Assembly: GCF_050920415.1 (NCBI RefSeq)
Contig: NZ_CP169309.1
DNA length: 64,000 nucleotides
Direction: 5' to 3' (one strand)
Source of the DNA: Escherichia coli
GTDB lineage: Bacteria > Pseudomonadota > Gammaproteobacteria > Enterobacterales > Enterobacteriaceae
Part shown: positions 1 to 64,000 of the stretch, in pieces
How positions within the stretch are numbered: position 1 is the first letter of the stretch
Layout: every line of letters begins with the position of its first letter
Notes under the pieces: generated by a model
Seen by the model: the letters and a program-made list of their open reading frames with translations, nothing else
What the model was told of the DNA's origin: nothing
Database searches by the model: none
Program-made: the position numbers and the translations under genes

Positions 1-512
1 GCAAAGTACTGCGCTATACCGATCCGCGCCGTTTTGGTGCCTGGCTGTGGACCAAAGAGCTGGAAGGGCATAATGTGCTGGCCCACCTTGGACCGGAGCC
101 GCTTAGCGACGATTTCAACGGTGAGTACCTGCATCAGAAGTGCGCGAAGAAAAAAACGGCGATTAAACCGTGGCTGATGGATAACAAGCTGGTGGTAGGC
201 GTAGGGAATATCTATGCCAGCGAATCTCTGTTTGCGGCGGGGATCCATCCGGATCGGCTGGCGTCATCACTGTCGCTGGCAGAGTGTGAATTGTTAGCTC
301 GGGTGATTAAAGCGGTGTTGCTGCGTTCGATTGAGCAGGGCGGTACAACGCTGAAAGATTTTCTGCAAAGTGATGGTAAACCGGGCTATTTCGCTCAGGA
401 ATTGCAGGTTTACGGGCGAAAAGGTGAGCCGTGTCGGGTGTGCGGTACGCCGATTGTGGCGACGAAACATGCACAACGGGCAACGTTTTATTGTCGGCAG
501 TGCCAGAAGTAA
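1..512 (+). CDS. mutM: Formamidopyrimidine-DNA glycosylase (MutM/Fpg), 3' portion; gene begins upstream of the window
   Basis: Frame open from window start; translation ...[32 protein letters not shown]...[23 protein letters not shown] with C-terminal zinc-finger CxxC...CxxC; stop at 510-512. Confidence 0.9.
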
Positions 513-521
513 TTGATGCGC

Positions 522-543
522 GCCGGATGGCATACCATCCGGC
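522..543. terminator. Perfect GC-rich hairpin (gccggatgg-cata-ccatccggc) between convergent mutM and coaD; likely bidirectional terminator
   Basis: 9-bp inverted repeat with 4-nt loop read directly in sequence, located between two convergent stops. Confidence 0.55.
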
Positions 544-550
544 ATAAACG

Positions 551-2315
<1,765 letters not shown>

Positions 2316-2661
2316 AGTAAATAGCTGACTTATGGATGTGCTGGGGATTCTATGTATTTAGCGGTGGCTTTACCATTACTTTTCCCGTTTTTGACTTAAA
2401 TAGCTTCAGTTTGGTCTGATCTGCCGCTACATCTTCATTTTTTTTGTATTTTTATGCGATTCATTGAAACTCAGCCCCATTTTCAACTCTACATAAGCCA
2501 TACCGACCTTATCGGTATGATATTTTTTATCTATTTGAATTTTATAATTAAAAAATATTTTGTGTATAAAAATCATTCGGGTCGGATTGCTGCGAAAGAA
2601 ATGATACACTAGCACGTCAAAGTAAGTGCGTTATCAGTATTCAGGTAGCTGTTGAGCCTGG

Positions 2662-2673
2662 GGCGGTAGCGTG
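2662..2673 (+). promoter_or_regulatory. ops element (GGCGGTAGCGTG) within a JUMPstart-like leader of the waaQ operon; RfaH recruitment site
   Basis: Exact match to ops consensus GGCGGTAGnnTG, about 85 bp upstream of waaQ start, in the waaA-waaQ divergent intergenic region. Confidence 0.8.
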
Positions 2674-2756
2674 CTTTTTTTCTGCTTAACTAACCAGACA
2701 ATCACACAAAAGAGTCGCTAGTGGAAAAGCCATTTCGAAAAATCCTGGTCATAAAG

Positions 2757-3791
2757 ATGCGATATCATGGAGATATGTTATTAACTACTCCTGTCATCAG
2801 TACGCTCAAGCAGAATTATCCTGATGCAAAAATCGATATGCTGCTTTATCAGGACACCATCCCTATTTTGTCTGAAAACCCGGAAATTAATGCGCTCTAC
2901 GGGATAAGCAATAAAGGTGCGGGAACATTCGATAAAATTAAAAATGTGCTTTCGTTGATAAAAACTCTGCGCGGAAATAATTATGACCTGGTCATTAATC
3001 TTACGGATCAGTGGATGGTGGCGCTGCTGGTACGTTGTTTACCTGCACGGATGAAAATATCGCAACTTTATGGTCATCGGCAGCATGGCATTTGGAAAAA
3101 AAGCTTCACTCACTTAGCGCCAATACACGGTACACATATTGTTGAGCGGAATTTATCGGTCCTTGAGCCATTAGGTATTACCGATTTCTACACTGACACA
3201 ACAATGAGTTACGCCGAAGATTGCTGGAAGAAGATGCGCCAGGAATTAGATGCCCTGGGCGTAAAAGATCATTATGTTGTCATCCAACCGACAGCGCGTC
3301 AGATATTTAAGTGTTGGGATAACGATAAATTTTCTAAGGTTATTGATGCGCTGCAACAGCGAGGATATCAGGTTGTGCTGACCTGTGGGCCTTCGGCAGA
3401 CGATCTCTCTTGTGTAGATGAGATTGCGCAAGGTTGCAAAACGAAACCCATTACTGGCCTTGCAGGTAAAACACGTTTTCCTGAACTGGGTGCGTTAATT
3501 GATCATGCAGTGCTTTTTATTGGCGTAGATTCTGCGCCGGGACATATTGCAGCGGCAGTGAAAACGCCAGTCATTAGTCTATTTGGTGCAACGGACCACG
3601 TATTCTGGCGCCCCTGGACCGAGAATATTATTCAATTCTGGGCGGGGAATTATCAGAAAATGCCGACCCGGCATGAACTTGACCGCAACAAAAAATATCT
3701 TTCTGTTATCCCAGCGGAAGATGTGATCGCCGCTACGGAAAAGCTGTTGCCAGAAGATGCCCCTTCAGCTGACAGGAATGCACAATTATGA
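2757..3791 (+). CDS. waaQ: LPS core heptosyltransferase III (344 aa from ATG at 2757; a GTG at 2721 would give 356 aa)
   Basis: Translation MRYHGDMLLTTPVISTLKQNYPDAKIDMLL...; heptosyltransferase family 9 fold; first gene of waaQ operon. Confidence 0.85.
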   Translation: MRYHGDMLLTTPVISTLKQNYPDAKIDMLLYQDTIPILSENPEINALYGISNKGAGTFDKIKNVLSLIKTLRGNNYDLVINLTDQWMVALLVRCLPARMKISQLYGHRQHGIWKKSFTHLAPIHGTHIVERNLSVLEPLGITDFYTDTTMSYAEDCWKKMRQELDALGVKDHYVVIQPTARQIFKCWDNDKFSKVIDALQQRGYQVVLTCGPSADDLSCVDEIAQGCKTKPITGLAGKTRFPELGALIDHAVLFIGVDSAPGHIAAAVKTPVISLFGATDHVFWRPWTENIIQFWAGNYQKMPTRHELDRNKKYLSVIPAEDVIAATEKLLPEDAPSADRNAQL

Positions 3792-4912
3792 TCGTGGCGT
3801 TTTGTTTATATAAATATTTTCCATTTGGTGGGCTTCAACGTGACTTTATGCGTATTGCATCAACAGTTGCCGCTCGGGGCCACCATGTTCGGGTCTATAC
3901 GCAGTCGTGGGAAGGTGATTGCCCAAAAGCATTTGAGCTTATTCAGGTGCCAGTTAAGTCCCATACCAACCATGGACGCAATGCAGAGTATTATGCCTGG
4001 GTACAAAATCATCTCAAAGAGCATCCCGCAGATCGCGTTGTTGGGTTTAATAAGATGCCAGGTCTGGATGTTTATTTTGCTGCTGATGTTTGTTACGCCG
4101 AGAAAGTTGCGCAAGAAAAAGGTTTTTTATATCGTTTAACATCACGATATCGCCATTATGCCGCATTTGAGCGGGCGACTTTCGAGCAGGGTAAATCGAC
4201 GAAACTTATGATGCTGACCGATAAGCAAATCGCCGATTTCCAGAAGCATTATCAAACCGAACCTGAACGTTTTCAAATTCTTCCTCCCGGTATTTATCCG
4301 GACAGAAAATACAGCGAGCAAATCCCAAACAGTCGTGAAATTTATCGCCAGAAAAATGGCATAAAAGAGCAACAAAACTTATTACTGCAGGTTGGATCAG
4401 ATTTTGGCCGTAAAGGTGTGGATCGCTCAATTGAAGCTTTGGCATCGTTATCGGAATCATTACGTCACAATACGCTTTTATTTGTTGTTGGCCAGGATAA
4501 GCCGCGAAAATTTGAAGCGCTGGCAGAAAAGCTCGGCGTGCGGAGCAATGTGCATTTCTTCTCCGGTCGCAATGATGTGTCAGAATTAATGGCAGCCGCT
4601 GATTTATTACTGCATCCCGCTTATCAGGAAGCCGCGGGTATCGTTCTTCTTGAAGCAATCACTGCTGGATTACCTGTTTTAACAACTGCGGTATGTGGGT
4701 ACGCGCATTATATTGCGGATGCCAATTGTGGAACGGTTATCGCTGAACCATTCTCCCAGGAACAGTTAAATGAAGTTTTACGTAAAGCGTTAACTCAGTC
4801 TCCATTACGAATGGCCTGGGCGGAGAATGCTCGCCATTATGCCGATACTCAGGATTTGTATAGCCTGCCAGAGAAAGCCGCAGATATCATTACAGGTGGT
4901 TTAGATGGTTGA
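3788..4912 (+). CDS. waaG: LPS core glucosyltransferase I, 374 aa
   Basis: 374-aa ORF overlapping waaQ stop (ATGA); GT4-like C-terminal region ...[26 protein letters not shown]... Confidence 0.9.
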
Positions 4913-5702
4913 ATTAAAAGAGCCGCTTGCCACACTTTGGCGTGGTAAAGATGCTTTTGAAGAAGTCAAAAAACTGAATGGCGAGGTCTTTCGTGAACTC
5001 GAGACGCGTCGCACATTACGCTTTGAACTGGCCGGGAAAAGCTATTTTCTTAAATGGCACAAAGGGACGACATTAAAAGAGATTGTAAAAAATCTACTCT
5101 CATTACGGATGCCCGTTTTGGGCGCAGACAGAGAGTGGCACGCTATTCATCGCCTGAGTGATGTTGGCGTTGATACAATGAAGGGCATTGGGTTTGGTGA
5201 AAAAGGGTTAAATCCATTAACTCGCACATCATTTATTATTACCGAAGATCTCACTCCCACGATTAGCCTTGAAGATTATTGTGCTGATTGGGCAGTCAAC
5301 CCGCCTGATATACGTGTAAAGCGTATGCTGATTACACGAGTGGCAACCATGGTGCGTAAAATGCACGCCGCAGGGATAAATCACCGCGACTGCTACATTT
5401 GCCACTTTTTGCTTCATTTACCATTTACTGGCCGGGAAGATGAATTAAAAATTTCGGTTATCGATCTGCATCGGGCACAGATACGTGCAAAAGTACCGCG
5501 CCGTTGGCGCGATAAAGACCTGATTGGTTTATATTTCTCATCAATGAATATTGGCCTGACGCAAAGAGACATATGGCGATTTATGAAGGTTTATTTTGGG
5601 ATGCCTTTGCGAAAAATATTGTCTCTTGAACAGAACTTATTGAACATGACAAGCGTTAAGGCCGAGCGTATTAAAGAGCGAACACAACGTAAAGGATTAT
5701 AA
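4905..5702 (+). CDS. waaP: LPS core heptose(I) kinase, 265 aa
   Basis: 265-aa ORF overlapping waaG by 8 bp; kinase-like motifs ...[17 protein letters not shown]... Confidence 0.9.
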
Positions 5703-5738
5703 AAATATTTATCAGTATGTACTGGAACTAACTTCATT

Positions 5739-6674
5739 ATGACTATTTATTTTATAAACTGGGTTGCAGATTATGAATTAAAAATGATCCAGTACCTGAA
5801 AAAAAAGTACAAGATAAAAAACATAACGACACCAAAAAAATACAACTGGATTAATAAGAAAATCTCAAAAATAGGGATGGATAATGCATGGCTGGGGCGA
5901 TTATTCATCAAACATTACCTAAATGATATTAAAAAAGATGACATAATTATCTTTAATGACAGTGTTATTAATAAAGGTATCAATAAACAAATATTAAAAA
6001 ACATTAACTGTCATAAAGTTTTGCTTCTAAGAAATACTGTTAGCGAAGATTTTATTTTTGATAACGCCAATTATTTCGATGTTATATATGATTTTGAACA
6101 TAGATTTATAGGGAATGAAAAGACCAAAGCAATAGAACAATTTTTTCCTATAGGGATGGAGGAGATTACGAATTATAACTTATCTGACAAAAATAACAGT
6201 CAGCCAATATGTTTCTTTCTTGGTCGAGATAAAGGGCGTCTTCAAATAATTAATGAGTTAGCCGATAGACTAGCAACACTAGGATGTAAGTTAGATTTTA
6301 ATGTTGTCAAAGATAAGACATCATCACCGACTTCAAAGTATTTGATTGAAAAACAAATGCCTTATGAAGAGAATATTAGAAGAACATTAAATGCTAATAT
6401 AATTGTTGATATAACTAAAGAAAACCAATCTGGTTGGACTCTTCGTATACTTGAGGCGCTATTTTTCAATAAGAAATTAATCACCAATAATATAAATATA
6501 CTTACTTCAGAAATCTATAGTGAGTCTCGCTTTTTTATAATAGGTCATGATGATTGGGATAAGTTAGAGTATTTTATTAACTCATCTGTTAAACCAATGG
6601 ATTATGATAGTTTATATAAATTCAGTCCAGATAAAATGATGTCAACGATTGTTTCTGATTTTATAGATAAATAA
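5739..6674 (+). CDS. waaS: LPS core biosynthesis protein WaaS (K-12 core-type specific), 311 aa
   Basis: AT-rich 311-aa ORF at the waaS position of the K-12-type core cluster. Confidence 0.75.
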
Positions 6675-6717
6675 AACCGTTAAAACAGTGAGTTTTACTC
6701 AATTAATGAGATCTTCT

Positions 6718-7797
6718 ATGAAAATAGCGTTTATCGGCGAAGCCGTTTCTGGATTTGGCGGCATGGAAACAGTCATCCGTGATGTCATTAGCAACTTCAG
6801 GCAACAACATATCCAAAGTGAAATGTTTTTCTTTTGTCGTAATGACAAAATGGATAAGGGATGGCTAGAGGGTATACAGTACTCGTGTTCATTTTCCAAT
6901 ATTCGTTTAGGCTTTTTACGTCGGGCGAAACATATTTATGCTTTAAGCAAATGGCTGCGGGATTATCAACCGGATATCGTTATTTGTATTGATGTGATCT
7001 CCTGCCTGTTTGCCGCAAAAGCACGTAAAAAATCAGGAATTGATGTGCCAGTATTTTCATGGCCACATTTTTCTTTAGATCACAAAAAACATGCTGAATA
7101 TATCACCTGTGCCGACTATCATTTAGCAATCAGCTCTGGCATTAAACAGCAAATGATTAATCGGGGTGTAGCAGAATCGACGATAAATGTTATTTTTAAT
7201 CCCGTCGAAGCCAAAGATTCAGTCATTCCCGCGCCCGAGGAAGCCGAAACGGCAACGTTCATTTATGTTGGGCGTATGAAATTTGAAGGCCAGAAGAGAG
7301 TTAAAGACCTGCTTGATGGCTTATCACAAGCGCAAGGTAACTGGAAACTCCATGTATTGGGTGATGGTTCCGATTTTGAAAAATGCCAGGCTTATAGTAG
7401 AGAACTAAATATTGATGATCGAATTGTCTGGTATGGTTGGCAACAACATCCCTGGGAATTGGTCCAGCAAGATATTAAAAAAGTGAGTGCATTATTGCTC
7501 ACGTCATCTTTTGAAGGTTTCCCAATGACCCTACTTGAAGCCTTGTCATGGGGGATTCCTTGTATCAGTGCCGATTGTGTCTCCGGGCCTGCTGACATTA
7601 TTCAACCTGATGTCAATGGTCATCTGTATCAACCGGGAGATATTGCTGGTTTTGTAACTCTTCTAAATAAATATATAGCAGGTGAAATTCATATCGAACA
7701 TGAAAAAATTCCTGCGTCGATCGATAAGTTTTACCAATCGAAGTATTACGATAGATTACATAAGATAATTATTTCTGCTATTTCCCGGAGGAAATAA
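6718..7797 (+). CDS. waaB: LPS core UDP-galactose:(glucosyl)LPS alpha-1,6-galactosyltransferase, 359 aa from internal Met
   Basis: Translation MKIAFIGEAVSGFGGMETVIRD...; GT4 family E-x7-E region ...SSFEGFPMTLLEALSWGIPCIS... Confidence 0.85.
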   Translation: MKIAFIGEAVSGFGGMETVIRDVISNFRQQHIQSEMFFFCRNDKMDKGWLEGIQYSCSFSNIRLGFLRRAKHIYALSKWLRDYQPDIVICIDVISCLFAAKARKKSGIDVPVFSWPHFSLDHKKHAEYITCADYHLAISSGIKQQMINRGVAESTINVIFNPVEAKDSVIPAPEEAETATFIYVGRMKFEGQKRVKDLLDGLSQAQGNWKLHVLGDGSDFEKCQAYSRELNIDDRIVWYGWQQHPWELVQQDIKKVSALLLTSSFEGFPMTLLEALSWGIPCISADCVSGPADIIQPDVNGHLYQPGDIAGFVTLLNKYIAGEIHIEHEKIPASIDKFYQSKYYDRLHKIIISAISRRK

Positions 7798-8816
7798 TGC
7801 AGCAGGTGTTTTTCCAGGAAACTGAGTTTCTTAATTCAGTTATTGATTATAATCATAAAGTAGAAACAGAAAATCTTTGTCTGGACATCGCTTATGGAAC
7901 TGACAAAAATTTTCTATTTGGTTGCGGAATTTCGATTGCTTCAATATTAAAGTATAATGAAGGAAGTCGATTGTGTTTCCATATTTTTACTGATTATTTT
8001 GGTGATGATGATCGTAAGTATTTTGATGCCCTGGCGTTGCAGTATGAAACCAGAATTAAAATATATCTGATTAATGGTGATCGACTGCGCTCATTGCCTA
8101 GCACAAAGAATTGGACTCATGCAATATATTTTCGTTTTGTTATTGCAGATTACTTTATTAATAAGGCGTCTAAAGTCCTTTATCTGGATGCAGATATCAT
8201 TTGTCAGGGGAATATTGAGCCACTAATTAATTTCTCATTTCCTGGCGATAAAGTCGCAATGGTTGTTACAGAAGGGCAAGCTGACTGGTGGGAAAAACGC
8301 GCCCATTCGTTAGGTGTTGTGGGAATTGCTAAAGGTTACTTTAACTCGGGTTTTTTATTGATTAATACTGCCCAATGGGCGGCTCAGCAGGTTTCTGCCC
8401 GAGCCATTGCAATGCTAAATGAGCCAGAAATAATCAAAAAGATAACACATCCTGATCAGGATGTATTAAATATGTTGCTGGCAGATAAACTTATTTTTGC
8501 TGATATTAAATATAACACCCAGTTTAGCTTAAATTATCAACTTAAAGAAAGCTTTATAAACCCAGTAACCAACGATACTATTTTTATCCATTATATCGGA
8601 CCAACCAAGCCCTGGCATGATTGGGCCTGGGATTATCCTGTATCACAAGCCTTTATGGAGGCAAAAAATGCTTCGCCATGGAAGAATACGGCGTTGCTGA
8701 AACCGAACAATAGCAATCAATTAAGATATAGCGCAAAACATATGCTTAAAAAGCATAGATATCTAAAAGGATTTAGCAACTATCTTTTTTATTTTATTGA
8801 AAAGATAAAGCATTAA
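7797..8816 (+). CDS. waaO: LPS core alpha-1,3-glucosyltransferase (GT8 family), 339 aa
   Basis: 339-aa ORF; GT8-type motifs ...LYLDADIICQG..., ...HYIGPTKPW... Confidence 0.85.
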   Translation: MQQVFFQETEFLNSVIDYNHKVETENLCLDIAYGTDKNFLFGCGISIASILKYNEGSRLCFHIFTDYFGDDDRKYFDALALQYETRIKIYLINGDRLRSLPSTKNWTHAIYFRFVIADYFINKASKVLYLDADIICQGNIEPLINFSFPGDKVAMVVTEGQADWWEKRAHSLGVVGIAKGYFNSGFLLINTAQWAAQQVSARAIAMLNEPEIIKKITHPDQDVLNMLLADKLIFADIKYNTQFSLNYQLKESFINPVTNDTIFIHYIGPTKPWHDWAWDYPVSQAFMEAKNASPWKNTALLKPNNSNQLRYSAKHMLKKHRYLKGFSNYLFYFIEKIKH

Positions 8817-8855
8817 AACTGGGAAACTATAAAGTAATGATATAAGGGTAGCATT

Positions 8856-9872
8856 GTGGACTCATTTCCTGCCATAGAGATAGATAAAGTTAAAGCCTGG
8901 GATTTTCGGCTTGCTAATATAAATACTTCTGAATGTTTAAATGTTGCCTATGGTGTCGATGCTAATTATCTTGATGGTGTAGGTATTTCCATCACATCAA
9001 TTGTCCTAAATAATCGACATATTAATCTTGATTTTTATATTATTGCTGATGTTTATAATGATGGTTTTTTTCAAAAAGTTGCAAAGCTTGCAGAGCAATA
9101 CCAATTAAGAATCACGTTATATAGAATTAACACTGATAAGCTCCAGTGCTTGCCTTGTACACAGGTCTGGTCAAGAGCAATGTACTTCCGTTTATTTGCA
9201 TTTCAATTATTGGGTTTAACGCTTGATCGTTTGCTTTATCTTGATGCAGATGTTGTTTGTAAAGGCGATATTAGCCAACTATTGCATCTGGATTTAAACG
9301 GAGCGGTTGCTGCTGTTGTTAAAGATGTTGAGCCAATGCAGGAAAAGGCGGTATCCAGGTTGTCTGATCCTGAATTACTTGGGCAGTACTTTAATTCTGG
9401 TGTCGTTTATTTAGATTTAAAAAAATGGGCTGACGCAAAACTAACAGAAAAAGCGTTGTCTATTCTTATGAGTAAAGATAATGTTTATAAATACCCTGAT
9501 CAGGATGTTATGAATGTCTTACTGAAAGGGATGACAATATTTTTGCCTCGTGAGTACAATACAATTTATACAATTAAAAGTGAATTAAAAGATAAAACAC
9601 ATCAAAACTATAAAAAGCTGATTACAGAAAGTACTCTTCTTATTCATTATACAGGTGCAACTAAACCGTGGCACAAATGGGCAATTTATCCATCGGTAAA
9701 ATACTATAAAATAGCTTTAGAAAATTCGCCATGGAAAGATGACTCGCCACGAGATGCAAAATCAATTATTGAATTTAAAAAAAGATATAAACATCTTTTA
9801 GTGCAGCGTCACTATATCTCAGGAATTATAGCAGGAGTCTGTTATCTTTGCCGAAAATATTACCGTAAATAA
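8856..9872 (+). CDS. waaJ: LPS core alpha-1,2-glucosyltransferase (GT8 family), 338 aa
   Basis: 338-aa paralog of the preceding GT8 ORF (...LYLDADVVCKG..., ...HYTGATKPW...). Confidence 0.85.
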   Translation: MDSFPAIEIDKVKAWDFRLANINTSECLNVAYGVDANYLDGVGISITSIVLNNRHINLDFYIIADVYNDGFFQKVAKLAEQYQLRITLYRINTDKLQCLPCTQVWSRAMYFRLFAFQLLGLTLDRLLYLDADVVCKGDISQLLHLDLNGAVAAVVKDVEPMQEKAVSRLSDPELLGQYFNSGVVYLDLKKWADAKLTEKALSILMSKDNVYKYPDQDVMNVLLKGMTIFLPREYNTIYTIKSELKDKTHQNYKKLITESTLLIHYTGATKPWHKWAIYPSVKYYKIALENSPWKDDSPRDAKSIIEFKKRYKHLLVQRHYISGIIAGVCYLCRKYYRK

Positions 9873-9889
9873 CATTTAACTGGTTTATT

Positions 9890-10588
9890 ATGATTCAGAA
9901 GAGCAAGATCAAAGACTTGGTTGTTTTTACCGATGAAAACAATTCAAAGTATCTCAATGTATTAAATGACTTTCTTTCTTATGATATTAATATCATCAAA
10001 GTTTTTCGTTCTATAGATGATACAAAAGTCATGCTTATTGATACCGATTACGGTAAATTGATACTTAAAGTTTTTTCTCCTAAAGTTAAACGCAACGAAC
10101 GTTTCTTTAAATCTCTTTTAAAGGGAGATTATTATGAACGCCTTTTTGAGCAAACTCAAAAAGTGCGTAACGAGGGGCTACATTCTCTCAATGACTTCTA
10201 TTTGTTAGCAGAACGGAAAACATTACGTTTTGTCCATACTTACATCATGCTTATCGAATATATCGATGGCGTTGAGTTGTGTGATATCCCCGATATTGAT
10301 GAAACGTTAAAAAATAAAATTCAACAATCAATCCGTTCATTGCACGAACATGGTATGGTATCTGGTGATCCTCACCGTGGTAATTTTATTATTGAAAATG
10401 GTGAAGTACGCATTATTGATCTTTCAGGAAAACGGGCATCTTCACAACGTAAAGCGAAAGATCGTATTGATCTAGAACGACATTATGGTATTAAGAATGA
10501 GATTAAAGATCTCGGTTATTATCTTTTAGTTTATCGTAAAAAAATACGTAATCTTATGCGCCGCTTGAAAGGAAAGCCAGCACGATAA
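9890..10588 (+). CDS. waaY: LPS core heptose(II) kinase, 232 aa
   Basis: 232-aa ORF with kinase-like ...HEHGMVSGDPHRGNFII...; position after waaJ. Confidence 0.85.
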   Translation: MIQKSKIKDLVVFTDENNSKYLNVLNDFLSYDINIIKVFRSIDDTKVMLIDTDYGKLILKVFSPKVKRNERFFKSLLKGDYYERLFEQTQKVRNEGLHSLNDFYLLAERKTLRFVHTYIMLIEYIDGVELCDIPDIDETLKNKIQQSIRSLHEHGMVSGDPHRGNFIIENGEVRIIDLSGKRASSQRKAKDRIDLERHYGIKNEIKDLGYYLLVYRKKIRNLMRRLKGKPAR

Positions 10589-10659
10589 AGTAAAAGTCTT
10601 ACATTTAAACGTCTTCGTCAGAACATTTCTATGCGGAGTTATTATTTCACAGGTTTATC

Positions 10660-11511
10660 ATGAAGAATATTAGATACATTGACAAAAAAGATGTTGAAAA
10701 CCTGATAGAAAGTAAAACGTCTGATGATGTTATTATTTTTCTTTCCGGCCCCACATCGCAAAAAACACCATTGTCAGTTCTGCAGACAAGGGATGTTATT
10801 GCTGTCAATGGTTCCGCGCAATATCTACTAAGTCATAATATTATTCCCTATATTTATGTACTTACTGATGTTCGCTTCTTGCATCAGCGTCGTGATGATT
10901 TTTATAAATTTAGCCAGAGAAGTCGTTATACCATAGTAAACGTCGACGTTTATGAACACGCTTCCAAAGAAGATAAACTTTATATCCTCCAAAACTGCCT
11001 CGTATTACGGTCCTTTTACCGCCGAGAAAAAGGCGGTTTGATAAAGAAGATAAAATTTAATATATTAAGTCAGATTCATAAAGAACTGCTGATCTCTGTA
11101 CCGTTGTCTAAAAAAGGTCGTCTGGTCGGATTTAGCAAGGACATCAGTCTTGGTTATTGCTCATGCCATACTATTGCCTTTGCTGCAATTCAAATAGCAT
11201 ATACACTTAAGTATGCGCGGATTATTTGTTCTGGTCTTGATTTAACTGGTAGTTGTTCTCGTTTCTATGACGAAAGTAACAATCCTATGCCCTCGGAATT
11301 GAGTAGGGATTTGTATAAAATCTTGCCATTTTTCCGTTTTATGCGTGATAATGTAGAAGATATTAATATTTATAATTTGTCAGATGATACGGCTATTTCT
11401 TACGATGTAATTCCATTTATTAAACCTCTCGATATCAGTACAGAAGAGTCAAAGGATAAGATAAGAAAAAAAATGGAATATAAAGCTTCAACTGATTCTT
11501 ATGCTAATTAA
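10660..11511 (+). CDS. waaZ: LPS core biosynthesis protein WaaZ (K-12 core type), 283 aa
   Basis: 283-aa AT-rich ORF at waaZ position. Confidence 0.75.
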   Translation: MKNIRYIDKKDVENLIESKTSDDVIIFLSGPTSQKTPLSVLQTRDVIAVNGSAQYLLSHNIIPYIYVLTDVRFLHQRRDDFYKFSQRSRYTIVNVDVYEHASKEDKLYILQNCLVLRSFYRREKGGLIKKIKFNILSQIHKELLISVPLSKKGRLVGFSKDISLGYCSCHTIAFAAIQIAYTLKYARIICSGLDLTGSCSRFYDESNNPMPSELSRDLYKILPFFRFMRDNVEDINIYNLSDDTAISYDVIPFIKPLDISTEESKDKIRKKMEYKASTDSYAN

Positions 11512-11543
11512 TCATCCTGAAACTAAAATTATATGGTATAAAA

Positions 11544-12617
11544 ATGCGTTTAGGAACTTTTCACAAAAAGAAAAGATTTTATATAAACAAAATCAAGATT
11601 AATTTTCTTTCTTTTTTATTTCGTAAAAAAATCAATAACCAAGTTACAGATCTCGCACAAGTTAAATCATGCCTTATCATTCATGATAATAATAAACTCG
11701 GTGATTTAATTGTATTAAGTTCGATTTATCGTGAGCTTTATAGTAAAGGAGTTAAAATAACCATTCTCACAAATAGAAAGGGAGGGGAGTTTCTCTCTAA
11801 CAATAAAAATATATTTGGATTCTGTATTAAAGAATCAACAGGTTTCCTTAAAATGCTTACTCTATGTAAGCATTTGCGGGATTTACAGTTCGATATTGTA
11901 TTAGACCCCTTTGAAACTATGCCCTCATTTAAGCATAGCTTAATATTATCAAGTTTAAAAGATTCTTACATTCTGGGTTTTGATCAATGGTATAAGCGTT
12001 ACTATTCATTTTACCATCCCCATGATGAATGTTTAAAAGAACATATGAGTACACGAGCAATAGAAATACTGAAGCATATTTATGGTGAGGGTGAATTTTC
12101 CACCGACTACGACTTGCATTTGCCTGTAGATGTTGAAAATAAAATAATAGATTTTATTGGGAATACAAGGATAGTCATCATTAACCCATTAGGTGCAAAA
12201 AAAATATGCCGACTTACGTTTGAGCAAATAAAAGTTATATATCAAGAAGTGAAAGTACAATTTGAGAATTATCGAGTGATATTTACTGGGTTGCCGCAAG
12301 ATTTATTGACAATACCAATACCTGAAATCGAAACACTACCATTTGATGAGTTTATTTATACCGTTGCGTTGACCAGGTATAGTGATTTTGTCATTTCTGT
12401 TGATACAGCTCTTGTTCATATCGCTGCGGCTTATCATAAACCAACGCTTGCATTTTATCCTAATTCACGCACTCCGGAATATCCCTCACATTTAATTTGG
12501 TCCCCAAATAATCATCGGTCTATACAAATAGTATCCCCAACATTTACGGTAAAAGATATCGATCCTGAAACTTTAACTGATTCAGTAAAGAGATTAAGTT
12601 GTATAGATAAGAAGTGA
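11544..12617 (+). CDS. waaU: LPS core heptosyltransferase-family protein WaaU (RfaK), 357 aa
   Basis: 357-aa ORF, last gene of the long waaQ operon, heptosyltransferase-like fold. Confidence 0.8.
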   Translation: MRLGTFHKKKRFYINKIKINFLSFLFRKKINNQVTDLAQVKSCLIIHDNNKLGDLIVLSSIYRELYSKGVKITILTNRKGGEFLSNNKNIFGFCIKESTGFLKMLTLCKHLRDLQFDIVLDPFETMPSFKHSLILSSLKDSYILGFDQWYKRYYSFYHPHDECLKEHMSTRAIEILKHIYGEGEFSTDYDLHLPVDVENKIIDFIGNTRIVIINPLGAKKICRLTFEQIKVIYQEVKVQFENYRVIFTGLPQDLLTIPIPEIETLPFDEFIYTVALTRYSDFVISVDTALVHIAAAYHKPTLAFYPNSRTPEYPSHLIWSPNNHRSIQIVSPTFTVKDIDPETLTDSVKRLSCIDKK

Positions 12618-12642
12618 GTTTTAACTCACTTCTTAAACTTGT

Positions 12643-13908
12643 CTATTCTTGATTAATAGTATTGTTGCGATTATTAATAACGAGTAAGAGGACTATAGCT
12701 GATATAACGATAATTGGAATGCTGCGTGCCCATATGATTACATCACTGAGTCCAATCCCCACTATGCCAAGCGTTAATATCAACAAACCCAATGCGCGTT
12801 TTTTATATGCTGTATAAAATAGTGAATAATAGAGGAAAAGGGTAGAAAAAATCCCCATCAGACCTTTTAGTGACGCTGCTTCAATTATCTCATTATGTAG
12901 GTGTACGTTAGAAAACTCCAATGCCCCTCTTAGCCTGTTGTGTTCTGCAACTAACAAATTCATACTTTCAGCGCGCGACTCTGCAGATCTAAATGAAAAA
13001 GGTGACTTTTTGAATATATCCAAACCAATTTCGTACATTGCCAGCCTTGCACCTAAGGAAGTCACGCTATTAGCATTGGTATAACTGTTTAAATCATTTA
13101 ATGCTTCATTATAGCGATTCTGTATTGGTTTATTAAATATAATTACAATACTCGCCAATATAGCAATTAGAAGAACAATAGCGGAAGTAAATTTCTTAGG
13201 TGATTTATTATAATAAGCTATTAATGTAACAGCACAAATTCCAGGAAACAGGAGTAGTGTTGCTCTGGTTTGTGTTAGTGCCAGAACATAAAGTACCGCG
13301 CAACTATTTAATAAAAATAAAAAAGGATGGTTCTTCTTAGTATAAAGAATCGCAACACCACTAACTATCCCTATTAGCATTGTTGAATATGCCGCTCCTG
13401 TTGCCGTTCCTACACCAAAAGAAATACGGTCATATTCATGAATGCTATTAATATACATTGCATATCCAGCAATTATAAATGACAGAGAATATAAAATGTA
13501 TAATACACTCTCTTTTTTATTTTTTAGCTGACTAGTTAGTGCTAAAAAAACAATAAAAGAACCAAATATAAATATTTTGGCAGTATTTAAATAACTATGG
13601 TAAGTAGCACGAAATGGCGAGTTATCTACTTTAAATATAGAATACCAAATTAAATCAAGCAAGCCTATAAAAAATATAGAAAGGGGCAGAATAATATTTT
13701 TTATATTGTAATTTCCTTGTCTGCCACGTAAAATTAGTGATAATAGGCAAACTATAGCAGTGATATTATATATCTTTATGCTGAAAGTGTTATCGACGAA
13801 TGCAATTATCAATGAAAGAAAACATAATATATAAGTTATTACCTCTAAAATCATAGATGATTTCAGAGTGTAAGGTTTCCATGAATGAAGTTTAATGAAG
13901 GTTGGCAT
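12643..13908 (-). CDS. waaL: O-antigen ligase, polytopic membrane protein, 421 aa
   Basis: Highly hydrophobic 421-aa ORF; position and orientation as waaL in the hldD-waaFCL operon. Confidence 0.85.
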   Translation of the reverse strand: MPTFIKLHSWKPYTLKSSMILEVITYILCFLSLIIAFVDNTFSIKIYNITAIVCLLSLILRGRQGNYNIKNIILPLSIFFIGLLDLIWYSIFKVDNSPFRATYHSYLNTAKIFIFGSFIVFLALTSQLKNKKESVLYILYSLSFIIAGYAMYINSIHEYDRISFGVGTATGAAYSTMLIGIVSGVAILYTKKNHPFLFLLNSCAVLYVLALTQTRATLLLFPGICAVTLIAYYNKSPKKFTSAIVLLIAILASIVIIFNKPIQNRYNEALNDLNSYTNANSVTSLGARLAMYEIGLDIFKKSPFSFRSAESRAESMNLLVAEHNRLRGALEFSNVHLHNEIIEAASLKGLMGIFSTLFLYYSLFYTAYKKRALGLLILTLGIVGIGLSDVIIWARSIPIIVISAIVLLLVINNRNNTINQE

Positions 13909-13917
13909 GTTTTACCT

Positions 13918-14877
13918 TTATAATGATGATAGTTTTTCCAAAACTGCTTGACCGTTGAGATTAATTAAACTTTTTCCCGGTGCCATGCAAACTACCTGAT
14001 TCTTCCCATACCCACCAATTAATCCCGGATCGGTAGGTCCATAAACCGTGATATTGGGTCTATCCAGTGCCGCCGTTAAATGGCTTAACCCCGTATCCAC
14101 CGACACCACAAATTTAGCGCCCGCCAGCACACGAGCAACGCCTTCCAGACTCATCTTCGGCAATACTTCAACATAAGCAAATCCTTCCGCCAGTCGTTTC
14201 GCCCGTTCTTCCTCATGCGGCGCGCCCCACGGAAGTTTAATCCGTATTCCTGAATCAGCCAGTAAACCAATCAATTCTCGCCAGTGTTCTTCCGGCCAGT
14301 GTTTATCATCACGGGTCGTCGCATGAAGAAATACGGCATATTCGCCAGCATCTGTAGGCAGGTTCGTCAGGAAATGCTGTGCGATAGCATAATCGCCCTG
14401 GGTTTGCGGTTTGCTATAGCCCAGACTTTTGGCAAACAGTTCGCGGGTGCGTTCTACGGCGTGCTGCTGTTTTGCAATATGATGCTTACGATTGTAAAAC
14501 AGGCTGGCTAAGGGTTCGCGAGCGGTTTGCCAGTCCATTCCATGCTTTACGCCATGCGCCAGACGCGTCACCAGCGCCGCGCTTTTTACCAGCCCCTGAG
14601 CGTCGATAACTGCGTCATAGTTCTCTGCTTGTAGCGCTTCACGAAACGCTTTGCGTTCAGCTTTTATGGGGGCCGAGAACCAGGCTTTACGCCAGCGACG
14701 TATTGCCACAGGAATAACTCGCTCAACGGCAGCGTGCCAGGAAGGAATCTGTGCGAACCCTTCTTCCACCACCCAGTCAAACTTAATCCCTGGGATTGCC
14801 TGCTGGGCATCAGTGAGTGCGGGCAGCGTATGGAGAACATCGCCCATCGACGATGTTTTAACGATCAGAACCCGCAT
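13918..14877 (-). CDS. waaC: LPS heptosyltransferase I, 319 aa
   Basis: MRVLIVKTSSMGDVLHTLPALTDA...; 319 aa. Confidence 0.9.
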   Translation of the reverse strand: MRVLIVKTSSMGDVLHTLPALTDAQQAIPGIKFDWVVEEGFAQIPSWHAAVERVIPVAIRRWRKAWFSAPIKAERKAFREALQAENYDAVIDAQGLVKSAALVTRLAHGVKHGMDWQTAREPLASLFYNRKHHIAKQQHAVERTRELFAKSLGYSKPQTQGDYAIAQHFLTNLPTDAGEYAVFLHATTRDDKHWPEEHWRELIGLLADSGIRIKLPWGAPHEEERAKRLAEGFAYVEVLPKMSLEGVARVLAGAKFVVSVDTGLSHLTAALDRPNITVYGPTDPGLIGGYGKNQVVCMAPGKSLINLNGQAVLEKLSSL

Positions 14878-14880
14878 CCG

Positions 14881-15927
14881 TCAGGTTTCCTCTTGTAACA
14901 ATAGCGCGTTGAGTTCTTCCAGTACGCGCTGGGGAGTAATGTCGATCAAGCTCTGGTGATAACCCTCCGCAGCGTCACCTTTACGCACTTTGTGATAGCC
15001 GGTAATCAGGCGGATCACGCGCGCTTTATGGGATAGTGGCGGTGTGAAGTCCGGGCTACTCGGACCATACAGGGCAACCAAAGGACGATTGAGCGCCGCC
15101 GCAACGTGCATCAGGCCAGAATCGTTAGTGACAATGGCTTTACAGGCTGCAATCAGGATAACTGCTTGATCAAGCTGTGTTTCCCCCGCCAGGTTCCGGC
15201 ACCATGCCTGCTGCTCGGTATTCAAAGCGGCAAGAATCTCATTGCCCGCTTCATGATCTTTCGCCGAGCCAAACAGAACCACCTGATAACCTTCATCAAT
15301 CAGCTGCTTTGCCAGCTCCGCATAGTGGTAGTGTGGCCAGCGTTTTGCCGGACCAAACTCCGCTCCGGGGCAAAAGCCAATCATCGGACGTTCTGATGAA
15401 AGCGAAAATTGATTACAGGTATATGATTTTTCACCTTCGCTCACCTGCAACTGCGGCCATAACAATGGCTGCGGCAGATCTTGTGCGGTACGCATAATGC
15501 CTTTGTCATAGGCCAGCGCGACATAGCGTTCCACCATTAGCGGCCAGGCTTCTTTATCGAGCACGCGTACATCGTTAAGTAAACCGTAGCGCATCTCGCC
15601 GCGCCAGCCGGTGCGATGAGGAATACCCGCGAAGAAAGGCACTAATGCGGACTTGAAGGAGTTGGGTAAGACGTAGGCGCGGTCGTAGCGCTTTTCACGC
15701 AGACTATGACCCAGTTTGCGGCGTTCGCCGATTTCCAGCGCTCCGTGACCGAGAGGCATAGGGATAGCTTCGTTAACTTCCGGCATCCGCGATAATAACG
15801 GACGGCACCATGCCGGTGCCATCACGTCGATTATCGCCTGGGGATAGCGCGCCTGGAGCGTGCGATAGAGACTTTGCGACATCATCATGTCGCCAACCCA
15901 AGACGGGCCGATCACCAGTATTTTCAT
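14881..15927 (-). CDS. waaF: LPS heptosyltransferase II, 348 aa
   Basis: MKILVIGPSWVGDMMMSQSLYRTL...; 348 aa. Confidence 0.9.
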   Translation of the reverse strand: MKILVIGPSWVGDMMMSQSLYRTLQARYPQAIIDVMAPAWCRPLLSRMPEVNEAIPMPLGHGALEIGERRKLGHSLREKRYDRAYVLPNSFKSALVPFFAGIPHRTGWRGEMRYGLLNDVRVLDKEAWPLMVERYVALAYDKGIMRTAQDLPQPLLWPQLQVSEGEKSYTCNQFSLSSERPMIGFCPGAEFGPAKRWPHYHYAELAKQLIDEGYQVVLFGSAKDHEAGNEILAALNTEQQAWCRNLAGETQLDQAVILIAACKAIVTNDSGLMHVAAALNRPLVALYGPSSPDFTPPLSHKARVIRLITGYHKVRKGDAAEGYHQSLIDITPQRVLEELNALLLQEET

Positions 15928-15936
15928 GCAGAGCTC

Positions 15937-16869
15937 TTATGCGTCGCGATTCAGCCAGGCCATGTATTCCGTTACACCTTCAGCAACGGTTTTGAACGGT
16001 TTGTCGTAACCCGCCGCGCGCAGATTCGTCAGATCTGCCTGAGTGAACGCCTGATAGCGGCCTTTCAGTTTATCCGGGAACGGAATGTATTCGATCTGGC
16101 CTTTCTTGTGATAAGCAAGCGTAGCATCTGCTACTGCCTGGAAGGATTCTGCACGACCGGTGCCGAGGTTGAAGATGCCGGAAACGCCATTTTCCAGGAA
16201 CCACAGATTCACATCAGCCACGTCGCCCACATAGACGAAGTCACGTTTGAAGTTCTCGCTACCTTCGAACAGCTTCGGTGATTCACCGTTGTTAAGCTGA
16301 GTGTTGAGATGGAAAGCGACGCTCGCCATGCTGCCTTTATGGCCTTCACGCGGTCCATAAACGTTGAAATAGCGGAAGCCAACAATCTGCGAGTTCGCTT
16401 CTGGCAGGATTTGGCGAACATATTCATCAAACAGGAATTTTGAGTAACCGTAGACGTTCAACGGTTTTTCGTACTCGCGGGATTCAATAAAGTCGGAGGT
16501 GCGACCGCCGTAAGTGGCCGCGGAAGAGGCATACAGGAACGGGATTTCGCGTTCCAGACAGTAGTGCAGCAGCTCTTTGGAGTATTGATAGTTGTTATCC
16601 ATCATATACTTGCCATCCCACTCGGTGGTGGAAGAGCACGCGCCTTCGTGGAAAATCGCTTCGACATCGCCGAACTCTTCGCCAGCCATAATCTGGATCA
16701 GGAAGTCTTCCTTATCCATATAGTCCGCGATATCCAGATCGACCAGGTTCACAAACTTGGTGCCGTCTTTCAGGTTGTCCACCACCAGAATATCGGTGAT
16801 GCCTTTATCATTCAGGGCCTTAACGATATTGCTGCCGATAAAGCCCGCGCCGCCGGTAACGATGATCAT
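15937..16869 (-). CDS. hldD: ADP-L-glycero-D-manno-heptose 6-epimerase, 310 aa
   Basis: [23 protein letters not shown]... (NAD-binding GxxGxxG); 310 aa. Confidence 0.9.
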
Positions 16870-17082
16870 AACTGTAACCTTCGAATTATGGAGTCAGAGA
16901 CAATCTCAGACACGAATGCTTCTATCATATCACTACACGGCGTTCGCTTCAGCCATTCGCCAAAAGTGAGATTGATGGACGTTATTTATCCTGAATTTTG
17001 CAGAAGTGTTAACGCGTCATCTCGTCGCAACCTATAAGTTTGGGTAATATGTGCTGGAATTTGCCCTGTCTGGAGAATCGCA

Positions 17083-18279
17083 ATGCGTGGAGAATTTTAT
17101 CAGCAGTTAACCAACGATCTGGAAACCGCAAGGGTGGAAGGGTTGTTTAAAGAAGAGCGCATTATTACGTCTGCGCAACAAGCAGACATCACGGTGGCTG
17201 ATGGAAGCCACGTCATTAACTTTTGTGCCAATAACTATCTCGGACTGGCGAATCATCCGGATCTGATTGCGGCGGCAAAGGCGGGAATGGATTCTCACGG
17301 TTTCGGCATGGCTTCGGTGCGTTTTATTTGCGGCACTCAGGACAGCCATAAAGAGCTTGAACAAAAACTGGCGGCCTTCCTGGGGATGGAAGATGCGATT
17401 CTCTACTCTTCCTGCTTTGATGCTAACGGTGGCCTGTTCGAAACGCTGTTGGGCGCGGAAGACGCCATTATCTCCGACGCACTGAACCACGCGTCTATTA
17501 TTGATGGTGTGCGTCTGTGCAAAGCTAAACGCTATCGTTATGCCAACAACGATATGCAGGAGCTGGAAGCACGTCTGAAAGAAGCGCGTGAAGCCGGTGC
17601 GCGTCATGTGCTGATTGCCACCGATGGTGTGTTCTCGATGGACGGCGTGATTGCCAACCTGAAAGGTGTTTGCGATCTGGCAGATAAATACGATGCCCTG
17701 GTGATGGTAGACGACTCCCACGCCGTTGGTTTTGTCGGTGAAAATGGTCGTGGTTCCCATGAATACTGCGATGTGATGGGCCGGGTCGATATTATCACCG
17801 GCACGCTCGGTAAAGCGCTGGGCGGGGCTTCTGGTGGTTATACCGCGGCGCGCAAAGAAGTGGTTGAGTGGCTGCGCCAGCGTTCTCGTCCGTACCTGTT
17901 CTCCAACTCGTTGGCACCGGCCATTGTTGCCGCTTCCATCAAAGTGCTGGAGATGGTTGAAGCGGGTAGCGAGTTGCGTGACCGTCTGTGGGCGAACGCG
18001 CGTCAGTTCCGTGAGCAAATGTCGGCGGCGGGCTTTACCCTGGCGGGTGCCGATCACGCCATTATTCCGGTCATGCTTGGCGATGCTGTAGTGGCGCAAA
18101 AATTTGCACGTGAACTGCAAAAAGAGGGCATTTACGTCACCGGTTTCTTCTATCCGGTCGTTCCGAAAGGTCAGGCGCGTATTCGTACCCAGATGTCTGC
18201 GGCGCATACCCCTGAGCAAATTACGCGTGCGGTAGAAGCGTTCACGCGTATTGGTAAACAACTGGGCGTAATCGCCTGA
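17083..18279 (+). CDS. kbl: 2-amino-3-ketobutyrate CoA ligase (glycine C-acetyltransferase), 398 aa
   Basis: 398-aa PLP-dependent aminotransferase class II; followed by tdh. Confidence 0.9.
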
Positions 18280-18292
18280 GTGAGGATGTGAG

Positions 18293-19318
18293 ATGAAAGC
18301 GTTATCCAAACTGAAAGCGGAAGAGGGCATCTGGATGACCGACGTTCCTGAACCGGAACTCGGACATAACGATCTGCTGATTAAAATCCGTAAAACAGCC
18401 ATCTGCGGGACTGACGTTCACATCTATAACTGGGATGAGTGGTCGCAAAAAACCATCCCAGTACCGATGGTTGTAGGCCATGAATATGTCGGTGAGGTGG
18501 TTGGCATCGGTCAGGAAGTGAAAGGCTTCAAGATCGGCGATCGCGTTTCTGGCGAAGGCCATATCACTTGTGGTCATTGCCGCAACTGTCGTGGCGGTCG
18601 TACACATCTGTGCCGCAACACGATCGGCGTCGGCGTTAACCGTCCGGGCTGCTTCGCCGAGTATCTGGTGATTCCGGCGTTCAACGCTTTCAAAATCCCC
18701 GACAATATCTCCGATGATCTGGCTTCCATTTTTGATCCCTTCGGTAACGCCGTGCATACCGCGCTGTCGTTTGATCTGGTGGGCGAGGATGTGCTGGTCT
18801 CTGGTGCAGGCCCGATAGGTATTATGGCTGCGGCGGTGGCGAAACACGTCGGTGCACGCAACGTGGTGATCACGGATGTTAATGAATACCGCCTTGAGCT
18901 GGCGCGTAAAATGGGTATCACCCGTGCGGTTAACGTCGCCAAAGAAAATCTCAATGACGTGATGGCGGAGTTAGGCATGACCGAAGGCTTTGATGTCGGT
19001 CTGGAAATGTCCGGTGCGCCGCCAGCGTTTCGTACCATGCTCGACACCATGAACCACGGCGGTCGCATTGCGATGCTGGGTATTCCGCCGTCTGATATGT
19101 CTATCGACTGGACCAAAGTGATCTTTAAAGGCTTGTTCATTAAAGGTATTTACGGTCGTGAGATGTTTGAAACCTGGTACAAGATGGCGGCGCTGATTCA
19201 GTCTGGCCTCGATCTCTCGCCGATCATTACCCATCGTTTCTCTATCGATGATTTCCAGAAGGGCTTTGACGCTATGCGTTCGGGCCAGTCCGGGAAAGTT
19301 ATTCTGAGCTGGGATTAA
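18293..19318 (+). CDS. tdh: L-threonine 3-dehydrogenase, 341 aa
   Basis: Zn-dependent ADH-like (...[12 protein letters not shown]..., ...[10 protein letters not shown]...); 341 aa. Confidence 0.9.
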
Positions 19319-19328
19319 CACGAACAAG

Positions 19329-19353
19329 GGCTGGTATTCCAGCCCTTTTTCCT
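19329..19353 (+). terminator. Rho-independent terminator after tdh (gggctgg-tattc-cagccc followed by T-run)
   Basis: GC stem plus ttttt tract read directly, 10 bp after tdh stop. Confidence 0.7.
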
Positions 19354-19555
19354 GAGGATAATCCGTTAAATATGTAAAATCCTGTCAGTGTAATAAAGAT
19401 ATCGTAATTGCGCTGATCTCTTATATAGCTGCTCTCATTATCTCTCTACCCTGAAGTGACTCTCTCACCTGTAAAAATAATATCTCACAGGCTTAATGGT
19501 TTCTTAATACAAAGCCTGTAAAACATCAGGATAACTTCAGAGGTCGTCGGTATTT

Positions 19556-20590
19556 ATGATGAACAGCACCAATAAACTCAGTGTTATTATCCCGTTATAT
19601 AATGCGGGAGATGATTTCCGTACTTGCATGGAATCTTTAATCGCGCAAACCTGGACTGCTCTGGAAATCATTATTATTAACGATGGTTCAACGGATAATT
19701 CTGTTGAAATAGCAAAGCATTACGCGGAAAACTATCCGCACGTTCGTTTGCTGCATCAGGCGAATGCCGGCGCATCGGTGGCGCGTAATCGTGGGATCGA
19801 GGCGGCGACGGGTAAATATGTCGCTTTTGTCGATGCTGACGATGAGGTCTATCCCACTATGTACGAAACGCTGATGACCATGGCGTTAGAGGACGACCTC
19901 GACGTGGCGCAGTGCAACGCTGACTGGTGTTTTCGTGAAACGGGAGAAACCTGGCAATCCATCCCCAGCGATCGCCTTCGCTCAACCGGCGTATTAACCG
20001 GCCCTGATTGGTTGCGGATGGGGCTTTCTTCCCGCCGTTGGACTCATGTTGTCTGGATGGGCATTTATCGTCGTGATGTCATTGTTAAAAATAACATTAA
20101 ATTTATTGCCGGATTACATCATCAGGATATTGTCTGGACAACAGAATTTATGTTTAACGCGCAACGCGTGCGATATACCGAGCAATCGTTATATAAATAT
20201 TATTTGCATAATACGGCAGTGAGCCGATTGAATAGACAGGGAAATAAAAACCTTAATTATCAACGCCACTATATTAAGATTACCCGACTGTTGGAAAAGT
20301 TAAATCGCGATTACGCAGACAGAATAGTGATTTACCCGGAATTTCATCAACAAATAACTTACGAAGCATTACGTGTTTGCCATGCGGTACGTAAAGAGCC
20401 AGATATTATTACCCGCCAACGGATGATTGCTGAGATATTTACTTCCGGTATGTATAAGCGCCTGATTTCCAATGTACGCAGCATAAAGGTGGGTTATCAG
20501 GCGTTACTGTGGTCTTTCCGCTTATGGCAATGGCGCGACAAAACACGGTCGCACCATCGCATTACGCGTAGCGCCTTTAATTTGCGCTAG
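19556..20590 (+). CDS. waaH: GT2-family glycosyltransferase WaaH (YibD), 344 aa
   Basis: ...[14 protein letters not shown]...[11 protein letters not shown]...VDADDE... (GT2 DxD), 344 aa. Confidence 0.85.
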
Positions 20591-21536
20591 CGTTAAGTTT
20601 TGCCGCTTCGGGCTGCTTGCCCCAGCCTTGCCACTGATGCTGGAAGTAAACGATCAGCGTGCTCTGGCTGATGCTTTCGCTTAATACTTCAAAGAAGCGA
20701 TTAGCATAAACCGGTTCCAGCGGTTTCTTCGGTTTACACAGTTTCACGCCACGGAACGGATTATGCGGTGCATCAGGCACAGCGTTTATCGGCGGTGTAG
20801 AAGTATCAACCTGCGGTTCATTCAGCAAGCTGCTGGCTTTCACCAGTGTAATGTCTGGCGGCAGGTTATAAACCATCTGTTGCAACACGCGTACCGTTGA
20901 AGGGTGAGGATGCCCAATGGCAATGGTTGAACCGTTGCGACGCGCCAGGTCAATTGCACGATTAAACTGCACACGGATGTCTGCTTCGTTCTGTGAATCG
21001 TCGAGGAACACCTTCCGTTTAATAACCTTCACGCCAGTGCCTTGCGCGGCGCGCATCGCCTGGGTATTACCGATGGTTACGCTGTCGAGGAAGTAAAGAT
21101 TGTAACGCTCCAGTGCCTGCATCACTTTCTGCATACCAAACAGGTTAGAGGTCATCTTGCTGCCCATGTGGTTGTTGATCCCCACGGCATAGGGCACGTT
21201 ATTGACCGCACTACGAATAATGCGCTCAATTTCGTCGCTGCTCATCTCCGGGCGCAGCGTATTTTTCTCCAGCGGCTGTTTACTCAACGGTGCCATCGGC
21301 AGATGAATCAACACTTCGTGACCGCTGTTATGCGCTTTGGTCGCCATCTCTCTGGCGTGCGGTGAATCGGGTAATACAGCGACGGAGATAGCGGAAGGCA
21401 TCGCCAGCACCTGGTTTTCGTTGTGTGGGCGATACCCAAAATCATCAATGACGATGGCAAGTTTGCCAGCAAGTACAGGGGAGGAGAGCGCCAACAGAGC
21501 GGCAAATGCAAGAACGTTACGACGAAATGGAAACAA
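20577..21536 (-). CDS. yibQ: Divergent polysaccharide deacetylase family protein, 319 aa
   Basis: 319-aa ORF with signal peptide, upstream of and co-oriented with envC. Confidence 0.8.
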
Positions 21537-21539
21537 AAC

Positions 21540-22799
21540 TTATCTTCCCAACCACGGCTGTGGATTGACCGCCTGACCCTGGCGGCGAATTTCGAAATAA
21601 AGTGAAGGCCGACCCTGACCGCCACTGCTGCCCACCAGTGCAATTGGCTGGCCCGCGCGAACCTGCGAACCAACGCTCACCAGTGCGCTCTGATTATAGC
21701 CGTAAAGACTCATGTCGCCTTTACCATGCTCAACCACCACCACCAGACCGTAGCCTTGCAGCCAGTCAGCCAGAATCACCCGACCGTCGGCAATCGCTTT
21801 AACTTCAGTACCTTCAGAAGCACCAATCACCATCCCTTTCCAGCGCAGCTCACCCTGTAGCTGCTCGCCATAACGATGCAGCGTCGGCCCGCGAACCGGC
21901 CAGAATGCCTGACCACGCGGCGCTCCCAGGCCACCAGTTCGGGACATCAGCGATTTTTCGCTTTCGGTCGGTTTGTAGGTGGTGCCTTTGCGCGTCGCTT
22001 CTTTCTGACGGTCGCGAACCGCCTGGGCTTCGCGCGCCTCACGTTCAGCACGCGCTTTCGCCGCCGCTTCCGCACGGGCAATGCTGTTACGTAGACGAGA
22101 TTCGTTGGCGCGCAGCTCGCTCAACTGTTGTTGACCTTGCTGGATGGAAGACTCTAGCCCAGCCAGCGTCTTTTTACGATCGTTCAGCGCCTGGGTCAGC
22201 TTCGCCTGTTGGGCTCGCTGCTCATATAACAGTGTTTGTTGCTCGCTCTGTTTCTCTTCCAGCTCGGCGCGTTGCATAGCGACTTCTTCACGCGTTTGTT
22301 TCAACTGAGCAATGGTTTCTTGTCGCGCCTGGTTGAGATAGCCGAAATAAGCCTGTAAACGCTGTCCACGCTGGCTTTCTTCACCGCTGAGAATCAGCTG
22401 AATACCGGTATGCTCGCCCTGACGGAATGCGGCATCCAGTTGTGCGGCGAGGCTGCGCTCCTGGGCGGCTTTTTGCTGCTCCAGTTTGGCAATCGACGCG
22501 TTCATCTCATCAATCTGTTTATTCAGTTGATTGAGCGTGTTTTGCGTTTCGCGCAGCTTACGGGTGGCTTCCGAGATCGCTTCTTCCTGCTTTTTCAACT
22601 GAGCAAGCAGGCTGGAGCGTTGTTGTTGTTTTTGGCGTACCGCGCGCTCTTTCGCGGCGATATCGGCCTGAATGGATTTGAGTTGGTCGCGATCATCCGC
22701 GTGGGCGGAAAAGGCGCACAACAATACGCCAGCGCTAAGAACGCTGGCGTAGATGATGGGCCTGATTGCAAACCTGCGCGGTTTCACGGCCCGTGTCAT
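21540..22799 (-). CDS. envC: Murein hydrolase activator EnvC (coiled-coil plus LytM domain), 419 aa from internal Met
   Basis: MTRAVKPRRFAIRPIIYASVLSAG... then long coiled coil and C-terminal LytM-like region. Confidence 0.9.
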   Translation of the reverse strand: MTRAVKPRRFAIRPIIYASVLSAGVLLCAFSAHADDRDQLKSIQADIAAKERAVRQKQQQRSSLLAQLKKQEEAISEATRKLRETQNTLNQLNKQIDEMNASIAKLEQQKAAQERSLAAQLDAAFRQGEHTGIQLILSGEESQRGQRLQAYFGYLNQARQETIAQLKQTREEVAMQRAELEEKQSEQQTLLYEQRAQQAKLTQALNDRKKTLAGLESSIQQGQQQLSELRANESRLRNSIARAEAAAKARAEREAREAQAVRDRQKEATRKGTTYKPTESEKSLMSRTGGLGAPRGQAFWPVRGPTLHRYGEQLQGELRWKGMVIGASEGTEVKAIADGRVILADWLQGYGLVVVVEHGKGDMSLYGYNQSALVSVGSQVRAGQPIALVGSSGGQGRPSLYFEIRRQGQAVNPQPWLGR

Positions 22800-22832
22800 G
22801 GTATTAATCGCCTTTCCCCTCATGGGGAGGGA

Positions 22833-24377
22833 TTATTCCACGATGAACAGCGGCTTACCAGTCATCTCTTGCGGGATTTCCATACCCATCAGCGACAACA
22901 TGGTCGGCGCGATGTCAGAAAGTTTGCCGCCTTCAACCGCTTTCACGTTCTTATCACCAACGTAAATCAGCGGAACTGGCAGGTTGGTGTGTGCCGTGTG
23001 TGCCTGACCCGTTGCCGGATCGCGCATCTGTTCAGCGTTACCGTGGTCAGCGGTGATCAGCAGTTGTCCACCTACAGACTCAACCGCTTTCGCAACTTCA
23101 TCCACGCAGTGATCCAGCGCTTCAACGGCTTTAACCGCTGCTTCCATCACCCCGGTGTGACCTACCATGTCGCCGTTAGGATAGTTACAGATGATAGTGT
23201 CGTATTTGCCGCTCTTGATGGCCGCAACCAGTTTTTCGGTCAGCTCTGCGGAACTCATTTCTGGCTGCAGGTCGTAAGTTGCCACTTTCGGCGAGTTGAT
23301 CAGAATGCGGTCTTCGCCTTTGAACGACTCTTCTACACCACCGTTAAAGAAGAAAGTGACGTGAGCATATTTTTCGGTTTCGGAAATACGCAGTTGAGTT
23401 TTGTCGTTTTTCGCCATCCACTCGCCGAAGGTGTTAACCAGAGAAGCTGGCGGGTAAGCAACCGCAGTTTTGATATCAGCGGCGTATTCGGTCAGCATCA
23501 CGAAATCGATCTTAACCACTTTCTTACGCGCGAAGCCGTCGAAATCAGCGTTCACGAAAGCACGAGTGATTTCACGCGCGCGGTCAGCACGGAAGTTCAT
23601 GAAAATCAGCGCATCGCCGTCTTCCATTGCCGCGTCTGGCTGGCCTTCAGCACGGATAACGGTCGCTTTCACGAATTCGTCGTTTTCGTCGCGAGCATAA
23701 GCAGCCTGCAAACCGGCAACAGCGGTGTCGGCCTGGAATTCGCCCTGCGCCAGCGTCAGCAGGTCATACGCTTTTTCAACGCGATCCCAACGATTGTCGC
23801 GGTCCATTGCGTAGTAACGACCAATGATGGACGCTACGCGGCCTTTGCCCAGCGCGGCAAATTTCTCTTCGAATTTTTTCAGCGAGGATTCAGCACTGCG
23901 CGGCGGGGTGTCGCGACCGTCAAGGAATGCGTGCAGGTAGATTTTTTCTGCGCCGCGTTCCGCTGCCAGTTCTACCATCGCCATGATGTGAACTTCGTGG
24001 CTGTGTACACCACCTGCGGAGAGCAGACCCATAATGTGTACTGCTTTGCCTGCGTTTTTCGCTTTATCTACCGCACCAGTCAGCACCGGATTAGCGAAGA
24101 AAGCGCGATCTTTGATTTCAACGTCCAGACGAGTCAGGTCCTGATACACGATGCGGCCGGCACCCAGGTTAACGTGGCCTACTTCGGAGTTACCCATTTG
24201 ACGGTCAGGCAGACCGACTTCCAGACCGGAAGCGTCGATCAGGGTATGCGGACGATTGGCCCACAGTGCATCCATTACCGGGGTTTTAGCACTAAAAATG
24301 GCGTTATCCTGCTGTTCTTCGCGATAGCCATAGCCATCCAGAATCACCAGTACCATAGGTTTTTTAGAAACCGACAT
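22833..24377 (-). CDS. gpmM: 2,3-bisphosphoglycerate-independent phosphoglycerate mutase, 514 aa; the 562-aa ORF in the track is an upstream extension
   Basis: [21 protein letters not shown]...; start set at Met49 of the 562-aa ORF. Confidence 0.9.
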
Positions 24378-24621
24378 TGCGACAACCTCATACTCAAGAG
24401 TCAAAATTTGCGTAATTTTACTACAGCTGAATCGATAAAATAGCCTCTGAAGATCAAAATATACGACCGCTCGCGGCAAGCCGATGCCAGATTTACGCTT
24501 TTTTTTCGTAGCGCCCCGCAAAATTGCATTCCAGTTAACGCGCTGGCTGTATTTGCCGCACCGCGCAGGTATACTCCTTTCCTGGTTTTTTTAATCACTA
24601 CGTCGGGAGTTGTTACCCCCC

Positions 24622-25053
24622 ATGCAAGAAATTATGCAATTTGTTGGCCGTCATCCCATACTGAGTATCGCCTGGATCGCGTTACTGGTGGCGGTTCTTG
24701 TGACTACGTTTAAGAGCCTGACCTCGAAAGTGAAGGTGATTACTCGTGGTGAAGCTACACGTCTGATCAACAAAGAAGACGCTGTGGTTGTGGATTTACG
24801 TCAGCGTGATGACTTCCGTAAAGGCCATATCGCAGGTTCTATCAATCTGTTGCCGAGCGAAATCAAAGCCAATAATGTTGGTGAGCTTGAGAAGCACAAA
24901 GACAAGCCGGTTATCGTGGTAGACGGTTCTGGCATGCAGTGCCAGGAGCCTGCAAACGCGCTGACGAAAGCAGGTTTTGCGCAAGTATTCGTGCTGAAAG
25001 AGGGCGTCGCTGGCTGGGCTGGTGAAAACTTGCCTCTGGTGCGCGGCAAATAA
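24622..25053 (+). CDS. yibN: Rhodanese-domain inner-membrane protein YibN, 143 aa
   Basis: [27 protein letters not shown]... with single TM and rhodanese-like C-terminus. Confidence 0.85.
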
Positions 25054-25194
25054 TTTACCTGTCGTCTTTCATGATGCAGGCCGTTAGCTGCAATTAGGCC
25101 CCCTGAGACTTATTGTTATAAGCTTCTGGGGACACTCCATTTTGCTGCCGCCCTGCAACATGAAATTTCAGGGTAAAAAAACAGGAGCTAATTT

Positions 25195-25446
25195 ATGGCC
25201 AATGTTGAAATCTATACCAAAGAAACCTGCCCGTATTGCCATCGTGCGAAAGCACTGCTGAGCAGCAAGGGTGTGAGTTTTCAGGAGTTGCCGATCGATG
25301 GCAACGCCGCTAAGCGTGAAGAGATGATCAAACGCAGCGGTCGCACCACGGTTCCCCAGATTTTTATTGACGCACAGCACATTGGCGGCTGTGATGACTT
25401 GTATGCATTGGATGCACGTGGTGGACTGGATCCCCTGCTGAAATAA
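25195..25446 (+). CDS. grxC: Glutaredoxin 3, 83 aa
   Basis: MANVEIYTKETCPYCHRAKALL... (CPYC active site). Confidence 0.95.
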   Translation: MANVEIYTKETCPYCHRAKALLSSKGVSFQELPIDGNAAKREEMIKRSGRTTVPQIFIDAQHIGGCDDLYALDARGGLDPLLK

Positions 25447-25508
25447 CGTGTGAACGTTGGCATTACATTGTGCAGTATTGAAGGACAACACTTAAGGGTT
25501 TTCTACAC

Positions 25509-25976
25509 ATGTCAGAACAAAACAACACTGAAATGACTTTCCAGATCCAACGTATTTATACCAAGGATATCTCTTTCGAAGCGCCAAACGCGCCGCACGT
25601 TTTCCAGAAAGATTGGCAGCCAGAAGTTAAACTTGATCTTGATACGGCATCTTCTCAACTGGCAGATGACGTTTACGAAGTGGTACTGCGTGTTACCGTA
25701 ACGGCATCCCTGGGCGAAGAAACTGCGTTCCTGTGCGAAGTTCAGCAGGGCGGTATTTTCTCCATCGCGGGTATCGAAGGCACCCAGATGGCACATTGCC
25801 TGGGCGCGTACTGCCCGAACATTCTGTTCCCGTATGCTCGTGAGTGCATCACCAGCATGGTATCCCGCGGTACATTCCCGCAACTGAACCTTGCGCCGGT
25901 TAACTTCGATGCGCTGTTCATGAACTATTTGCAGCAGCAGGCTGGCGAAGGTACTGAAGAACATCAGGATGCCTGA
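25509..25976 (+). CDS. secB: Protein-export chaperone SecB, 155 aa
   Basis: [33 protein letters not shown]... Confidence 0.95.
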
Positions 25977-26995
25977 TGAACCAACGTAATGCTTCAATGA
26001 CTGTGATCGGTGCCGGCTCGTACGGCACTGCTCTTGCCATCACCCTGGCAAGAAATGGCCACGAGGTTGTTCTCTGGGGCCATGACCCTGAACATATCGC
26101 GACGCTTGAACGCGACCGCTGTAACGCCGCGTTTCTCCCCGATGTGCCTTTTCCCGATACGCTCCATCTTGAAAGCGATCTCGCTACCGCACTGGCAGCC
26201 AGCCGTAATATTCTTGCCGTCGTGCCAAGCCATGTCTTTGGTGAAGTGCTGCGCCAGATTAAACCGCTGATGCGCCCTGATGCGCGTCTGGTGTGGGCGA
26301 CCAAAGGTCTGGAAGCGGAAACCGGACGTCTGTTACAGGACGTGGCGCGTGAGGCCTTAGGCGATCAAATTCCGCTGGCAGTTATCTCTGGCCCAACGTT
26401 TGCGAAAGAACTGGCGGCAGGTTTACCGACGGCCATTTCGCTGGCCTCTACCGACCAGACCTTTGCTGATGATCTCCAGCAACTGCTGCACTGCGGCAAA
26501 AGTTTCCGCGTTTACAGCAATCCGGATTTCATCGGTGTGCAGCTTGGCGGCGCGGTGAAAAACGTCATTGCCATTGGCGCGGGAATGTCCGACGGTATCG
26601 GTTTTGGTGCGAATGCGCGTACGGCGCTGATCACTCGTGGGCTGGCTGAGATGTCGCGTCTTGGCGCGGCGCTGGGGGCCGATCCTGCCACCTTTATGGG
26701 CATGGCGGGGCTGGGTGATCTGGTACTTACCTGTACCGACAACCAGTCGCGTAACCGCCGTTTTGGCATGATGCTCGGTCAGGGCATGGATGTACAAAGC
26801 GCGCAGGAGAAAATTGGTCAGGTGGTGGAAGGCTACCGCAATACGAAAGAAGTCCGCGAACTGGCGCATCGCTTCGGCGTTGAAATGCCAATAACCGAGG
26901 AAATTTATCAAGTATTATATTGCGGAAAAAACGCGCGCGAGGCAGCATTGACTTTACTAGGTCGTGCACGCAAGGACGAGCGCAGCAGCCACTAA
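25976..26995 (+). CDS. gpsA: NAD(P)H-dependent glycerol-3-phosphate dehydrogenase, 339 aa
   Basis: ...[24 protein letters not shown]... ; start overlaps secB stop. Confidence 0.95.
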
Positions 26996-27074
26996 ACCCA
27001 GGGAACCTTTGTTACCGCTATGACCCGGCCCGCGCAGAACGGGCCGGTCATTATCTCATCGTGTGGAGTAAGCA

Positions 27075-27896
27075 ATGTCGTGTGAAGAACTGGAAATTGT
27101 CTGGAACAATATTAAAGCTGAAGCCAGAACGCTGGCGGACTGTGAGCCAATGCTGGCCAGTTTTTACCACGCGACGCTACTCAAGCACGAAAACCTGGGC
27201 AGTGCACTGAGCTACATGCTGGCGAACAAGCTGTCATCGCCAATTATGCCTGCCATTGCTATCCGCGAAGTGGTGGAAGAAGCCTACGCCGCCGACCCGG
27301 AAATGATTGCTTCTGCGGCCTGTGATATTCAGGCAGTGCGTACCCGCGACCCTGCAGTCGATAAATACTCAACCCCATTGTTATATCTGAAAGGTTTTCA
27401 CGCCTTGCAGGCGTATCGCATCGGTCACTGGCTGTGGAATCAGGGCCGTCGCGCGCTGGCTATTTTTCTGCAAAACCAGGTATCTGTGACGTTCCAGGTG
27501 GATATTCATCCGGCGGCAAAAATTGGTCGCGGTATCATGCTCGACCACGCGACGGGCATTGTGGTGGGTGAAACTGCGGTGATTGAAAATGACGTGTCGA
27601 TTCTGCAATCCGTTACCCTTGGCGGTACGGGAAAATCTGGCGGCGACCGTCACCCGAAAATTCGTGAAGGCGTGATGATTGGCGCAGGTGCGAAAATTCT
27701 CGGTAATATTGAAGTTGGTCGCGGTGCGAAGATTGGCGCAGGTTCCGTGGTGCTGCAACCGGTACCGCCACATACCACCGCCGCTGGCGTTCCGGCACGC
27801 ATTGTCGGTAAACCAGACAGCGATAAGCCATCAATGGATATGGATCAGCATTTCAACGGCATTAACCATACGTTTGAATATGGGGATGGGATCTGA
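27075..27896 (+). CDS. cysE: Serine O-acetyltransferase, 273 aa
   Basis: Hexapeptide-repeat acyltransferase, MSCEELEIVWNNIKAEARTLADCEPMLASFYHATLLKHENL... Confidence 0.95.
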   Translation: MSCEELEIVWNNIKAEARTLADCEPMLASFYHATLLKHENLGSALSYMLANKLSSPIMPAIAIREVVEEAYAADPEMIASAACDIQAVRTRDPAVDKYSTPLLYLKGFHALQAYRIGHWLWNQGRRALAIFLQNQVSVTFQVDIHPAAKIGRGIMLDHATGIVVGETAVIENDVSILQSVTLGGTGKSGGDRHPKIREGVMIGAGAKILGNIEVGRGAKIGAGSVVLQPVPPHTTAAGVPARIVGKPDSDKPSMDMDQHFNGINHTFEYGDGI

Positions 27897-27948
27897 CGTC
27901 CTGTGATTGTGCCGGATGCGATGTAATCATCTATCCGGCATACAGTAA

Positions 27949-28422
27949 CTAATCTCTCAACACCGCTCCCGGATACCCCAGCTGCCGCCAGGCTTCATAC
28001 ACCACGACCGACACCGCATTGGACAGGTTCATGCTGCGGCTGTCCGGCACCATTGGAATGCGAATTTTTTGTTCAGCGGGCAGGGCATCGAGAATGCTCG
28101 CGGGCAGGCCGCGTGTTTCCGGGCCAAACATCAGATAGTCGCCATCCTGATAACTTACGGCGCTGTGAGCAGGCGTACCTTTCGTGGTGAGGGCAAACAG
28201 ACGCTGCGGGTTTTCAGCCTCAAGAAACGCGGCATAGTTATGATGGCGCGTAACGGCGGTAAATTCGTGGTAGTCCAGCCCCGCACGGCGCAGGCGCTTA
28301 TCGTCCCAGGCAAATCCCATCGGTTCGATGATATGCAGGCGAAAGCCGGTGTTGGCGCAAAGACGGATGATGTTGCCAGTATTTGGCGGAATTTCTGGTT
28401 CGTAAAGTACGATGTTTAGCAT
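27949..28422 (-). CDS. trmL: tRNA (cytidine/uridine-2'-O)-methyltransferase TrmL (SpoU family), 157 aa
   Basis: [34 protein letters not shown]... Confidence 0.9.
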
Positions 28423-28434
28423 ACTGCCCCCTTA

Positions 28435-28524
28435 GTGCGGGGGCAGGATAGCAGAAAATTGAGAAGTGGTGCGGCCTTTTCCCCTCACCCCGGCCCTCTC
28501 CCCGGAGGGGCGAGGGGGAAACGA
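28435..28524. repeat. GC-rich imperfect palindrome (REP-like) between lldD stop and trmL start; possible lld operon terminator
   Basis: ttcccctcaccccggccctctccccggaggggcgagggggaa shows extensive self-complementarity. Confidence 0.45.
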
Positions 28525-29715
28525 CTATGCGGCATTCCCTTTCGCCATCGGAGCCAGCGCCGCAGGCAACTCTTTACCCAGCCCTTGCACCAGCGAATCT
28601 TGCGTAATTTCGCTAATCGATTTCGCGCCAGTGAGCGTCATCGCCACTTTCATCTCTTTCTCTATCAGATTAAGCAGATTTGCCACGCCCGCCTGGCCCG
28701 CCGTTGCCAGCGCATACAGGAAAGCACGACCCAGCAGTACAGTATCGGCACCGAGTGCAATCATACGCACGACATCAAGCCCGTTACGAATGCCGCTATC
28801 TGCCAGAATGGCGATATCACCTTTCACCGCATCTGCAATAGCAGGCAACGCACGGGCAGAAGAGAGTACACCGTCCAGCTGGCGGCCACCGTGGTTAGAA
28901 ACCACAATGCCATCTGCGCCAAAACGTACCGCATCACGCGCATCTTCTGGGTCGAGGATCCCTTTGATCACCATCGGGCCATCCCAGAAATCGCGGATCC
29001 ACTCAAGGTCTTTCCATGAGATAGAAGGATCGAAGTTATTCCCTAGCCAGCCGATGTAATCTTCCAGTCCGGTCGGTTTGCCGAGATAAGCCGAGATATT
29101 ACCGAGATCATGCGGACGACCATTCAGGCCCACATCCCACGCCCATTGCGGATGCGTTACCGCCTGCAAGTAGCGGCGCATTGCCGCGTTCGGGCCGCTC
29201 ATTCCAGAGTGCGCATCACGGTAACGCGCACCAGGCGTTGGCATATCCACAGTGAAGACCAGAGTTGAACAGCCTGCCGCTTTTGCACGCTCCAGCGCGT
29301 TACGCATAAAGCCGCGATCGCGCAGCACATATAACTGGAACCACATCGGACGCTTGATGGCGGGGGCGACTTCTTCAATTGGGCAAACAGAAACGGTCGA
29401 GAGAGTAAACGGAATGCCATGTGCATCCGCCGCTTTTGCGGCCTGAACTTCGCCGCGTCGCGCATACATGCCACACAAACCTACCGGACCTAGCGCCACC
29501 GGCATCGACAATTTCTCATTAAACAGCGTCGTTTCCAGGCTTAAGTCGGACATGTTTTTCAGAATTCGCTGGCGCAGCGCCACCTCTGACAAATCTTCCA
29601 CGTTGCGGCGCAGGGTGTATTCAGAATATGCCCCCCCATCCATATAGTGGAACAGGAATGGCGGCAGAATGCGTTGTGCTGCGGCGCGATAATCGCTGGC
29701 TGCGGAAATAATCAT
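28525..29715 (-). CDS. lldD: L-lactate dehydrogenase (FMN-dependent), 396 aa
   Basis: [38 protein letters not shown]... alpha-hydroxy acid oxidase family. Confidence 0.95.
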
Positions 29716-30488
29716 GCGTTTTTCTCCCTCGAATTCTCATTATGGTCACCAGGCAGGCGGGTAATGCGTGCATGGCGAGCCTGATCTTCATCGAATCGTT
29801 TCATGGTGGTGTGAACAAAGCTAAGGTGCGCCATCATTGCTTTACGCGCCCCGTCAGCATCACCGGCAAAAATGGCGTCAATGACAGCCTGATGTTGTTC
29901 GGTCAGTTGTGAAAAAACCGGGGGCACCAGATACATCCGCTGACGGCTATGCTTCACTGAGGATTGCAGGACATCGAAGAAACCACGCATGGTTTGCAGC
30001 AACACAATGTTATGTGAGGCTTCGGCAATCGCCAGATGAAAACGAACGTCCGCTTGTGAGGCGAGATCCGGGTCTTCGCTGAGTGTTGCTTCAAAGCAAA
30101 GCTGAATTTTCTCTTTTTCGCCAGGCGTGGCGCGCATTGCTGCATGCCACGCGGTGCTGGCTTCTATGGCGTAGCGGGCTTCCAGAATATCGAAACTGTA
30201 ATCCGGATCATCGGCCATCAGCGTTTTCAACGGCTGGACGATGTTTTGCTCCGACCATGTGTCATGACGCCAGCGAATAAACGTCCCGCCGCCGCGTCGA
30301 CTGAGCAACACACCTTCGCTCACCAGTTTCGCCAGCGCCTCGCGCAGTGAATTTCGCGATACACCGAGTTGCATTGCCAGTTGACGTTCAGCGGGCAATT
30401 TCATGCCCGCCTCCAGGTTTTTTTCATCAATCAGCGCCCGCACACGATCGGCAACCTCGTCTGACAGGCGTCTGGGTAAAACAATCAT
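29712..30488 (-). CDS. lldR: GntR/FadR-family lactate operon regulator LldR, 258 aa from internal Met
   Basis: [52 protein letters not shown]... (wHTH). Confidence 0.9.
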
Positions 30489-32143
30489 TAAGGAATCATC
30501 CACGTTAAGACATAGGCCTGAAGCGTGGTGATCACGCCCACCATACAGGTGAAGATCAGGCTGTGTTTGACAGTAAAGCGGAACAAATCAGACTCTTTGC
30601 CCACCAGTCCTACCGCCGCACAGGCGATAGCGATAGATTGCGGAGAGATCATTTTGCCGGTGACACCACCGGTGGTGTTGGCAGCAACCAGCAACAGATC
30701 AGAAACGCCAATTTGTTGTGCGGCGGTAGCCTGCAAAGCGGCAAACAAAGCATTAGATGACGTATCCGACCCGGTCAGGAATACCCCAAGCCAGCCGAGG
30801 AACGGCGAGAAGAAGGTGAATGCATGACCGGTGTGCGCCAGTGCAAGCGCCAGTGTTGATGACAGTCCGGAATAGTTCGAAATAAAGGCGAATGCCAGCA
30901 CCATACCGATGGAGTAGATAGGCAGAGCCAGTTCTTTTAGTGTGCTGCCGAAGGTGCTGATAGCGTCAGATGGTTTCATCTTCAGCCAGACAATCGAGAG
31001 CAGGGCAGCAAACAGAATGGCGGTACCGGTAGCAGAGAACCAGTCGAACTTAAACACGGCGGCATACGCTGTCGCTTCGCTGACCACTGGCGGCATACGG
31101 GCAACCAGTTTATCGAGGTACGGCACCGGAATATTGATCACCCACTCATACAGCGCGCCACCCGATGCGAACAGGGCTTTAAACGGCGGGATACTCCACA
31201 GTGTTACGGTAGCGGTCAGGAACAGGAACGGTGTCCAGGCACGTAATACCTGACCCGCGGTGTAACCGGTGTGGGCCAGCGTCATATCAACCTGTGACGC
31301 CCCCAAATCACCAAAACGGAATACGCGCACCGGCTGCCAGCGTTTGAGGAACAGTGTCAGGCAGAGCAGCGATACCAGCGAAGAGATAATGTCTGGCAGT
31401 TCCGGCCCAATGAAGTTAGAGCTGAGGTATTGAGCGATGGCAAACGAACCGCCCGCAACCACGACCGCAGGCCAGGTTTCTTTGATACCGCGCCAGCCGT
31501 CCATAATCGCCATAATCCAGAACAGCACGATAATGGTCATAAACGGTAGCTGACGCCCCACCATCTGGCCAATCTCAAAGCTGTCGATGCCTGTTACCTG
31601 CCCGGCGACCAGAATCGGAATACCCATCGCACCAAATGCCACTGGCGCGGTGTTAACAATCAGGCACAGCCCGGCGGCGTACAGCGGTTTAAAGCCCAGA
31701 CCGACCAGCAATGCGGCGGTAATTGCTACCGGTGCGCCAAATCCTGCGGCCCCTTCGAGGAACGCGCCGAAACAGAAACCGACGATCAGCATTTGCAGGC
31801 GCTGGTCAGGGGTTATCGAAAGAATAGACGAGCGGATGATGTCAAACTGCCCGGTTTTCACCGATATCTTATAGACGAACACCGCTGCAATAATGATCCA
31901 CGCGATGGGCCACAAACCGTAGAAGAAACCATAAATCACCGAGGCTAGCGCGTTAGCGACCGGCATTTTATAGAACAGCAAAGCCACGGCAAGGGCGATT
32001 GCCACCGTCCACGAGGCGGCGACGTATCCTTTCAGTTTGAGCTTAATCAGCGCAAAGAAGAAAAACAGGATGGGAAGCGATGCTATCAGGCTGGAAAGCC
32101 AGATATTCCCGGCGGGATCATAGTTTTGTTGCCAGAGATTCAT
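30488..32143 (-). CDS. lldP: L-lactate permease, 551 aa from internal Met
   Basis: [32 protein letters not shown]...; polytopic membrane protein; first gene of lldPRD. Confidence 0.9.
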
Positions 32144-32399
32144 TGCAGGTCTCCTGCAGTCCACACACGCCGCGTGATGAGTCTGTTGCTCATCTCCGTG
32201 TCACACGTTGTGTAAAAGTGGCACTGCCAATTATGTTGTGTAGGGATAATGACAATGAATAGTTAACTAAATGTTATGCATTGGCAACATTGATGTGAGT
32301 TTTAATTGGGGAACTGTGAACCAGAGGTCAGATAAGCGAAGAATTGGTAGGGCCAATTTGGAGTGAGGTAGATGTCTGTAAAGAAAAGGGCAATTCCCA

Positions 32400-32540
32400 T
32401 CAGAGAATTGCCCTCAGATTGTTGATCTGGTACGCCTTATCTTGCCGGATGCGGCGTGAACGCCTTATCCGTCCTACAGGAATGTGCTGAATCATCCCGT
32501 AGGTCTGATAAGCGTAGCGCATCACGCAATTTGGCGTTTA
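32400..32540. repeat. REP/BIME-type extragenic palindromes downstream of the adhesin gene
   Basis: Motifs gccggatgcggcgtgaacgccttatccg and taggtctgataagcgtagcgcatcac typical of REP units. Confidence 0.7.
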
Positions 32541-32559
32541 CCCATTCTTTAATGGATCA

Positions 32560-35500
32560 TTACCACTGAATACCGGCACCGAGTGCGGCGGAGTATTCAC
32601 CCTGGCTATTGGTACTACCTTGTAATTTGTAGACCCAACGACCATTGGCGCTCACCATCGACACACCTAAAGCAACAGCCGATTCGCCGTTGTAAGTACC
32701 ACCACCAATAGAGGCCATGCTGGCTCCCGGCGTGTAAGCCTGCGGCAGACCGGTCATTGCCATTGCGGAAGCGATACCACCGCTCAGCTTGCTTTCGGTT
32801 TTGGACAGTTTGTTATCCATCTCAACCATGCGCTGATCGGTGTATTGCTTCGTTTCCTGCACACTTTGCTTCAACTGTGCATAGTTCACTGCGTCGTTGT
32901 TGTTCACGCCCGCAGAAACGTTGCTGATGCGAGTCGTACCGCCATTGCCGCCACCGAGAGTAATGTTGCTGTAGTCGATAGAGCCATCAGCTTTGGTGTC
33001 GTAGCGAACGCCACCTGCTTCGGAAGACTTCAGTTGCGAAACGTTAACCGCATCGGTGGCATTAACACCGGCAGCAACGTTGGTGATACGGCGCTGGTTG
33101 GTAGAAGAACCCACAGAGATTGTGTTTTCTTCGTTGGCCACGGAGCCTGTACCCAGAGCGACGCTGTTGTCAGCGGCAGCAATGGATCCAGAACCAATCG
33201 CCACACTGTCTTTACCCTGGGCGTTAGCATCTACGCCATCGGTGTTGGTCTTGAAGTACTTGGTGCTACCTGTGGTTACGATATCGCCAATACCGTTCTC
33301 GATATTGGTCACGCGAGTATCCAGATTCGTCACCTGATTGTTCAGGCTAGTAATGCTCTGGGTATTCTGGGAAACCTGCGCATCCGTTACTTTCAATTGA
33401 CCCACGTTGACCGCATCGGTATCCGCCGAACCAGCCGCGACGTTGGTGATCTGACGTTGACCGTCTTCGCTACCTACGGAGAATTCACCCACAGAGTTCT
33501 GCGGTGTATCCATGTTGTAGGCGGTGTAGCCAGTTTGTGCGCCACGGGTAGTTTGAGAACCATTACCCATTGCAATGCTGTTTGCATGGTTTGCACGCGC
33601 GTTGCTACCGATAGCAATACCGTTAATCGCATCTGCCAGAACTAAAGTGTTCAGGCCGATACCAATACCTGCATTACCATTAACGATGGTTTTTGCGCCC
33701 ATTGCCAGCGAGTCTTCACCGACTGCCAGTGAGTCTTCAGCCGTTGAGTTGGCGTGATAGTATTTGGTCGGCGTGGTGGCTACTGCACCAATCGCATTCT
33801 GCAACTGGCGAACCGTAACGGCATCATGGGCTTCAGAACCATCGGCAACATTGATGATTTGACGATATTTACCATCGTCACCGATCGACAATGCGCCAAG
33901 CAGTTCACCGTCAGTTGTGTCATAACCAATCACAACACCTTCTTCCGATACGCTGGTGTCACGAGAACCTTTAACTATTACACGGCTGGAAACGGAACTG
34001 CTACCCAGGGCGATACCCGTCTCAACTTCGCTGCGGCTGTCCTGACCAATGGCTACGCTGCTGGCTTTGGAAGCAACAGAGTTATAACCCACAGCGGTAG
34101 AGCCAATGCCTGCTGCGCTGGCATCGGTGAAGGTTAAACCGGTGTCATTGGTACGCACATAGTTAATACCTGCACCATTTTCTTCGATGTAGGTTTCACT
34201 GGTGTTACCGGCAAGCTGATTGATGACTTCGCTGTTCTGCTGGATCAGCATATTGGTGTTAAACAGCTGAGAACCGTTGATAGCATCGGTGCTACCTTCA
34301 CCAATGTTACCATCAGCAACGTTTGTGATAATGCTGGCCTTGCCGTCATGACTGGCGTTGTAAGCCCCTTCGCCGTTATTGGCGGTCGCATCCCACAGCA
34401 GCGCGTTCTCATCAAGCGCATCCAGAGCGTCACCGACATTGTTGTACTCGGCATTTGCAATGGTGTAAGTCGGCGCAGTGATAGCACCGTCAGCGTTAAC
34501 TTCTGCATCACCGCCCAGAGCATCAGCGATATATTTGTTAGTGGTATAGAGTTGTGAGCCGTTAATCGCGTCGCTGCTGGTGGCAGAGATTGCACCATTT
34601 GCGACGTTAGTAATCTTACTGGCAGTGTTATCTACCCCACGACCGGCGCTGAATGCACCAGCACCGTCATTGGCTGTTGCATCCCAGAGCAGGGCGTCAT
34701 CCAGCGTGGTATCGATCGCTTCCAGTGCGTCACCAACGTTGCTGTAACTGCCGCCAGCGATGGCATAAGTCGGTGCGGTGATACTGCCATCCGCATTCAC
34801 CACAGCGTTCCCGCCCAGAGCATCGGCAATGTAGTCACTAACGCCATAAAGCTGTGAACCGTTAATAGCGTCGCTACTGGTGGACGAGACTGCACCGTTT
34901 GCAATATCAGTGATTACACTGGGATCATTATTAATGCCGTGTTTGGCGCTGAATTTGCCTGCGGTTGTATCCCAGAGCAGAGCATCACCGAGAGAATCAC
35001 TAAATGAAGTGTTAATCGCAGCCAGAGCATCCCCGACGTTAGTATAGTCAGTGCCGCCAATACTATAGGTTGGCCCGGTTAATACACCTGTATCGCTAAT
35101 ATCAGCACCACCACCCAGATAGGACGTGAATGAATCAGCCAAACCGTAAAGTTGTGAGCCATTTATGGCGTCAGTGCTGTCAGAGGAGACTATGCCAGCT
35201 TGTACGTTGCTGATTTTGTTGGTGGCGTTAGTGCCGTGTGCAGCGGTGAATGCGCCTGCGGCATCGTCCCATTTCAGGGCGTCTTCACCGAGGTTAGTCA
35301 CCGTATCAGTCAGGTTAGTGATATTGGTGGTGTTAGTCGCCACGTTATCGTTAGTGGTTTTCAGCTGAGAACCGTTAACGGCGTCGGTGCTGGTGTCAGA
35401 GAGCTCGCCAGCGGTGACATTAGTGATTTTGCTGGTGACATCGGTGCCGTGTGCGGCGCTGAACGCGGTGCCATTCCACAGCAGGGCATCATCATTGAGA

Positions 35501-37536
35501 CCGTCTATGGCATTGGTCAGGTTAGTGATATTGCTGGTGTTGGTGGCGATGTTGGTGGTGTTGGTAGCGATATTGGTGGTGTTTGCCGCCACATCGTCCT
35601 TGGTCGCTTTCAGCTGAGAACCGTTAACGGCGTCGGTGCTGGTGTCAGAGAGCTCGCCAGCGGTGACGTTAGTGATTCTGTTGGTGGCGTTAGTACCGTG
35701 TGCAGCGGTGAATGCGCCTGTGGCGTCGTCCCATTTCAGGGCGTCTTCACCGAGGTTAGTCACCGTATCAGTCAGGTTAGTGATACTGGTGGTGTTGCCA
35801 GCCACTTCGCTCGTCAGGTTAGTGATGTTGGTGGTGTTAGCCGCCACATCGTCCTTGGTCGCTTTCAGCTGAGAACCGTTGACGGCGTCGGTGCTGGTGT
35901 CAGAGAGTTCGCCAGCGGTGACATTGGTGATTTTGCTGGTGACGTCGGTGCCGTGAGCGGCGCTGAACGCGGTGCCATTCCACAGCAGGGCATCATCATT
36001 GAGACTATCTACGGCATCGGTCAGGTTAGTGATATTGGTGGTGTTGCCAGCCACTTCGCTCGTCAGGTTAGTGATGTTGGTGGTGTTAGCCGCCACATCG
36101 TCCTTGGTCGCTTTCAGCTGAGAACCGTTGACGGCGTCGGTGCTGGTGGCTGAAAGGTCGCCAGCGGTAACGTTAGTGATTTTGCTGGTGGCATCTGTAC
36201 CATGTGCCGCACTATATCCCCTTTTAAGGTTGTCCCATTGTATCGTATTCGTGTTTAGATCCGCTAAGGCGTCGCCAACATTGCCATAAATACCATTTTT
36301 CAGTCTGTAATTCGGGGAAGTCACCACGCCCTGCGAATTGACGGTCGCTCCTCCACCAAGATTATCCGCTACTGACTTACTAATAGCATAAAGCTGTGAT
36401 CCATTGATGGCATCAGTACTGTCAGTGTCGATATCACCTTTTGCCATATTGACAATTTTTCGCTGAGCTGTTGTGTTACCCACGGAGACAGTATCCGCTT
36501 CAGTCGCGACAGAATCAGCACCCAGAGCAATTGAATTTTTACCTTGAGCAGTGGCCTGAGCACCAATTGCAATGCCATTTTCTAAACCGGCATAACTGCC
36601 TTGTCCAAGAGCAATGGCATTTGCCCCACCGGTAATACTCCCATTTCCCAGTGCGATTGCATTTACGCCGTCAGCTTTATTCCCCTGACCGATGGCAATG
36701 GCACCCGCAGCGATTGCCTGGCTTTGATTACCCAGAGCAATCGTATTATCGGTATTTGCAATACTCCCGTAGCCCAACGCGATACTGTTAAGCCCATTTG
36801 CCTCAGCTTTAGTACCCACTGCCGTTGCATTTTCAGCGGCTTCGGTCTCAGCGCCAACCGCAACCGCGTTTGCGGCGCTGGCAATGGACAGTCTACCTAA
36901 TGCAAGGCTGTCTTCACCACTAGCAGCACTCTCTCTACCTGCGGCAATGGAATTAGTTCCTGACGCCTTTGCCAGTCTCCCGAATGCAAGAGCATCCATA
37001 GCACTTGCTACTGTATCCTTGCCCAACGCTATGGTGCCTTCAGCTGTAGCTTGTGCAGAATTCCCCAGTGCAAGGGTATAATCGCTGGTCGCTTTAGCCG
37101 CACTGCCGATGGCGATTGAACGGCTACCCGTGGAAACCGTTGATTGCCCTAAGGCGACCGATCTTTCTCCTGACGAATTACTTGAGAAGCCAATTGCGGT
37201 ACTTCCCACCCCGGCATTAGCTCTTGCACCGACAGCAACACTCCCGCTACCCGTTGTGCCTGTACCCATTGTATCTGATGAGGCGACGGCCTCTTTACCA
37301 ATAGCAATCCAGTTATCACTCAGTGGCGTTTCGCCTGCAATTTCTTCTGCGCTTTTACCACCGTCAAGTGAAACCGAAGCATAGGCTCCAACTGATGAGA
37401 GTAACCCACCCGCAACCAGGGCAGAAATTAACAGCTTACTGCGCCCGCTCTTTTTGCCACGGCTCTTCGCCGTTTCGCTGGCAACGCTATAGCTGCCCGT
37501 CGCCGGATTCCAGATAACTTTAAATATTTTGTTCAT
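32560..37536 (-). CDS. upaG: Trimeric autotransporter adhesin (YadA-like; UpaG/EhaG-type), 1658 aa
   Basis: N-terminal extended signal peptide [18 protein letters not shown]...; long Gly/Ala/Ser/Thr/Asn-rich passenger with YadA-like head and neck repeats; C-terminal membrane anchor ...[31 protein letters not shown]. Confidence 0.85.
35150..36230 (-). repeat. In-frame tandem repeats (about 250 bp / 83 aa, roughly 4 copies) inside the adhesin passenger domain
   Basis: Protein repeat unit ...[61 protein letters not shown]... recurs; identical antisense ORFs in the track (35165, 35387, 35636) reflect the nucleotide repeats. Confidence 0.8.
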
Positions 37537-37579
37537 TATTGATGCTCTCTATTCCTTGATATAAGCGCAGAAGCTGCAT

Positions 37580-38263
37580 TTATTTTTTGTTTTTTCGCTG
37601 CCGATTTTCAGCAGGTTGAACAGTATCGAACTGAATATTGTCCATATTGATGGACAATTTCAGATACTTCAGGTTATTAGGTGAAACGCCTTTCAATGTC
37701 AGATTAATGTCTTGCCATTGACCAGGCATTAATTGCAGGGTGGAGTTCATGGTGGTGTTGAACAGTAATTGCTGCCATTTTGCCAGCGCTTTTTTATCGG
37801 TGGGTCTTTCATTGCCCCATGTAGCTTGAAAGCCAATATTTGATACGGGAACGCTTAATAGGTTGACCAGCGAAATACGAATAACGCTGCCATTTTCAAC
37901 CGCATCAATAGCCAGCACCCGGCCAGCCAAACCAACCGAGCCATTGTTTAAAATGAAGTATTTTGTTTGTGCTGGGTTAAATTCGGTGAAGACAAATTCG
38001 TCCTGTTTGTCTTTAACCGCCTTTACTACACCTGCCAGCACTTTAGTGGTGTTTGCAATATTAATCTGTTGATTTTCAACAAACTCTATCTTTCTTTTAT
38101 ATTGTTCTTGTTGTTTTTCAAGAATCTCTATTTTACTTTTTTGCAATTCTTGCTGTTTGGCAAGATCGTCGATCAGATTCGCTTTCTCAATATAGTCACA
38201 CCCAGTCAATACCCAGAGTGGCAATGTTATCAACATGCTTAATAGTGCTTTTTTGATGCTCAT
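37580..38263 (-). CDS. Predicted lipoprotein with coiled-coil segment, 227 aa, immediately upstream of and co-oriented with the adhesin gene
   Basis: Signal peptide with lipobox MSIKKALLSMLITLPLWVLTGC; Q/E/K-rich helical region; 43 bp from adhesin start. Confidence 0.6.
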   Translation of the reverse strand: MSIKKALLSMLITLPLWVLTGCDYIEKANLIDDLAKQQELQKSKIEILEKQQEQYKRKIEFVENQQINIANTTKVLAGVVKAVKDKQDEFVFTEFNPAQTKYFILNNGSVGLAGRVLAIDAVENGSVIRISLVNLLSVPVSNIGFQATWGNERPTDKKALAKWQQLLFNTTMNSTLQLMPGQWQDINLTLKGVSPNNLKYLKLSINMDNIQFDTVQPAENRQRKNKK

Positions 38264-38775
38264 AGGGTGAATTCCTTTTCATGATCCCGATACGTTAACT
38301 GTTACGGCGTAATCATCCTTTTTATGAATGATTCGAGTGGAAAATATACGCAATATAAATTTATAAGAGACTTTTTCTATTAATTGTTGTATTAATTGGT
38401 AGTGCGAATATGACATTAAATGTCAGACAATTTCAGATTGTAGCCAATAATATTAATCGCGCGGATTTTAATTATCGATGTCAATCAATGTCAAATGTTT
38501 CACCGGATGAAAACACCGACCAGGAGAAATATTAATATTCAGCATGGTGATGTTTTCTTGGGAAGTGTGTGATGCTGAGCGATTAATATAAATAATTAAT
38601 GGCTGTTACAGGCATTAATATGTATTAATTCATTGTTATCGCTTATATATCACTTTCTTATTCCATACCATAATTTCAGAATTTAGCCTGTAATATGCGC
38701 TTCAAAGAGCCGGTGAGATGGAAGCAATAGTGATAAGAATGTTAAAGACATTCGTATCTGGTAGCAGGCTCCTGC

Positions 38776-38798
38776 ATGTGCCAGCAGGAGCGAGTAAA
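38776..38798 (-). terminator. Hairpin downstream of yibL (gctcctgc-atgtgcc-agcaggagc)
   Basis: 8-bp inverted repeat read directly in sequence. Confidence 0.4.
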
Positions 38799-38835
38799 TC
38801 GTAAGAGGCTGTGATTACAGCGGTGAGACAGGTAC

Positions 38836-39198
38836 TTAAAATGCGGTCTTAGAGAATCCGGTCATCTCTTGCAGGCCCATTTCACGGCCCAGCGCGGTCA
38901 TCGGATGCACAACTACCAGTCCGCGAACACTTTTCTTCAGCTTGCCCATATCAGCCTGCTCTTTTTTGGTAATCGCGCGCTGGAAGGGCATTTTCATCAG
39001 TTTTTGCGCTTCTTTACTGAGTTTCTGGCTGTGAACTTCACGCAGGCGAGCAATTTCGGCTTCCAGCGTGGCTTTTTCTTTTTCCAGTTCGGCATATTTA
39101 TCTGCGGCTTCAACCAGTGACAGGTCAGCCTGCTGATGGCGGATAGCGTCCAGGCGATCGCTGAGACGTTTGATTTCGTTTTTTTCGACTTCTTTCAT
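38836..39198 (-). CDS. yibL: Ribosome-associated protein YibL, 120 aa
   Basis: [55 protein letters not shown]... Confidence 0.85.
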
Positions 39199-39481
39199 GT
39201 GATGACTTCTGATAGAGATAAATTTATAGCCTCTAGTATGCGCGACCAGGTGCTTTGTTCACAACAGATGGCATTGTAATAGTTCCAGATTGTAACCATT
39301 AATGTGTTTGAAAATCACCCAATCTATTGATTAATTAGGAAATTTAAAGAAAAAAGATAGACAACAGAAGAGGATCATTATTGAGGATTGAGCACGTTTT
39401 CCTTAATGTCATTTATACCGGGATCTAAACTAAAATTGGCGGCCGCGCATTCCCGGCGCGGGGTAATACGGAGATATCATC

Positions 39482-39691
39482 ATGGGTAAATTAGGTGAAA
39501 ACGTTCCGCTTCTTATCGATAAAGCTGTAGATTTCATGGCATCGAGCCAGGCGTTCCGGGAGTATCTGAAAAAACTTCCTCCCCGCAATGCGATTCCGTC
39601 CGGAATACCTGATGAAAGCGTGCCGTTATATCTACAACGTCTGGAGTATTATCGTCGGCTTTATCGGCCGAAACAGGTAGAGGAGAAGTAA
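39482..39691 (+). CDS. yibT: Small conserved protein (YibT-like), 69 aa
   Basis: 69-aa [37 protein letters not shown]... between yibL and mtlR. Confidence 0.6.
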
Positions 39692-39701
39692 GCGAAAGTA
39701 C

Positions 39702-40289
39702 TTACTTTTGAAAGGCTTTTTTTAAGCTGATTTTGGAAATCAGCTCTGTCAGTGAAAGGACCATTGTTGATCGCACAGCCTGTTGGTAACGCTGAATTTG
39801 CATTGCATACAAACTGGAGTCTGCGGGTTCAAACTGTGGCGGCGGTGGTAACGCCGCCACACAGTGCAGCTCACCAAAGGGGCCAAGAATTTCGTCGTCG
39901 GTAAAGGCGTACTCATTGCCGTCGTGATTTAGTTCTTCACGCAATGCCATCAGCAGTTCCGCATCTTCATATTCATGGCGGTTAATGACACCCAACCCGT
40001 AAATGAGTTTTAAACGCACAGAAAGATCGCCCAGCGGGCCATCGCCGTCGAGTAACGGTTCTACAGCATACTTCACCGCGTAATCGTCTTTGCGGAATAC
40101 CTGAAGCACCAGAAGATTTACCGCCTCGGTCAAAAGCTCGACGGCGGTAATCAGAAAGCTTCGCACGGTTTTGCCAGCATTCAGACGCTCAAGCACACGG
40201 TTTTCAAAGGCCTGGGTTTGTTCCATTGTTGCCTGCATATCTGACAATCTGTTATTCGGGCGCAGGGAGTCCTGCGCCTGGTCCACCAT
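39702..40289 (-). CDS. mtlR: Mannitol operon repressor, 195 aa
   Basis: [46 protein letters not shown]... Confidence 0.9.
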   Translation of the reverse strand: MVDQAQDSLRPNNRLSDMQATMEQTQAFENRVLERLNAGKTVRSFLITAVELLTEAVNLLVLQVFRKDDYAVKYAVEPLLDGDGPLGDLSVRLKLIYGLGVINRHEYEDAELLMALREELNHDGNEYAFTDDEILGPFGELHCVAALPPPPQFEPADSSLYAMQIQRYQQAVRSTMVLSLTELISKISLKKAFQK

Positions 40290-41437
40290 TATTGCATTGC
40301 TTTATAAGCGGTTACCGCCTCGGATACAACCTCGCTGTTAGCATCAAGGCCAGAAATCTGCGCCAGTGCGGCTTGCGGGCCTTTGTCGGCAATCAGTGCT
40401 GCCAGTTCCTGAGCCTGCGGATCATCTTCACTGCGGAAGTGCATTGCAGCGGCAATACCTTCAATCAGGTTTTTATGTGGCAGACCATATTCCAGCGTTC
40501 CGAGCAGTGGCTTGATCAGGCGGTCGCCAGCACTCAGTTTACGCAGCGGCTGACGGCCTACGCGCTCTACATCGTCTTTCAGATACGGGTTTTCAAAACG
40601 ACCAAGGATTTTCTGGATGTATGCCGCATGTTTGTCAGCATCAAAGCCGTAGCGCTTGATCAGTACTGCGCCACTTTCTTCCATCGCCCCTTTTACTACC
40701 GCGCGGATTTTCGCGTCGAGAATTGCGTCACGAATGGTCTGATGACCTGCCAGTTTTCCGAGGTACGCGGTTATAGCATGACCTGTATTCAGGGTGAAGA
40801 GTTTACGCTCAACAAATGCCATCAGGTTGTCGGTTAACTCCATGCCTGGGATGTTCGGCAGTACACCTTTGAACTGGGTTTTATCGACAATCCATTCGCT
40901 GAAGGTTTCGACTGTCACTTCCAGCGGATCGTTCGTTGCCGAAGCGGAAGGCGGTACGATGCGGTCAACGGCGGAATCCACAAAGCCAACGTGTTCTTCT
41001 ACCCACGCTTTGGCGTCTTCTGGCAGGGCGTTCATCACATGGCCTTTCAGTTGCGTGGTGCCGCGTACCATGTTTTCACAGGCGATAATGTTCAGTGGGG
41101 ATTCATTACCTTGTTCTTTACGTTTCACCAGCCCTTTGGCGATTGCCGGAGCAATACGTTCCAGCACAACCGGGCCCACGGCGGTAGTGACTAAATCAAC
41201 CTGAGCAATCAGATCAACGACATCATCACCAATGCTGCTGACAGCATTGACGCCAGAAACGGTATCTACCTGCTCGGTTTCACCGACTACATGAACCTGA
41301 TAGCTATGACGGGCATTCAGGGCATCAAGTACCACCTGATTGACATCGGCAAACGTCAGTTGGATACCTGCGTCTGCCAGCAGTTTACCGATAAAGCCAC
41401 GACCGATATTACCTGCGCCAAAATGTAATGCTTTCAT
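40289..41437 (-). CDS. mtlD: Mannitol-1-phosphate 5-dehydrogenase, 382 aa; the 530-aa ORF in the track reads through the upstream REP region
   Basis: [34 protein letters not shown]...; start at Met149 of the long ORF. Confidence 0.9.
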
Positions 41438-41454
41438 AGTATTAACCTTCATCA

Positions 41455-41800
41455 ATGTTTTTACCCGAGAGGGCTGGGGTGAGGCTTTTCCCTCACCCAA
41501 ACCCTCTCCGTGAGGAGAGGGGCCGCGCCGGATGCGGCGCAAACGCCTTATCCGGCCTACAAGAACGTGCAAATTCAACAAATTGTGCTTTTTTTTGTAG
41601 GCCTGATAAGCGTAGCGCATCAGGCAATCAGCCCATCTTCTCCATGTGGAGAGGGGCCGCGCCGGTTGCGGCGTAAACGCCTTATCCGGCCTACAAGAAC
41701 GTGCAAATTCAACAAATTGTGCTTTGTTTTTGTAGGCCTGATAAGCGTAGCGCATCAGGCAATTAGCCCCACCGTCTCCATGTGGAGAGAGTGGGGTTGG
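41455..41800. repeat. Tandemly duplicated BIME/REP unit (two copies of about 125 bp) in the mtlA-mtlD intergenic region
   Basis: Two near-identical blocks containing gccggatgcggcg(c/t)aaacgccttatccggcctacaagaacgtgcaaattcaacaaattgtgc...gtaggcctgataagcgtagcgcatcaggc. Confidence 0.8.
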
Positions 41801-41801
41801 A

Positions 41802-43715
41802 TTACTTACGACCTGCCAGCAGTTCCAGCACTTCATCCACGCTGGTGGTGTGCGCCAGACGCTCGATGACAGACTCATCATCCAGTGCGTTGGTCAGGCT
41901 GGTGATAACCTGAATGTGCTCGTTGTTACGGGCAGCAATACCAATCACCAGACGGGCAATGTCATCTTCTTCTTCACCGAAGCGCACGCCTTCCGGGTAC
42001 TGGCAGAACACCACGCCCGTTTTCAGTACGCGATCTTTCGCTTCAACCGTACCGTGCGGTACCGCGATGGACTCACCCAGATAAGTCGGGGTCAGTTTTT
42101 CACGATCCAGCATCGCCTGAACGTATTCCGGCTCAACGTAACCGCCTTTCACCAGCTGCTCGCCAGCAAAACGAATCGCTTCTTCTTTGGTGGCCGCTTT
42201 GCGACCGAGGAAGATGTTCTCCGCGCCTAGCTTGAACAGGTTAGCACTGGAATCGTCAAAGCTGTCTTTCAGACTGTCTTTCACTTTTACTTCGTTTTCA
42301 GTATGGCGCTGGGCAGCAACCAGACGTTCGGTCAGGCTGGTGTACAGGCCGCTGTCGAGGAAGTTGGTCAGCGAAATATGCTGTGCCTGCGGAACCTGGC
42401 GCATAGCGCGTTCGGTCAGATCACGGTGAGTGATGACGAGGTCCACATCTGGTGGCAGGTTGTTGATCGCGCTGTTAGTAACAGAAATCTGCGACAGACC
42501 AGCATCCTGAATTTTCTTACGCAGCACGCCTGCACCCATCGCACTGGAACCCATACCGGCGTCACAGGCAACGATGATTTTACGTACGTGGCTCAGGTCG
42601 TTAGTCACATCGCCCGCAGACAGCGGAGACGCACCTTTAGATTCAGCTTTCATGTCCTGCATACGACGCGTTGCTGCTTCAATGTCATCTTCTTCTTTCA
42701 CTTTGCTGGTTTTCAGCAGAATGGCAGAGACAACGAAGGAGACTGCCATAGCCGCACACACACCCGCGATGTTAGCGAAGTAAGCACCTTTTGGCGTCAT
42801 CGCCAGTACAGCAAGGATAGAACCCGGAGATGCCGGAGAAACCAGACCACCGCCCAGGATAGTCAGCGTGAACACGCCAGTCATACCGCCGAGGATAACG
42901 GCCAGAATCAGACGCGGATTCATCAGCACATACGGGAAGTAGATTTCGTGGATACCCCCCAGGAAGTGAATGATTGCCGCACCGCCCGCAGACTGTTTAG
43001 CGCTACCACGGCCAAAGAACATGTACGCCAGCAGAACACCCATACCCGGACCTGGGTTAGCTTCAATCAGGAAGAAGATGGATTTACCCAGTTCATGGGA
43101 CTGCTGAATACCCAGCGGCGAGAAGATACCGTGGTTAATGGCGTTGTTGAGGAACAGGATTTTCGCCGGTTCAACAAAGATAGACGCCAGCGGCAGCATG
43201 TCATGGACAACCATGAAGTTAACGCCCGCAGCCAGCATTTTGGACAGGGCTTCAACAATTGGACCAATGCCGAGGAACGCCAGAATAGCGAGGATCATCC
43301 CGATGATGCCTGCGGAGAAGTTATTCACCAGCATCTCAAAACCGGATTTGATCTTACCGTCTACCCAGCGGTCGAAGTGCTTAATGCACCAGCCGCCCAG
43401 CGGACCTGCAATCATAGAACCGAGGAACATCGGCATATCTGCGCCGACGATAACGCCCATTGTAGTGATGGCACCGACTACGCCGCCACGTTCGCCGCCT
43501 ACCAGCTTACCACCGGTATAACCGATCAGCAGTGGCAGGAGATAAGTGATCATCGGCCCGACCAGCTTCGCCAGCGTTTCGTTCGGTAACCACCCTGTTG
43601 GAATAAATAACGCGGTGATGATACCCCACGCGATAAACGCGCCGATATTTGGCATCACCATGTTGCTGAGGAAACGACCAAAGCTTTGCACTTTGATCTT
43701 AATATCGGATGACAT
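41802..43715 (-). CDS. mtlA: PTS mannitol-specific EIICBA component, 637 aa
   Basis: [37 protein letters not shown]...; C-terminal EIIA domain. Confidence 0.95.
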
Positions 43716-43902
43716 AAAAACACCCCTTCTTATGTTTGCTGTCGCGCAGGCTGGAAGCCCGAGGTTTTTTGTTAATGTGGCGGCAGAGGTAGCCGGACCT
43801 TGTTGATAGTGCGAAATCTGGCACTGAATCGGTTAACTGTCCAGTCGACGGCTTTTTGTGTGATATCGGTCACATAAATATAGGGGGTAGAGAGGTAATT
43901 GA

Positions 43903-43918
43903 CGTGATGTGCATCACA
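43903..43918. promoter_or_regulatory. CRP-like site (gtgatgtgcatcacaa) in mtlA upstream region
   Basis: Near-palindromic TGTGA-N6-TCACA-like match. Confidence 0.4.
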
Positions 43919-44019
43919 AAATACTTGTGTAAAAAAGCAACAAGACGGCGATTTTCGCTAAAAATGGTATTTAAATGTGAGTAATGTCACGTTTTTGTTT
44001 TGTTAGTTTGTTGAATCTT

Positions 44020-44035
44020 TGTGATCTGAATCACA
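44020..44035. promoter_or_regulatory. Consensus CRP-binding site TGTGAtctgaaTCACA in the mtlA-yibI divergent intergenic region
   Basis: Exact TGTGA-N6-TCACA palindrome. Confidence 0.6.
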
Positions 44036-44251
44036 AGATATTTTCTTACGGCGTTCACCTGATGTGATCTGCAGCATGTTCTGCCTTCGTCATAAAATCG
44101 TTATGTAACTAAGCAACTCATCACCTCTAAAAATTATTCTTTGGTGTTATGGCGAGAATCGCGAACCCGAATTATTGTCAAAATATCAGCCTGACTCCCT
44201 TCTGGCTGCCAGCCAAAAAACAACACCGATAAACGTGAATCCGAGGCAGAT

Positions 44252-44614
44252 ATGTTTCTAAACTATTTCGCGTTGGGAGTGCTGATCTTCGTCTTTCTGG
44301 TGATTTTTTATGGAATCATCGCGATACATGACATCCCTTATCTGATTGCCAAAAAGCGCAATCACCCCCATGCCGACGCTATTCATACGGCGGGCTGGGT
44401 GAGCCTGTTTACTCTGCATGTTATCTGGCCGTTCCTGTGGATCTGGGCGACGCTCTATCAACCGGAGCGTGGCTGGGGTATGCAGTCACATGTTGCGTCG
44501 CAGGAGAAAGCGACTGACCCGGAAATCGCCGCACTTTCTGACCGAATTTCCCGGCTGGAGCATCAACTCGCCGCCGAGAAAAACGCTGACTATTCCACGT
44601 TCCCGGAGATCTAA
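44252..44614 (+). CDS. yibI: Small inner-membrane protein YibI, 120 aa
   Basis: [35 protein letters not shown]...; directly upstream of yibH. Confidence 0.8.
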
Positions 44615-44616
44615 TT

Positions 44617-45195
44617 ATGGATCTGTTGATTGTTTTAACTTACGTGGCGCTGGCATGGGCGGTCTTTAAAATCTTCCGTATTCCGGTGAATCAGTGGACG
44701 CTGGCGACGGCGGCGCTGGGAGGCGTTTTTCTGGTAAGCGGTTTGATTTTGTTGATGAACTACAACCACCCTTACACTTTTACCGCACAGAAAGCGGTGA
44801 TTGCTATTCCCATCACGCCACAGGTGACGGGGATCGTGACTGAAGTCACTGACAAGAATAATCAGCTTATTCAGAAGGGCGAGGTGCTTTTTAAGCTCGA
44901 CCCGGTACGTTATCAGGCGCGAGTCGACAGACTTCAGGCTGACCTGATGACGGCGACGCATAATATAAAGACGCTGCGCGCGCAGCTCACTGAAGCGCAA
45001 GCCAATACCACCCAGGTTTCAGCGGAGCGTGACCGCTTGTTTAAAAATTATCAACGTTACCTGAAAGGCAGCCAGGCGGCGGTAAATCCGTTCTCAGAAC
45101 GTGATATCGACGATGCGCGGCAGAATTTTCTCGCGCAGGATGCGCTGGTGAAAGGTTCGGTGGCGGAACAGGCGCAAATCCAGAGCCAGCTCGAC
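44617..45195 (+). pseudogene. yibH: yibH 5' fragment (HlyD-family membrane fusion protein), 193 codons, interrupted by IS insertion
   Basis: [23 protein letters not shown]... reading frame runs into IS left end at 45196; the rest of the gene resumes at 47324. Confidence 0.85.
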
Positions 45196-45296
45196 TGTCA
45201 GCGCCAATGATATAAGACAGTAATTCACCATTTGGATTGTCCGCTCCACCCAACATGTTGTTTCCTTAAGGTTCCTACACCACAAAGGGAACACTC

Positions 45297-46343
45297 ATGC
45301 TGAGCAGAGAGGACTTTTACATGATAAAGCAAATGCGCCAGCAAGGTGCGTATATTGTTGATATTGCCACTCAGGTTGGTTGCTCTGAGCGGACTGTCAG
45401 ACGGTACCTGAAATACCCGGAACCTCCGGCCAGAAAAACACGCCACAAAATGGCCAAACTCAAGCCGTTCATGGACTATATCGACATGCGTCTGGCTGAG
45501 AATGTCTGGAACGGCGAGGTCATCCTGGCGGAAATCAAAGCGATGGGTTATACCGGTGGCCGTTCCATGTTGCGTTACTACATCCAGCCCAAACGTAAGA
45601 TGCGGCCATCGAAGAAAACGGTTCGCTTCGAAACTCAGCCCGGTTACCAGCTACAGCATGACTGGGGAGAAGTTGAGGCTGAGGTTGCCGGGCAACGATG
45701 CAGGGTTAACTTCGCGGTTAATACGCTGGGGTTCTCACGTCGCTTCCATGTCTTCGCGGCACCAAAGCAGGATGCTGAACATACCTATGAGTCACTGGTC
45801 CGCGCCTTTCGCTACTTCGGCGGCAGCGTGAAAACCGTGCTGGTCGATAACCAGAAAGCCGCAGTGCTGAAAAATAACAACGGGAAGGTGGTGTTCAACT
45901 CCGGGTTCCTGCTGCTGGCCGATCACTATGGCTTCCTGCCACGGGCCTGCCGTCCACGAAGGGCCAGAACCAAAGGTAAGGTGGAACGGATGGTGAAATA
46001 CCTCAAGGAAAACTTCTTCGTCCGGTACCGCCGGTTCGACAGCTTCGCCCATGTTAATCAGCTACTGGAGCAGTGGATGGCTGACGTTGCCGACAGGCGG
46101 GAACTTCGCCAGTTCAGGCAGACACCGGAACAGCGCTTCACGCAGGAACAGGTGCATCTGCAGGCGCTGCCAGGTACGGACTTCGATACCAGCTACTTCG
46201 ATATCCGTCATGTCTCCTGGGATGGCTATATCGAGGTTGGCGGGAACCGTTACAGCGTGCCGGAAAGCCTGTGTGGCCAGCCGGTATCAATACGGATCTC
46301 GCTGGATGATGAACTGCGATTTACAGTAATGAGCAACAGGTAG
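45297..46343 (+). pseudogene. istA: IS21-family transposase IstA, frameshifted near 3' end (348 aa as read; about 390 aa if the -1 shift around 46313-46343 is repaired, then ending at 46468)
   Basis: HTH N-terminus and integrase-core-like body; alternative frame open from 46313 to TGA at 46466-46468, which overlaps the istB ATG. Confidence 0.8.
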
Positions 46344-46455
46344 CATCGCACCGTCTCTGTTCGGCTGTATACGGCTGGCAGACCGTGCCGGAGCATCACG
46401 CCCCACTCTGGCAGCAGGTCAGTCAGGTGGAACACAGGCCGTTGAGTGCCTATGA

Positions 46456-47262
<807 letters not shown>

Positions 47263-47323
47263 TGACCAATAGCGGACATTAAAAATGGCGAAAAACGGCC
47301 AATAATCTTGGCGTTGACACGAC

Positions 47324-47881
47324 AGTATGGTTAACGGTGAGCAGTCGCAGATTGTCAGCTTAAGGGCGCAGCTTACCGAAGCGAAATATAACCTTGAGCA
47401 GACCGTCATTCGCGCGCCGAGCAATGGCTACGTTACTCAGGTACTGATCCGCCCAGGTACATACGCAGCTGCCTTGCCGCTACGTCCGGTGATGGTTTTC
47501 ATCCCCGAGCAAAAACGGCAAATTGTCGCCCAATTTCGGCAGAACTCGCTGTTACGTCTGAAACCCGGCGATGATGCGGAAGTAGTGTTTAACGCGCTAC
47601 CTGGGCAGGTGTTCCACGGCAAACTGACTAGTATTTTACCTGTCGTGCCAGGTGGTTCGTATCAGGCGCAGGGGGTACTGCAATCATTAACCGTCGTACC
47701 CGGCACGGACGGTGTGCTGGGAACCATCGAACTGGACCCTAACGCTGATATCGATGCTTTACCCGACGGCATCTACGCCCAGGTGGCAGTTTACTCCGAC
47801 CATTTCAGCCATGTTTCGGTGATGCGGAAGGTGCTGCTAAGAATGACCAGTTGGATGCATTATCTTTATTTGGATCATTGA
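47324..47881 (+). pseudogene. yibH: yibH 3' fragment (185 codons); joins in-frame with 44617-45195 to give 378 aa once IS and TSD are removed
   Basis: ...[32 protein letters not shown]... typical HlyD/EmrA-like; frame arithmetic confirms. Confidence 0.85.
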
Positions 47882-48185
47882 GGGGGGCGGGGGAGATTAT
47901 GGAACTTTGCTCCTTGTAAGGACTAATTATTTTTGCATATTACTTCATTGGCTGCGATGATTTTTCTTTAATATTCATTAGGTTGAGAAGTTCTTGATGA
48001 GTGTGCTCTCATTGGATTTTTTATCCGTCTTGTTCTGCCGCAGGATCAGACTATACATCGTCGAGATCGCAATGATTATGAATTGTTCCTCTGCGACGAT
48101 GCTAATCAAAAAAGTGCTGGAGTGCTTTTCCATCTATTGCGATGATGGTTTTATTATCTGAAGAATGACAGTCACACATCCAGCT

Positions 48186-48457
48186 AATAAAGAACTCGTG
48201 AAATTTTCCAGGACTGATACAGGACACAACTCTGGTAATGATATCGTGAATAGGAATACCATATTAAAAATCACCATATTGCTTCAACAAATCGAGATGA
48301 GTCTCACCAGAATCCTCTATATCTTCCCATCCTTCAGCTCCGGAAATGATGGCGAAAATAATCAGCACTAGGATATCTGATAATTTATACTCTACTTTCC
48401 AGACTTGTCTGTAATCGGGACAGTAGAAATATGCTCCATTAATTTTTTAAGTTCCAT
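48186..48457 (-). pseudogene. H-repeat (ISAs1-family) transposase N-terminal fragment, degraded copy 1 (frameshift and in-frame stop)
   Basis: Begins ATG-GAA-CTT-AAA-AAA (MELKKLM...) like copy 2 at 50276-50572 but carries a 1-nt deletion and a stop. Confidence 0.7.
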
Positions 48458-48915
48458 TTTTTCTCCTTGTTTATGTAAGGAGTGTCTGAATATATATAAG
48501 CTATGAAAACACTTATTAAATAATAAGGGATATCTTGATTATTGGACATTTAGTGCTAATTGTTTAGTGCAAAAAATCGGCGTTATATGGTCTTTACCTT
48601 TATTACCCTTGCTGTTTTCCTCCAGCCTATGAAAAGCCAGCTTCAGTAAATCGTACCGCCCGAACATTGTAAGATACAATTTACTGACAACTTAGTACAT
48701 TATTAATATCACATTTAAGCTTTTTTTTCAGATTATAAAGCCTGTCCACTTTATAATCTTTGCAATTATAAACGTATTCTTTTTTTGTTTTCATATCAAT
48801 GACACTAACCCCTCGCATGTTACTACCGTTGTCGTAATTGCTAAACACGGAGTACTTATATCCACTTTGAATAAAACTAACGCTAAAGTAATCCGTTTGA
48901 AATCTGGAGTAATGA

Positions 48916-49128
48916 TTATAAAAAATCCTGAATACATTGGTCCATCTGAAATGAATTGAAATTTATCCCATGCTGACTATTCATTTCATAAATCAACGTT
49001 TCACCAAAACTTGTTAATGACAAAGTTCCTTTGGATGTATTACATAAAAAATAATTATTTCCTGCGTTTAGAGTCCAGGGAATTCCAGATAAAAAAATAA
49101 AAATTAATGCTCTATCTATATTGCTCAT
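48916..49128 (-). CDS. Small hypothetical protein (70 aa) with N-terminal hydrophobic segment; candidate immunity protein for the orphan muramidase-like toxin domain
   Basis: ORF start overlaps the stop of the orphan toxin ORF by 17 bp; MSNIDRALIFIFLSGIPWTLNAG... Confidence 0.35.
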   Translation of the reverse strand: MSNIDRALIFIFLSGIPWTLNAGNNYFLCNTSKGTLSLTSFGETLIYEMNSQHGINFNSFQMDQCIQDFL

Positions 49129-50276
49129 AATTAGCCCTTATTCTGTCATCATATCCTCGCTGACTTTGCCCATTATAACATAGAGCAAAGTTAAGCCAAT
49201 CTTTATCTCTAATAGCACGCAATAATACAGGATTAGATTTTATGAAGTTAATGAATGCCGCCAGATGGTTTTTCTCTGACTCTGAAATCGATATTATAAA
49301 CTCTTCGGGCGAAGAGTACCCGGCAGCTTGGTAATTTGAAGCCAATATCTGAAATTTACCCCACGATGCCGATTTAAGCGCAGCTTGCTTATCTAAAACA
49401 TATGCACGAAGTAATTTTTGATATTGCTCCGATCGTGTTCCATAACCGCCAGAACGGCTGTTGGAAATATCAGGTTGAGAATCATACACACCATTCGTAT
49501 ATCGATGGAAATGATGTCTTTCAAAAAGAATTGAGGGGACGTAATCATCTTCTTGTTCAAATTTAAAATAGCTACCGGAACTACCAGTTTCAGTTTTTGC
49601 AACAGCTTTAATTGCAGCCACTTCGCATTGTAGTGTCCTTGCAGCATTTTCATAGTCTGCATCATCAATGGTATCTCCGTTATAAAATCGTAAAAATTCC
49701 AATGGAATAAGTTCATTATTTACAGGAGTTTTTGGGTAATTGCTATTATTAATAGCATTCAAAAACACAACCGGATGAAAATGCCACACAGCATCATCAC
49801 TATTAAACGGAGACACCCCGCTCATCCACTCCAGATCCAGCTGCCACTTTTCACAGTATGCCACTTCCTCGGGTCCAGATCTTTATAAAACCCTTCCCAG
49901 CGTCCCGTCGAGCGACCGCCGTACCACTCGCTGTGGTGTCTGACTGTCAGACGATTCACCACATTTCTCACCAGTGGTTCACGCACGGTCAGCGCCTGTC
50001 TGATCTCTTCCTCCGTCACTTTTCCATCACCGTCCTGATCCATACCCGCCATCAGCTCACGATAAAAGGGCGGTACCTGCTCATACAGCCACTCATCTCC
50101 CTGTTCTGCGGCACGGCTTATTGAGTCAAACGCTTCCGGCACCCATCCTTCGTACGGGCTGTACGTCATGTCACCGCTGCTGTTCTCCTCCAGCGGCTGA
50201 AAACCCAGCTTCAGTAAATCATACTGTCCGGCCTCTTCAACATCCTTCTGTGGCAGCCAGCCGGTTCCGGTGATAT
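49112..50276 (-). pseudogene. Displaced (orphan) effector 3' module: shared pre-toxin region with EF-hand loop plus a distinct C-terminal N-acetylmuramidase-like domain; 5'-truncated and carrying a 1-nt frameshift near 49866
   Basis: 49764-50276 is near-identical to 52116-52630 of the full-length effector; downstream domain has ...FERHHFHRYT... and ...SWGKFQILASNY... motifs; no start codon; two overlapping ORFs (49822-50391, 49112-49864). Confidence 0.75.
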
Positions 50277-50572
50277 TAAGCCGCCTCTGGTTTCCTTTTA
50301 ATAAAGCACTCGTGAAATTTTGCAGGACTGATACAGGATACAACTCTGGCAATGGTATCGTGAACAGGAATACCATTATCAAAATCACCATATTGCTTCA
50401 AAAAATCGAGATGTGTTTCCCCAAAATCCTCTATATCTTCCCAGCCTTCTGCACCCGAAATAACGGCACAAATAGTCAACAGTAGAATATCCGATAATTT
50501 ATGTTGCACTTTCCAGGCTTGTCTGTAATCGGGGATAATAGAAATATGTCCCATCAATTTTTTAAGTTCCAT
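50276..50572 (-). pseudogene. H-repeat (ISAs1-family) transposase N-terminal fragment, copy 2 (about 92 codons then truncated)
   Basis: [64 protein letters not shown]... matches the start of E. coli H-rpt proteins, then loses homology. Confidence 0.8.
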
Positions 50573-50873
50573 TTTGTTCTCCTTAATTATGTAAGGAGTA
50601 TTTGATCATGTATAAGCAATAAAAAACAGCTTTAGGTAATGAGGAATATCTCAATTTTCAAACATAAAATGCGAATTGTCTAGTACAAAAAAGCAGCGTT
50701 ACGTGATCTTTCCCTGCCTGCCTGTACGATATCCCTCAAAAATAATTTTCCAGTCAGTTATTCATGTCTAACTTAAAATCATAAAACATTTAAATTAATA
50801 ATAAACAAATTCAACCTAGTCGCATTATTATTTTAATAACACAGCATCGATTTCATAAAAAACTGCACAATGG

Positions 50874-51284
50874 TCATCCAGTCCATTTGCAATCAGTACC
50901 ATCATCATTATATGCCTCAATATTTTCTTCAAACTCAGTTGTTTTCCCACTTATTGATTTATAATGAAACAAATTAAATCTTGCACCTTGTGTGGAAACA
51001 ACATACAACCCATTAATTTTTCCATTTACAACCTCGCTCCATGCATAAGAAAATTCAGAAGGCCTGTCATCGAAAGTCACTTCTAATTTATTTATAAACG
51101 CAAGAGGTATAAATTTTGAGGATTTCTCATAAATCACATAACCTAAAAAAATATCGCCAGACGATATTTCAACAAACTTTAAATTTGTTTTCCCAGCGCT
51201 AAAACAGCCTACCGTTGTTTGTTGTTTAGCCAATAAACAACAAGGCACCAAACAAAACAGTAAAACCAATAAGTTAACTTTCAT
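50874..51284 (-). CDS. Candidate immunity protein (136 aa, cleavable signal peptide) for the upstream GH19-like effector
   Basis: MKVNLLVLLFCLVPCCLLA...; 5 bp downstream of effector stop; small secreted protein. Confidence 0.55.
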   Translation of the reverse strand: MKVNLLVLLFCLVPCCLLAKQQTTVGCFSAGKTNLKFVEISSGDIFLGYVIYEKSSKFIPLAFINKLEVTFDDRPSEFSYAWSEVVNGKINGLYVVSTQGARFNLFHYKSISGKTTEFEENIEAYNDDGTDCKWTG

Positions 51285-51289
51285 ATCAA

Positions 51290-53779
51290 TTACTCCAGTT
51301 CAGTTATTCGTCTCTCTACAAATGTGGATATATTCCTTTTTTCTATTCCATATACTTTTCTATCACCCTCACGCCCTTCCTGAGGAAACGGATGCAGGTC
51401 AATTAATTCTTTCGCCCTTCTATAACCTTTTAATGCTTCTTCGTTACTCTTGATCGTCCCTCTTCGGGAGCTATCAGGATCATGCCATATCCCCCATCCC
51501 AAAGCATATACTTTATTATCATATACGTCACTATCATCAAACAAGAAATCGTCGTTCATTGCTTTCTGATTTAAATGCTCGGCAGCAAGTGAGGTAACCA
51601 ATTTATTAAATATCGACAACCGTTCATCATAATGATTATACCCTCCATTAATCACTGCTGTAATTTTATTAAAATCATCATTTTTAGCATCTTCATTTAT
51701 TCTTTTGAATATATTGAAATACCAAAACGCAGATAATACGCAATGTGGGGAGGATATAAGTTTATCTCTTGCGGAATCTGAAGATGTTACGTCCTCATTG
51801 ATATATTCCCCATAGGCGGTGTAATTACTTTCCCCTGTAACTTGTATTAAGCCTCGGCCATACCACGGACTATATGAAGCTGATTCACCATTAATTTCTT
51901 TGGTATATCTAAAATAACCGCTCTCGTGAATAATTTGAGCAAGAAAATGGGCTTTTTCTCTACAAGTGGTCATACCAAACCGAATAAACCCTGCATTTAT
52001 ATCGTAGAGGTACCTTTTGAGAAGACCTTCACTTACTGCAGGAGCAACTTTTTTTAATTCATCTAATGTTATATCTCTGTTGCAAGCACACACAGATTTG
52101 GAATTAATAGCGTCCAAAAACACAACCGGATGAAAATGCCACACAGCATCATCACTATTAAACGGAGATACCCCGCTCATCCACTCCAGATCCAGCTGCC
52201 ACTTCTCACAGTATGCCACTTCCTCTGTGTCCAGATCTTTATAAAATCCTTCCCACCGCCCTGTCGAGCGCCCTCCGTACCATTCGCTGTGGTGTTTAAC
52301 TATCAGATGATTCACCACATTTCTCACCAGTGGTTCACGCACGGTCAGCGCCTGTCTGATCTCTTCCTCCGTCACTTTTCCATCACCGTCCTGATCCATA
52401 CCCGCCATCAGCTCACGATAAAAGGGCGGTACCTGCTCATACAGCCACTCATCTCCCTGTTCTGCGGCACGGCTTATTGAGTCAAACGCTTCCGGCACCC
52501 ATCCTTCGTACGGGCTGTACGTCATGTCACCGCTGCTGTTCTCCTCCAGCGGTTGAAAACCCAGCTTCAGTAAATCATACTGTCCGGCCTCTTCAACATC
52601 CTTTTGTGGCAGCCAGCCGGTTCCGGTGATATTAAACCACCACTGCTGCGATTCATCCGTGATCGGTGTCGTGGCTTCCCGCGGAAGAACGCGCTGAGCA
52701 CCCAGTGTGGCTGCGGTTGCGGTAAATACCTCCTGTCCCGGAACGGCCTGCCGGGTGTATAAAATTATCCCTTTTGGTGCCAGAACAGTCCGTTTTTCTC
52801 CCTTAACGCCTGCCGGGTTGGATAAGAACTTTGGCATATTCGGGTCTGTACTCAGAACCTCCAGATGGACGAACCACTCGCGCTCAATCTCACCGCTTCC
52901 CTCGCCAGGATAATCCTCGCATCCCATAAATCCGACCGGTGTTCCGGCACTGACTTTCCACTCTTCCGTTTCGTCGACCGTCTGTACCGAGTCAAAAATG
53001 CCTTTTGCCTTCGCCTTCTGCATCCACTCAGGCATCAGCATCTGTATTTCGCCATCTGACTCCATCAGATCCGGATCCAGGGTCACCCAGTACTGCTCAT
53101 TCCCCGGTTTATTGCCTTCCAGCAGGCGAACCAGTCCGAATGTCGTCAGGACCGGCTGGCCGTTATTGGTCACGTAAAAACGTCCGGTCCGGGATGACAC
53201 AAACCGATCTCCCGCATTAAGTGTCCTGTTTCCGCTGATTTTCGGGGGTATCCAGTACGTGGCATGATCTCCGCTTTCCTGCCCCTCGGGAAGGCCGTTC
53301 TTTCCCGGGATGTATCGGTGCAGCAATATGCCACCATGCCCGGTTTTAACTTTATAGCAGGGGGAGCCGGGATAATCGTTCACCGGGGCCAGATGCATAT
53401 AGAGACAGTAAAATTCCAGCCAGCTTTCTTTTTTTTGCGGGTCTGGCTGGCACTGCGATTTCACCAGAACAAATGTGCTGCTGTAACGGAGTTGCTGCCC
53501 TTTGTAGGTGCCTTTCAGGTAATCATTATTTATCCGGTACGCCGCAATGGTGCCATCGGCCATAAACTGAAGAGGAACCGGTTCTCCGGTAGCGGCGGTA
53601 TCCGGTTTCAGGGCTGATAACGGATTAGACACGTCACTGATATGTATCCCGCCGTGCCACAGCCCGTTTCCACCCAGCAGCCAGGTTCCGTGCGCTTCTT
53701 TGTCAATAAGCCGCATTATCTCATCCAGCGAGCGAAACTCTTTGCCTTCTTTATCCCTGATGGGATGGCTGATTTTCAT
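51290..53779 (-). CDS. VgrG-linked candidate T6SS effector, 829 aa: N-terminal domain of unknown function, central EF-hand-like Ca-binding loop, C-terminal GH19/lysozyme-like peptidoglycan hydrolase domain
   Basis: 9 bp downstream of vgrG stop; DQDGDGKVTEEE loop; C-terminal ...AHFLAQIIHESGYFRYTKE...YGRGLIQVTGESNYTAYG...LSAFWYFN... resembling the GH19 / COG3179 signature. Confidence 0.7.
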   Translation of the reverse strand: MKISHPIRDKEGKEFRSLDEIMRLIDKEAHGTWLLGGNGLWHGGIHISDVSNPLSALKPDTAATGEPVPLQFMADGTIAAYRINNDYLKGTYKGQQLRYSSTFVLVKSQCQPDPQKKESWLEFYCLYMHLAPVNDYPGSPCYKVKTGHGGILLHRYIPGKNGLPEGQESGDHATYWIPPKISGNRTLNAGDRFVSSRTGRFYVTNNGQPVLTTFGLVRLLEGNKPGNEQYWVTLDPDLMESDGEIQMLMPEWMQKAKAKGIFDSVQTVDETEEWKVSAGTPVGFMGCEDYPGEGSGEIEREWFVHLEVLSTDPNMPKFLSNPAGVKGEKRTVLAPKGIILYTRQAVPGQEVFTATAATLGAQRVLPREATTPITDESQQWWFNITGTGWLPQKDVEEAGQYDLLKLGFQPLEENSSGDMTYSPYEGWVPEAFDSISRAAEQGDEWLYEQVPPFYRELMAGMDQDGDGKVTEEEIRQALTVREPLVRNVVNHLIVKHHSEWYGGRSTGRWEGFYKDLDTEEVAYCEKWQLDLEWMSGVSPFNSDDAVWHFHPVVFLDAINSKSVCACNRDITLDELKKVAPAVSEGLLKRYLYDINAGFIRFGMTTCREKAHFLAQIIHESGYFRYTKEINGESASYSPWYGRGLIQVTGESNYTAYGEYINEDVTSSDSARDKLISSPHCVLSAFWYFNIFKRINEDAKNDDFNKITAVINGGYNHYDERLSIFNKLVTSLAAEHLNQKAMNDDFLFDDSDVYDNKVYALGWGIWHDPDSSRRGTIKSNEEALKGYRRAKELIDLHPFPQEGREGDRKVYGIEKRNISTFVERRITELE

Positions 53780-53788
53780 GTTCAGTCC

Positions 53789-55990
53789 TTATCGTGAGAA
53801 TCTTCCCGGCCGTTGTGGCGGTACCTTATCCTGCTGGGGAGGATCAAAGGCTTCCTGTACATTTTTCCGTGGTGGCTCCGCCCCTTCAGTTCCAGGTCCG
53901 CCATTGTCATAATCTGCCAGCGCTTTCAAAACCGCCGGTCGTAGTGTCGGCACCGGCGTTCCCGGACTACCGCCGCTATTGAGATTGATTTTCGGCCCGA
54001 CGATGTCCACGCCCCCTGAATGGATGACCACAAACGAACCACCCACCTTCAGGGTGATTTTACCGCCACTCTCCAGTACGATTTCATCCCGGACCTTCAT
54101 TCCCAGCGCACCGGTAATCTTCCTCGCCAGGTCGCCCTTCACCTCCAGACTGTGCGTTCCCTCCACCAGACTGATATGGTTCCCCGTCGTCTTATGCTCC
54201 TGCTTCCCTTCCACCGTCACTTTACGGTCGTTTCTGACATACAGGCCGTCATCGTGACTCACGCTCACCGTCCGGTCATTCGTCACCTTCAGCGTCTGGT
54301 CATTACGTACCGTTATGCGCCGGTCGTTCGCCACCGTGATACTCTGGTCGTGGCCCCCTTCTTTTCTGGTGCCGACCTCAACCGTCTGCCCCTTCACCAC
54401 CCTTATCTTCTGGTCGTTACCGATGGTCTCCGTATGGTCATGCTTCACGTCCGTCGTCCGGTCGTTAAGCACCTCCGTGTCCATGTTCTTCTGCGCGTGG
54501 ATATACACCTGCTCACTGTCCGTCGCATCCTCGAAACGCAGTTCATTAAAGCCGCTTCCTTTATAGGTCTTCGAGCGGATGGTCATCTGCGTCCGCGTGC
54601 CCGGTAAATCCCCCGGTGAACGGTTATCTTCATGGTAGGTCCGCCCCGTCACAATGGGCTGGTCCGGGTCGCCGTTCAGAAAGTCCACTATCACTTCCTG
54701 ACCCACACGCGGTATCGCCAGATTGCCGAACCCCGGTCCCGCCCATGCCTGCGACACCCGTATCCAGCATGAACTCTCCTCCGTCATCCCGTGATAACGG
54801 TCCCAGTGAAACTTCACCCGTACCCGGCCATGCTCGTCGCAGAATATCTCCTCGCCCTTCGGCCCGGTCACGATGGCACTCTGCGGGCCGTCCACCTTCG
54901 GCTTCGGCAGGGGCTGTGAGCGCCAGGTCCGGTCTGCCGGGATGACCGTGATATGGTTACTCAGTGTCGTTCCCCTCCCCTGGCTCCCGTGCAGCGCCTG
55001 CGGCTGGCTCCCCGTCAGCGTGCTGCTCACCACCTGCCACTCACGGTTCGGGTTCGCTCCCTGTACCGGATGCCCCGTCAGGGTGAACCGCCGTCCCGGC
55101 CACAGCGCCGGGGAGTTACTGATACCTGTGGCGGTTTCAGCACTGTTACGCAGCCCTTCCAGCCGGTAGCGGGTAAAGTCCTGACCATGCTGCTCGTCCT
55201 TGTAGCGCCCCGGCCAGTCCAGGATTTTGTACTGCTTCAGTTGCTCGTTGAGGTTTTCAGCATCCTCAATGTAAATACCCGGCCAGTCCGGCACCTTAAA
55301 CGTGTGGTCTTTTGAACGCACCTGCGAGGGCCGCACCTGCGCCTGGTAGCGGAACAGGCTGATGCACGCCGTCGTCACCTCACGGGTGTTCGGGTTAAAC
55401 GGTATCTCCCCGTACACCGGCAGGCCCGCCACATCATCGCACAGCGTGAGCGTCTGCTCCGGGCTGTCGTCAGCGTATCTGTCATAAAAGAAGATGCCTT
55501 CCTCCGCCCACAGCCGGGTCAGAAACGCCAGGTCGCTTTCACCGTACTGGACGCAGAACTCCCGTGCCGGGTGGCTCTCATAAAAGCGCGGCGTCCACTG
55601 CGTCACTCCGTCCTCGTTTAACAGCGTGGCGGAGATGGCCTGAATGTCCTGCTGCTGGAAGATTCGGTAGTTCTGCCGCAGCCCGCTGCGCCACAGGGGC
55701 GGGCGTATCTGAAGGTGGTACTGCATCTGCCAGCCGTTGTGCTCCTTCATGCCTAACCCCGACACCACACCGCTCACATAACGCAGCGCCGTGCCACCCT
55801 GCCAGATGGTCAGCACGGCCCCCTTCTCCAGCAGCTTCTCCGCCGTCTGGCGGAACGAGTCGCTGGCAACGTCCACATCCAGGACGAACGGCGATGAGTA
55901 TGCCTGCGTGAGGCGGAAATCCACCACCGCGAACGTCTCCGGCACCAGTCCGTCCACCGTCAGCGTAAAACGCAGCCCTTTTAATGACAT
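53789..55990 (-). CDS. vgrG: T6SS spike protein VgrG (copy B), 733 aa
   Basis: MSLKGLRFTLTVDGL...; gp27/gp5-like regions (...GQEVIVDFLNGDPDQPIVTGRTYH...) and C-terminal beta-helix repeats (VKHDHTETIG...ITVANDRRITVRNDQTLKVTNDRTVSV...). Confidence 0.9.
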   Translation of the reverse strand: MSLKGLRFTLTVDGLVPETFAVVDFRLTQAYSSPFVLDVDVASDSFRQTAEKLLEKGAVLTIWQGGTALRYVSGVVSGLGMKEHNGWQMQYHLQIRPPLWRSGLRQNYRIFQQQDIQAISATLLNEDGVTQWTPRFYESHPAREFCVQYGESDLAFLTRLWAEEGIFFYDRYADDSPEQTLTLCDDVAGLPVYGEIPFNPNTREVTTACISLFRYQAQVRPSQVRSKDHTFKVPDWPGIYIEDAENLNEQLKQYKILDWPGRYKDEQHGQDFTRYRLEGLRNSAETATGISNSPALWPGRRFTLTGHPVQGANPNREWQVVSSTLTGSQPQALHGSQGRGTTLSNHITVIPADRTWRSQPLPKPKVDGPQSAIVTGPKGEEIFCDEHGRVRVKFHWDRYHGMTEESSCWIRVSQAWAGPGFGNLAIPRVGQEVIVDFLNGDPDQPIVTGRTYHEDNRSPGDLPGTRTQMTIRSKTYKGSGFNELRFEDATDSEQVYIHAQKNMDTEVLNDRTTDVKHDHTETIGNDQKIRVVKGQTVEVGTRKEGGHDQSITVANDRRITVRNDQTLKVTNDRTVSVSHDDGLYVRNDRKVTVEGKQEHKTTGNHISLVEGTHSLEVKGDLARKITGALGMKVRDEIVLESGGKITLKVGGSFVVIHSGGVDIVGPKINLNSGGSPGTPVPTLRPAVLKALADYDNGGPGTEGAEPPRKNVQEAFDPPQQDKVPPQRPGRFSR
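54085..54930. repeat. About 0.85-kb block near-identical to 58422-59267 (internal vgrG segment shared by both paralogs, offset 4337 bp)
   Basis: Antisense ORFs 54020-54607 and 54616-54945 are letter-identical to parts of 58204-58944 and 58953-59534; VgrG proteins identical over about 270 residues. Confidence 0.85.
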
Positions 55991-56145
55991 GATGACCTCC
56001 CTGGTATTGCTACAGGAAAAAGTAATTAACCGATATTGACCGTACCTTCTGATATTCTCTCACTGATTCATTATCTGTATTTCCCATGAACATTCTCATT
56101 TCAACAGGAAAACCAACGAATTGTAGCCATGACAATAAGTTAACA

Positions 56146-57075
56146 TTAATAATTCCTCAACGAATAAGGAGGAGATGCCCTGTCCCCATCAATAGTAACC
56201 ACGACCTGATTTGATCTTATTTTGAATATATTATCATTACCGCCATGATAGCCAAATCGTGCTAAAAAATCCTGAAATAGACCAGGTCCTCTATAAGGTC
56301 CACAGATTCTCCAAACCCGCCACTCCTCTATGCCATACGTTATTTTATCTATAGGATTAGTACACTCTCTTTCTGCCCGCCAGTTCATAATAGAAAGAAA
56401 ATACTCATATATATATTGTTCTGCAAACCACTCTTGATTAACTATTGTAAATTCTACCGTCCCTATATTATAACGATGAATGCCCGGTAAAAAGGCATAA
56501 TAATCGTTCAATGTGACATCAAAGGATAGCTCTTTCCCTGGTAATATCTCGCGCCAAACAGATTTACTTTTCCATTCACCAAAGCTACATTTTGTTTTTT
56601 TTAAAAAATCCAACTGAATGTTATCCATTATCGGTATAAACACACCACTACACAAGGAAGAGTAAGGCCCGCCGTTAACGTCAAGAGGAAGAGTTAGTCG
56701 ATGAACAAAATAAGATCCCTGGCTTTTATTCGATAAAACCACTGCAGCTGCTACAATATTTTCTTTCTGATGCACGGAAAGATGAAGATATATTTTATTT
56801 TTATCCTGATTATACTGACTCTCATTTTTACTGATAGTATAATATTGAAAAACAGCATAGGCTGAAAGATCATCATAATAATCATAATAATTAAGCCTTG
56901 TCGGTTCTACACGAGGATAGACACCAAGTTTTTCCATTACTCCATTCCAATGTAACTTCCCATATCTGTAATGAACCGCATAATCGCCAGAGATATCATA
57001 AGCAAATATTGGATGCACCCAAGAAAAAAAAGCAATAAAAACAATCCATCTAGCAAGCATATACTCCCCCGTCAA
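56146..57075 (-). CDS. Candidate immunity protein (309 aa, N-terminal signal peptide) for the upstream HExxH effector
   Basis: MLARWIVFIAFFSWVHPIFAYD... signal peptide; 9 bp downstream of the metallopeptidase-like gene; Trp/Tyr-rich. Confidence 0.5.
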   Translation of the reverse strand: MTGEYMLARWIVFIAFFSWVHPIFAYDISGDYAVHYRYGKLHWNGVMEKLGVYPRVEPTRLNYYDYYDDLSAYAVFQYYTISKNESQYNQDKNKIYLHLSVHQKENIVAAAVVLSNKSQGSYFVHRLTLPLDVNGGPYSSLCSGVFIPIMDNIQLDFLKKTKCSFGEWKSKSVWREILPGKELSFDVTLNDYYAFLPGIHRYNIGTVEFTIVNQEWFAEQYIYEYFLSIMNWRAERECTNPIDKITYGIEEWRVWRICGPYRGPGLFQDFLARFGYHGGNDNIFKIRSNQVVVTIDGDRASPPYSLRNY

Positions 57076-57084
57076 ATAAAAGCA

Positions 57085-57930
57085 TCAATATGGTACAGGA
57101 ATCTCGAAATAACGTTCGATATTATATGCATTCTGAAACAGTTCTGATTTTTTATCATTTTTTAATTTAGTGGCATGAGCAATATATTCGTCACCTGTAC
57201 TATACTCTATATCTACCGGCATATCTTCCGTCCACATGCCTCCAAACTTAAGTGAATCCCCGTACCTTATAAAGTGAGATAGTTCATGGCAGAGTGTCGA
57301 TGCCTTAGAGTTTTCCCCAGTGAATGGCCTATCTATAAATCTTTGTCCTATAGTTATACTTACCAAACTTTTAAAGCTTCCAGATTTTACACCCAAAATC
57401 TGATCGTAAGTTACATTGGCAGCATAAGCGTCATTATCTGTACAATTCACAAAGTTACCAATTTTGGGCCTGATTACGTCTTTGTCAACATATTCATTAC
57501 CCCCTTTGTCATTAAGAACAAGATTACAATTGGCATCACGTTTGAGGAAATGGTCATGAACGGTAACGTCTACACAATCACCTTCCACAGATAATTCCCC
57601 ACATATCTCATACAGGCGAGTAACGCCATTTCTCATATAATCCCTTGCCTTTATATTCTCTGTAAACAGAGTATTACGCCCCCCGAAAGGGAACTTTAAT
57701 TTAATATAAGTATTTCCATCAATGCCAAATATATTTATAAATTCCTGATTTTGTTCCGCCCCCCATTTATCACCAAGATCTTCTACTCTTTTTTTCAATA
57801 CAGCCATCTGCGCCTTCAGAGCCTCTCTCATCATTATTTTAAAATCATTAGTAATTTTCCCCTCCTTTAAAACTACACACTGTTCACCACTCTGGCTTTT
57901 TCCGCTCGTACTACCCTTTTCATCTCCCAT
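57085..57930 (-). CDS. VgrG-linked candidate effector, 281 aa, with HExxH zinc-metallopeptidase motif (TLCHELSHF)
   Basis: Follows vgrG copy A by 81 bp; HELSH motif in C-terminal third; no signal peptide. Confidence 0.6.
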   Translation of the reverse strand: MGDEKGSTSGKSQSGEQCVVLKEGKITNDFKIMMREALKAQMAVLKKRVEDLGDKWGAEQNQEFINIFGIDGNTYIKLKFPFGGRNTLFTENIKARDYMRNGVTRLYEICGELSVEGDCVDVTVHDHFLKRDANCNLVLNDKGGNEYVDKDVIRPKIGNFVNCTDNDAYAANVTYDQILGVKSGSFKSLVSITIGQRFIDRPFTGENSKASTLCHELSHFIRYGDSLKFGGMWTEDMPVDIEYSTGDEYIAHATKLKNDKKSELFQNAYNIERYFEIPVPY

Positions 57931-58011
57931 ATAAATCCTCCTTGGTATATATTTTCACTACAAACCCTGTTCCATTTATGCAAAAACACGCCAATTACAG
58001 GCGGTCACTCT

Positions 58012-60324
58012 CTATTCATTAATCCCTCCCCATATCATATCGATATTCAAATGCAACAATCTGACGTCTATTGTCTGCTCGCTGTCAGTGGTGAATATTT
58101 CCGTATACCCATCCTTATCCGTTTCTCCGCGGGTCTGCGTGCCGTCCTCAAAGAAGGCAATGTAGCGTGTCTCTGAATACGGTATCCCGTCATCGTCTGT
58201 AAAATGGAACTGGAGAGTATATTTTTCAGGGTTCTCATCATCATTCTCATCCTCCAGCGCCTCCAGTACAACCGGTTGCAGCGTCGATACTGGCGTCCCC
58301 GGACCTCCCCCACCATTCAGGTTTATCTTCGGCCCCACTATATCCACGCCGCCAGAGTGTATCACCACGAACGAACCGCCCGCTTTCAGGCTTATCTGGC
58401 TGCTGCTCTCCAGCACGATATCCCCGTCCACCTTTATCCCCAGCGCGCCACTCACCTTCTCCGCCAGGTCACCCTTCACCTCCAGGCTGTGTTTCCCCTC
58501 CACCAGGCTGATATGGTTTCCCGTCGTCTTATGCTCCTGCTTCCCTTCCACCGTCACTTTACGGTCGTTTCTGACATACAGGCCGTCATCGTGACTCACG
58601 CTCACCGTCCGGTCATTCGTCACCTTCAGCGTCTGGTCATTACGTACCGTTATGCGCCGGTCGTTCGCCACCGTGATACTCTGGTCGTGACCCCCTTCTT
58701 TTCTGGTGCCGACCTCAACCGTCTGCCCCTTCACCACCCTTATCTTCTGGTCGTTACCGATGGTCTCCGTATGGTCATGCTTCACGTCCGTCGTCCGGTC
58801 GTTAAGCACCTCCGTGTCCATGTTCTTCTGCGCGTGGATATACACCTGCTCACTGTCCGTCGCATCCTCGAAACGCAGTTCATTAAAGCCGCTTCCTTTA
58901 TAGGTCTTCGAGCGGATGGTCATCTGCGTCCGCGTGCCCGGTAAATCCCCCGGTGAACGGTTATCTTCATGGTAGGTCCGCCCCGTCACAATGGGCTGGT
59001 CCGGGTCGCCGTTCAGAAAGTCCACTATCACTTCCTGACCCACACGCGGTATCGCCAGATTGCCGAACCCCGGTCCCGCCCATGCCTGCGACACCCGTAT
59101 CCAGCATGAACTCTCCTCCGTCATCCCGTGATAACGGTCCCAGTGAAACTTCACCCGTACCCGGCCATGCTCGTCGCAGAATATCTCCTCACCCTTCGGC
59201 CCGGTCACGATGGCACTCTGCGGGCCGTCCACCTTCGGCTTCGGCAGCGGCGCGTGACGCCACGTCCTGTCTGCCGGTATCACCTCAAACTGATTGCTCA
59301 GTGTCGTCCCTTCACCGTGACTCCCGTGCAGCGCCTGCGGCTGTTCTCCCCGCAGTGTGCTTCCCACAACCTGCCATTCCCGGTTCAGCGTCGCTGACGG
59401 ATGGCCCGTCAGCCGGAACCGCGTTCCCGGCCACAGCCGCGCCGTGTTACACACCCCGCTCGCCGTCTCCGCCCCGTTCCGCCACCCTTCCGTCTGGTAA
59501 CGCGCAAAATCCTGGCCATGCTGCTCATCCTTGAAACGCCCCGGATAATCAAATATCTCGTACTGCGTTCCCTGTCCGTTCAGGCTCTCCCCGTCATGGC
59601 TGTAGTACCCCGGCCACCCCGGCGTTTTGAACGTATAATCCTGCGTCTCCACCGACGCCACGCTTATCTGCGCACGGTAACGGAAGTCGCGGATGTACTC
59701 TGTCGTGCCTCCGGTCGTGGTATTCGGGTTAAACGCCAGCGCCCCCATTCCCGTCAGCCCCGCCACGTCATCACACACCGCCAGCTTCTGTTCCGGCCCG
59801 TCCTGACTGCAGCGTTCATAAAAGAAGATACCTTCCTCCGCCCACAGCCGGGTCAGGAATGTCAGGTCGCTCTCCCCGTACTGCACGCAGAACTCCCGCG
59901 CCGGGTGCGCCTCATAGAACAGCGGCATCCACGCCGTCACCCCGTTCTCTTCAAGAAGCTGCGCTGATATCGTCTGAATGTCCTGCTGCTGGAAGATACG
60001 GAAGTTCTGCCGTAACCCTGCCCGCCACAGCGGCGGGCTGATGCTCAGGGAATAACGCATCTGCCAGTCGTTGTTCTCACCGAGCTGCACCTCTGTCACG
60101 ATACCGCTGACGTAACGCTGTGCAGTGTCGCCCTGCCAGACCGTCAGCACCGCGCTTTTCTCCAGAAAATCTTCTGCCGTCAGGTCAGACAGTCCGCTGG
60201 CGATATCCACATCCAGGATGAACGGTGTGCAGTGGTGCTGGTACAGACGGAAGCTCACCACCGCCGTCGCCATCTCCACAATACCGTCCACCGACAGCGT
60301 GAAACGTAATCCTTCTGCTGCCAT
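58012..60324 (-). CDS. vgrG: T6SS spike protein VgrG (copy A) with about 100-aa C-terminal extension, 770 aa from MAAEGLRFTL (the ORF in the track starts 11 codons upstream)
   Basis: Same domain order as copy B; extra C-terminal tail ...EKYTLQFHFTDDDGIPYSETRYIAFFEDGTQTRGETDKDGYTEIFTTDSEQTIDVRLL... Confidence 0.9.
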   Translation of the reverse strand: MAAEGLRFTLSVDGIVEMATAVVSFRLYQHHCTPFILDVDIASGLSDLTAEDFLEKSAVLTVWQGDTAQRYVSGIVTEVQLGENNDWQMRYSLSISPPLWRAGLRQNFRIFQQQDIQTISAQLLEENGVTAWMPLFYEAHPAREFCVQYGESDLTFLTRLWAEEGIFFYERCSQDGPEQKLAVCDDVAGLTGMGALAFNPNTTTGGTTEYIRDFRYRAQISVASVETQDYTFKTPGWPGYYSHDGESLNGQGTQYEIFDYPGRFKDEQHGQDFARYQTEGWRNGAETASGVCNTARLWPGTRFRLTGHPSATLNREWQVVGSTLRGEQPQALHGSHGEGTTLSNQFEVIPADRTWRHAPLPKPKVDGPQSAIVTGPKGEEIFCDEHGRVRVKFHWDRYHGMTEESSCWIRVSQAWAGPGFGNLAIPRVGQEVIVDFLNGDPDQPIVTGRTYHEDNRSPGDLPGTRTQMTIRSKTYKGSGFNELRFEDATDSEQVYIHAQKNMDTEVLNDRTTDVKHDHTETIGNDQKIRVVKGQTVEVGTRKEGGHDQSITVANDRRITVRNDQTLKVTNDRTVSVSHDDGLYVRNDRKVTVEGKQEHKTTGNHISLVEGKHSLEVKGDLAEKVSGALGIKVDGDIVLESSSQISLKAGGSFVVIHSGGVDIVGPKINLNGGGGPGTPVSTLQPVVLEALEDENDDENPEKYTLQFHFTDDDGIPYSETRYIAFFEDGTQTRGETDKDGYTEIFTTDSEQTIDVRLLHLNIDMIWGGINE

Positions 60325-60539
60325 ATAAACCCCATAGCTACCGCACTCATAGTGCAAACCATACGGGCTTATAAGAAAGGCTTAAGTGAGATATCTGCCA
60401 GATAGCAACTATTAGGAAAATATTTATATCACCATGATAAATATGTGATTTATTGGGAGATAACAAACCATCAACATTTTCTGCCCTTTTTCCCATCACC
60501 AGGCCATACTGATATTTTTCCTCGCACAAAGGACTCGGC

Positions 60540-61148
60540 ATGAAACTCGTCGGTAGCTACACCAGCCCGTTTGTACGCAAACTTTCTATTCTGTTGTTAG
60601 AAAAGGGCATAACTTTCGAATTTATTAATGAACTGCCCTATAACGCGGACAACGGCGTGGCGCAATTTAACCCGTTAGGGAAAGTGCCGGTGCTGGTGAC
60701 CGAAGAGGGCGAATGTTGGTTTGATTCGCCGATCATCGCTGAATATATTGAATTAATGAATGTCGCTCCGGCGATGTTGCCGCGCGATCCGCTGGAGTCG
60801 TTGCGAGTGCGCAAAATTGAGGCGCTGGCGGATGGCATTATGGATGCCGGGCTGGTATCGGTGCGTGAACAGGCGCGTCCGGCGGCGCAGCAGTCTGAAG
60901 ATGAATTGTTACGCCAGCGGGAGAAAATCAACCGCAGTCTGGATGTGCTGGAAGGATATCTGGTCGATGGCACGCTCAAAACCGATACGGTCAATCTGGC
61001 GACTATCGCCATTGCCTGTGCCGTCGGATATCTCAATTTCCGCCGCGTTGCGCCAGGCTGGTGTGTCGACCGCCCACACTTAGTCAAACTGGTCGAAAAC
61101 CTGTTTAGCCGCGAAAGTTTTGCCCGCACCGAACCGCCAAAGGCTTGA
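60540..61148 (+). CDS. yibF: Glutathione S-transferase family protein YibF, 202 aa
   Basis: [31 protein letters not shown]... GST N- and C-domains. Confidence 0.9.
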
Positions 61149-61245
61149 TGCGCGATATGTCCTCCTGACCCATCTCACGTTACAATCCGTGGTTATGTTA
61201 AACGCCCTTCTCCGTGTGAGAGGGCCTTGATCAACCAGGTTTCCT

Positions 61246-62637
61246 ATGACAACCGAAACGCGTTCCCTCTATAGTCAACTTCCGGCTATTGATCGCTTAT
61301 TGCGCGATAGCTCTTTCCTTTCTTTGCGTGATACCTATGGTCACACCCGCGTGGTGGAGTTGCTGCGTCAGATGCTTGACGAAGCGCGAGAAGTGATTCG
61401 TGACAGCCAGACGCTACCCGCGTGGTGTGAAAACTGGGCGCAAGAAGTTGATGCCCGGTTGACGAAAGAGGCGCAAAGCGCGCTGCGTCCGGTGATCAAC
61501 CTGACGGGAACCGTGCTGCATACCAACCTTGGGCGAGCTTTACAGGCGGAAGCCGCGGTGGAGGCTGTTGCGCAGGCTATGCGTTCGCCAGTAACCCTCG
61601 AATACGATCTGGACGACGCCGGACGCGGACATCGCGATCGGGCGCTGGCGCAGCTGCTGTGCCGTATTACGGGGGCGGAAGATGCCTGTATCGTTAATAA
61701 CAATGCGGCGGCGGTCTTGTTGATGTTGGCGGCCATTGCCAGCGGGAAAGAGGTTGTGGTTTCTCGCGGTGAACTGGTGGAGATTGGCGGTGCGTTTCGT
61801 ATTCCCGATGTTATGCGCCAGGCAGGCTGCACACTACACGAAGTGGGGACCACCAACCGCACGCACACTAATGATTATCGTCAGGCGGTGAATGAAAATA
61901 CCGCTCTGTTGATGAAAGTACATACCAGTAACTACAGCATTCAGGGGTTCACCAAAGCGATAGATGAAGCTGAACTGGTGGCGCTCGGCAAAGAGCTGGA
62001 TGTTCCCGTAGTGACTGACTTAGGCAGCGGCTCGCTGGTCGATCTTAGCCAGTACGGTTTGCCGAAAGAGCCAATGCCGCAGGAGTTGATTGCGGCGGGC
62101 GTCAGTCTGGTGAGCTTCTCCGGCGACAAGCTGTTAGGCGGGCCGCAGGCAGGAATTATTGTTGGTAAAAAAGAGATGATCGCCCGCCTGCAAAGCCATC
62201 CACTGAAGCGTGCATTACGCGCGGATAAAATGACCCTCGCGGCGCTGGAAGCCACGTTGCGTCTTTATTTACACCCTGAGGCGCTGAGTGAAAAATTACC
62301 GACCCTGCGTCTGCTTACCCGCAGCGCAGAGGTCATTCAAATCCAGGCACAACGTTTACAGGCCCCCCTTGCCGCACATTACGGCGCGGAGTTTGCGGTA
62401 CAGGTTATGCCATGTCTTTCGCAGATTGGCAGTGGTTCGCTGCCGGTTGATCGCCTGCCGAGCGCGGCATTAACGTTTACACCCCATGATGGACGCGGTA
62501 GCCACCTTGAGTCATTAGCCGCCCGCTGGCGTGAATTGCCAGTGCCGGTGATTGGTCGTATTTATGACGGACGATTGTGGCTGGATTTACGCTGCCTTGA
62601 AGATGAGCAACGGTTTTTGGAGATGTTGTTGAAATGA
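61246..62637 (+). CDS. selA: L-seryl-tRNA(Sec) selenium transferase, 463 aa
   Basis: [48 protein letters not shown]... Confidence 0.95.
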
Positions 62638-64000
62638 TTATTGCGACTGCCGGACACGTTGACCACGGCAAAACAACCTTATTGCAGGCGATTACTGGCG
62701 TAAATGCCGACCGTCTGCCGGAAGAAAAAAAGCGCGGCATGACCATCGATCTCGGCTATGCCTACTGGCCGCAGCCGGATGGTCGTGTTCCGGGTTTTAT
62801 CGACGTTCCCGGTCATGAAAAGTTTCTTTCCAACATGCTGGCGGGCGTCGGGGGTATCGATCACGCGCTGTTGGTGGTGGCGTGCGATGACGGCGTGATG
62901 GCACAGACCCGTGAGCATCTGGCGATTTTACAGCTGACCGGTAACCCGATGCTGACCGTGGCGCTGACCAAAGCCGATCGCGTGGACGAAGCGCGTGTTG
63001 ATGAGGTTGAACGCCAGGTAAAGGAGGTACTGCGGGAATACGGTTTTGCTGAGGCAAAACTGTTTATCACCGCAGCAACCGAAGGCCGGGGAATTGATGC
63101 CCTGCGCGAGCATCTGCTTCAGTTACCAGAGCGTGAACACGCCAGCCAACATAGCTTCCGCCTCGCTATCGACCGTGCTTTTACCGTAAAAGGTGCCGGG
63201 CTGGTCGTCACCGGTACGGCGTTAAGTGGGGAAGTGAAGGTAGGCGATTCACTCTGGCTGACTGGTGTAAATAAACCGATGCGCGTGCGTGCGCTGCATG
63301 CGCAAAATCAGCCAACAAATGCAGCTCATGCCGGGCAGCGTATTGCGCTTAACATCGCGGGTGATGCGGAAAAAGAGCAGATTAACCGTGGCGACTGGCT
63401 GCTTGCCGATGCGCCGCCGGAGCCGTTCACACGGGTGATTGTCGAGCTTCAAACCCATACACCGCTGACCCAGTGGCAGCCGCTGCATATTCACCACGCC
63501 GCCAGCCACGTCACGGGACGCGTTTCGCTGCTGGAAGATAACCTTGCCGAGCTGGTGCTCGACACCCCGTTATGGCTGGCAGATAACGATCGCCTGGTGC
63601 TGCGCGATATCTCGGCCCGCAACACGCTGGCGGGGGCGCGCGTGGTGATGCTTAACCCGCCGCGTCGCGGTAAGCGTAAGCCGGAATATCTGCAATGGCT
63701 GGCGTCTCTTGCACGGGCGCAGAGCGATGCCGATGCGTTAGCTATTCATCTGGAACGCGGAACGGTTAACCTTGCTGATTTCGCCTGGGCGCGCCAGCTC
63801 AACGGCGAAGGGATGCGTGAACTGCTGCAGCAACCGGGCTATATTCAGGCCGGTTACAGCTTGCTGAATGCACCGGTTGCCGCTCGTTGGCAGCGGAAAA
63901 TTCTCGATACCCTGGCGACTTATCATGAGCAGCATCGCGATGAACCAGGTCCTGGGCGCGAGCGTCTGCGGCGCATGGCGTTGCCAATGGAAGATGAAGC
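62634..64000 (+). CDS. selB: Selenocysteine-specific elongation factor SelB, 5' portion (runs off the window end); start overlaps selA stop (ATGA)
   Basis: [45 protein letters not shown]... GTPase G1 motif; open to end of window. Confidence 0.9.

Follow-up and report, generated by a model that had tools for sequence, protein, structure and literature searches.

The waaA-waaQ spacer and the LPS-core operon

The stretch of DNA analysed here (hereafter, the window) comprises 64 kb of an Escherichia coli genome (contig NZ_CP169309.1, assembly GCF_050920415.1) and carries, close to its beginning, the divergent genes waaA and waaQ, which are separated by a 405-bp spacer with a JUMPstart element located between them. 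The genes on the two sides of this spacer are the following:

1038-2315, minus strand: waaA, Kdo transferase, the divergent neighbour (NF004385, 905 bits; RefSeq annotation)
2721-3791, plus strand: waaQ (rfaQ), LPS core heptosyltransferase III, GTG start (NF007742, 679 bits vs. a cut-off of 467; same start as in RefSeq PGAP)
2721-12617, plus strand: ten-gene core operon of the K-12 type, waaQ-G-P-S-B-O-J-Y-Z-U (NCBIfam matches; collinear with K-12; G+C profile)

The original prediction, which was made from the sequence alone, had placed waaQ downstream of the element, and this assignment holds: the open reading frame at 2721-3791 is RfaQ/WaaQ based on its NF007742 match, and RefSeq agrees. The RefSeq annotations of K-12 and of E. 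coli MFDS1022581 (NZ_CP169399.1; 100% identical to the first 25 kb of the window, vs. 95.8% for the next-best genome) name the waaQ region in the same way, and the latter genome has the same rfaQ GTG start, which in the window is preceded by a weak AAGAG (2710-2714). The operon follows the K-12 core gene order, with 86.6-98.1% identity to K-12 per gene, and its ten genes span 9.9 kb at 31-47% G+C vs. ~53% in the flanks, while waaL-waaC-waaF-hldD converge on it from the other side. For waaG, waaJ, waaU and waaL there was no NCBIfam match above the cut-off, and the names of these four genes follow those that RefSeq gives to the collinear stretch of K-12. The low G+C content of the waa operon fits the AT-rich, H-NS-bound and Rho-sensitive operons that require RfaH (PMC9765446). 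That is, what lies downstream of ops is a long, AT-rich envelope operon of the horizontally acquired type with weak ribosome-binding sites.

Sequence and structure of the ops and JUMPstart elements

The ops element is said to go back to Bailey et al. in 1997 and Artsimovitch and Landick in 2002, and the JUMPstart element reportedly to Hobbs and Reeves in 1994. The corresponding features in the window are:

2635-2673, plus strand: JUMPstart (RF01707; 38 of 39 columns invariant across core types)
2642-2660, plus strand: JUMPstart stem-loop, in which CAGGU (2642-2646) pairs with GCCUG (2656-2660) (Rfam structure line, RNAalifold)
2662-2673, plus strand: ops, GGCGGTAGCGTG (exact match; same as ops12 of PMC5995543; invariant in five E. 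coli core-type variants)
2672, plus strand: expected RNA polymerase pause at ops U11 (K-12 Term-seq 3' ends at the orthologous G10/U11)

The original prediction of a match to the ops consensus was borne out, with the 12-mer GGCGGTAGCGTG present exactly, on the plus strand, and as the sole exact copy in the window, where ~0.008 copies would be expected on both strands of the 64 kb based on simple arithmetic. Allowing up to one mismatch, three matches were found in the window vs. 0.23 expected from shuffled sequences, and the consensus GGCGGTAGNNTG was matched twice vs. 0.09 expected; the 12-mer at 30722, which is antisense inside lldP and without a JUMPstart, was rejected as another RfaH unit. 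The site at 2662-2673 conforms to the 12-nt consensus GGCGGTAGnnTG: C3-G8 are unaltered, positions 11-12 are TG, and all bases needed for RfaH recruitment (C3, G4, G5, T6, A7 and G8) and for the pause (T11 and G12) are present when compared to Zuber et al. 2018 (PMC5995543), who described the RfaH:ops structure and whose ops12 oligonucleotide is identical to GGCGGTAGCGTG. The likeness to the ops sites of RfaH-controlled operons discussed in the same study extends to the arrangement: the same 12-mer, on the non-template strand of a 5' leader, once per operon. Known ops systems have a long, AT-rich envelope-polysaccharide operon downstream and RfaH in the genome, and the waaQ site has both.

The ops sequence forms the 3' end (i.e., the 3' third) of the 39-nt JUMPstart element, the RNA of which constitutes Rfam family RF01707 (Weinberg et al. 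2010; PMC2864571). The comparison with known JUMPstart sequences, which the original prediction had proposed as a check, yielded a match of 55.2 bits vs. a gathering score of 35 (E = 6.4e-10; Rfam 15 covariance model); the match is complete (model positions 1-38 of 38) and is the sole Rfam match across the whole window. Features shared with the family are, in addition to the full-length match, the 5-bp stem-loop with a covarying A-U pair, ops at the 3' end and a polysaccharide cluster downstream. Relative to the model, the window element has a one-base insertion in the loop, and its 5' half reads CAGTATTCAGG instead of CAGTGCACTGG, the commoner form elsewhere; both the insertion and this 5' half are traits of the waaQ subclass of JUMPstart loci. 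Therefore, the element, which had been called an exact ops/JUMPstart, is exact in its ops half but departs from the commoner form in its 5' half. Similarly, the coordinates assigned to it (2641-2680) contain ops and the hairpin but omit the first 6 nt of JUMPstart, which starts at 2635, and include 7 nt past ops that reach into a T tract (the window sequence at 2641-2684 is TCAGGTAGCTGTTGAGCCTGGGGCGGTAGCGTGCTTTTTTTCTGC).

In the window, the JUMPstart stem consists of five standard pairs. One of them, 2643:2659, varies between A-U, U-A, G-C and G-U among the at least 120 pattern loci described below and the alignment of waaQ leaders, whereas the other four pairs were fixed by the search pattern and thus carry no covariation information. 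The folding energy of JUMPstart alone is close to that of shuffled sequences (z = +0.3). The 3' base of the stem is located 12 nt before the pause position U11, and it may be that this hairpin, 11-12 nt behind U11, tunes the ops pause.

Transcription start and position of ops in the leader

It had also been claimed that the element occupies the expected leader position, and we indeed found ops 47 nt upstream of the waaQ GTG (2721), on the same strand. Transcription of waaQ probably starts at 2617, because the small RNA RirA of K-12 reportedly has the same 5' end as the mRNA of waaQ (PMC5736990, PMC8745692) and MG1655 rirA can be aligned to the window. With this start, the leader would be 104 nt long and ops would be at +46 to +57, 45 nt past the start; that is, ops lies between the probable start and the GTG codon, on the plus strand like waaQ. 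Upstream of this start, the following element could be recognized:

2602-2610, plus strand: candidate extended -10 element TGaTACACT for waaQ/rirA (read from the sequence; 7 nt before the probable start at 2617)

TGaTACACT is invariant among the five core types and is part of a conserved block at 2567-2616 (92% invariant), and we infer that it may serve as the waaQ promoter. No good -35 element was found upstream of it and a simple sigma-70 scan called no plus-strand promoter; both the promoter and the start are transferred from K-12, at 96% sequence identity. A simple terminator scan called a single hairpin and T run (2499-2519), which lies in a variable part of the spacer and is not conserved in K-12.

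Conservation within E. coli and across genera

Of 5426 complete E. coli genomes, 5424 carry the 405-bp spacer, mostly at only ~79% identity. The 40-mer at 2640-2679, which covers the hairpin and ops, is found once per genome in 5421 of the 5426, with zero mismatches over the aligned stretch in 4906 records. The same picture emerged from an alignment of the five core-type variants, in which invariant positions make up 46% of the mid-spacer vs. 38 of 39 in JUMPstart and 12 of 12 in ops; the sole change within JUMPstart (A to G at 2643) turns the A-U stem pair into G-U. The conservation of the site is, hence, extreme.

To place the element in a broader context, a DNA-pattern scan of 100,044 species genomes (one per species) was carried out, and this returned at least 120 JUMPstart-pattern loci, ~110 of which are from Enterobacterales or Aeromonas and ~10 from GC-rich, non-enterobacterial genomes. 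The latter were rejected as chance matches (~9 such matches were estimated), lacking both the CAGTG flank and the TG at positions 11-12. CGTG occupies ops positions 9-12 in 90 of the at least 120 pattern loci listed. In 17 of those listed, a WaaQ homologue starts 43-70 nt after ops G8, and an 18th locus of the waaQ type, from Cedecea davisae, has a near-identical leader and no WaaQ match in the available sequence. Altogether, the ~18 waaQ-type loci span about nine genera, with JUMPstart preceding a WaaQ homologue at a nearly constant distance (43-70 nt) in Escherichia, Citrobacter, Kosakonia, Silvania, Shimwellia, Pluralibacter, Cedecea, 'Enterobacter sp. Ag1' and Pectobacterium. Other JUMPstart loci that we sampled are upstream of rfbB-, wza-, kpsM-, wecA- and neuD-type genes; the element thus sits in the 5' UTR of polysaccharide-synthesis clusters, here upstream of waaQ. 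It had been proposed that the element confirms both transcription direction and operon identity independently of the coding calls. Our results uphold the former, together with the RfaH type of the leader, but not the latter, since only ~18 of at least ~110 genuine JUMPstart loci precede waaQ. That is, ops/JUMPstart marks an RfaH-type leader and the direction of transcription, not which operon follows.

The site as an RfaH loading site

The window does not include rfaH, but NZ_CP169399.1, the sole genome 100% identical to the window (over 25 kb), carries an intact copy, the protein product of which matches K-12 RfaH at 162 of 162 positions; among 5426 E. coli genomes, 5425 have the gene. The ops site of K-12 waaQ (rfaQ) is the orthologue of the window site, with the sole local difference being a run of seven T in the window vs. 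six in K-12 just downstream. Accordingly placed data from K-12 are available: Term-seq (PMC7815308) revealed strong 3' ends at 3808184 and 3808183 (62,669 and 116,952 reads, respectively), which map to rirA nt 55/56, i.e., ops G10/U11, and the sequence strings in the supplement agree with this mapping. These ends are consistent with an ops pause in vivo, given that ops acts as a consensus pause at which the transcript ends in U11 (PMC5995543). According to the same study, a small hairpin (C3:G8) arises in the non-template strand of the paused bubble and flips T6 out, and G4, G5, A7 and G8 are essential for RfaH recruitment while G12 is essential for the pause. Further, RfaH occupies the rfa/waaQ operon in ChIP experiments with CFT073 and K-12 and remains with the polymerase over the whole transcription unit (PMC9765446), and rfaH deletion leads to a truncated LPS core, with the rfa/waaQ operon being RfaH-dependent (PMC6358824).

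By analogy with this K-12 and CFT073 literature on the orthologous site, pausing, RfaH binding and RfaH dependence would be expected at the window site as well. Specifically, RNA polymerase at ~56 nt would pause with ops U11 (2672) at the RNA 3' end, and the non-template GGCGGTAGCGTG in the open bubble would fold into the small hairpin and expose T6 and adjacent bases to the RfaH N-terminal domain. RfaH would then bind, its C-terminal domain would refold, and the protein would ride the polymerase across all ten waa genes and exclude NusG. In doing so, it would suppress pausing as well as Rho-dependent and some intrinsic termination in the AT-rich, H-NS-prone DNA, and it would aid the recruitment of ribosomes to genes with weak Shine-Dalgarno sites. 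Distal expression of the waaQ-waaU unit would, in this scheme, depend on the ops site, as the literature on the orthologous site suggests.

Based on the exact 12-mer, the full Rfam match, the critical bases, the position, the gene context, the conservation, the presence of RfaH and the K-12 data, we are highly confident that GGCGGTAGCGTG at this location is an ops element within JUMPstart, in the 5' leader of the waaQ LPS-core operon, and a working RfaH loading site, and we found no evidence opposing this explanation. It is important to note that the waaQ ops/JUMPstart is an already known element in a known place and, as such, is nothing new to biology. Three points were absent from the original prediction, namely, an orthologue of RirA around the site, the K-12 Term-seq ends at ops G10/U11, and a longer hairpin with a T run. 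The two sections below take up these points.

The RirA small RNA

RirA is said to have been reported as an RfaH-interacting sRNA of E. coli K-12 by Klein et al. in 2016 (JBC). The ops/JUMPstart site of the window lies within its orthologue:

2617-2690, plus strand: RirA orthologue (MG1655 b4760), 5' part of the waaQ leader (NC_000913.3 annotation and alignment)

In MG1655, rirA (b4760) is annotated from 3808238 to 3808166 in the waaA-waaQ spacer, and all of its 73 nt align to the window copy, which is 74 nt long due to a single extra T (T7 vs. T6). The place at the 5' end of the waaQ leader is the same as in K-12. The 5' end that RirA and the mRNA of waaQ have in common is also covered by reviews of RirA (PMC5736990, PMC8745692).

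An alternative view of the locus is that the stretch acts mainly as RNA: RirA, when abundant, would bind RfaH and RNA polymerase via ops and titrate or inactivate RfaH. This would mean negative feedback on LPS synthesis and would add to the role of the DNA rather than replace it. The annotation of b4760 on the orthologous 73 nt, from which the window differs by one T, speaks for such a role, as do the reports, in reviews by its discoverers, that overexpressed RirA has the effect of an rfaH deletion and that the ops sequence is required for binding (PMC5736990, PMC6358824, PMC8745692), and the abundance of a short RNA from the waaQ leader in vivo, evident from K-12 Term-seq. On the other hand, the support comes from overexpression in one laboratory, the ops bases are mostly paired in the predicted RNA fold, which is awkward for single-strand recognition, and Term-seq lists 3' ends in the leader solely at nt 55/56 and none at nt 73. 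We consider this role of RirA a serious possibility, albeit one with a somewhat less than even chance of being correct. The disagreement over the 3' end deserves a comment in its own right: RirA is annotated as 73 nt in K-12 but its abundant Term-seq ends are at nt 55/56 instead, with read counts that resemble those of true terminators nearby. The ends at nt 55/56 could stem from paused complexes that persist for very long or from an RNA of ~56 nt that has been released, and the mismatch with the annotated 73-nt RirA is worth the attention of specialists.

A predicted extended hairpin in waaQ leaders

The loading of RfaH onto the paused polymerase, our preferred explanation for the site, concerns ops as DNA; the RNA copy of ops is, in addition, predicted to participate in a longer structure:

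2619-2638, plus strand: predicted 5' arm of an extended hairpin (minimum-free-energy folds, alignment pairing, RNAalifold on a subset)
2675-2681, plus strand: T7 tract, 3' flank of the extended hairpin, directly after ops and C13

In the fold predicted once the polymerase has moved beyond ops and copied the T run, the latter is matched by AAAG (2619-2622), while ops G4-G12 plus CUU and ops G2-C3 have their partners in AAGUGCGUUAUC (2624-2635) and GU (2637-2638), respectively. The resulting hairpin (2619-2681; -22.7 kcal/mol) has a long, interrupted stem with the JUMPstart stem-loop at its tip and U7 at its end. Such a structure would make ops RNA the 3' arm of a leader attenuator, with the hairpin and U7 acting as an intrinsic terminator for polymerases without RfaH and being read through by RfaH-modified ones. 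The same 12 bases would then work twice, once as single-stranded DNA loading RfaH and subsequently as RNA terminating the unmodified complexes, possibly giving rise to RirA-type RNA.

Several comparisons are in line with this possibility. The long hairpin is the predicted minimum-free-energy fold in 15 of 20 distinct waaQ leaders, and when the window-derived structure is imposed on their alignment, 82.5% of the cells are paired vs. 42-51% with slid partners, with four hairpin pairs changing on both sides (including G:C13 to A:U13); the shuffle control of this pairing is weak because the ops columns are invariant. The 5' arm varies between genera with pairing kept, e.g., UGCG with wobble pairing in Escherichia and CACG with Watson-Crick pairing in Cedecea, Shimwellia and 'Enterobacter sp. 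Ag1'. RNAalifold recovered the hairpin with 19 pairs, three of them compensatory, when the input was limited, post hoc, to 15 sequences from seven genera. The outer stem and the T run occur or vanish together, both being missing in Kosakonia and Pectobacterium. Further, waaQ leaders differ from other JUMPstart loci in upstream complementarity to ops (-11.3 vs. -7.6 kcal/mol) and in the number of T in the 10 nt after ops (6.1 vs. 3.5), with the caveat that Mann-Whitney p-values for waaQ vs. other loci overstate significance since orthologous leaders are not independent. Finally, Adams et al. (PMC7815308) gave the leader an intrinsic-terminator score of 6.28 and no Rho dependence, and RfaH reportedly lowers termination at some intrinsic terminators (PMC2871177).

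Other observations argue against a terminator. For wild-type K-12, the Term-seq tables list no 3' end within the U tract (MG1655 380816x-380817x), and the simple terminator scan mentioned above did not call the extended hairpin. Folding energies are unexceptional compared to shuffled sequences, with z = -1.0 for 2600-2690, -1.6 for 2617-2690 and 0.05 for the whole leader, and thus provide no support for structure. With all 20 waaQ leaders, RNAalifold lost the outer stem and returned only the JUMPstart hairpin and a 3-bp hairpin internal to ops, and the subset in which it was recovered had been picked after the folds were seen. In R1/R3-type E. coli leaders, one mid-stem pair is broken (U to G at 2631). 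Moreover, the leaders are orthologous and not independent, and other constraints keep the ops arm invariant, so that the support is mostly one-sided. No alternative, anti-terminator RNA fold was found in the waaQ leader.

On balance, there is moderate support for a long, terminator-like hairpin with a T run behind it, predicted with ops RNA as its 3' arm in waaQ leaders from seven or more enterobacterial genera. We view it as rather unlikely, on the other hand, that this hairpin operates as an attenuator, and similarly doubtful that ops has the double function outlined above. EAR/epsC RNA, lambda nut/put and LoaP leaders may serve as a working analogy only: these, too, combine a structured leader with a factor that makes the polymerase resistant to termination, but the recruiting signal at waaQ is single-stranded DNA, not RNA. 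The arrangement can also be likened to leader attenuators, i.e., a terminator-like hairpin and a U tract ahead of a long polysaccharide operon, with the difference that the terminator role is only predicted here.

Implications

A last explanation, that GGCGGTAGCGTG at 2662-2673 is a functionless chance 12-mer, draws on the existence of unbound ops-like sites within coding regions (34 of 42 in CFT073; PMC9765446) and of a second GGCGGTAGNNTG in the window, inside lldP, yet it has next to no probability given the ~0.008 exact copies expected, the full JUMPstart match around the site (E = 6.4e-10), its placement in the right leader on the right strand, and the conservation in 5421 of 5426 E. coli genomes and ~9 genera, with the Rfam match and the conservation effectively refuting it.

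Hence, we favor the explanation that the site is an RfaH loading site in the waaQ leader. If the extended hairpin were indeed an attenuator, this would explain how unproductive transcription of the operon by polymerases without RfaH is avoided and where a short, RfaH-titrating RNA originates; the pairing of ops RNA with an upstream segment and the T run, seen in waaQ leaders only, is one thread for specialists to follow. For annotation purposes, the element marks the start and the direction of an RfaH-dependent LPS-core transcription unit, and the strain keeps the standard control circuit, with the same ops, the same RfaH and an orthologue of RirA.

Transcript 3' ends and the T run in the waaQ leader

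In MG1655, Term-seq places 3' ends with very high read counts at 3808183/3808184 on the minus strand (PMC7815308). These positions are equivalent to window 2671-2672 and correspond to G10 and U11 of the ops element in the waaQ leader (that is, nt 55/56 of the transcript), while the same Term-seq listing contains no 3' end at the annotated terminus of the sRNA RirA (nt 73) and none in the U tract. The T run located 3' of ops (window 2675-2681) is seven T long here vs. six in K-12 and five in R1/R3-type strains, and a one-base deletion at about 2691, about 10 nt downstream of the run, brings the length back. Among the complete E. coli genomes searched (5403 matching records), the 74-nt leader segment with the seven-T run has a match of at least 99% only in the source genome. 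The seven-T run could be genuine and private to this genome, or it could be an assembly error at a homopolymer.

The start codon of waaQ

RefSeq PGAP starts waaQ at GTG 2721 (356 aa), and the MG1655 record at an ATG equivalent to 2757 (344 aa). Codons 1-12 show solely synonymous or conservative changes across core types, and the alignment with waaQ homologues of other genera begins at residue 1. Judged from sequence, the 356-aa form looks right.

Other features of the spacer and the neighboring region

Three further features were noted in the window:
2499-2519 (+), a hairpin of 8 bp with ATATTTTTTA after it, in the central, variable part of the waaA-waaQ spacer, upstream of the waaQ promoter
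30722-30733 (+), the second match to the ops consensus, GGCGGTAGCCTG, antisense within lldP (L-lactate permease; 30488-32164, -)
32560-37536 (-), a 1658-aa ORF adjoining the lld operon

The hairpin is probably fortuitous because it is not conserved in K-12. In the same spacer of E. coli JMF1 (NZ_CM139231.1), an IS1 element lies at 1790-2487, upstream of the conserved promoter/JUMPstart block. No JUMPstart surrounds the ops-like match in lldP, which is probably one of many unbound coding-region sites of the type described for CFT073, where many such sites occur in coding regions and are unbound (PMC9765446). The large ORF carries trimeric-autotransporter-adhesin repeats, with Ata/EmaA/YadA-type matches that all fall below the family cut-offs.

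Divergence of the core locus

E. coli MFDS1022581 matches window 1-25000 at 100% identity, and the next best of 5426 complete genomes reaches only 95.8% over 25 kb. The lineage is unusually divergent at this locus. Identity to K-12 is 86.6% for waaY and 91.3% for waaZ vs. 94-98% for their neighbors, which suggests that this stretch (9890-11511) is a recombination patch inside the K-12-type core cluster.

JUMPstart loci outside waaQ leaders

An enterobacterial-type JUMPstart (CAGTG flank and full ops) was also found on short contigs assigned to Gram-positives, which looks like contamination or mis-binning:
L036 and L037, contigs of Arthrobacter sp. GMC3
L073, an Erysipelotrichia MAG

A separate JUMPstart subclass occurs in Enterobacter and Mangrovibacter (scan loci L025, L034 and L046). 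Its loop is short (GGTAGC[C/G]TAAGCCA), and CCTTTTT(T)ACACAC comes after it. In L034, ops pairs with an upstream segment at -18.5 kcal/mol, the strongest among the matches listed. This is a further terminator-like layout around ops, in loci other than waaQ leaders.

Follow-up and report, generated by a model that had tools for sequence, protein, structure and literature searches.

The AT-rich centre of a K-12-type waa locus in Escherichia coli: signs of horizontal exchange and a base composition that is probably old

We analysed a window of 64,000 nucleotides of Escherichia coli DNA (NZ_CP169309.1, one strand), and observed that the segment at 5739-12617 is very probably the core-type-specific centre of a K-12-type waa (rfa) locus. 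Horizontal exchange of the region is, at the level of sequence, directly supported by identity profiles, by alternative cassettes in other strains and by an R2-derived patch at waaY. The low GC content of the segment, on the other hand, probably does not show that the K-12-type set was acquired recently. The type of LPS core determines the O antigens that can be ligated, the phages that are able to adsorb, and the way in which innate receptors perceive the cell. That the centre of the waa/rfa cluster is AT-rich and strain-variable is already published and ordinary; the same GC pattern, with the inference of horizontal transfer, was reported by Leclercq et al. 2021 (PMC8715443).

Seven consecutive plus-strand ORFs coincide exactly with 5739-12617, and all of them are intact. 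They are named rfaS, waaB, waaO, rfaJ, rfaY, waaZ and waaU in the near-identical E. coli record NZ_CP169399.1, which was our annotation source (3 SNPs relative to the window over the first 24.6 kb). The gene names and the core-type cluster given in a first-pass annotation of this DNA proved right, being of the K-12 type by annotation, Pfam and NCBIfam. The genes of the locus are listed below.

1038..2315, minus strand: waaA (Kdo transferase), the conserved left flank, at genome-level GC (53.4%); from annotation, GC and the identity profile
2721..5702, plus strand: waaQ (2721-3791), waaG (3788-4912) and waaP (4905-5702), the common first part of the operon, of intermediate GC
5739..6674, plus strand: waaS, a WaaS/CpsH-family glycosyltransferase, putative rhamnosyltransferase and K-12-type marker (NCBIfam NF053598, 185 bits; GC 27.9%)
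6718..7797, plus strand: waaB, GT4 LPS 1,6-galactosyltransferase (NCBIfam NF007396, 608 bits; Pfam Glycos_transf_1; GC 40.2%)
7797..8816, plus strand: waaO (waaI), GT8 outer-core hexosyltransferase (Pfam Glyco_transf_8 and 8C; NCBIfam NF011718, 579 bits; GC 35.7%)
8856..9872, plus strand: waaJ (waaR), GT8 outer-core 1,2-glucosyltransferase and waaO paralogue (Pfam Glyco_transf_8 and 8C; annotation; GC 33.9%)
9890..10588, plus strand: waaY, core heptose(II) kinase (Pfam WaaY, 430 bits; GC 33.5%)
10660..11511, plus strand: waaZ, KdoIII transferase (NCBIfam NF007333, 541 bits; TIGR04437, 467 bits; GC 34.6%)
11544..12617, plus strand: waaU (rfaK of K-12), GT9 heptosyltransferase IV, specific to the K-12 type (Pfam Glyco_transf_9; GC 32.0%)
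12643..13908, minus strand: waaL, O-antigen ligase, K-12-type allele (Pfam Wzy_C; GC 32.4%)
13918..16869, minus strand: waaC, waaF and hldD, the conserved right flank (51-54% GC)

The K-12-specific waaS and waaU, the K-12-type waaL, and waaB, waaO, waaJ/R, waaY and waaZ are all present in the canonical order, and every gene is collinear with K-12 at 86-98% identity. No homologue of waaS, waaU or waaL was found among the R1-R4 reference clusters; waaU is absent from these clusters, and nucleotide homology to their waaL genes was undetectable. At least 80% of the interval is carried by 1037 of 5426 complete E. coli genomes (K-12 and ST131 among them), and in a single one of the 5426 the interval is at least 99% identical. 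For typing purposes, it is useful to know that the strain carries the genes for a core of the K-12 type, as a rare allele in which waaY is R2-like.

Judging from family matches and established knowledge, waaB, waaO and waaJ/R would assemble the hexose outer core, waaU would add the K-12-specific fourth heptose that is the attachment site of the O antigen, and waaL would ligate the O antigen. The inner core would be decorated by waaY (HepII kinase), waaZ (KdoIII) and waaS (rhamnose). The description of the block as a set of outer-core glycosyltransferases was hence too simple, as it takes in a HepII kinase, a KdoIII transferase and a putative inner-core rhamnosyltransferase. WaaS had no Pfam match, and its family came from NCBIfam instead; one WaaS homologue carries the JGI name 1,5-rhamnosyltransferase, and a distant one, in L011, adjoins rmlA/C/B/D-like genes.

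We estimated the GC content of the block at 34.0% (per-gene range 0.279-0.402, with waaS the lowest-GC gene in the window), against a mean of 52.0% (sd 3.5) for the 27 other intact genes of the window. The values for waaA, waaC, waaF and hldD were 0.534, 0.515, 0.543 and 0.510, and those of waaQ/G/P were intermediate (0.444/0.448/0.432), about 7 points under the genome level. The claim that waaS through waaU are AT-rich relative to all of these genes was borne out by Mann-Whitney tests on gene GC (block versus others, p = 1.4e-5; block versus waaQGP, p = 0.006). Sliding windows and codon usage gave the same picture. The lowest-GC stretch of 6879 bp in the entire 64 kb begins at 5801, and only 0.7% of the 6879-bp windows have a GC of 0.340 or less. 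The deficit is seen at all codon positions (pooled GC1/2/3 of 42.2/31.1/28.1), the codon-usage distance from other genes (Karlin B) is 0.48-0.70 in the block versus about 0.2-0.5 for ordinary genes, and K+N+I+Y+F make up 29-45% of the block residues versus about 21% elsewhere.

5703..13917, no strand: the AT-rich trough in its entirety (GC of 33.8% over 5500-13910; about 8.2 kb)

The edges of the trough are sharp; the left one falls within the 3'-terminal part of waaP (~5500-5740) and the right one where waaL meets waaC (~13900-13950). The block had been taken to end at 12617 between conserved inner-core genes. On the right this did not hold, since the neighbour there is waaL, which is convergent with waaU, type-specific and equally AT-rich (GC 0.324), and the trough continues through it.

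When we examined the other core types, we observed that strains of types R1, R2, R3 and R4 carry alternative cassettes between the same flanks, all of 26-40% GC. Replacement of the block between core types was in this way seen in the same slot, but the trough turned out to belong to every core type and not to K-12 in particular. The waaQGP genes had been regarded as a conserved operon start, which is true of their gene content; they exist, however, as two allele classes that are only 70-80% identical to each other, and sliding identity indicated that they move together with the variable block. The waaQGP of the window is 97% identical to that of K-12, about 90% to R2, and 70-80% to the R1/R3/R4/ST131-like class. 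The ST131-like cluster combines an R1-class waaQGP with K-12-type waaS through waaL. In the window itself, waaY is 96.1% identical to the R2 gene versus 86.4% to that of K-12, and the patch around it (~9900-10750) is 96-98% identical to the R2-type allele versus 81-89% to all other K-12-type clusters.

We further compared the region with two other Escherichia species, with the centre in this comparison being 2251-9850. Escherichia sp. E1V33 was 91.4% and 89.7% identical to the window in the flanks (waaA/waaC) versus 97.1% in the centre, and E. whittamii 90.8% and 90.2% versus 95.9% (Fisher p = 8e-42 and 8e-26 for the two species). This contrast between centre and flanks was absent with K-12. 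The profile against E1V33 steps from 86-96% to 92-100% at ~2250 and falls back to 87-89% at ~14000. Between the two steps it is level with the K-12 profile, and both dip to 81-90% over the waaY-waaZ patch (~10000-11000). We also considered whether the window came from a cryptic Escherichia species and rejected this, as in its flanks it agrees with K-12 at 96-98% identity but with E. whittamii and E1V33 at only 86-91%.

2251..13950, no strand: approximate exchanged unit, from the identity profile against Escherichia sp. E1V33

The left edge of the shared segment is at the 5' end of waaA (~2250-2315) and its right edge at the 3' end of waaC (~13918-14000). The unit of inter-species exchange takes in waaQGP and the operon leader besides the AT-rich centre, which is a small addition to the literature. 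The cassette that begins in the waaA-waaQ intergenic region and ends where waaL adjoins waaC is swapped between lineages, and even species, by homologous recombination within the conserved flanks. Smaller conversion patches cross core types as well, the R2-like waaY being the example here. The horizontal origin proposed by the first-pass annotation is therefore upheld as regards exchange, on the strength of the identity profiles, cassettes and waaY patch; the low GC from which it was argued says, by itself, little on a foreign origin of this type.

The model implied by that argument is that the K-12-type set arrived comparatively recently from a low-GC donor, and that its GC betrays this. A GC that is atypical at every codon position, an atypical codon usage and sharp boundaries would fit the model, as would the occurrence of WaaS relatives in low-GC Firmicutes and in Fusobacterium (21-33% GC). 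The locus does share with genomic islands its atypical composition (33.8% vs 52.0 ± 3.5% GC) and its phylogenetic incongruence and patchiness, with the centre more similar than the flanks and the genomes other than the 1037 carrying alternatives. The hallmarks of mobility were not found. No integrase, transposase or IS genes are annotated between waaA and hldD, the search for direct and inverted repeats in 2200-14300 gave only short AT-rich chance matches and the waaO/waaJ paralogy, and the Rfam scan found no tRNA or other RNA at the locus.

Citrobacter has a collinear waaQGPSBOJYZU-L-CF cluster, in which the block has 40% GC versus 51-57% in the flanks. The block proteins are just 51-68% identical to those of the window (versus 87-95% for WaaA, WaaC and WaaF), indicating that the cluster predates or spans the divergence of the genera. 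Low GC at the locus was also seen in Pseudocitrobacter, Brenneria, Pectobacterium and others; WaaS-family genes are 8-25 GC points under the outer flanks in most Enterobacterales, and 2-10 points under their surroundings even in genomes that are already AT-rich. The collinear K-12-type cluster outside Escherichia/Shigella (Citrobacter), with the WaaS relatives in Enterobacterales, is a small addition from sequence comparison that contradicts a remark in PMC8715443.

We next counted substitutions, by majority-rule polarisation over 4-6 sequences, where some singletons may be recombinational imports from AT-rich alleles. Singletons in the block were balanced (151 GC>AT vs 148 AT>GC; 249 vs 232 for the whole block), with an implied equilibrium GC of 0.32-0.34. 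At third codon positions there were 121 GC>AT vs 155 AT>GC, with a calculated equilibrium GC3 of ~0.33 vs ~0.55 in the flanking genes. The block is then not drifting to the GC of the host, since its recent substitutions are compositionally balanced, and no amelioration (net AT>GC flux) was found in these counts. A search for literature on the amelioration of polysaccharide clusters gave nothing directly usable.

With a trough common to all the other core types, a deeply diverged collinear cluster in Citrobacter, no mobility features or flanking repeats, no amelioration flux, and closest homologues outside the enterobacteria at 43% identity or less, a recent low-GC donor is largely refuted; we rejected it as extremely improbable. 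As all core types and other genera are low and the substitutions balanced, the trough is better read as an old and stable property of the locus than as the signature of a fresh origin. We suggest that the AT-richness is of ancient date in the variable part of the locus and has been stably kept across Enterobacterales. Its most plausible descent would be from an old AT-rich pool of polysaccharide genes, since WaaS relatives occur in the low-GC Firmicutes and Fusobacterium and also in Bacteroidota. Such a low-GC ancestral pool is something we infer, because outside the enterobacteria even the nearest WaaS relatives are no more than 26-43% identical.

The same data bear on a different explanation, in which the low GC was made or kept in place and not inherited from a donor. 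The centre would lie near the AT-biased mutational equilibrium of the host. The forces that keep the remaining genome near 51% GC, namely codon-usage selection in well-expressed genes and GC-biased gene conversion in homologous recombination, would be weak there, and over-diverged alleles would escape conversion. Singletons in the flanking waaA are rich in GC>AT (39 vs 12 AT>GC; implied mutational equilibrium ~0.26), and the block is balanced at 0.32-0.34, which fits as well. GC also falls with allelic depth, from the flanks (51-54% GC, 95-98% identity) through waaQGP (43-48% GC, classes 70-80% identical) to the centre (26-40%, types without alignable homology), and the lower GC of WaaS-family genes within AT-rich genomes points the same way. 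However, GC1, GC2 and the amino acids are shifted as in a native gene of a genome of ~30-34% GC, so that a very long drift would be needed, and the weakly expressed window genes waaH and yibQ remain at 45-52% GC. The WaaS homologues of Pseudomonas have host-like GC and no trough, so that the family needs no intrinsic AT-richness. Moreover, the substitution test cannot tell a new mutation from the import of an AT-rich allele. We consider this explanation rather unlikely.

In the operon leader, which bears on a selective explanation, we observed a strong JUMPstart element on the coding strand, 48 nt upstream of the waaQ start. It was the sole match of the Rfam scan over the whole window.

2635..2673, plus strand: JUMPstart with the ops octamer GGCGGTAG (2662-2669); Rfam RF01707, 55.2 bits (gathering 35), E = 6e-10, with an exact ops match

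The ops in this leader we take to be the recruitment site for the antiterminator RfaH. In what would be a long waaQ operon, waaS through waaU occupy the distal positions. RNA polymerase would presumably be loaded with RfaH at the leader, and RfaH would take it across ~10 kb of AT-rich sequence in which H-NS binding and Rho termination are likely. The waaQ operon has the sequence element called for by RfaH/ops dependence; in vivo dependence is putative for the window. The multi-kb AT-rich tract that is expected of H-NS-silenced xenogeneic DNA is present (8.2 kb at 33.8% GC). In the R1-type strain CFT073, the rfaQ/waaG operon is reported to be RfaH-targeted and H-NS/StpA-bound, and RfaH to be recruited exclusively to H-NS-StpA-bound loci (PMC9765446). 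PMC9765446 and PMC5449661 report the dependence of distal genes on RfaH for other strains. A literature search for H-NS ChIP at waaS/rfaS gave nothing usable.

The AT-richness might in this case be selected for regulation, with control by H-NS/StpA and Rho making the distal LPS genes RfaH-dependent, and rare codons keeping the expression of membrane-active enzymes low. The leader element and the CFT073 report agree with this, and the trough recurs over genera and core types though the gene content turns over completely. Yet waaL is equally AT-rich while being transcribed from the other operon (hldD-waaFC-L) and having no ops of its own, and a consensus scan of the region gave promoter-like and terminator-like sites that were not enriched over shuffles (53 vs 45 ± 6.8 and 16 vs 13 ± 3.7). 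We regard selection for regulation as improbable, although these scans are uninformative on internal regulation. The simple terminator scan also missed one hairpin that we read directly from the sequence.

12611..12634, no strand: perfect hairpin with a 9-bp stem, AGAAGTGAG-TTTTAA-CTCACTTCT

The two convergent genes waaU and waaL are 25 bp apart, and the hairpin lies in this gap; it shares bases with the stop codon of waaU (12615-12617) and is a putative terminator.

Together, the balanced substitutions, the graded fall of GC with allelic depth and the recurrence across genera lead us to raise, tentatively, the possibility that the AT-richness is no relic of a foreign donor but is actively maintained at a steady state of ~33% GC. 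Either the deeply diverged cassette alleles would escape GC-biased conversion and codon selection, and thereby lie at the mutational equilibrium of the host, or RfaH/H-NS/Rho control would select for AT-rich DNA. If true, low GC at polysaccharide loci would result from a balanced polymorphism of cassettes, and would be no evidence of origin. As a lesson in method, the deep GC trough is real and easily seen, yet it neither dates nor locates acquisition here, and the direct evidence of horizontal movement comes from the identity profiles against other species and core types.

Compared with the K-12 waa locus, the gene content and order are equal (waaQGPSBO(J/R)YZ(U/K), then waaL-C-F-hldD), and the per-gene GC profile and JUMPstart leader are the same. 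The interval is, however, 94.5% identical in nucleotides, the waaY allele is R2-like, and the window lacks yibB/htrL between hldD and kbl. The R2 cluster has waaB, waaO, waaJ, waaY and waaZ in common with the window at 86-96% identity, and the same waaQGP class (~90%), but a GT8 gene occupies the waaS slot, waaK (GlcNAc transferase) replaces waaU, and waaL is unrelated. Published hybrids, in which waaK/waaU and waaL are swapped, already document that the K-12 and R2 types exchange material (PMC13293308); in the window, by contrast, the K-12 gene set is complete and the sole difference is the R2-like waaY allele. The R1/R3/R4 clusters share the slot between waaP and waaC, the AT-rich trough (30-38% GC) and the conserved flanks, but have other gene sets (waaT/W/V, waaX, waaD) and a waaQGP class 70-80% identical to that of the window, and in R1 and R4 waaL is in the plus orientation.

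The waa locus resembles classical genomic islands in that its GC and codon usage are atypical, its content varies with the strain and its phylogeny is incongruent; it differs from them in lacking an integrase, a tRNA site, IS elements and direct repeats, and in being exchanged via homologous flanks. The same contrast was drawn in PMC8715443. A parallel in regulation is with the AT-rich surface-polysaccharide operons under RfaH/ops (O-antigen rfb, group 2 capsule kps, hly), which are also long, strain-variable operons after a JUMPstart/ops leader; H-NS reportedly binds such operons, and RfaH reportedly counter-silences them. In contrast to these, the waa cluster also holds near-essential conserved genes. 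Its variable part changes by the substitution of one allelic cassette for another at a fixed site, and simple presence or absence of that part does not occur.

The interval 5739-12617 ran exactly from the start of waaS to the end of waaU, within the LPS core locus (waa, also named rfa). The window is E. coli chromosome; relative to NZ_CP169399.1 (strain MFDS1022581), 3 SNPs occurred within its first 24.6 kb. The locus was arranged as follows:

Before waaA: mutM and coaD
1038-2315, minus strand: waaA
Between waaA and waaQ: AT-rich intergenic region of 405 bp
2635-2673: JUMPstart/ops element (55 bits)
2721-12617, plus strand: waaQ-waaG-waaP-waaS-waaB-waaO-waaJ(R)-waaY-waaZ-waaU
12611-12634: perfect palindromic hairpin with a 9-bp stem, AGAAGTGAG-TTTTAA-CTCACTTCT
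12643-16869, minus strand: waaL-waaC-waaF-hldD, convergent with waaU
Beyond hldD: kbl, tdh and waaH

A family scan placed WaaS in the WaaS/CpsH family (NCBIfam), WaaB in GT4, WaaO and WaaJ in GT8 and GT8C, WaaY in the WaaY kinase family, WaaZ in the KdoIII transferase equivalogs, WaaU in GT9 and WaaL in Wzy_C. The gene set from waaS to waaU is that of the K-12 core type. In this core the Glc backbone is added by WaaG, WaaO and WaaJ(R), the Gal branch by WaaB, HepIII by WaaQ, HepIV by WaaU and KdoIII by WaaZ; WaaP and WaaY phosphorylate HepI and HepII, WaaS adds rhamnose in alternative glycoforms, and the O antigen is joined on by WaaL. Of 5426 complete E. coli genomes, 1037 contained at least 80% of the interval, K-12 and ST131 among them; only two exceeded 95% identity over the whole interval and only one matched it at 99% or more. 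The one plasmid match in this similarity search was apparently NZ_CP051612.1 (1907 bp, from an ST131 assembly), which holds two hypothetical genes besides a waaU fragment (95.5% identical); this record was probably left behind by the assembly and is no real plasmid. Further along the window, kbl directly followed hldD (16870-17082), at the point where K-12 carries an inserted yibB (htrL, 37% GC); yibB was also absent from the R1, R2, R4 and ST131-like reference loci. The waaH (yibD) region, 19251-20590, was below the genome in GC (gene 45%, upstream 500 bp about 40%). The waaH product transfers glucuronate to HepIII.

The first-pass annotation had described waaS through waaU as AT-rich relative to the flanking genes and waaQGP, and this was borne out. 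The interval had 34.0% GC (its seven genes 27.9%-40.2%), against 51-54% in waaA, waaC, waaF and hldD and 43-45% in waaQ, waaG and waaP. The other 27 intact genes of the window averaged 52.0% (sd 3.5), from which the block differed significantly (Mann-Whitney p = 1.4e-5). In a sliding-window profile of all 64 kb, GC was lowest in the 6.9-kb stretch that starts at 5801. GC was reduced at every codon position (pooled GC1/2/3 of 42/31/28 vs about 60/40/56 in the neighbours), the codon-usage distance of the block genes was 0.48-0.70, and K, N, I, Y and F made up 29-45% of the block proteins vs about 21%. The proposed bounds hold as gene boundaries, but the low GC extends beyond them through waaL (32.4%) to the waaL/waaC junction, so that the whole trough covers approximately 5703-13917. 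The GC of waaQGP was also significantly under the background (p = 0.005).

Some other parts of the window also deviated in composition or carried mobile elements. Outside the waa block, the only gene below 40% GC in the analysed set was a DUF3251 gene (39%); it comes after a YadA-like trimeric autotransporter adhesin gene of 4977 bp, the two lying within 32560-38263. At 50874-60324, hypothetical genes of 33-48% GC came after each of two vgrG (tssI) genes of 58-60% GC (50874-53779 and 56146-57930), in what look like cargo islands for type VI effectors and immunity proteins; a muramidase-family gene (38.5% GC) and ISAs1 fragments lie near them. At 44617-47881 an IS21-like ISEc62 (istA, istB) interrupts an HlyD-family (yibH-like) gene. 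Its istB, annotated as frameshifted in NZ_CP169399.1, differed from that sequence by two compensating 1-bp homopolymer indels (46319 and 46552), which may be sequencing differences.

We compared representative waa clusters picked by gene content: K-12 (L002), R2-like (L004), R1-like with the GT2 gene waaV (L005), R4-like with the GT25 gene waaX (L006), R3-like from O157:H7 (L007) and an ST131-like, K-12-type cluster (L008). In all six, the contents between waaP and waaC had 26-40% GC, the flanks 50-54% and waaQGP 42-48%. As the same trough occurs in every core type, it is a property of the slot and not of the K-12 gene set. In the R1-R4 clusters, this slot held other gene sets.

The direction of substitution was estimated from singletons polarised by majority rule among 4-6 K-12-type clusters, in which imported tracts are possible. 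We observed 151 GC>AT and 148 AT>GC changes in waaS-waaJ, and 249 and 232, respectively, in waaS-waaL, implying an equilibrium GC of 0.32-0.34; waaA, by contrast, had 39 and 12. Third positions showed a mild excess of AT>GC (155 vs 121, p = 0.047), although the implied equilibrium GC3 was only about 0.33, and first positions went the opposite way (60 GC>AT vs 32 AT>GC). Since the substitutions are balanced, the base composition of the block is stationary, with no convergence towards the host GC. These data are compatible with the possibility that the AT-richness is kept up actively, as a steady state, and is no relic.

Low GC marks the origin of the block only weakly. For a genome of 33.8% GC, the Muto-Osawa and Lawrence-Ochman regressions would predict a GC1/2/3 of 48/36/25; beside this, the observed 42/31/28 looks like that of an AT-rich gene which reached equilibrium long ago, its third positions ameliorated slightly at most. 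Three Citrobacter loci (L009, assigned to C. amalonaticus by its protein cluster, L016 and L017; amalonaticus / sedlakii) carried a full collinear waaQGPSBOJYZU-L-CF cluster. Their block proteins were 51-68% identical to those of the window, as against 87-95% for WaaA, WaaC and WaaF, and their trough was shallower (block 40% GC, GC3 42%; flanks 51-57%). WaaS-family genes lay 8-25 GC points under the outer flanks in Citrobacter, Pseudocitrobacter, Brenneria, Pectobacterium, Symbiopectobacterium, Dryocola and Rahnella, and 0-5 points under them in Pseudomonas. In Firmicutes, Fusobacterium and Bacteroidota, mostly AT-rich already, they ranged from level with the flanks to about 10 points lower, mostly at 21-33% GC. 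An AT-rich ancestral gene pool behind the block is plausible; no donor could be named, WaaS being only 26-43% identical to its relatives in these three groups.

An AT-rich trough recurred at a further LPS-core locus, on the metagenome contig L011 (ENA ERZ1310289): at 4988-19264, a WaaS-like gene of 21% GC lies amid rmlA/C/B/D-like, glycosyltransferase and waaL-like genes at 26-37%, flanked by GT9 heptosyltransferase genes at 51%. A WaaS homologue is named 1,5-rhamnosyltransferase by JGI, and this name, with the distant homologue amid rml-like genes, supports a rhamnosyltransferase role for the family.

A profile search of genome contigs with a WaaS alignment recovered K-12-type clusters in E. 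whittamii (L013) and Escherichia sp. E1V33 (L015), and their identity to the window was compared along the locus.

Table. Identity to the window by segment: left flank (1-2250); centre (2251-9850); right flank (13950-15100); Fisher p, flanks vs centre
Escherichia sp. E1V33: 91.4%; 97.1%; 89.7%; 8e-42
E. whittamii: 90.8%; 95.9%; 90.2%; 8e-26
K-12: 96.1%; 96.8%; 97.2%; 0.45

Identity changed in a step near 2250, at the 5' end of waaA, and again near 13950-14000, at the 3' end of waaC; the approximately 11.7 kb between these steps is therefore the unit that crosses species boundaries. It takes in the JUMPstart leader and waaQGP, and is wider than the AT-rich block. The proposed horizontal origin of the core-type set holds in the sense of exchange, the centre being closer to other species than the flanks are, but the low GC is no evidence of where the set originated. 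The waa locus had no integrase, IS element, tRNA or flanking repeats, consistent with replacement through homologous recombination, as has been argued for it (PMC8715443). From about 11250 on, the clusters of E. whittamii and E. coli SCPM-O-B-8794 (L014) had no K-12-type waaU or waaL; both may be K-12/R2-like hybrids.

Per-gene identities indicated deep mosaicism across the clusters. The waaQGP of the window was 97% identical to K-12, about 90% to R2 and only 70-80% to the R1/R3/R4/ST131-like class, and the ST131-like cluster combined an R1-class waaQGP with K-12-type waaS through waaL. The waaY of the window was 96.1% identical to the R2 allele vs about 86% to all other K-12-type clusters. 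In the sliding profile, a patch of about 0.9 kb that covers waaY and the first part of waaZ (approximately 9900-10750) was 96-98% identical to the R2-like cluster, but only 81-89% to the K-12-type clusters of K-12, ST131-like, E1V33 and E. whittamii. An R2-type donor appears to have contributed this patch by gene conversion, the cluster being otherwise of the K-12 type.

The hairpin at 12611-12634 lies where waaU and waaL converge, at a gap of 25 bp, and shares the waaU stop codon (12615-12617). It is a candidate terminator for both directions, and was not called by a simple terminator scan. RfaH loaded at ops would escort RNA polymerase along this AT-rich operon, which is prone to H-NS binding, as is on record for the rfaQ/waaG operon of CFT073 (PMC9765446).

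Together, these comparisons retain horizontal exchange from the original interpretation, but not the use of low GC to trace the source of the K-12 type. For all five core types, both the GC pattern and the inference of horizontal transfer are in the literature (PMC8715443), and K-12/R2 hybrids are on record (PMC13293308), so that the trough, the transfer inference and K-12/R2 recombination are already known; the window is an allelic variant of this hybrid theme. The central region has been said to lack homologues outside Escherichia and Shigella (PMC8715443), and the collinear Citrobacter cluster contradicts this remark on other genera.

Follow-up and report, generated by a model that had tools for sequence, protein, structure and literature searches.

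In Escherichia coli K-12 (strain DH1), the yibB/htrL gene sits between rfaD and kbl, at a gene-to-gene distance of 1435 bp. The K-12 spacer has been described as H-NS-bound DNA with divergent htrL and hldD promoters, of which the htrL promoter has the form TATACA-18-TATAAT, together with a distal promoter directed toward hldD (PMC3946193). The htrL gene itself is 858 bp long and encodes a protein of 285 aa that matches the Pfam family HtrL_YibB (PF09612, E 8e-131); in a comparison with PDB sequences, the K-12 protein gave no match below E 0.24. A comparative study lists yibB/htrL as a variably present gene (PMC8303582). For the LPS core genes, the K-12 core type is defined by waaU and waaL (PMC8715443, PMC13293308), and it is the core type of the ST131 clonal complex (PMC8715443, PMC13293308). 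No phage, IS or Tn remnants were found around the waa loci (PMC8715443). The core-type papers PMC8715443 and PMC13293308 make no mention of htrL or of the kbl or hldD flanks.

The hldD-kbl locus and its core cluster

The window, by which we mean the whole 64-kb stretch of E. coli DNA analyzed here, has a near-identical counterpart in the RefSeq genome of E. coli MFDS1022581 (NZ_CP169399.1), with 6 mismatches over the first 35.5 kb. The genes relevant to the locus are as follows.

2721-13908: K-12-type LPS core cluster, waaQGPSBOJYZU on the plus strand with waaL on the minus strand, from a full-length collinear alignment to K-12 DH1, in agreement with the PGAP names of the near-identical genome
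15937-16869, minus strand: hldD (rfaD/gmhD), ADP-glyceromanno-heptose 6-epimerase, from the open reading frame and the RefSeq annotation of the near-identical genome
17083-18279, plus strand: kbl, glycine C-acetyltransferase, from the same two sources
18293-19318: tdh, 3' of kbl

The product of hldD, the first gene of the operon hldD-waaF-waaC, matches the Pfam family Epimerase (E 4e-45), and its DNA is 96.9% identical to K-12 rfaD; the corresponding values for kbl are Aminotran_1_2 (E 2e-78) and 96.7%. An earlier sequence-only reading had placed the two genes as divergent neighbors 213 bp apart (16870-17082), and these coordinates are exact according to both the list of open reading frames and the annotation of NZ_CP169399.1, in which rfaD and kbl are found at the same positions with no gene in between. 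Its further remark that the spacer contains no open reading frame of 60 aa or more is true, as none lies wholly inside, but trivial: 213 bp has room for 70 codons at most, so the absence of an open reading frame carries no statistical weight.

The central claim of that reading was that the htrL gene found in K-12 between kbl and hldD is missing here. The alignment to K-12 and the search for htrL remnants that it had proposed confirmed htrL at this position in K-12 DH1 and left no remnant of it in the window. When K-12 HtrL was compared with the entire 64-kb window by tblastn, the best match (E 0.67) was at an unrelated site and there was none in 16870-17082, and blastn of the K-12-specific segment with 7-nt words gave zero matches in the same interval. 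No open reading frame of the PF09612 family was found between hldD and kbl in the window. As a consequence, this strain would do without HtrL, a protein linked to LPS loci.

From waaA to yibQ, the window is collinear with K-12 DH1 in two alignments (1-16932 and 16979-21872) at 95.6-95.8% identity. The genes waaQ-G-P-S-B-O-J(R)-Y-Z-U and the divergent waaL-waaC-waaF-hldD are all present in this order and at full length, with identities that range from 86.4% (waaY) to 98.1% (waaO and waaJ) and include 91.3% for waaZ, 94.3% for waaU and 93.4% for waaL. Both the K-12-specific waaU (GT9 heptosyltransferase) and a K-12-type waaL ligase are thus among them, and the collinear alignment and the PGAP names uphold the earlier assignment to the K-12 core type. 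The description of the region as a K-12-like core with a different flank was only partly right: htrL is indeed absent, but the flank kbl-tdh-waaH-yibQ is otherwise collinear with K-12, and the htrL indel is the sole structural difference across 22 kb.

The core of the window is itself a rare, divergent variant of the K-12 type in the region from 9890 to 13908 (waaY, waaZ, waaU and waaL). Among 5426 complete E. coli genomes, 18 have a waaL at least 95% identical to that of the window (1 at ≥99% and 17 at 95-99%), and the window allele is about equally far from K-12 (93.4%) and ST131 (93.2%).

Several other features were noted elsewhere in the window. At ~44617-47881, following the annotation of the near-identical genome, yibH (HlyD family) is split by an IS21-like ISEc62 element with intact istA and frameshifted istB, followed by an ISAs1 transposase fragment. 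Upstream of yibF, at ~53789-60324, are two vgrG/tssI genes with hypothetical genes after each of them, putative cargo of the T6SS effector/immunity kind, and near this region, at ~49112-50169, are an N-acetylmuramidase family gene and a gene for an EF-hand protein. A large gene for a YadA-like trimeric autotransporter (1658 aa) adjoins lldP and is followed by a DUF3251 gene (~32560-37536).

Anatomy of the 213-bp spacer

Near-identity to K-12 stops at 16918 on the hldD side and begins again exactly at 16979 on the kbl side. Between the two start codons, the following parts were distinguished.

16870-16918, minus strand: hldD leader, directly upstream of hldD, mismatch-free relative to K-12 (blastn) and kept in Citrobacter and 'Enterobacter sp. 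Ag1'
16919-16955, minus strand: putative hldD promoter core, homologous to a K-12 segment but strongly diverged
16956-16978, no strand: junction segment of ~23 bp, with no demonstrable K-12 counterpart and with the indel point at its right end (16978|16979)
16979-17082, plus strand: kbl-adjacent conserved block, part of a 222-bp alignment with 97% identity to K-12 that starts exactly at 16979

The part next to hldD is probably the hldD 5' UTR. On the hldD strand, the adjoining 37 bp contain TGaTATGAT (reverse complement of 16924-16932), which has the shape of an extended -10 element, and CTGAAG (reverse complement of 16947-16952), a weak -35 element, with 17 nt between CTGAAG and TATGAT. Judged by eye, this is a probable hldD promoter that would start transcription near 16917 and give a leader of ~48 nt. 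A consensus promoter/terminator scan of 16780-17180 called no site at its own, stricter thresholds, and an Rfam search of 16600-17400 found no RNA family at E up to 1.

The 60 bp at 16919-16978 were at first taken for filler without relation to K-12. This reading was rejected in part, since a multi-species alignment and a shuffle test make the first ~37 bp a diverged homolog of the hldD promoter. In a global alignment of 16919-16955 with the corresponding K-12 segment (L001:1719-1780), the score was reached by only 1 of 2000 shuffles, and the motifs ATCATA..CTTCAGCC are kept in all 7 alleles aligned. Conservation of the hldD-proximal block extends through the motif CTTCAGCC(A/C)TT in every long allele aligned (K-12, a cryptic-clade Escherichia genome, four species of Citrobacter, and 'Enterobacter sp. 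Ag1'). These promoter-proximal 37 bp are ~50% diverged between the window and K-12, while the leader is near-identical. Past CTTCAGCC, the similarity of the junction segment to K-12 is no better than that of shuffled sequences (486 of 2000 reach the score); the segment is present, ungapped, in EC958 (100%) and EC-16-35 (60%). On the other side, the kbl-proximal 104 bp are kept from CGTnATTTA onward in htrL-bearing alleles of Escherichia, Citrobacter and Ag1, and this block may constitute the kbl-tdh promoter and leader region.

The window, EC958 and EC-16-35 all have a short allele of exactly 213 bp, and these align without gaps, at 98.1% (EC958) and 83.6% (EC-16-35) identity to the window; EC958 has the same junction as the window, and EC-16-35 a diverged homolog of it. 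From these comparisons, the spacer is best read as two conserved control blocks of divergent operons, joined nearly end to end. At the same joint, K-12 carries ~1.22-1.25 kb of AT-rich DNA (36% GC) that corresponds to the htrL promoter, gene and terminator, the last in the form of a terminator-like hairpin. By comparison, hldD and kbl have 51-54% GC, and the waa region as a whole has 36.5%. In the window, all promoter elements that drive hldD and kbl would lie within the 213 bp, and the AT-rich, H-NS-bound DNA described for the K-12 spacer would be missing.

Frequency and age of the two alleles

We searched the 5426 complete E. coli genomes with a 1.1-kb probe across the junction (16400-17500), and counted hldD and kbl as adjacent when at least 80% of the probe was covered in one place. 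The probe matched 5424 of the genomes. In 3465 of the 5426 (~64%), hldD and kbl are directly adjacent in a single continuous alignment, and in the others the match is split into two places. The K-12-specific segment of 1281 bp that contains htrL is present in 1959 genomes (~36%) and is chromosomal in every case, so that the short (3465) and long (1959) alleles add up to all 5424 matching genomes. The htrL-less arrangement is thus the majority state in E. coli, and K-12 has the minority state. Short-allele strains include EC958/ST131, APEC O1, CE10, ATCC 8739 and E. coli C; long-allele strains include K-12, 55989, O157:H7 and O111:H8. The adjacency of hldD and kbl is already visible in thousands of annotated genomes, and is ordinary and nothing new in kind.

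The short allele is also frequent together with a K-12-type core. A waaL probe identified K-12-type waaL in 1032 of the 5426 genomes, K-12 strains and ST131 among them. The two characters were cross-tabulated with a chimeric probe that consisted of waaL and the 61-bp short junction. Because these parts are too far apart in the genome to be merged into one place, the number of places minus the number of records equals the number of genomes that contain both. There were 3369 places in 2794 records, a difference of 575, or 574 after subtraction of strain TR01, in which the junction occurs twice. At least 574 of the 1032 K-12-type-waaL genomes (≥56%) therefore lack htrL, an indirect count that is a lower bound because ~1100 short-allele genomes are too diverged at the junction for the 61-bp probe. 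(On its own, this probe matched ~2336 places, and a related 62-bp segment ~2363 genomes.) Among the matches listed in the same search, K-12 laboratory strains gave one place, and ST131 strains and the genome of the window gave two. The region from waaY to kbl was matched best by alignments in one piece, which came from many unrelated isolates of animal, human and environmental origin. The combination of a K-12-type core with the short allele is therefore one frequent combination, and the implication of the earlier reading that the flank is noteworthy is not supported by these counts (3465 of 5426 genomes overall, and at least 574 of 1032 with a K-12-type core). The presence of htrL is not tied to the type of outer core, and K-12-type cores with and without htrL occur in roughly equal numbers. 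Since K-12 represents the minority state at this locus, absence by comparison with K-12 should be taken neither as a deletion nor as a sign of an unusual strain.

Outside E. coli, representatives of four Citrobacter species, among them Citrobacter sp. R56, C. amalonaticus and C. freundii, carry htrL in the K-12 orientation with hldD and kbl on either side, as do 'Enterobacter sp. Ag1' and the cryptic-clade genome Escherichia sp. MOD1-EC7003. In a fifth Citrobacter contig, which is cut, htrL-kbl is visible. The HtrL proteins are 79-82% identical to K-12 in Citrobacter and Ag1 and 96% in MOD1-EC7003. This shared synteny argues that the htrL slot is old. In Salmonella LT2, rfaD presumably adjoins kbl. 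An HtrL homolog with 51% identity was also observed in a Providencia sp. MAG (L015, 4001-4846), directly downstream of hldD-waaF-waaC, after waaC, which suggests that the link between htrL and the heptose operon is older than the K-12 position of the gene. A 2.6-kb contig from a MAG labeled 'Bacillota bacterium' (L007, JAEWTL010000099.1) encodes HldD and HtrL of the E. coli type (99% identity), and is almost certainly E. coli contamination binned into this MAG.

The long allele has little depth within E. coli, with ≥99% identity to K-12 in 1711 of the 1959 genomes that carry it. Between K-12 and EDL933, the intergenic region with htrL is 99.58% identical (6 of 1435 bp differ), compared to 98.2% for rfaD and 98.6% for kbl (~17 differences per kb). 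The flanks of short alleles show 3-7% divergence between lineages. We also observed that the genes flanking the waa region are unusually diverse in E. coli, with identities between the lineages compared of 92.7-96.8% for the 5' part of kbl (17083-18000) and 95.2-97.1% for hldD (15937-16869). K-12 DH1 and O157:H7 EDL933, the two strains compared that have the long allele, do not differ in their HldD and Kbl proteins. This pattern suggests deep haplotypes that hitch-hike with the LPS core region.

Origin of the short allele and comparison with known systems

We consider it very probable that the window carries the common short allele of an old presence/absence polymorphism that has been reshuffled by homologous recombination in the flanking genes. 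The short allele would be a compact, 213-bp divergent control region, to which the long allele adds ~1.22-1.25 kb with htrL at the joint. Exchange of the alleles would proceed by homologous recombination in the conserved flanks, independently of the outer-core gene set beyond hldD-waaFC. This agrees with the exchange of waa diversity by homologous recombination without mobile-element scars described previously (PMC8715443). That a single, gap-free 213-bp structure is shared across diverged lineages argues for a single old origin, rather than repeated recent deletions. Since the htrL slot is old, being syntenic in Citrobacter, a single ancient deletion of htrL is the most likely source of the short form, a tentative polarity given that the short alleles compared all come from E. 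coli. Within this species, the short allele would be the deeper and more diverse class, and the htrL form a shallower haplotype that has spread more recently.

The opposite polarity, in which the short allele is ancestral at all depths and the htrL segment is a horizontal acquisition at precisely this point in E. coli, and in Citrobacter either an independent one or one received by transfer, is a possibility to be taken seriously, although we tend to doubt it. An acquired segment might be expected to look as this one does, with 36% GC next to 51-54% in hldD and kbl, but the equally low GC content (36.5%) of the waa region as a whole means that this property is not specific to a recent arrival. 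The very low diversity of the segment within E. coli also fits such an acquisition, as does the short allele in EC958, APEC O1 and CE10, strains of phylogroups B2 and F. The species representatives of E. coli, E. albertii and E. fergusonii are absent from the matches in a GTDB scan for HtrL, an absence that is only suggestive, as the scan used exact K-12 peptide words. Against this stands the occupation of the same slot, in the same orientation and with the same block boundaries, in several Citrobacter and a more distant genus at ~80% HtrL identity, which fits long residence better than repeated insertion. Moreover, no trace of a mobile element, such as part of a transposase or integrase gene, inverted repeats at the ends or a duplicated target site, was found at the indel boundaries in K-12 or in the window.

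The K-12-type set of core genes and the collinearity of the remaining flank with K-12 could instead indicate that this strain descends from a K-12-like ancestor and lost htrL recently, in its own lineage only, but such an event is highly improbable. The identical 213-bp structure and junction occur in thousands of genomes, including ST131 at 98%; the promoter-proximal block is ~50% diverged from K-12, whereas a fresh deletion would have kept K-12-like sequence; and the waa genes, at 86-98% identity, place the lineage at a distance from K-12. Given that the same 213-bp structure is found in deeply diverged lineages, there was no recent deletion in this strain's own lineage. Even less credit can be given to an assembly artifact, or to a relocation of htrL elsewhere in the genome: an independent complete genome shows the same sequence, HtrL-like coding potential is nil across the 64-kb window, and the short and htrL-carrying genomes sum exactly to all those matched, as expected if no short-allele genome holds the segment elsewhere.

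One genome appeared at first sight to capture an intermediate. In O157:H7 TR01 (NZ_CP033605.1; L004, 2994-3055 and ~4238-4276), the htrL segment lies between two copies of a 39-bp direct repeat, CGTTGGCTTCAGCCATTCGCCAAAAGTGAGATTGATGGA, which is the same as the short-allele segment at 16941-16979 of the window. TR01 is the only genome with such a repeat-flanked htrL among the 5426, and its 6-kb locus is 97.3% identical to EDL933. As a lone case with a locus oddly diverged from EDL933, it was set aside as evidence for the mechanism of either insertion or deletion; it may be a real recombinant or an assembly or polishing artifact from mixed reads.

Returning to the old polymorphism, it is conceivable, but in our judgment improbable, that selection maintains two ancient spacer haplotypes across Escherichia and Citrobacter, one with HtrL and an AT-rich, H-NS-bound spacer and the other with a divergent promoter compressed into 213 bp, the hldD promoter cores of the two being ~50% diverged and the leaders identical. 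If so, the locus would constitute a regulatory and structural LPS variable that is ignored by current core typing, and the selection might involve, for example, HtrL-dependent LPS modification versus phage or host pressure, or different heat or H-NS control of hldD-waaFC. The function of HtrL not being established, strains without htrL, such as this one, provide an htrL-null background that exists in nature. As they also have a diverged hldD promoter core, they would make it possible to study whether heptose supply or LPS structure depends on HtrL or on the AT-rich spacer.

Compared to K-12 (MG1655/DH1), the window has the same two divergently oriented genes on its flanks, a near-identical hldD leader, the kbl-proximal 104 bp in a 97%-identical alignment and the same core type. 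It differs in having 213 bp in place of the 1435 bp of K-12, which include the extra 1.22-1.25 kb with htrL, its promoter and a terminator-like hairpin. The hldD-htrL-kbl loci of Citrobacter spp. share the same hldD-proximal and kbl-proximal conserved blocks, but have htrL between them, where the window has none. Like the window, ST131 (EC958) combines a K-12-type waaL with a 213-bp, htrL-less spacer, which is 98.1% identical to that in the window and has an identical junction. The waaL allele (93.2%) and the 5' part of kbl (94.2%) are distinct between the two, and the window represents a third, rarer variant of the K-12 type.

Follow-up and report, generated by a model that had tools for sequence, protein, structure and literature searches.

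Genes and domains of the locus

The window, which is the whole stretch of 64,000 nucleotides of Escherichia coli DNA analysed here, contained a long adhesin gene and, upstream of it on the same strand, the gene of a predicted lipoprotein (Table 1). Both proteins are recorded in RefSeq (WP_001033275.1 and WP_000023346.1). The adhesin reading frame reported by the first-pass annotation was intact and uninterrupted across 1658 codons, and the extended signal peptide proposed for it was confirmed by a Pfam ESPR match at residues 1-48. The YadA-type C-terminal anchor was likewise present (PF03895), with homology to the YadA anchor and to the Hia anchor structures (3emo, 2gr7 and 2gr8) in PDB. Since a profile search found this beta-barrel anchor domain, the objection that the anchor might be absent falls away. 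The protein ended in GIQW, with Trp as last residue, and Cys was absent from all 1658 aa.

The passenger had been described as low-complexity. Its composition was indeed biased, with A, G, T, S and N making up 57%, but it consisted of recognisable domains, including at least 15 YadA_stalk/neck matches in Pfam and matches to solved fragments of SadA, BpaC, AtaA and UspA1 in PDB. A YadA-type anchor, an ESPR signal peptide and a head/neck/coiled-coil passenger are the sequence marks of type Vc, so the adhesin is predicted to be a type Vc (trimeric) autotransporter, with homotrimer formation and adhesion assigned by analogy with UpaG, EhaG and SadA, the orthologues for which both were demonstrated.

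Table 1. Features of the adhesin-lipoprotein locus, in window positions
Feature	Position	Strand	Basis
Intrinsic-terminator-like hairpin, 13 pairs then T run	32386..32415	-	consensus match
Convergent REP pair, just past the adhesin stop codon	32444..32527	.	
Trimeric autotransporter adhesin gene (predicted), 1658 aa	32560..37536	-	ORF, domains, homology, site
YadA-type anchor, four beta-strands per chain, residues 1598-1658	32563..32745	-	PF03895, E 2.9e-19
Conserved membrane-proximal stalk, residues 1241-1584	32785..33816	-	SadA fragments 2yo0, 2yo3
Three more diverged DALL-containing units, 96-99 aa, residues 752-1045	34402..35283	-	unit alignment
Four tandem units of 83, 83, 85 and 69 aa (DALL motif, neck, coiled coil), residues 432-751	35284..36243	-	
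N-terminal head, YadA_head (left-handed beta-roll) repeats, residues 109-354	36475..37212	-	PF05658
ESPR, residues 1-48	37393..37536	-	PF13018, E 2.3e-15
sadB-adhesin spacer, 43 bp	37537..37579	-	sequence; terminator-like site absent
sadB-like gene, 227-aa inner-membrane lipoprotein (predicted)	37580..38263	-	PDB 4c47 match
42-bp (14-codon) tandem repeat in sadB, coiled-coil heptads	38067..38165	-	TRF period 42, 2.4 copies
Lipobox L-T-G-C, residues 19-22 (Cys22)	38198..38209	-	direct sequence reading
AT-rich regulatory/leader region of the operon	38264..38835	-	composition; in segment missing from K-12
Candidate sigma-70 promoter, TTGACA, 18 nt, TAAAAT	38465..38494	-	11/12 consensus positions

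The 227-aa lipoprotein gene was found as claimed, upstream on the same strand, with a spacer of exactly 43 bp. A full-length ungapped alignment to SadB of Salmonella (4c47) was obtained (E 4.7e-71, 52% identity, 205 aa), in which residues 23-227 matched residues 3-207 across the N-terminal coiled coil and the C-terminal beta-sandwich; the 42-bp repeat region aligned with the coiled-coil portion. By this similarity the lipoprotein is the orthologue of Salmonella SadB (STM3690), with which it shared the Cys22 lipobox, the Asp at +2, the Q-rich N-terminal coiled coil, the beta-sandwich and the operon position, while the coiled-coil part was just 42% identical. Cys22 followed by Asp at +2 (residue 23, then Tyr) is the predicted inner-membrane retention signal, a logic verified experimentally for SadB (PMC3953254). 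RefSeq names the protein 'SadB/YajI family lipoprotein' or DUF3251, and the Pfam DUF3251 match was weak (E 0.067).

Operon structure, flanks and distribution

No terminator-like site was found in the spacer between the two genes. The seven E. coli alleles compared all had a 43-bp spacer, and Salmonella has one of 44 bp. The AT-rich upstream region pointed out by the first-pass annotation was confirmed, with a GC content of 0.33 against about 0.52 in its surroundings, and a terminator-like hairpin of yibL stood at its upstream edge. Mean column identity of this leader between alleles was 73%, with one well conserved block. The candidate promoter, which precedes the lipoprotein start by about 200 nt, fell in this best-conserved block (five alleles, including the ehaG allele). 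UpaG is among the listed H-NS-repressed genes, and by analogy the AT-rich leader is a likely site of H-NS silencing. At the other end, the hairpin beyond the adhesin gene probably terminates the operon transcript, as read from its sequence.

Six REP tails were counted in the window, where 0.08 would be expected by chance. The locus had been called flanked by REP elements, which was right for the downstream (3') side of the adhesin and not for the lipoprotein (5') side. The two other REP pairs (41547-41745) lay in the mtlA-mtlD spacer, four genes from the lipoprotein start, so REP flanking holds on the 3' side alone.

Downstream of the adhesin were lldR and lldP, and upstream of the lipoprotein gene were yibL, mtlR and mtlD. 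The interval between lldP and yibL-mtl is where sadBA of Salmonella and upaG/ehaG of E. coli have been described (PMC3953254), and the gene at the same locus in O157 is named ehaG in RefSeq. Because of this lld/mtl location and the similarity of its anchor and stalk, the adhesin was placed in the positional orthologue group of UpaG, EhaG and SadA. The two genes thus almost certainly form a two-gene operon of the sadBA type, carried on the Escherichia/Salmonella chromosome between the lld and mtl operons.

Among 5,426 complete E. coli genomes, the adhesin 3' end was present in 4,154 and the lipoprotein gene in 4,149, with about 77% having both genes, and all copies of both were chromosomal and nearly always single. 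A K-12-like genome was without positions 32503-38831 of the window and lacked both genes; the K-12 deletion ended inside the adhesin-proximal REP of the pair past the adhesin stop codon. The identical 1658-aa adhesin was recorded on 68 contigs, complete chromosomes among them, and two near-identical variants, also of 1658 aa, on three more (2 and 1). The allele in the window is rare, yet it had been catalogued before.

Variation between alleles and the repeat array

The head was the part of the adhesin most variable between strains, being 57-73% identical in amino acids to other alleles (57% to the ehaG allele), so the ligand specificity of UpaG or EhaG is not transferable to the allele in the window. 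The C-terminal 450 aa were 94-98% identical among the E. coli alleles compared, and the SadB-like protein 65-86%; SadB identity between alleles thus tracked that of the head and not that of the anchor. The dN/dS was 0.16-0.30 for the head. For sadB it was 0.11-0.19, more than 10 times that of the flanking genes. With values no higher than 0.30 in every segment, both genes are under purifying selection. The dS was 0.46-2.3 in sadB; yibL, with an identical or nearly identical protein, still had a dS of about 0.5.

One reading of this variation would be that SadB is an allele-specific helper and recognises its own adhesin by the variable N-terminal region. If so, poor display would be expected from mismatched alleles of sadB and adhesin, and recombination inside the operon should be limited, but we consider this reading unlikely. 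As a simpler alternative, one old, tightly linked haplotype block may comprise promoter, sadB and head, in which case the raised synonymous divergence would be hitch-hiking. The comparison of seven alleles does not separate the two.

About four in-frame repeats of 250 bp had been noted in the central 1 kb of the adhesin gene. The repeats were real, with a TRF period of 249 (83 codons; 35309-36190, 3.5 copies, 82% matches) and four units at the protein level, but the array occupied 27-45% of the gene and is thus N-proximal and not strictly central. Its units were 65-82% identical to one another in DNA and matched the SadA fragments 3zmf, 2yo2 and 2ynz. For the three diverged units, DNA identity was 49-67%, both mutually and against the array units. 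The long exact direct repeats all had offsets divisible by 3, the longest being 113 bp. In other alleles the unit was 234, 249 or 255 bp long and present in 0 to 4.8 copies, and adhesin length ranged from 1439 to 1753 aa across allele lineages. The comparison of copy number across strains, suggested as a check by the first-pass annotation, therefore gave a positive answer, as both unit length and number of copies differed among allele lineages. The proposal that the repeats are a hotspot for length variation held for strains of different allele lineages and not within this allele. Since all its full-length copies were of 1658 aa, the array varied between lineages, with no variation seen within.

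The 249-bp repeats are in all likelihood duplicated stalk modules, and unequal recombination between them would alter fibre length over evolutionary time. Could the array instead be a contingency locus, in which slipped-strand or RecA-mediated copy changes occur frequently within a lineage and give phase-like variation of fibre length? Its in-frame units did have exact repeats in common, as long as 113 bp at the 249 offset, and unit size, copy number and protein length varied among strains. However, the three full-length variants (68, 2 and 1 contigs) were all exactly 1658 aa, a DNA identity of 65-82% among units makes a poor substrate for frequent slippage, and the differences in copy number coincided with allele lineages that also differed in head and sadB. 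This explanation is accordingly given a low probability.

Relation to known systems and proposed display

The system is already known: in enterobacteria this operon encodes a long trimeric adhesin, of the UpaG/EhaG/SadA family, together with SadB. No result of the analysis spoke against this reading. The first-pass interpretation was well supported in itself, but it did not recognise this named and characterised system. Publications since 2008-2014 describe the adhesin family, the structure of its fibre and the SadB helper, and little is new here. Observed directly were the structure of the genes, their domains, homology and synteny, and the variation between strains; the function of SadB, adhesion, formation of biofilm and control by H-NS would carry over from published work on the orthologues.

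[quoted passage not shown] Of these two, EhaG was the one aligned, as the annotated ehaG allele, and it was 94% identical to the present adhesin over its last 450 residues; it has 1588 aa against 1658 aa here, and other E. coli alleles have a unit of 234 or 255 bp against 249 bp. Extracellular-matrix proteins are bound by both UpaG and EhaG, which also promote aggregation and biofilm formation and differ in ligand specificity.

SadA of Salmonella enterica is a positional orthologue of the adhesin. Its fragments 2yo0 and 2yo3 were 89-92% and 78% identical to the membrane-proximal stalk, and the repeat units matched solved SadA modules. The solved fragments of SadA are 2yo0, 2yo1, 2yo3, 2ynz, 2yo2, 2yny and 3zmf. 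The two adhesins differ in length, in head sequence, and in how many DALL/neck modules they have and how these are arranged. Within Salmonella SadA is reportedly highly conserved; the E. coli locus, by contrast, was highly polymorphic.

By analogy with these systems, the adhesin would be exported by the Sec system through its extended signal peptide, and transcription would start from a promoter in the AT-rich leader. Four C-terminal strands from each of three chains would form a 12-stranded outer-membrane barrel, and the passenger would thread this barrel and become a long trimeric fibre with the beta-roll head at its tip and, beneath the head, necks that alternate with coiled-coil modules. 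The SadB helper would be a trimeric lipoprotein anchored at the periplasmic face of the inner membrane, raising the amount and quality of displayed adhesin and presumably keeping the three nascent chains in register.

An accessory role for the lipoprotein, as the first-pass annotation had suspected, is thus probable by analogy, being published for the orthologue: Salmonella SadB is required for proper display of SadA, an enhancement shown only for SadB with SadA. It is very improbable that the lipoprotein is a mere neighbour of unrelated function and that the adhesin needs no dedicated helper. Direct interaction between SadB and SadA could not be demonstrated in Salmonella by cross-linking, pulldown or phage display, and the paralogue YajI is unlinked to any autotransporter, but the 43-bp spacer was kept in 7/7 alleles, the genome counts of the two genes were nearly equal, both were jointly absent from K-12, and loss of SadB lowers and alters SadA display in E. 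coli and Salmonella. TpgA of Acinetobacter, the helper of AtaA, is the sole other described helper that is encoded adjacently and aids display of a trimeric autotransporter. It is unrelated to SadB and has BamE-like and OmpA-like domains; unlike a coiled-coil lipoprotein of the inner membrane, it acts on the outer-membrane side, where it binds peptidoglycan and the barrel.

Short-read assemblies routinely break inside the repeat array. In the 90% protein cluster (n=13) all ten partial members were C-terminal fragments starting at residues 464-759, which means that draft assemblies break in or just past the array. These partials (10/13) might suggest that the repeat region or the entire long reading frame arose as an artefact of assembly or is decaying as a pseudogene, but the frame was open over 1658 codons, dN/dS was 0.02-0.30 and the identical full-length protein was found on 68 contigs including complete chromosomes, so we regard this as the least probable explanation, with next to no chance of being right; the repeat artefact named beforehand as a possible refutation is likewise improbable, all full-length copies having the same length.

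Few surface-protein loci of E. coli are as polymorphic as this one. Annotation pipelines label most alleles just 'YadA-like family protein' and 'DUF3251 domain-containing protein', and hence the locus is repeatedly rediscovered by readers without the literature. In addition, UpaG has come under consideration as a vaccine antigen, a use on which the strong divergence among heads of different alleles bears.

Identity of the operon in the mtl-lld interval

The adhesin and lipoprotein genes were bordered by lldR and lldP at one end and by yibL, yibT, mtlR, mtlD and mtlA at the other. Salmonella sadA, like its orthologues in Escherichia and Shigella, has its conserved place in the mtl-lld intergenic site; 44 bp upstream of the Salmonella gene, and in one operon with it, is sadB, which encodes a small lipoprotein, and both genes have been lost from E. 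coli K-12 (Grin et al., PMC3953254). EhaG, UpaG and SadA have been described as positional orthologues, and the RefSeq name of the gene at this position in an O157:H7 genome is ehaG (1588 aa). The reading of the first-pass annotation, an adhesin with a co-oriented lipoprotein, is supported, and the locus belongs to an already known and already named system. The coordinates were correct, as were the two protein lengths (1658 and 227 aa) and the 43-bp gap.

Features of the operon and of related sites (window coordinates unless residues are stated)
Feature	Position	Strand	Remark
Adhesin ORF	32560-37536	minus	uninterrupted, 1658 aa
ESPR	residues 1-48		Pfam, E 2.3e-15
YadA_head repeat block	residues 109-354		Pfam
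YadA_stalk/neck motifs	spread over passenger		Pfam, at least 15
YadA membrane anchor	residues 1598-1658		Pfam, E 2.9e-19
Lipoprotein ORF	37580-38263	minus	227 aa, stop 43 bp upstream of adhesin start
Promoter-like site	38494..38465	minus	TTGACA-18-TAAAAT, 11/12 consensus, best of region
Convergent REP pair	32444-32527		between adhesin stop and terminator-like hairpin
Strong terminator-like hairpin	32415..32386	minus	consensus match
Two convergent REP pairs	41547-41745		mtlA-mtlD spacer, beyond yibL, yibT, mtlR, mtlD
yibH-N	44617-45210		
istA	45297-46343		
istB	46465-47262		
yibH-C	47327-47881		

Both the extended signal peptide and the YadA-type C-terminal anchor proposed for the adhesin were recovered by Pfam profile search. 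The protein ended in Trp, contained no cysteine and was abundant in A, G, T, S and N. Residues 1241-1506 shared 89-92% identity with the solved SadA fragment 2yo0, and residues 1381-1584 shared 78% with fragment 2yo3. Homologues of solved structure spanned the lipoprotein helper and much of the adhesin. In NCBIfam the adhesin matched only non-cognate models (Ata, Vomp, EmaA, BimA, YadA), all far under the curated cut-offs, and these matches therefore gave family-level support only. The exact sequence is already in RefSeq as WP_001033275.1, a 'YadA-like family protein'.

The lipoprotein N-terminus, MSIKKALLSMLITLPLWVLTGC-D, contained a lipobox whose cysteine is Cys22, with Asp at +2. Its identity was settled by PDB sequence search, in which residues 23-227 gave an ungapped alignment to the crystal structure of SadB (4c47; E 4.7e-71, 52% identity). 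The Pfam match to DUF3251 was weak (E 0.067), and the NCBIfam match was not significant. The exact sequence is held in RefSeq as WP_000023346.1, 'DUF3251 domain-containing protein', and in other records this lipoprotein is labelled 'SadB/YajI family lipoprotein'.

Predicted export and expression

By homology with the orthologues, the adhesin is a type Vc autotransporter that would be exported through Sec, with three chains building one 12-stranded barrel through which the passengers would exit to form a trimeric fibre. SadB is a homotrimer of a nine-heptad glutamine-rich coiled coil and three beta-sandwich domains, anchored in the inner membrane by triacylated Cys22 as shown with fractionation and mass spectrometry (PMC3953254). 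When SadB was absent, less SadA reached the surface in both E. coli and Salmonella, and the remaining surface SadA was more protease-sensitive and changed in distribution (PMC3953254). The SadB authors proposed that SadB holds three nascent chains in register near the Sec translocon, and a direct SadB-SadA interaction was not demonstrable by them (PMC3953254). The accessory role suggested for the lipoprotein is thus published for its orthologue rather than hypothetical, and would apply here by orthology. UpaG and EhaG are described as binding fibronectin and laminin and as promoting aggregation and biofilm, with a cell tropism that differs between the two.

The 572 bp upstream of the lipoprotein gene (38264-38835), which had been called AT-rich, measured 33% GC against about 52% in the surroundings. 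UpaG is named among listed H-NS-repressed genes, and SadA was not expressed under laboratory conditions (PMC3953254); both would fit such a leader. The promoter-like site fell in the part of the leader that is most conserved, the leader being poorly conserved elsewhere; this also held for the divergent ehaG allele. No terminator-like site was found in the 43-bp spacer between the two genes, and from the sequence they are probably co-transcribed. Rfam returned nothing in or near the locus, its single match in the whole window being a JUMPstart RNA element (RF01707, 55 bits) at 2635-2673 (+), in the leader of the rfaQ (waaQ) LPS-core operon.

The window contained six copies of the REP tail motif, where chance alone would give 0.08. 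The description of the locus as flanked by REP elements was right for the 3' side only, while upstream the nearest ones were those of the mtlA-mtlD spacer. A mechanical ORF finder ran mtlD upstream through these latter REPs to 530 aa, the annotated protein being encoded by 1149 nt.

The passenger repeat array

TRF placed the array at 35309-36190, with a period of 249 bp, 3.5 copies and 82% matches. At the protein level the array resolved into four successive units (83, 83, 85 and 69 aa; residues 432-751). Each of them combines a DAL(L/K)W motif with a neck and a short coiled coil rich in N and T, and three more diverged units of 96-99 aa come next, reaching residue 1045. The four in-frame units expected by the first-pass annotation were present, although N-proximal rather than central. 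DNA identity between them was 65-82%; the longest exact direct repeat, of 113 bp, was offset by 249, and the offset of every long exact repeat was divisible by three. The units matched the SadA passenger fragments 3zmf, 2yo2 and 2ynz, and they are duplicated structural modules, not low-complexity filler; the term 'low-complexity passenger' did not hold for a passenger that is modular.

Collapse of the repeats as an assembly artefact had been allowed for. The exact 1658-aa protein was on record from 68 contigs, complete chromosomes among them, and two near-identical variants from 3 further contigs likewise had 1658 aa; because the same length recurred in 68 + 3 contigs, the array is not an artefact. 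All partial members of the 90% protein cluster (10/10) were C-terminal fragments that started at residues 464-759, which indicates that draft assemblies break in or just after the array.

The seven alleles compared had adhesins of 1439-1753 aa, repeat units of 234, 249 or 255 bp, and 0 to 4.8 repeat copies, the last being the across-strain comparison that had been proposed as a check. No copy-number variation was seen inside the present allele among the full-length records of those 68 + 3 contigs; variation was confined to comparisons between allele lineages. The expected hotspot of length variation therefore stands between lineages, on an evolutionary time scale, but not within this allele, and there is no support for a contingency locus that switches rapidly.

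The helper gene, too, carries an in-frame repeat: TRF found 2.4 tandem copies of a 42-bp (14-codon) unit at 38067-38165, which encode glutamine/lysine-rich heptads of the SadB coiled coil.

Allele divergence, distribution and lineage

Protein identity to the window allele and substitution rates in the comparison of seven alleles
Segment	Identity	dS	dN/dS
lldP		0.17-0.27	at most 0.01
Adhesin anchor region (last 450 aa)	94-98%	0.36-0.58	0.02-0.07
yibL	identical or nearly so	0.43-0.58	about 0
SadB (sadB)	65-86%	0.46-2.3	0.11-0.19
Adhesin head	57-73%	0.75-2.5	0.16-0.30

The segments resemble linked allele blocks of old origin that are under purifying selection, and do not resemble fast adaptive change. 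The unusually diverged SadB alleles may be co-adapted to their own adhesin alleles or simply linked to them. The highest silent-site diversity was found in the vicinity of the adhesin operon, suggesting linked haplotypes of great age. The YibL protein (38836-39198) was identical in most strains compared, and its dS was 2-3 times that of lldP, which lies beyond the opposite end of the locus.

Of 5,426 complete E. coli genomes, 4,154 carried the conserved 3' end of the adhesin gene and 4,149 the lipoprotein gene; the copies were all chromosomal and almost always single. In the K-12-like comparison genome, 7 bp stood in place of window 32503-38831. This deletion had one end within the REP nearer the adhesin and its other end a few bases beyond the yibL stop; since it reaches so far, the AT-rich leader is part of the module.

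The exact allele was found in one of the 5,426 genomes (NZ_CP169399.1), and the runner-up match to the 6.6-kb locus was about 85% identical. A locus-specific anomaly was rejected as the cause of this rarity: in 1-kb steps the whole window was 93-98% identical to the K-12-like genome (minimum 87% at 10001-11000, in the waa core cluster), and the lldPR flank itself was an uncommon haplotype. The rarity comes from a lineage sparsely sampled among complete genomes and from nothing special about the locus. Some accessions in the adhesin protein cluster presumably come from Escherichia cryptic clade I strains.

Between the window and NZ_CP169399.1 there were a few substitutions, plus two 1-bp indels within an IS element. 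This element, the IS21-like ISEc62, interrupted yibH (HlyD-family; 44617-47881). With the indels near 46319 and 46552, istA was truncated and istB intact in the window, and the reverse held in NZ_CP169399.1; the differences could be genuine, or could stem from sequencing errors in one record or the other.

Two further differences from the K-12-like genome were observed. At about 16870-17080 yibB (htrL) was missing: in that genome it separates kbl from rfaD, and in the window kbl came immediately after rfaD. The stretch from about 48000 to 60500 had no counterpart there, its place being taken by rhsA-yibA-yibG; remnants of ISAs1 transposases were present in it, together with a gene for an N-acetylmuramidase that overlaps an EF-hand gene. 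It also carried two orphan vgrG/tssI genes; large hypothetical genes come after each of these and are candidates for type VI effector and immunity cargo.

Follow-up and report, generated by a model that had tools for sequence, protein, structure and literature searches.

Intercistronic REP stabilisers reportedly exist at malE-malF and hisJ-hisQ, as described by Newbury et al. in 1987 and by Stern et al. in 1988. A REP, or palindromic unit, is an imperfect palindrome of 20-40 nt preceded by a GTAG tetranucleotide (PMC3333891; PMC8266576), and the y and z1 types measure 35 nt and 29 nt, respectively (PMC8266576). In the literature REPs are stabilisers of upstream mRNA and terminators, they can attenuate transcription, and they are bound by IHF, Pol I and gyrase (PMC3333891; PMC2267715; PMC8266576). 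The element known as BIME-1 (RIB/RIP) joins one z1 and one y in inverted orientation through a long L linker that often contains an IHF site (PMC3333891). It is described as single-copy and is either present or absent among strains (PMC3333891; PMC1187871). BIME-2 and atypical arrays are made of head-to-tail repeats whose copy number varies among strains, and the BIME-2 repeat itself combines y and z2 with a short S linker.

Here we describe the spacer between mtlA and mtlD in one strain of Escherichia coli. The window is the whole stretch of 64,000 nucleotides that was analysed, and the mtl array is a small part of it. The array is an ordinary element of the REP/BIME kind, present as a rare, inherited two-copy allele. 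We give a probability of about 85% to the reading as a whole, namely a two-copy VNTR allele of a BIME-1 plus a palindrome, which would have originated through the palindromes and would function as an mRNA stabiliser and IHF-type element. Gene annotation was taken from RefSeq for the identical record NZ_CP169399.1 (E. coli MFDS1022581; 100% identity over the query), and the features of the locus are collected in Table 1. The K-12 record NC_000913.3 carries no repeat_region annotation in the mtlA-mtlD spacer. A literature search returned nothing specific on REP or BIME elements at mtlA-mtlD or on IHF binding there; an IHF ChIP study that mentions mtlA uses it as a control region and has no spacer data in its text (PMC1636352).

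Table 1. Coordinates of genes, repeats and hairpins around the mtlA-mtlD spacer, numbered from the first letter of the window.
Feature	Position	Strand	Properties
mtlR	39702-40289	-	
mtlD, mannitol-1-phosphate 5-dehydrogenase, 382 aa	40289-41437	-	NCBIfam NF002648, 875 bits, residues 1-382/382; RefSeq
mtlD true start, ATG	41437-41435	-	
Spurious 148-codon 5' extension of the mechanical mtlD ORF (40289-41881, 530 aa)	41438-41881	-	not coding
mtlA-mtlD spacer	41438-41801		364 bp
Two-hairpin module adjoining the mtlD ribosome-binding site, outside the duplication	41462-41524	-	inverted repeat; fold -37.7 kcal/mol, z -3.9
Repeat unit 1	41505-41638		134 bp; palindrome, Y REP, L linker, Z1 REP, short linker
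Y REP, unit 1	41527-41560	- (GTAG-first orientation)	34 nt; 2 mismatches to Y consensus
L linker, unit 1	41561-41596		IHF-like core ATTCAACAAATTG at 41573-41585
Z1 REP, unit 1	41597-41625	+	GTAGGCCTGATAAGCGTAGCGCATCAGGC; 29 nt, GTAG first; 0 mismatches to Z1 consensus
Internal unit-unit junction	41632-41657		CCCATCT, palindrome TCTCCATGTGGAGAGG, GGC; marks multi-unit alleles
Repeat unit 2	41639-41774		136 bp
Y REP, unit 2	41661-41694	-	34 nt; 2 mismatches to Y consensus
L linker, unit 2	41695-41731		IHF-like core at 41707-41719
Z1 REP, unit 2	41732-41760	+	29 nt, GTAG first; 0 mismatches to Z1 consensus
Terminal extended hairpin, third palindrome copy	41767-41796	-	RNA fold -21.6 kcal/mol, z -5.3
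mtlA stop codon	41804-41802	-	
mtlA, PTS mannitol transporter IICBA, 637 aa	41802-43715	-	NCBIfam NF011663, 1324 bits, residues 1-637; RefSeq

Tandem Repeats Finder reports a single array at 41501-41789 with a period of 134, 2.1 copies, 92% matches, 1% indels and a score of 508. A repeat search finds direct-repeat pairs of 92 nt (95% identical) and 46 nt (96%) at a spacing of 134/135 nt, and in a global alignment the two units differ by seven substitutions and two one-base indels (~93% identity). The tandem duplication between mtlA and mtlD is far beyond chance. A preliminary description of this DNA had proposed a tandemly duplicated REP/BIME unit at this place with paired REP motifs in each block; the three analyses bear out the duplication, and each block does hold a REP pair. 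Its estimate of about 125 bp for the block has to be replaced by a period of 134-136 bp. Within the interval that it assigned to the duplication, 41455-41800, the array proper fills 41501-41789, and the segment 41455-41500 belongs to a different, conserved hairpin module. Calling the repeated unit REP/BIME is correct as far as it goes, but the unit is more than a BIME and also holds a locus-specific palindrome that is not a REP. This palindrome is 16-20 bp long and reads TCTCC(A/G)TG(T/A)GGAGAGG. It occurs once per unit, so placed that its copies flank each BIME-1 as direct repeats, and the unit boundaries fall inside these copies. The array is closed by a partial third copy that consists of the 16-nt palindrome at 41775-41790.

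Each unit contains one Y REP and one inverted Z1 REP, as judged by consensus strings that we take to be those of the Y, Z1 and Z2 types. The lengths found agree with the published ones (PMC8266576). The four elements resemble described REPs in their GTAG, their length, their imperfect hairpin and their dispersed intergenic copies. The L linker of 36-37 nt reads AAGAACGTGCAAATTCAACAAATTGTGC... on the plus strand, and its IHF-like core agrees with the IHF consensus WATCAANNNNTTR at eight of nine specified positions, with one mismatch. Full-length matches to the 99-bp Y-L-Z1 core, 82-92% identical, lie at the unrelated loci plsB/ubiA, pepB/sseB, dppA/dppB and livJ/panM, and the linker core AAnTCAnnAnATTG and the REPs are invariant across these four loci and mtl. 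As a query the 99-nt BIME-1 finds a median of 8 places per E. coli genome, and the 764-nt spacer query described below finds a median of 19. All other BIME-1 copies that we inspected are intergenic. In the five-locus alignment BIME-1 homology ends exactly at the outer ends of the REPs, and hence the palindromes and short flanks are specific to the mtl locus.

The mtl element thus shares with BIME-1 the Y and inverted Z1 with GTAG feet, the long conserved L linker with an IHF-type core, and the extragenic position downstream of a gene. It differs from the single-copy, present-or-absent BIME-1 of the literature in having two tandem copies here and 0-3 in other strains, each with a locus-specific palindrome, and because of this difference we file it as a tandem array of BIME-1 units. 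With BIME-2 and atypical arrays it has in common the head-to-tail repetition and the variation in copy number among strains, and an array of Y/Z2 repeats occupies the same mtl site in ST131-type strains. It is nevertheless not a BIME-2: a REP consensus scan of the window found no Z2 REP and no S, s, l or r linker, so that the pairing of y and z2 across a short S linker is absent, and the period is set by a palindrome that is not a REP. Elsewhere in the window, at 32444-32527, a Y REP and an inverted Z1 REP are separated by a 21-nt linker (the GAATGTGCTGAATCATCCC region); this is an atypical short-linker BIME and not a BIME-1.

The survey of copy number covered 5,426 complete E. coli genomes, of which 5,425 were matched by a 764-nt query across the spacer, and allele frequencies were taken from an evenly spaced sample of the ranked matches. 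The preliminary description had expected copy number to be polymorphic among strains, and comparison with other E. coli mtl operons confirms this, since spacers with 0, 1, 2 or 3 units occur. Spacer length is an easy PCR marker for these alleles: 94 bp with no unit (ERL05-0623), 229 bp with one (K-12, 2013C-4282), 363-364 bp with two (the window, RMDEC465, DETEC-S792, 2020CK-00188, EC42405) and 498 bp with three (Z0117EC0005, R32_14_1F). A further class, the ST131-type, has spacers of 319, 419 or 520 bp (ST131, BH100, EcPF40), in which one to three Y/Z2 (BIME-2) repeats of ~100 bp each are followed by a degenerate BIME-1. A single unit, as in K-12, is found in about 60% of genomes and the ST131-type class in about 20%, both as sampled. 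There are 930 genomes (5,425 minus 4,495) that cover less than 80% of the 764-nt query, and every sampled one of these has the 94-bp allele.

The two-unit allele of the window strain is rare. Full-length matches to a 68-nt query with the unit-unit junction at its centre occur in only 18 of the 5,426 genomes (0.33%). Eight of these have two units, the window strain included, and ten have three, the latter being counted as genomes with an extra junction place of the kind seen in two verified three-unit genomes. Compared with the 229-bp K-12 spacer and its one BIME-1, the window has the same flanks, module and palindromes and is longer by 135 bp, that is, by one extra unit. Among seven multi-unit strains that we examined, the spacers are linked to at least three MtlA protein alleles: WP_000093252.1 in five, including the window strain, and WP_105288225.1 and WP_000093242.1 in the others. 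Because at least three MtlA alleles are linked to it, the multi-unit allele may have moved across haplotypes by recombination, or MtlA may have diverged after the duplication.

Whole units separate the alleles of the spacer from one another, and the boundaries all fall inside the palindrome. In the one-unit allele, for example that of K-12, a single BIME-1 stands between two direct palindrome copies. All 18 multi-unit alleles share a derived internal junction in which ...AGCCCATCT is followed by TCTCCATGTGGAGAGGGGC..., the CCCATCT form, whereas the terminal copy reads ...AGCCCCACC(T/G) followed by TCTCC..., the CCCCACC(T/G) form. Between unit 1 of the window and the first units of other multi-unit alleles there are 3-5 differences, against nine between unit 1 and its own unit 2. 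For unit 2 the nearest sequences are the last units of other alleles and a one-unit allele (4 differences), and the K-12 unit shows 13-14 differences from either unit of the window. Across strains, first units and last units form separate clusters. As unit 1 is nearer to the first units of other strains than to its own neighbour, the duplication is old and inherited. The sequences point to a two-unit arrangement that arose once at the mtl locus, long ago, and was passed down to the window strain, and to three-unit alleles that arose from two-unit ones. Unequal homologous recombination or replication slippage between palindromes would have produced the two-unit and then the three-unit alleles, and the reciprocal exchange event would have produced the 0-unit allele. 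By parsimony only, the 0-unit allele of E. coli is more likely a secondary deletion than an ancestral empty site, because the two-palindrome arrangement is common to E. albertii and to the BIME-bearing alleles of E. coli, including ST131.

Since repeats are prone to assembly error and the exact window sequence is found in one record only, the second unit might be thought a product of mis-assembly in a strain that truly has one unit. We consider this scarcely credible. The two units differ at nine positions, which a spurious duplication would not yield. The same derived junction recurs in 17 other independent complete assemblies with two or three units, and the separate clustering of first and last units across strains also speaks against an artefact. 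Another account would replace exchange between palindromes with amplification by the REP-associated tyrosine transposase (TnpAREP/RAYT), acting by cleavage and strand transfer at CT sites, the route proposed for BIME-2 arrays. TnpAREP cleaves in or near REPs and linkers, recombines BIMEs in vitro, and has been proposed as the source of tandem BIME variation (PMC3333891), and CT dinucleotides are present where CCCATCT meets TCTCC at the junction. Against its involvement here, the unit includes ~35 bp of non-REP, locus-specific sequence, and a direct repeat of 16-20 bp lies at every boundary, the hallmark of unequal crossing-over or slippage. BIME-1 is also not known to be amplified by TnpAREP (PMC3333891), and we find this account quite unlikely. 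Exchange or slippage between palindromes remains our preferred origin for the two-unit allele.

The spacer is strongly structured at the RNA level. Its sense RNA of 391 nt folds with -173.5 kcal/mol, against -121 ± 5.6 for shuffled sequences (z -9.3), and the individual hairpins range from -13 to -22 kcal/mol. In unit 1 the Y REP hairpin has -21.1 kcal/mol (z -3.75) and the Z1 REP hairpin has -13.2 kcal/mol (z -4.0), both with internal mismatches. The stem of the terminal hairpin begins 6 nt past the mtlA stop and is present in one-, two- and three-unit alleles alike; it lies close enough to the stop to meet the terminating ribosome. Translational down-regulation of mtlA by a stop-proximal REP was considered and rejected, as the Z1 REP starts 41 nt past the stop and thus outside the <16-nt rule (PMC12306157).

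By analogy with REPs elsewhere, the best reading of the array is that of a passive cis element in the mtlADR transcript. It would be transcribed within the operon mRNA as a chain of stable stem-loops, and these would impede 3'-to-5' exonucleases, as REPs do elsewhere, so that the mtlA segment would be stabilised relative to mtlD. The arrangement is like that of malE-malF and hisJ-hisQ, where REPs stand between a highly expressed upstream transport gene and downstream operon genes, and a comparable difference in mRNA stability would be expected. It differs from them in that the mtl case is known from sequence and carries a BIME-1 with an IHF-like linker, in two copies. At the DNA level there would be two putative IHF-type sites instead of one. 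The second unit leaves the hairpin module and the ribosome-binding site next to mtlD untouched, and its influence on these effects is probably quantitative at most.

Several other roles can be proposed for the spacer. A link between BIMEs and transcription attenuation has been reported (Espeli et al. 2001, as cited in PMC3333891 and PMC2267715), and in Serratia, Pectobacterium and Vibrio the mtlA-mtlD spacer has a GC hairpin followed by a U run, which would suit a terminator or attenuator between the two genes in place of an RNA stabiliser. For the spacer studied here this is unlikely: a scan of 41300-41950 on both strands found no intrinsic terminator-like site (GC-rich stem-loop plus U run), the REP hairpins have no U tails, and the operon continues downstream into mtlD and mtlR, the same scan giving no promoter-like site for the spacer on either strand. 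The spacer could also encode a product of its own: MtlD with an N-terminal extension, a small protein, or a naRNA-like small RNA derived from REPs. The mtlD frame is indeed open for 152 codons upstream of the ATG, and Rfam, searched at a permissive E-value, gives only sub-threshold matches, all to naRNA4 (RF02564). Yet the family alignment of MtlD starts at the annotated ATG and covers residues 1-382 of 382, an NCBIfam scan assigns no family to the 148-aa extension, which overlaps the end of mtlA, and the same frame closes after 61 codons in other two- and three-unit alleles. The naRNA4/CssrE matches score 36.6, 32.7 and 22.6 bits, much too low for the gathering threshold of 59.5, and reflect REP similarity. 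With the lack of a promoter-like site added, a product encoded by the spacer is highly improbable. Finally, toxic mannitol-1-phosphate builds up when transport outruns MtlD (PMC11784389), and for this reason we considered whether BIME-1 copy number (0-3) might be a heritable dial on the MtlA:MtlD ratio, which graded REP protection of the mtlA message would set, or on local supercoiling and IHF occupancy. Selection might then keep the rare multi-unit alleles in particular lineages, and the hairpin module next to mtlD might be a true regulatory switch as well. We hold this to be very doubtful, and the passive cis element remains our reading of the array.

The open frame upstream of mtlD needs a further remark, as the preliminary description had named the duplication as the cause of the spurious 5' extension of mtlD. 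This does not hold. Even in the 0-unit allele 62 codons are open in this frame, and in K-12 107 are; there as in the window strain the frame runs into mtlA. The duplication only lengthens it, by 90 codons relative to the 0-unit allele and by 45 relative to K-12. It is longer in the window strain because both units of that strain happen to lack a stop in this frame. Callers that choose the longest ORF will mis-extend mtlD at this spacer.

The module directly upstream of the mtlD ribosome-binding site is conserved at the orthologous place in 48 of ~115 species, among them members of Escherichia, Salmonella, Citrobacter, Enterobacter, Klebsiella, Cedecea and Kosakonia. Its small hairpin (~41502-41521) supplies the first of the palindrome copies at the unit boundaries. 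The GGAGAGGG segment of the module can pair either with the upstream CCCUCUCC, forming the small hairpin, or with the downstream CCCUCUC, forming the long hairpin. RNAalifold favours the long hairpin, with two covarying pairs (UG/CG/UA and UA/CG). The module may belong with boxC-like elements, or its alternative structures may serve regulation. BoxC is a GC-rich imperfect palindrome of ~56 bp with 20-30 copies per E. coli genome (PMC2267715). The module is found at one place per genome at E<=1e-3 in a sensitive BLAST search, a setting in which short partial matches cannot reach the E-value in 28 Gb. A similar motif, GAGAGGGCCGGGGTGAGG, lies at 28483-28500. At 28480-28515 on the minus strand the intergenic GC-rich motif GGGGAGAGGGCCGGGGTGAGGGG resembles one half of the module; it hints at a dispersed boxC-like family.

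The spacer was compared across species by taking one genome per species and searching for a degenerate MtlD N-terminus pattern, which gave 120 loci. REP cores of the E. coli type occur in this spacer almost only in Escherichia, with one further core-pattern match in a Vibrionales genome. E. albertii has a palindrome, a Y, a short linker, a Z1 and a second palindrome. Two palindromes flank the BIME in E. albertii and in ST131-type E. coli; one palindrome is present in Pseudescherichia, whose 94-95 bp spacer has no REP, and in Salmonella and Citrobacter. Salmonella and several Citrobacter species carry one REP there, of a type of their own. The 220-bp spacer of C. werkmanii, C. youngae CCUG 30791 and C. 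braakii contains an ERIC-like core, scored against what we take to be the ERIC consensus. To judge from these alleles, there is a hot spot between the module and the mtlA stop at which repeats of different families insert. It has received BIME-1 in 0-3 copies, one to three BIME-2 with a degenerate BIME-1, the Y-short linker-Z1 element of E. albertii, the REPs of other genera and the ERIC-like core. In Pectobacterium and Serratia, at six loci, and at Vibrio loci the spacer is ~60-100 bp long, and one GC-rich hairpin followed by a U run, terminator- or attenuator-like, stands in place of REPs.

The array at mtl is only mildly unexpected, in that a BIME-1 varies from 0 to 3 tandem copies there, and it does so because it is flanked by short direct repeats. 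This matters little in itself, but it provides a clean and quantified case in which a BIME-1 between short direct repeats can act as a tandem copy-number variant. The mtlA-mtlD spacer is also a natural allelic series for the number of REP hairpins needed in intercistronic mRNA stabilisation.

Follow-up and report, generated by a model that had tools for sequence, protein, structure and literature searches.

The mtlA-yibI intergenic region of an Escherichia coli strain: a five-site CRP array that very probably serves the mtlADR operon both as activator platform and as MtlR 'operator'

The region described here belongs to a 64-kb window (the whole stretch of Escherichia coli DNA that was analyzed) and fills exactly the 536-bp gap between mtlA and its divergent neighbour yibI. 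It shows 100% identity to E. coli strain MFDS1022581, in which the flanking genes are annotated as mtlA, mtlD, mtlR and yibI. The gene assignment of the original prediction, which placed a CRP-rich divergent control region between mtlA and yibI, agrees with this annotated genome and with K-12. The genes and open reading frames are the following:

43716-44251, between mtlA (- strand) and yibI (+ strand): CRP-rich intergenic region, 536 bp
41802-43715, - strand: mtlA, encoding EII-Mtl (637 aa), first gene in the regulated operon
39702-40289, - strand: mtlR (195 aa), intact, encoding the repressor that docks on CRP pairs
44252-44614, + strand: yibI (DUF3302, 120 aa)
43856-43984, + strand: small ORF of 42 aa overlapping CRP sites/promoter
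43699-43824, - strand: small ORF of 41 aa overlapping CRP sites/promoter

Neither of the small ORFs shows any sign of coding. The region was found in 5,404 of the 5,426 complete E. coli genomes, and the haplotype carried by this strain is rare, with an identity of at least 99% in only 11 of these 5,404. IS21-family insertions were noticed at the region; in one E. coli strain such an element is inserted between the sites called CRP2 and CRP1 below.

Five CRP sites were delimited, whose centres are given both in the window and relative to the inferred mtlADR transcription start:

44063-44078, centre 44070.5 (-262.5): CRP1, weak and distal, TGTGATCTGCAGCATG, 7/10 core bases (3 mismatches)
44020-44035, centre 44027.5 (-219.5): CRP2, perfect core palindrome, TGTGATCTGAATCACA, 0 mismatches
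43976-43991, centre 43983.5 (-175.5): CRP3, TGTGAGTAATGTCACG, 9/10 core bases (1 mismatch)
43903-43918, centre 43910.5 (-102.5): CRP4, CGTGATGTGCATCACA, 9/10 core bases (1 mismatch)
43859-43874, centre 43866.5 (-58.5): CRP5, promoter-proximal perfect core, TGTGATATCGGTCACA, 0 mismatches

The centre-to-centre spacings are 43 bp for CRP1-CRP2, 44 bp for CRP2-CRP3, 73 bp for CRP3-CRP4 and 44 bp for CRP4-CRP5; this spacing is no less important than the site sequences. The 64-kb window was scanned for the CRP core consensus TGTGA-N6-TCACA, counting mismatches over the 10 core bases. Only four matches with at most one mismatch were retrieved, all corresponding to CRP2-CRP5 and grouped within 177 bp. 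The number expected from base composition is 0.018 per 536 bp and about 2 per 64 kb, and the Poisson probability of observing at least four such matches in 536 bp is roughly 5e-9. With up to two mismatches tolerated, 14 matches were observed in the whole window against 26 expected; since there is no enrichment at this level, the signal is that of the CRP cluster alone. The sites were also ranked with an approximate position weight matrix, compiled from 15 classical CRP sites of promoters other than mtl. The four strong sites occupied ranks 1 to 4 of 63,979 positions, in the order CRP5 (score 19.3), CRP3 (16.2), CRP4 (14.2) and CRP2 (12.2), i.e. within or above the range of 10.8-17.0 covered by the training sites. 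CRP1 ranked ninth with a score of 9.0, below this range. Scores of at least 12 were reached by the four sites, against a mean of 0.023 in 2,000 shuffles. The original prediction had named two of the sites by eye, an exact palindrome at 44020-44035 and a near-consensus site at 43903-43918. They are recovered here as CRP2 and CRP4, respectively; its tally, however, was incomplete, CRP5, CRP3 and CRP1 having been missed.

The published map of K-12 positions CRP1-CRP5 at -262.5/-219.5/-175.5/-102.5/-58.5, with spacings of 43/44/73/44 bp (Lee et al., NAR 2026, PMC13421365, following Ramseier & Saier 1995). The centres and spacings found in the window match this map to the base pair, all five sites sharing one origin. 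The K-12 mtlADR operator-promoter is the same locus, with the same five sites, the same -35 and -10 elements and the same Cra site. Aligned with K-12 MG1655, the 536-bp region contains 0 indels and 21 substitutions (3.9%), corresponding to 96.1% identity. Within the five CRP sites, the differences affect 1 of the 50 core positions and 6 of the 30 N6 spacer positions. CRP2 has the same sequence in both strains. The single core difference lies in CRP3, which reads CGTGA on the mtlA strand here and TGTGA in K-12 (9/10 versus 10/10 core bases), and given this changed base the occupancy of CRP3 could differ slightly from that in K-12. In K-12, CRP is required for mtl transcription, with CRP2, CRP4 and CRP5 being essential, whereas a CRP3 mutation leads only to a slight expression loss and CRP1 is dispensable and poorly occupied; binding of cAMP-CRP to the mtl sites was seen by EMSA (PMC13421365). 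The mtl region was the second most abundant clone in CRP genomic SELEX (Shimada et al.) and the top CRP prediction in PhyloScan.

Conservation of the array was surveyed using one genome per species (GTDB), and 120 loci were collected with a degenerate DNA pattern for MtlA residues 12-31. For the count in Enterobacterales, 60 species with at least 450 bp of upstream sequence were considered and four sites with at most 2 mismatches were required. The four-site layout 43-45/72-74/43-45 bp was present in 57 of these 60 species, at a near-constant distance from mtlA. The three exceptions correspond to one spurious interposed match, one degenerate site, and Edwardsiella, whose spacings are 44/63/44 with a CRP3-CRP4 gap one helical turn shorter (63 bp). 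Outside Enterobacterales, all 7 Aeromonas loci with enough upstream sequence exhibit 45/73/44. Spacings of 44-45/73-74/43 were found in Zobellella, Tolumonas and some Vibrio and Photobacterium loci, and of 117 (= 44 + 73)/43 in other Vibrio loci, while Gilliamella keeps one 44-bp pair. Overall, the spacing of the array is conserved over about 35 genera, and CRP2 is conserved in 69 species. Conservation reaches 92-96% at the core bases and 51-57% in the N6 spacers, a contrast with some circularity in it, since the sites themselves had served to select the loci. When 15 Enterobacteriaceae regions were aligned, the columns without variation fell in the CRP half-sites, in the -35/Cra/-10 block and in the leader, whereas the N6 spacers and the inter-site DNA are variable. 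A CRP1-type site at 43 bp from CRP2 was restricted to genera of the Enterobacteriaceae type, which matches the poor occupancy and dispensability reported for CRP1. This cross-species scan independently supports, at the sequence level, the published claim that the 43-46 bp spacing is a conserved feature. As judged from the same loci, the 73-bp gap between CRP3 and CRP4 is kept as tightly as the 43-46 bp spacing. Catabolite control of the mtl operon, as originally predicted, is thus backed by the sequence, by its conservation across species and by the literature. Neither of the two outcomes that the original prediction named as counting against it was seen: the matrix scores do not fall below threshold, and related genomes retain the sites. 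The gap includes one further conserved element:

43927-43942, inside the 73-bp CRP3-CRP4 gap: T-run block, TGTTGCTTTTTTACAC on the mtlA strand, consensus tGT..ttttttTacac in 62 species

It is possibly a bend or a Fis-type site. Further conserved non-CRP blocks were seen at 44006-15 and 43875-87.

The core promoter of mtlA is organised as follows:

43838-43843, - strand: -35 element TGGACA (5/6)
43823-43836, in the spacer between -35 and -10: predicted Cra (FruR) operator, ACTGAATCGGTTAA
43815-43820, - strand: -10 element CAGATT (3/6), after a 17-bp spacer
43808 (+/- 1-2 nt), - strand: inferred mtlADR transcription start

The -35 and -10 elements are both invariant in the 15 aligned Enterobacteriaceae regions. 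The start was positioned by placing the published CRP centres on the sites of the window, the mtl start having been S1-mapped in K-12. Relative to this inferred start, the proximal site CRP5 is centred at -58.5, 3 bp off the textbook class I position of -61.5. The mtl promoter has been termed class III with CRP5 being class-I-like, and the way in which the far-upstream CRP sites activate is still left unresolved in that study (PMC13421365). A generic sigma-70 scan of 43650-44320 did not call the mtlA -10 promoter, as expected for an activator-dependent promoter with a weak core. One terminator-like site was noted in the 43650-44320 scan, at chance level. A sixth CRP-like 16-mer spans the -10 element and the transcription start.

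The predicted Cra operator is an exact match to the Cra consensus RSTGAAWCSNTHHW. As 2 matches occur in the whole window where 0.68 would be expected, the motif by itself is weak, and support for the operator comes from its near-invariance across the Enterobacteriaceae alignment and from published data: Cra binding and repression at mtlA have been described, and ChIP-exo indicates that Cra overrides CRP at mtlA. FIS is listed as an mtl repressor, yet it was undetected at mtlA by ChIP-chip. The original prediction stated that no other operator could be delimited by eye, which holds for MtlR, since MtlR uses the CRP pairs, but not for Cra, whose operator lies at 43823-43836.

By itself MtlR, which lacks a DNA-binding domain, does not bind the operator (PMC13421365). 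A supershift by MtlR requires DNA on which two CRP dimers are bound 43-46 bp apart, with an optimum at 44-45 bp, and MtlR binding is gained when the malK sites or the CRP3-4 pair are re-spaced to 44 bp, the spacers between paired CRP sites having no common sequence (PMC13421365). Residues R167 and L178 of MtlR contact CRP, and both the MtlR-CRP-DNA complex and MtlR-dependent repression were shown for K-12 and Salmonella (PMC13421365). The MtlR of this strain (195 aa) retains R167 and L178. Among the neighbouring pairs of sites in the window, CRP1-2, CRP2-3 and CRP4-5 have spacings of 43-46 bp, and CRP3-4, at 73 bp, is non-recruiting. No separate operator is visible because MtlR docks on pairs of CRP dimers 43-46 bp apart. 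Very probably, then, the region is the control region of E. coli mtlADR (mannitol PTS), in which the CRP array acts both as activator platform and as the MtlR 'operator'.

The following sequence of events, drawn from the literature, is inferred for this strain. At high cAMP, CRP dimers on CRP2-CRP5 would activate mtl transcription, CRP5 at -58.5 contacting RNA polymerase and the upstream sites being architectural. When mannitol is missing, an MtlR dimer would bridge two CRP dimers (CRP4/5, CRP2/3) and block the contacts between CRP and the polymerase. When mannitol is present, dephosphorylated EII-Mtl (MtlA) would draw MtlR to the membrane, leading to derepression of the operon. In glucose, dephosphorylated HPr would compete MtlR off EII-Mtl, using the same surface, and repression would be restored. 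Cra would add repression by occupying the core promoter. More speculatively, and not drawn from the literature, the 73-bp CRP3-CRP4 gap with its T-run could keep two MtlR-(CRP)2 units in phase so that they form a single higher-order loop.

Several known systems share parts of this organisation. In the CytR-CRP complexes of deoP2, cdd, udp and tsx, the repressor likewise contacts two DNA-bound CRP dimers and masks their activating surfaces, a form of anti-activation at a class III promoter. CytR, however, belongs to the LacI family, has an operator of its own between the CRP sites and is released by cytidine, whereas MtlR, lacking a DNA-binding domain, recognises nothing but the CRP-CRP spacing and is released through sequestration at the membrane. 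Mlc with EIIGlc (PtsG) provides another parallel, a repressor being titrated to the membrane by the dephosphorylated form of the PTS transporter under its control, with the difference that Mlc binds DNA directly and MtlR is anchored through CRP. The malEp-malKp region also bears a multi-CRP array between divergent genes, comprising four CRP sites plus MalT. Both of its divergent promoters are known targets, whereas support in the mtl region is for mtlA only. The mal sites, spaced at 34 bp, recruit MtlR only once they have been re-spaced to 44 bp (PMC13421365). A related layout is that of V. cholerae mtl, with CRP pairs 43-44 bp apart upstream of mtlA (PMC13421365); the Vibrio loci scanned here display 43-bp pairs and the 117-bp (= 44 + 73) distance. 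V. cholerae adds MtlS, a cis-antisense sRNA directed against the leader, and is without the EII-Mtl sequestration axis (PMC13421365).

Other explanations of the array were weighed against this reading. That the CRP sites are functionless chance palindromes could be argued from the consensus with up to 2 mismatches not being enriched across the window, but four matches with at most one mismatch lie within 177 bp where 0.018 were expected, the spacing persists over about 35 genera, and the published binding and mutational data agree with functional CRP sites, so that the probability left to chance is negligible. An older model sees in MtlR a conventional repressor acting through a DNA operator of its own, hidden in the region. 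It draws on the name and long-standing annotation of MtlR as operon repressor (Figge et al. 1994, via a citing paper), and the conserved non-CRP blocks at 43927-42, 44006-15 and 43875-87 would be places for such an operator. We hold it to be very unlikely, because the MtlR supershift needs two CRP dimers 43-46 bp apart, malK sites re-spaced to 44 bp gain MtlR binding, and the paired-site spacers have no common sequence (PMC13421365), the gap consensus obtained here also being poor. Less probable still is an anti-activation of the CytR type, by a DNA-binding co-repressor sitting between tandem CRP dimers, e.g. in the conserved 73-bp gap. The tandem CRP sites and the conserved block in the CRP3-CRP4 gap are compatible with it, as is one 7/8 match to the CytR octamer, GTTGCATT, at 43934-43941. 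The octamer, however, has no significant match in the mtl region: its matches are at chance level (59 in the window against 82 expected), and the central bases of this one are not conserved. CytR promoters have a CRP spacing of roughly 52-53 bp, not 44 or 73 bp. Repression is moreover genetically accounted for by MtlR (PMC13421365).

The array could also be bidirectional, its distal sites CRP1 and CRP2 activating or modulating the divergent yibI(H) promoter, with yibI in the CRP regulon. The stretch next to yibI is as follows:

44108-44251, + strand: yibI-proximal stretch without CRP-like site, with conserved blocks at 44148-44158 and 44172-44183

The yibI promoter is probably located in this stretch. 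Both genes share the intergenic region, and when CRP sites lie between divergent promoters both are often CRP-controlled (Shimada et al.). Promoter-trap clones of yibI from UTI89 were 5.6-fold up in glucose-free urine compared with LB. A second UTI89 insert, covering -144 to +90 of yibI, was also enriched in urine; as mapped onto the window by inference it contains no CRP site, the induction specific to this clone being unreported. A CRP1-type site 43 bp beyond CRP2 accompanies 13 of the 14 loci with yibI as neighbour and only 10 of the 47 without. This correlation, however, follows phylogeny, the 10 non-yibI loci with CRP1 all belonging to Enterobacteriaceae-type genera. The distance between the array and mtlA is fixed, whereas the mtlA-yibI distance ranges over 433-663 bp (433, about 535 and about 660), and this variation is entirely on the yibI side. 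Among the 50 Enterobacterales loci with at least 1,300 bp of upstream sequence, yibI adjoins in only 10, and in the other 40 the array is present without it. Since the array is kept at a fixed distance from mtlA where yibI is not a neighbour, it belongs to mtlA. CRP1 itself is weak, reported as poorly occupied and 181 bp away from the yibI ATG, and in one E. coli strain an IS21-family element separates CRP2 from CRP1. A weaker argument is that yibI is missing from cAMP-responsive gene tables that list mtlA and mtlD, these tables being possibly incomplete. The yibIH and mtlA promoter sequences printed in Shimada 2014 gave no match to the window by eye and play no part in this assessment. Taken together, these observations make CRP control of yibI unlikely. 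The 'divergent control' of the original prediction therefore holds as a description of the geometry, while no evidence of CRP control over yibI was found. We thus read the array as the control element of mtlADR.

Downstream of the inferred start, the mtlA transcript would begin with a leader in which hairpins were predicted:

43716-43808, - strand: mtlA 5' leader, about 93 nt
43799-43779, - strand: leader hairpin 1
43778-43763, - strand: A/C-rich linker
43761-43747, - strand: leader hairpin 2
43728-43721, - strand: strong Shine-Dalgarno, AAGGGGTG

The two-hairpin layout was obtained in single-sequence folds of 55 Enterobacterales mtlA leaders, with stem sequences that differ. The stems of hairpin 1 are CGGC/GCCG in E. 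coli, GACGG/CCGUC in Pantoea and Pectobacterium and GACGGUU/AACCGUC in Budvicia. Those of hairpin 2 are CGGGC/GCCUG in E. coli, CAGGU/ACCUG in Pseudocitrobacter and ACGCGCU/AGCGCGU in Yersinia and Serratia. The folding z-score of the leaders is modest (mean -1.17). RNAalifold on MAFFT alignments of the leaders yielded hardly any consensus structure (-1.9 kcal/mol), as the stems cannot be aligned by sequence, and an Rfam scan of both strands of 43400-44600 gave no match with E <= 1. The predicted folds are suggestive of a conserved two-hairpin leader structure. It is a tentative and rather doubtful proposal that the leader carries an undescribed post-transcriptional element, made of hairpins flanking a single-stranded A/C-rich (ARN-like) linker upstream of the Shine-Dalgarno. 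Such an element could serve as an entry site for Hfq/sRNA or as a 5' structure protecting against RNase, as an enterobacterial counterpart of the MtlS control of Vibrio. MtlS is reported absent in E. coli (PMC13421365), and an mtlA antisense RNA has been reported in the literature. A promoter-like site at 43709-43736 (+ strand), antisense to the mtlA start, was discarded: it is at chance level and its -10 is not conserved in other Enterobacteriaceae, so that we do not propose an MtlS-like antisense promoter.

The mtl CRP control region has already been described and nothing in the finding itself is new. Its value is mainly that of a control: among the strongest CRP targets of the E. coli genome, one was spotted by eye, and computation recovered the published five-site map to the base pair. 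To this map the scan across species adds that the 73-bp gap appears to be held just as tightly as the paired spacings and that the array belongs to mtlA, not to yibI. In the strain analyzed here the circuit is intact, with regard to the spacing of the sites, the promoter, the Cra site and the MtlR contact residues. This strain can therefore be expected to follow textbook mannitol regulation, despite its rare haplotype and one weakened base in CRP3.

The mtlA leader and the conserved segments surrounding the CRP sites were delineated as follows.

Features of the mtlA leader and of the mtlA-yibI intergenic region
43716-43808, minus strand: mtlA leader, comprising two hairpins, an A/C-rich linker and a strong Shine-Dalgarno sequence
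43799-43779 and 43761-43747, minus strand: the two predicted leader hairpins
43778-43763, minus strand: A/C-rich linker ACAUUAACAAAAAACC, predicted to be single-stranded
43709-43736, plus strand: sigma-70-like site ATGACA-16-TATGTT, a chance-level match
43810-43825: sixth CRP-like 16-mer TGCGAAATCTGGCACT, with 3 mismatches and PWM rank 6 out of 63,979
43875-43887: conserved block CCCCCTATATTTA, adjoining CRP5
43927-43942: conserved T-run block TGTTGCTTTTTTACAC (mtlA strand), inside the 73-bp CRP3-CRP4 gap
44006-44015: conserved AACAAA block, adjoining CRP2
44148-44158: block TATGGCGAGAA, conserved among species in which yibI neighbours mtlA
44172-44183: block TTATTGTCAAAA, conserved among the same species

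According to structure predictions, the two-hairpin layout is common to 55 Enterobacterales leaders, the stem sequences differing between them. The statistics of these folds were modest (mean z of -1.17), and no Rfam family matched the leader at 43716-43808. A transcript initiated at the sigma-70-like site would run antisense to the mtlA leader; the -10 element of this site is not conserved. For E. coli, an Hfq-binding antisense RNA to mtlA has been reported (PMC2887942).

The sixth CRP-like 16-mer overlaps both the -10 element and the transcription start site of mtlA, and is located at a distance of 49 bp from CRP5. Several Enterobacter species exhibit a counterpart with 2 mismatches. The conservation of this 16-mer is inseparable from that of the promoter itself. 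The three conserved non-CRP blocks lying among the CRP sites are possibly bend or Fis-type elements, and the two blocks on the yibI side are probably part of a putative yibI promoter or regulator site. Elsewhere in the window, the only exact Cra consensus match besides that of the mtlA promoter was GCTGAATCGATAAA (24426-24439).

The intergenic haplotype (43716-44251) is rare, being found at 99% identity or more in only 11 of the 5,404 E. coli genomes; nearly all the others carry a version with 95-99% identity. Within CRP3, one half-site reads CGTGA in the window versus TGTGA in K-12. Downstream of yibI, the HlyD-family gene yibH is split by the IS21-like element ISEc62 (istA/istB) in the 100%-identical strain MFDS1022581 (locus L001, 6902-9547), and corresponding ORFs are visible in the window at about 44617-47262.

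In E. coli GPEC1054, an IS21-family element (istA/istB) is inserted between CRP2 and CRP1, at the equivalent of window position ~44051, leaving CRP2 to CRP5 joined to mtlA while cutting off CRP1 together with yibI. Upstream of mtlA in Edwardsiella hoshinae, the CRP sites are spaced by 44/63/44 bp, versus 44/73/44 bp here. This array is shorter by exactly one helical turn, a hint of a constraint on how the two CRP pairs are phased relative to each other.
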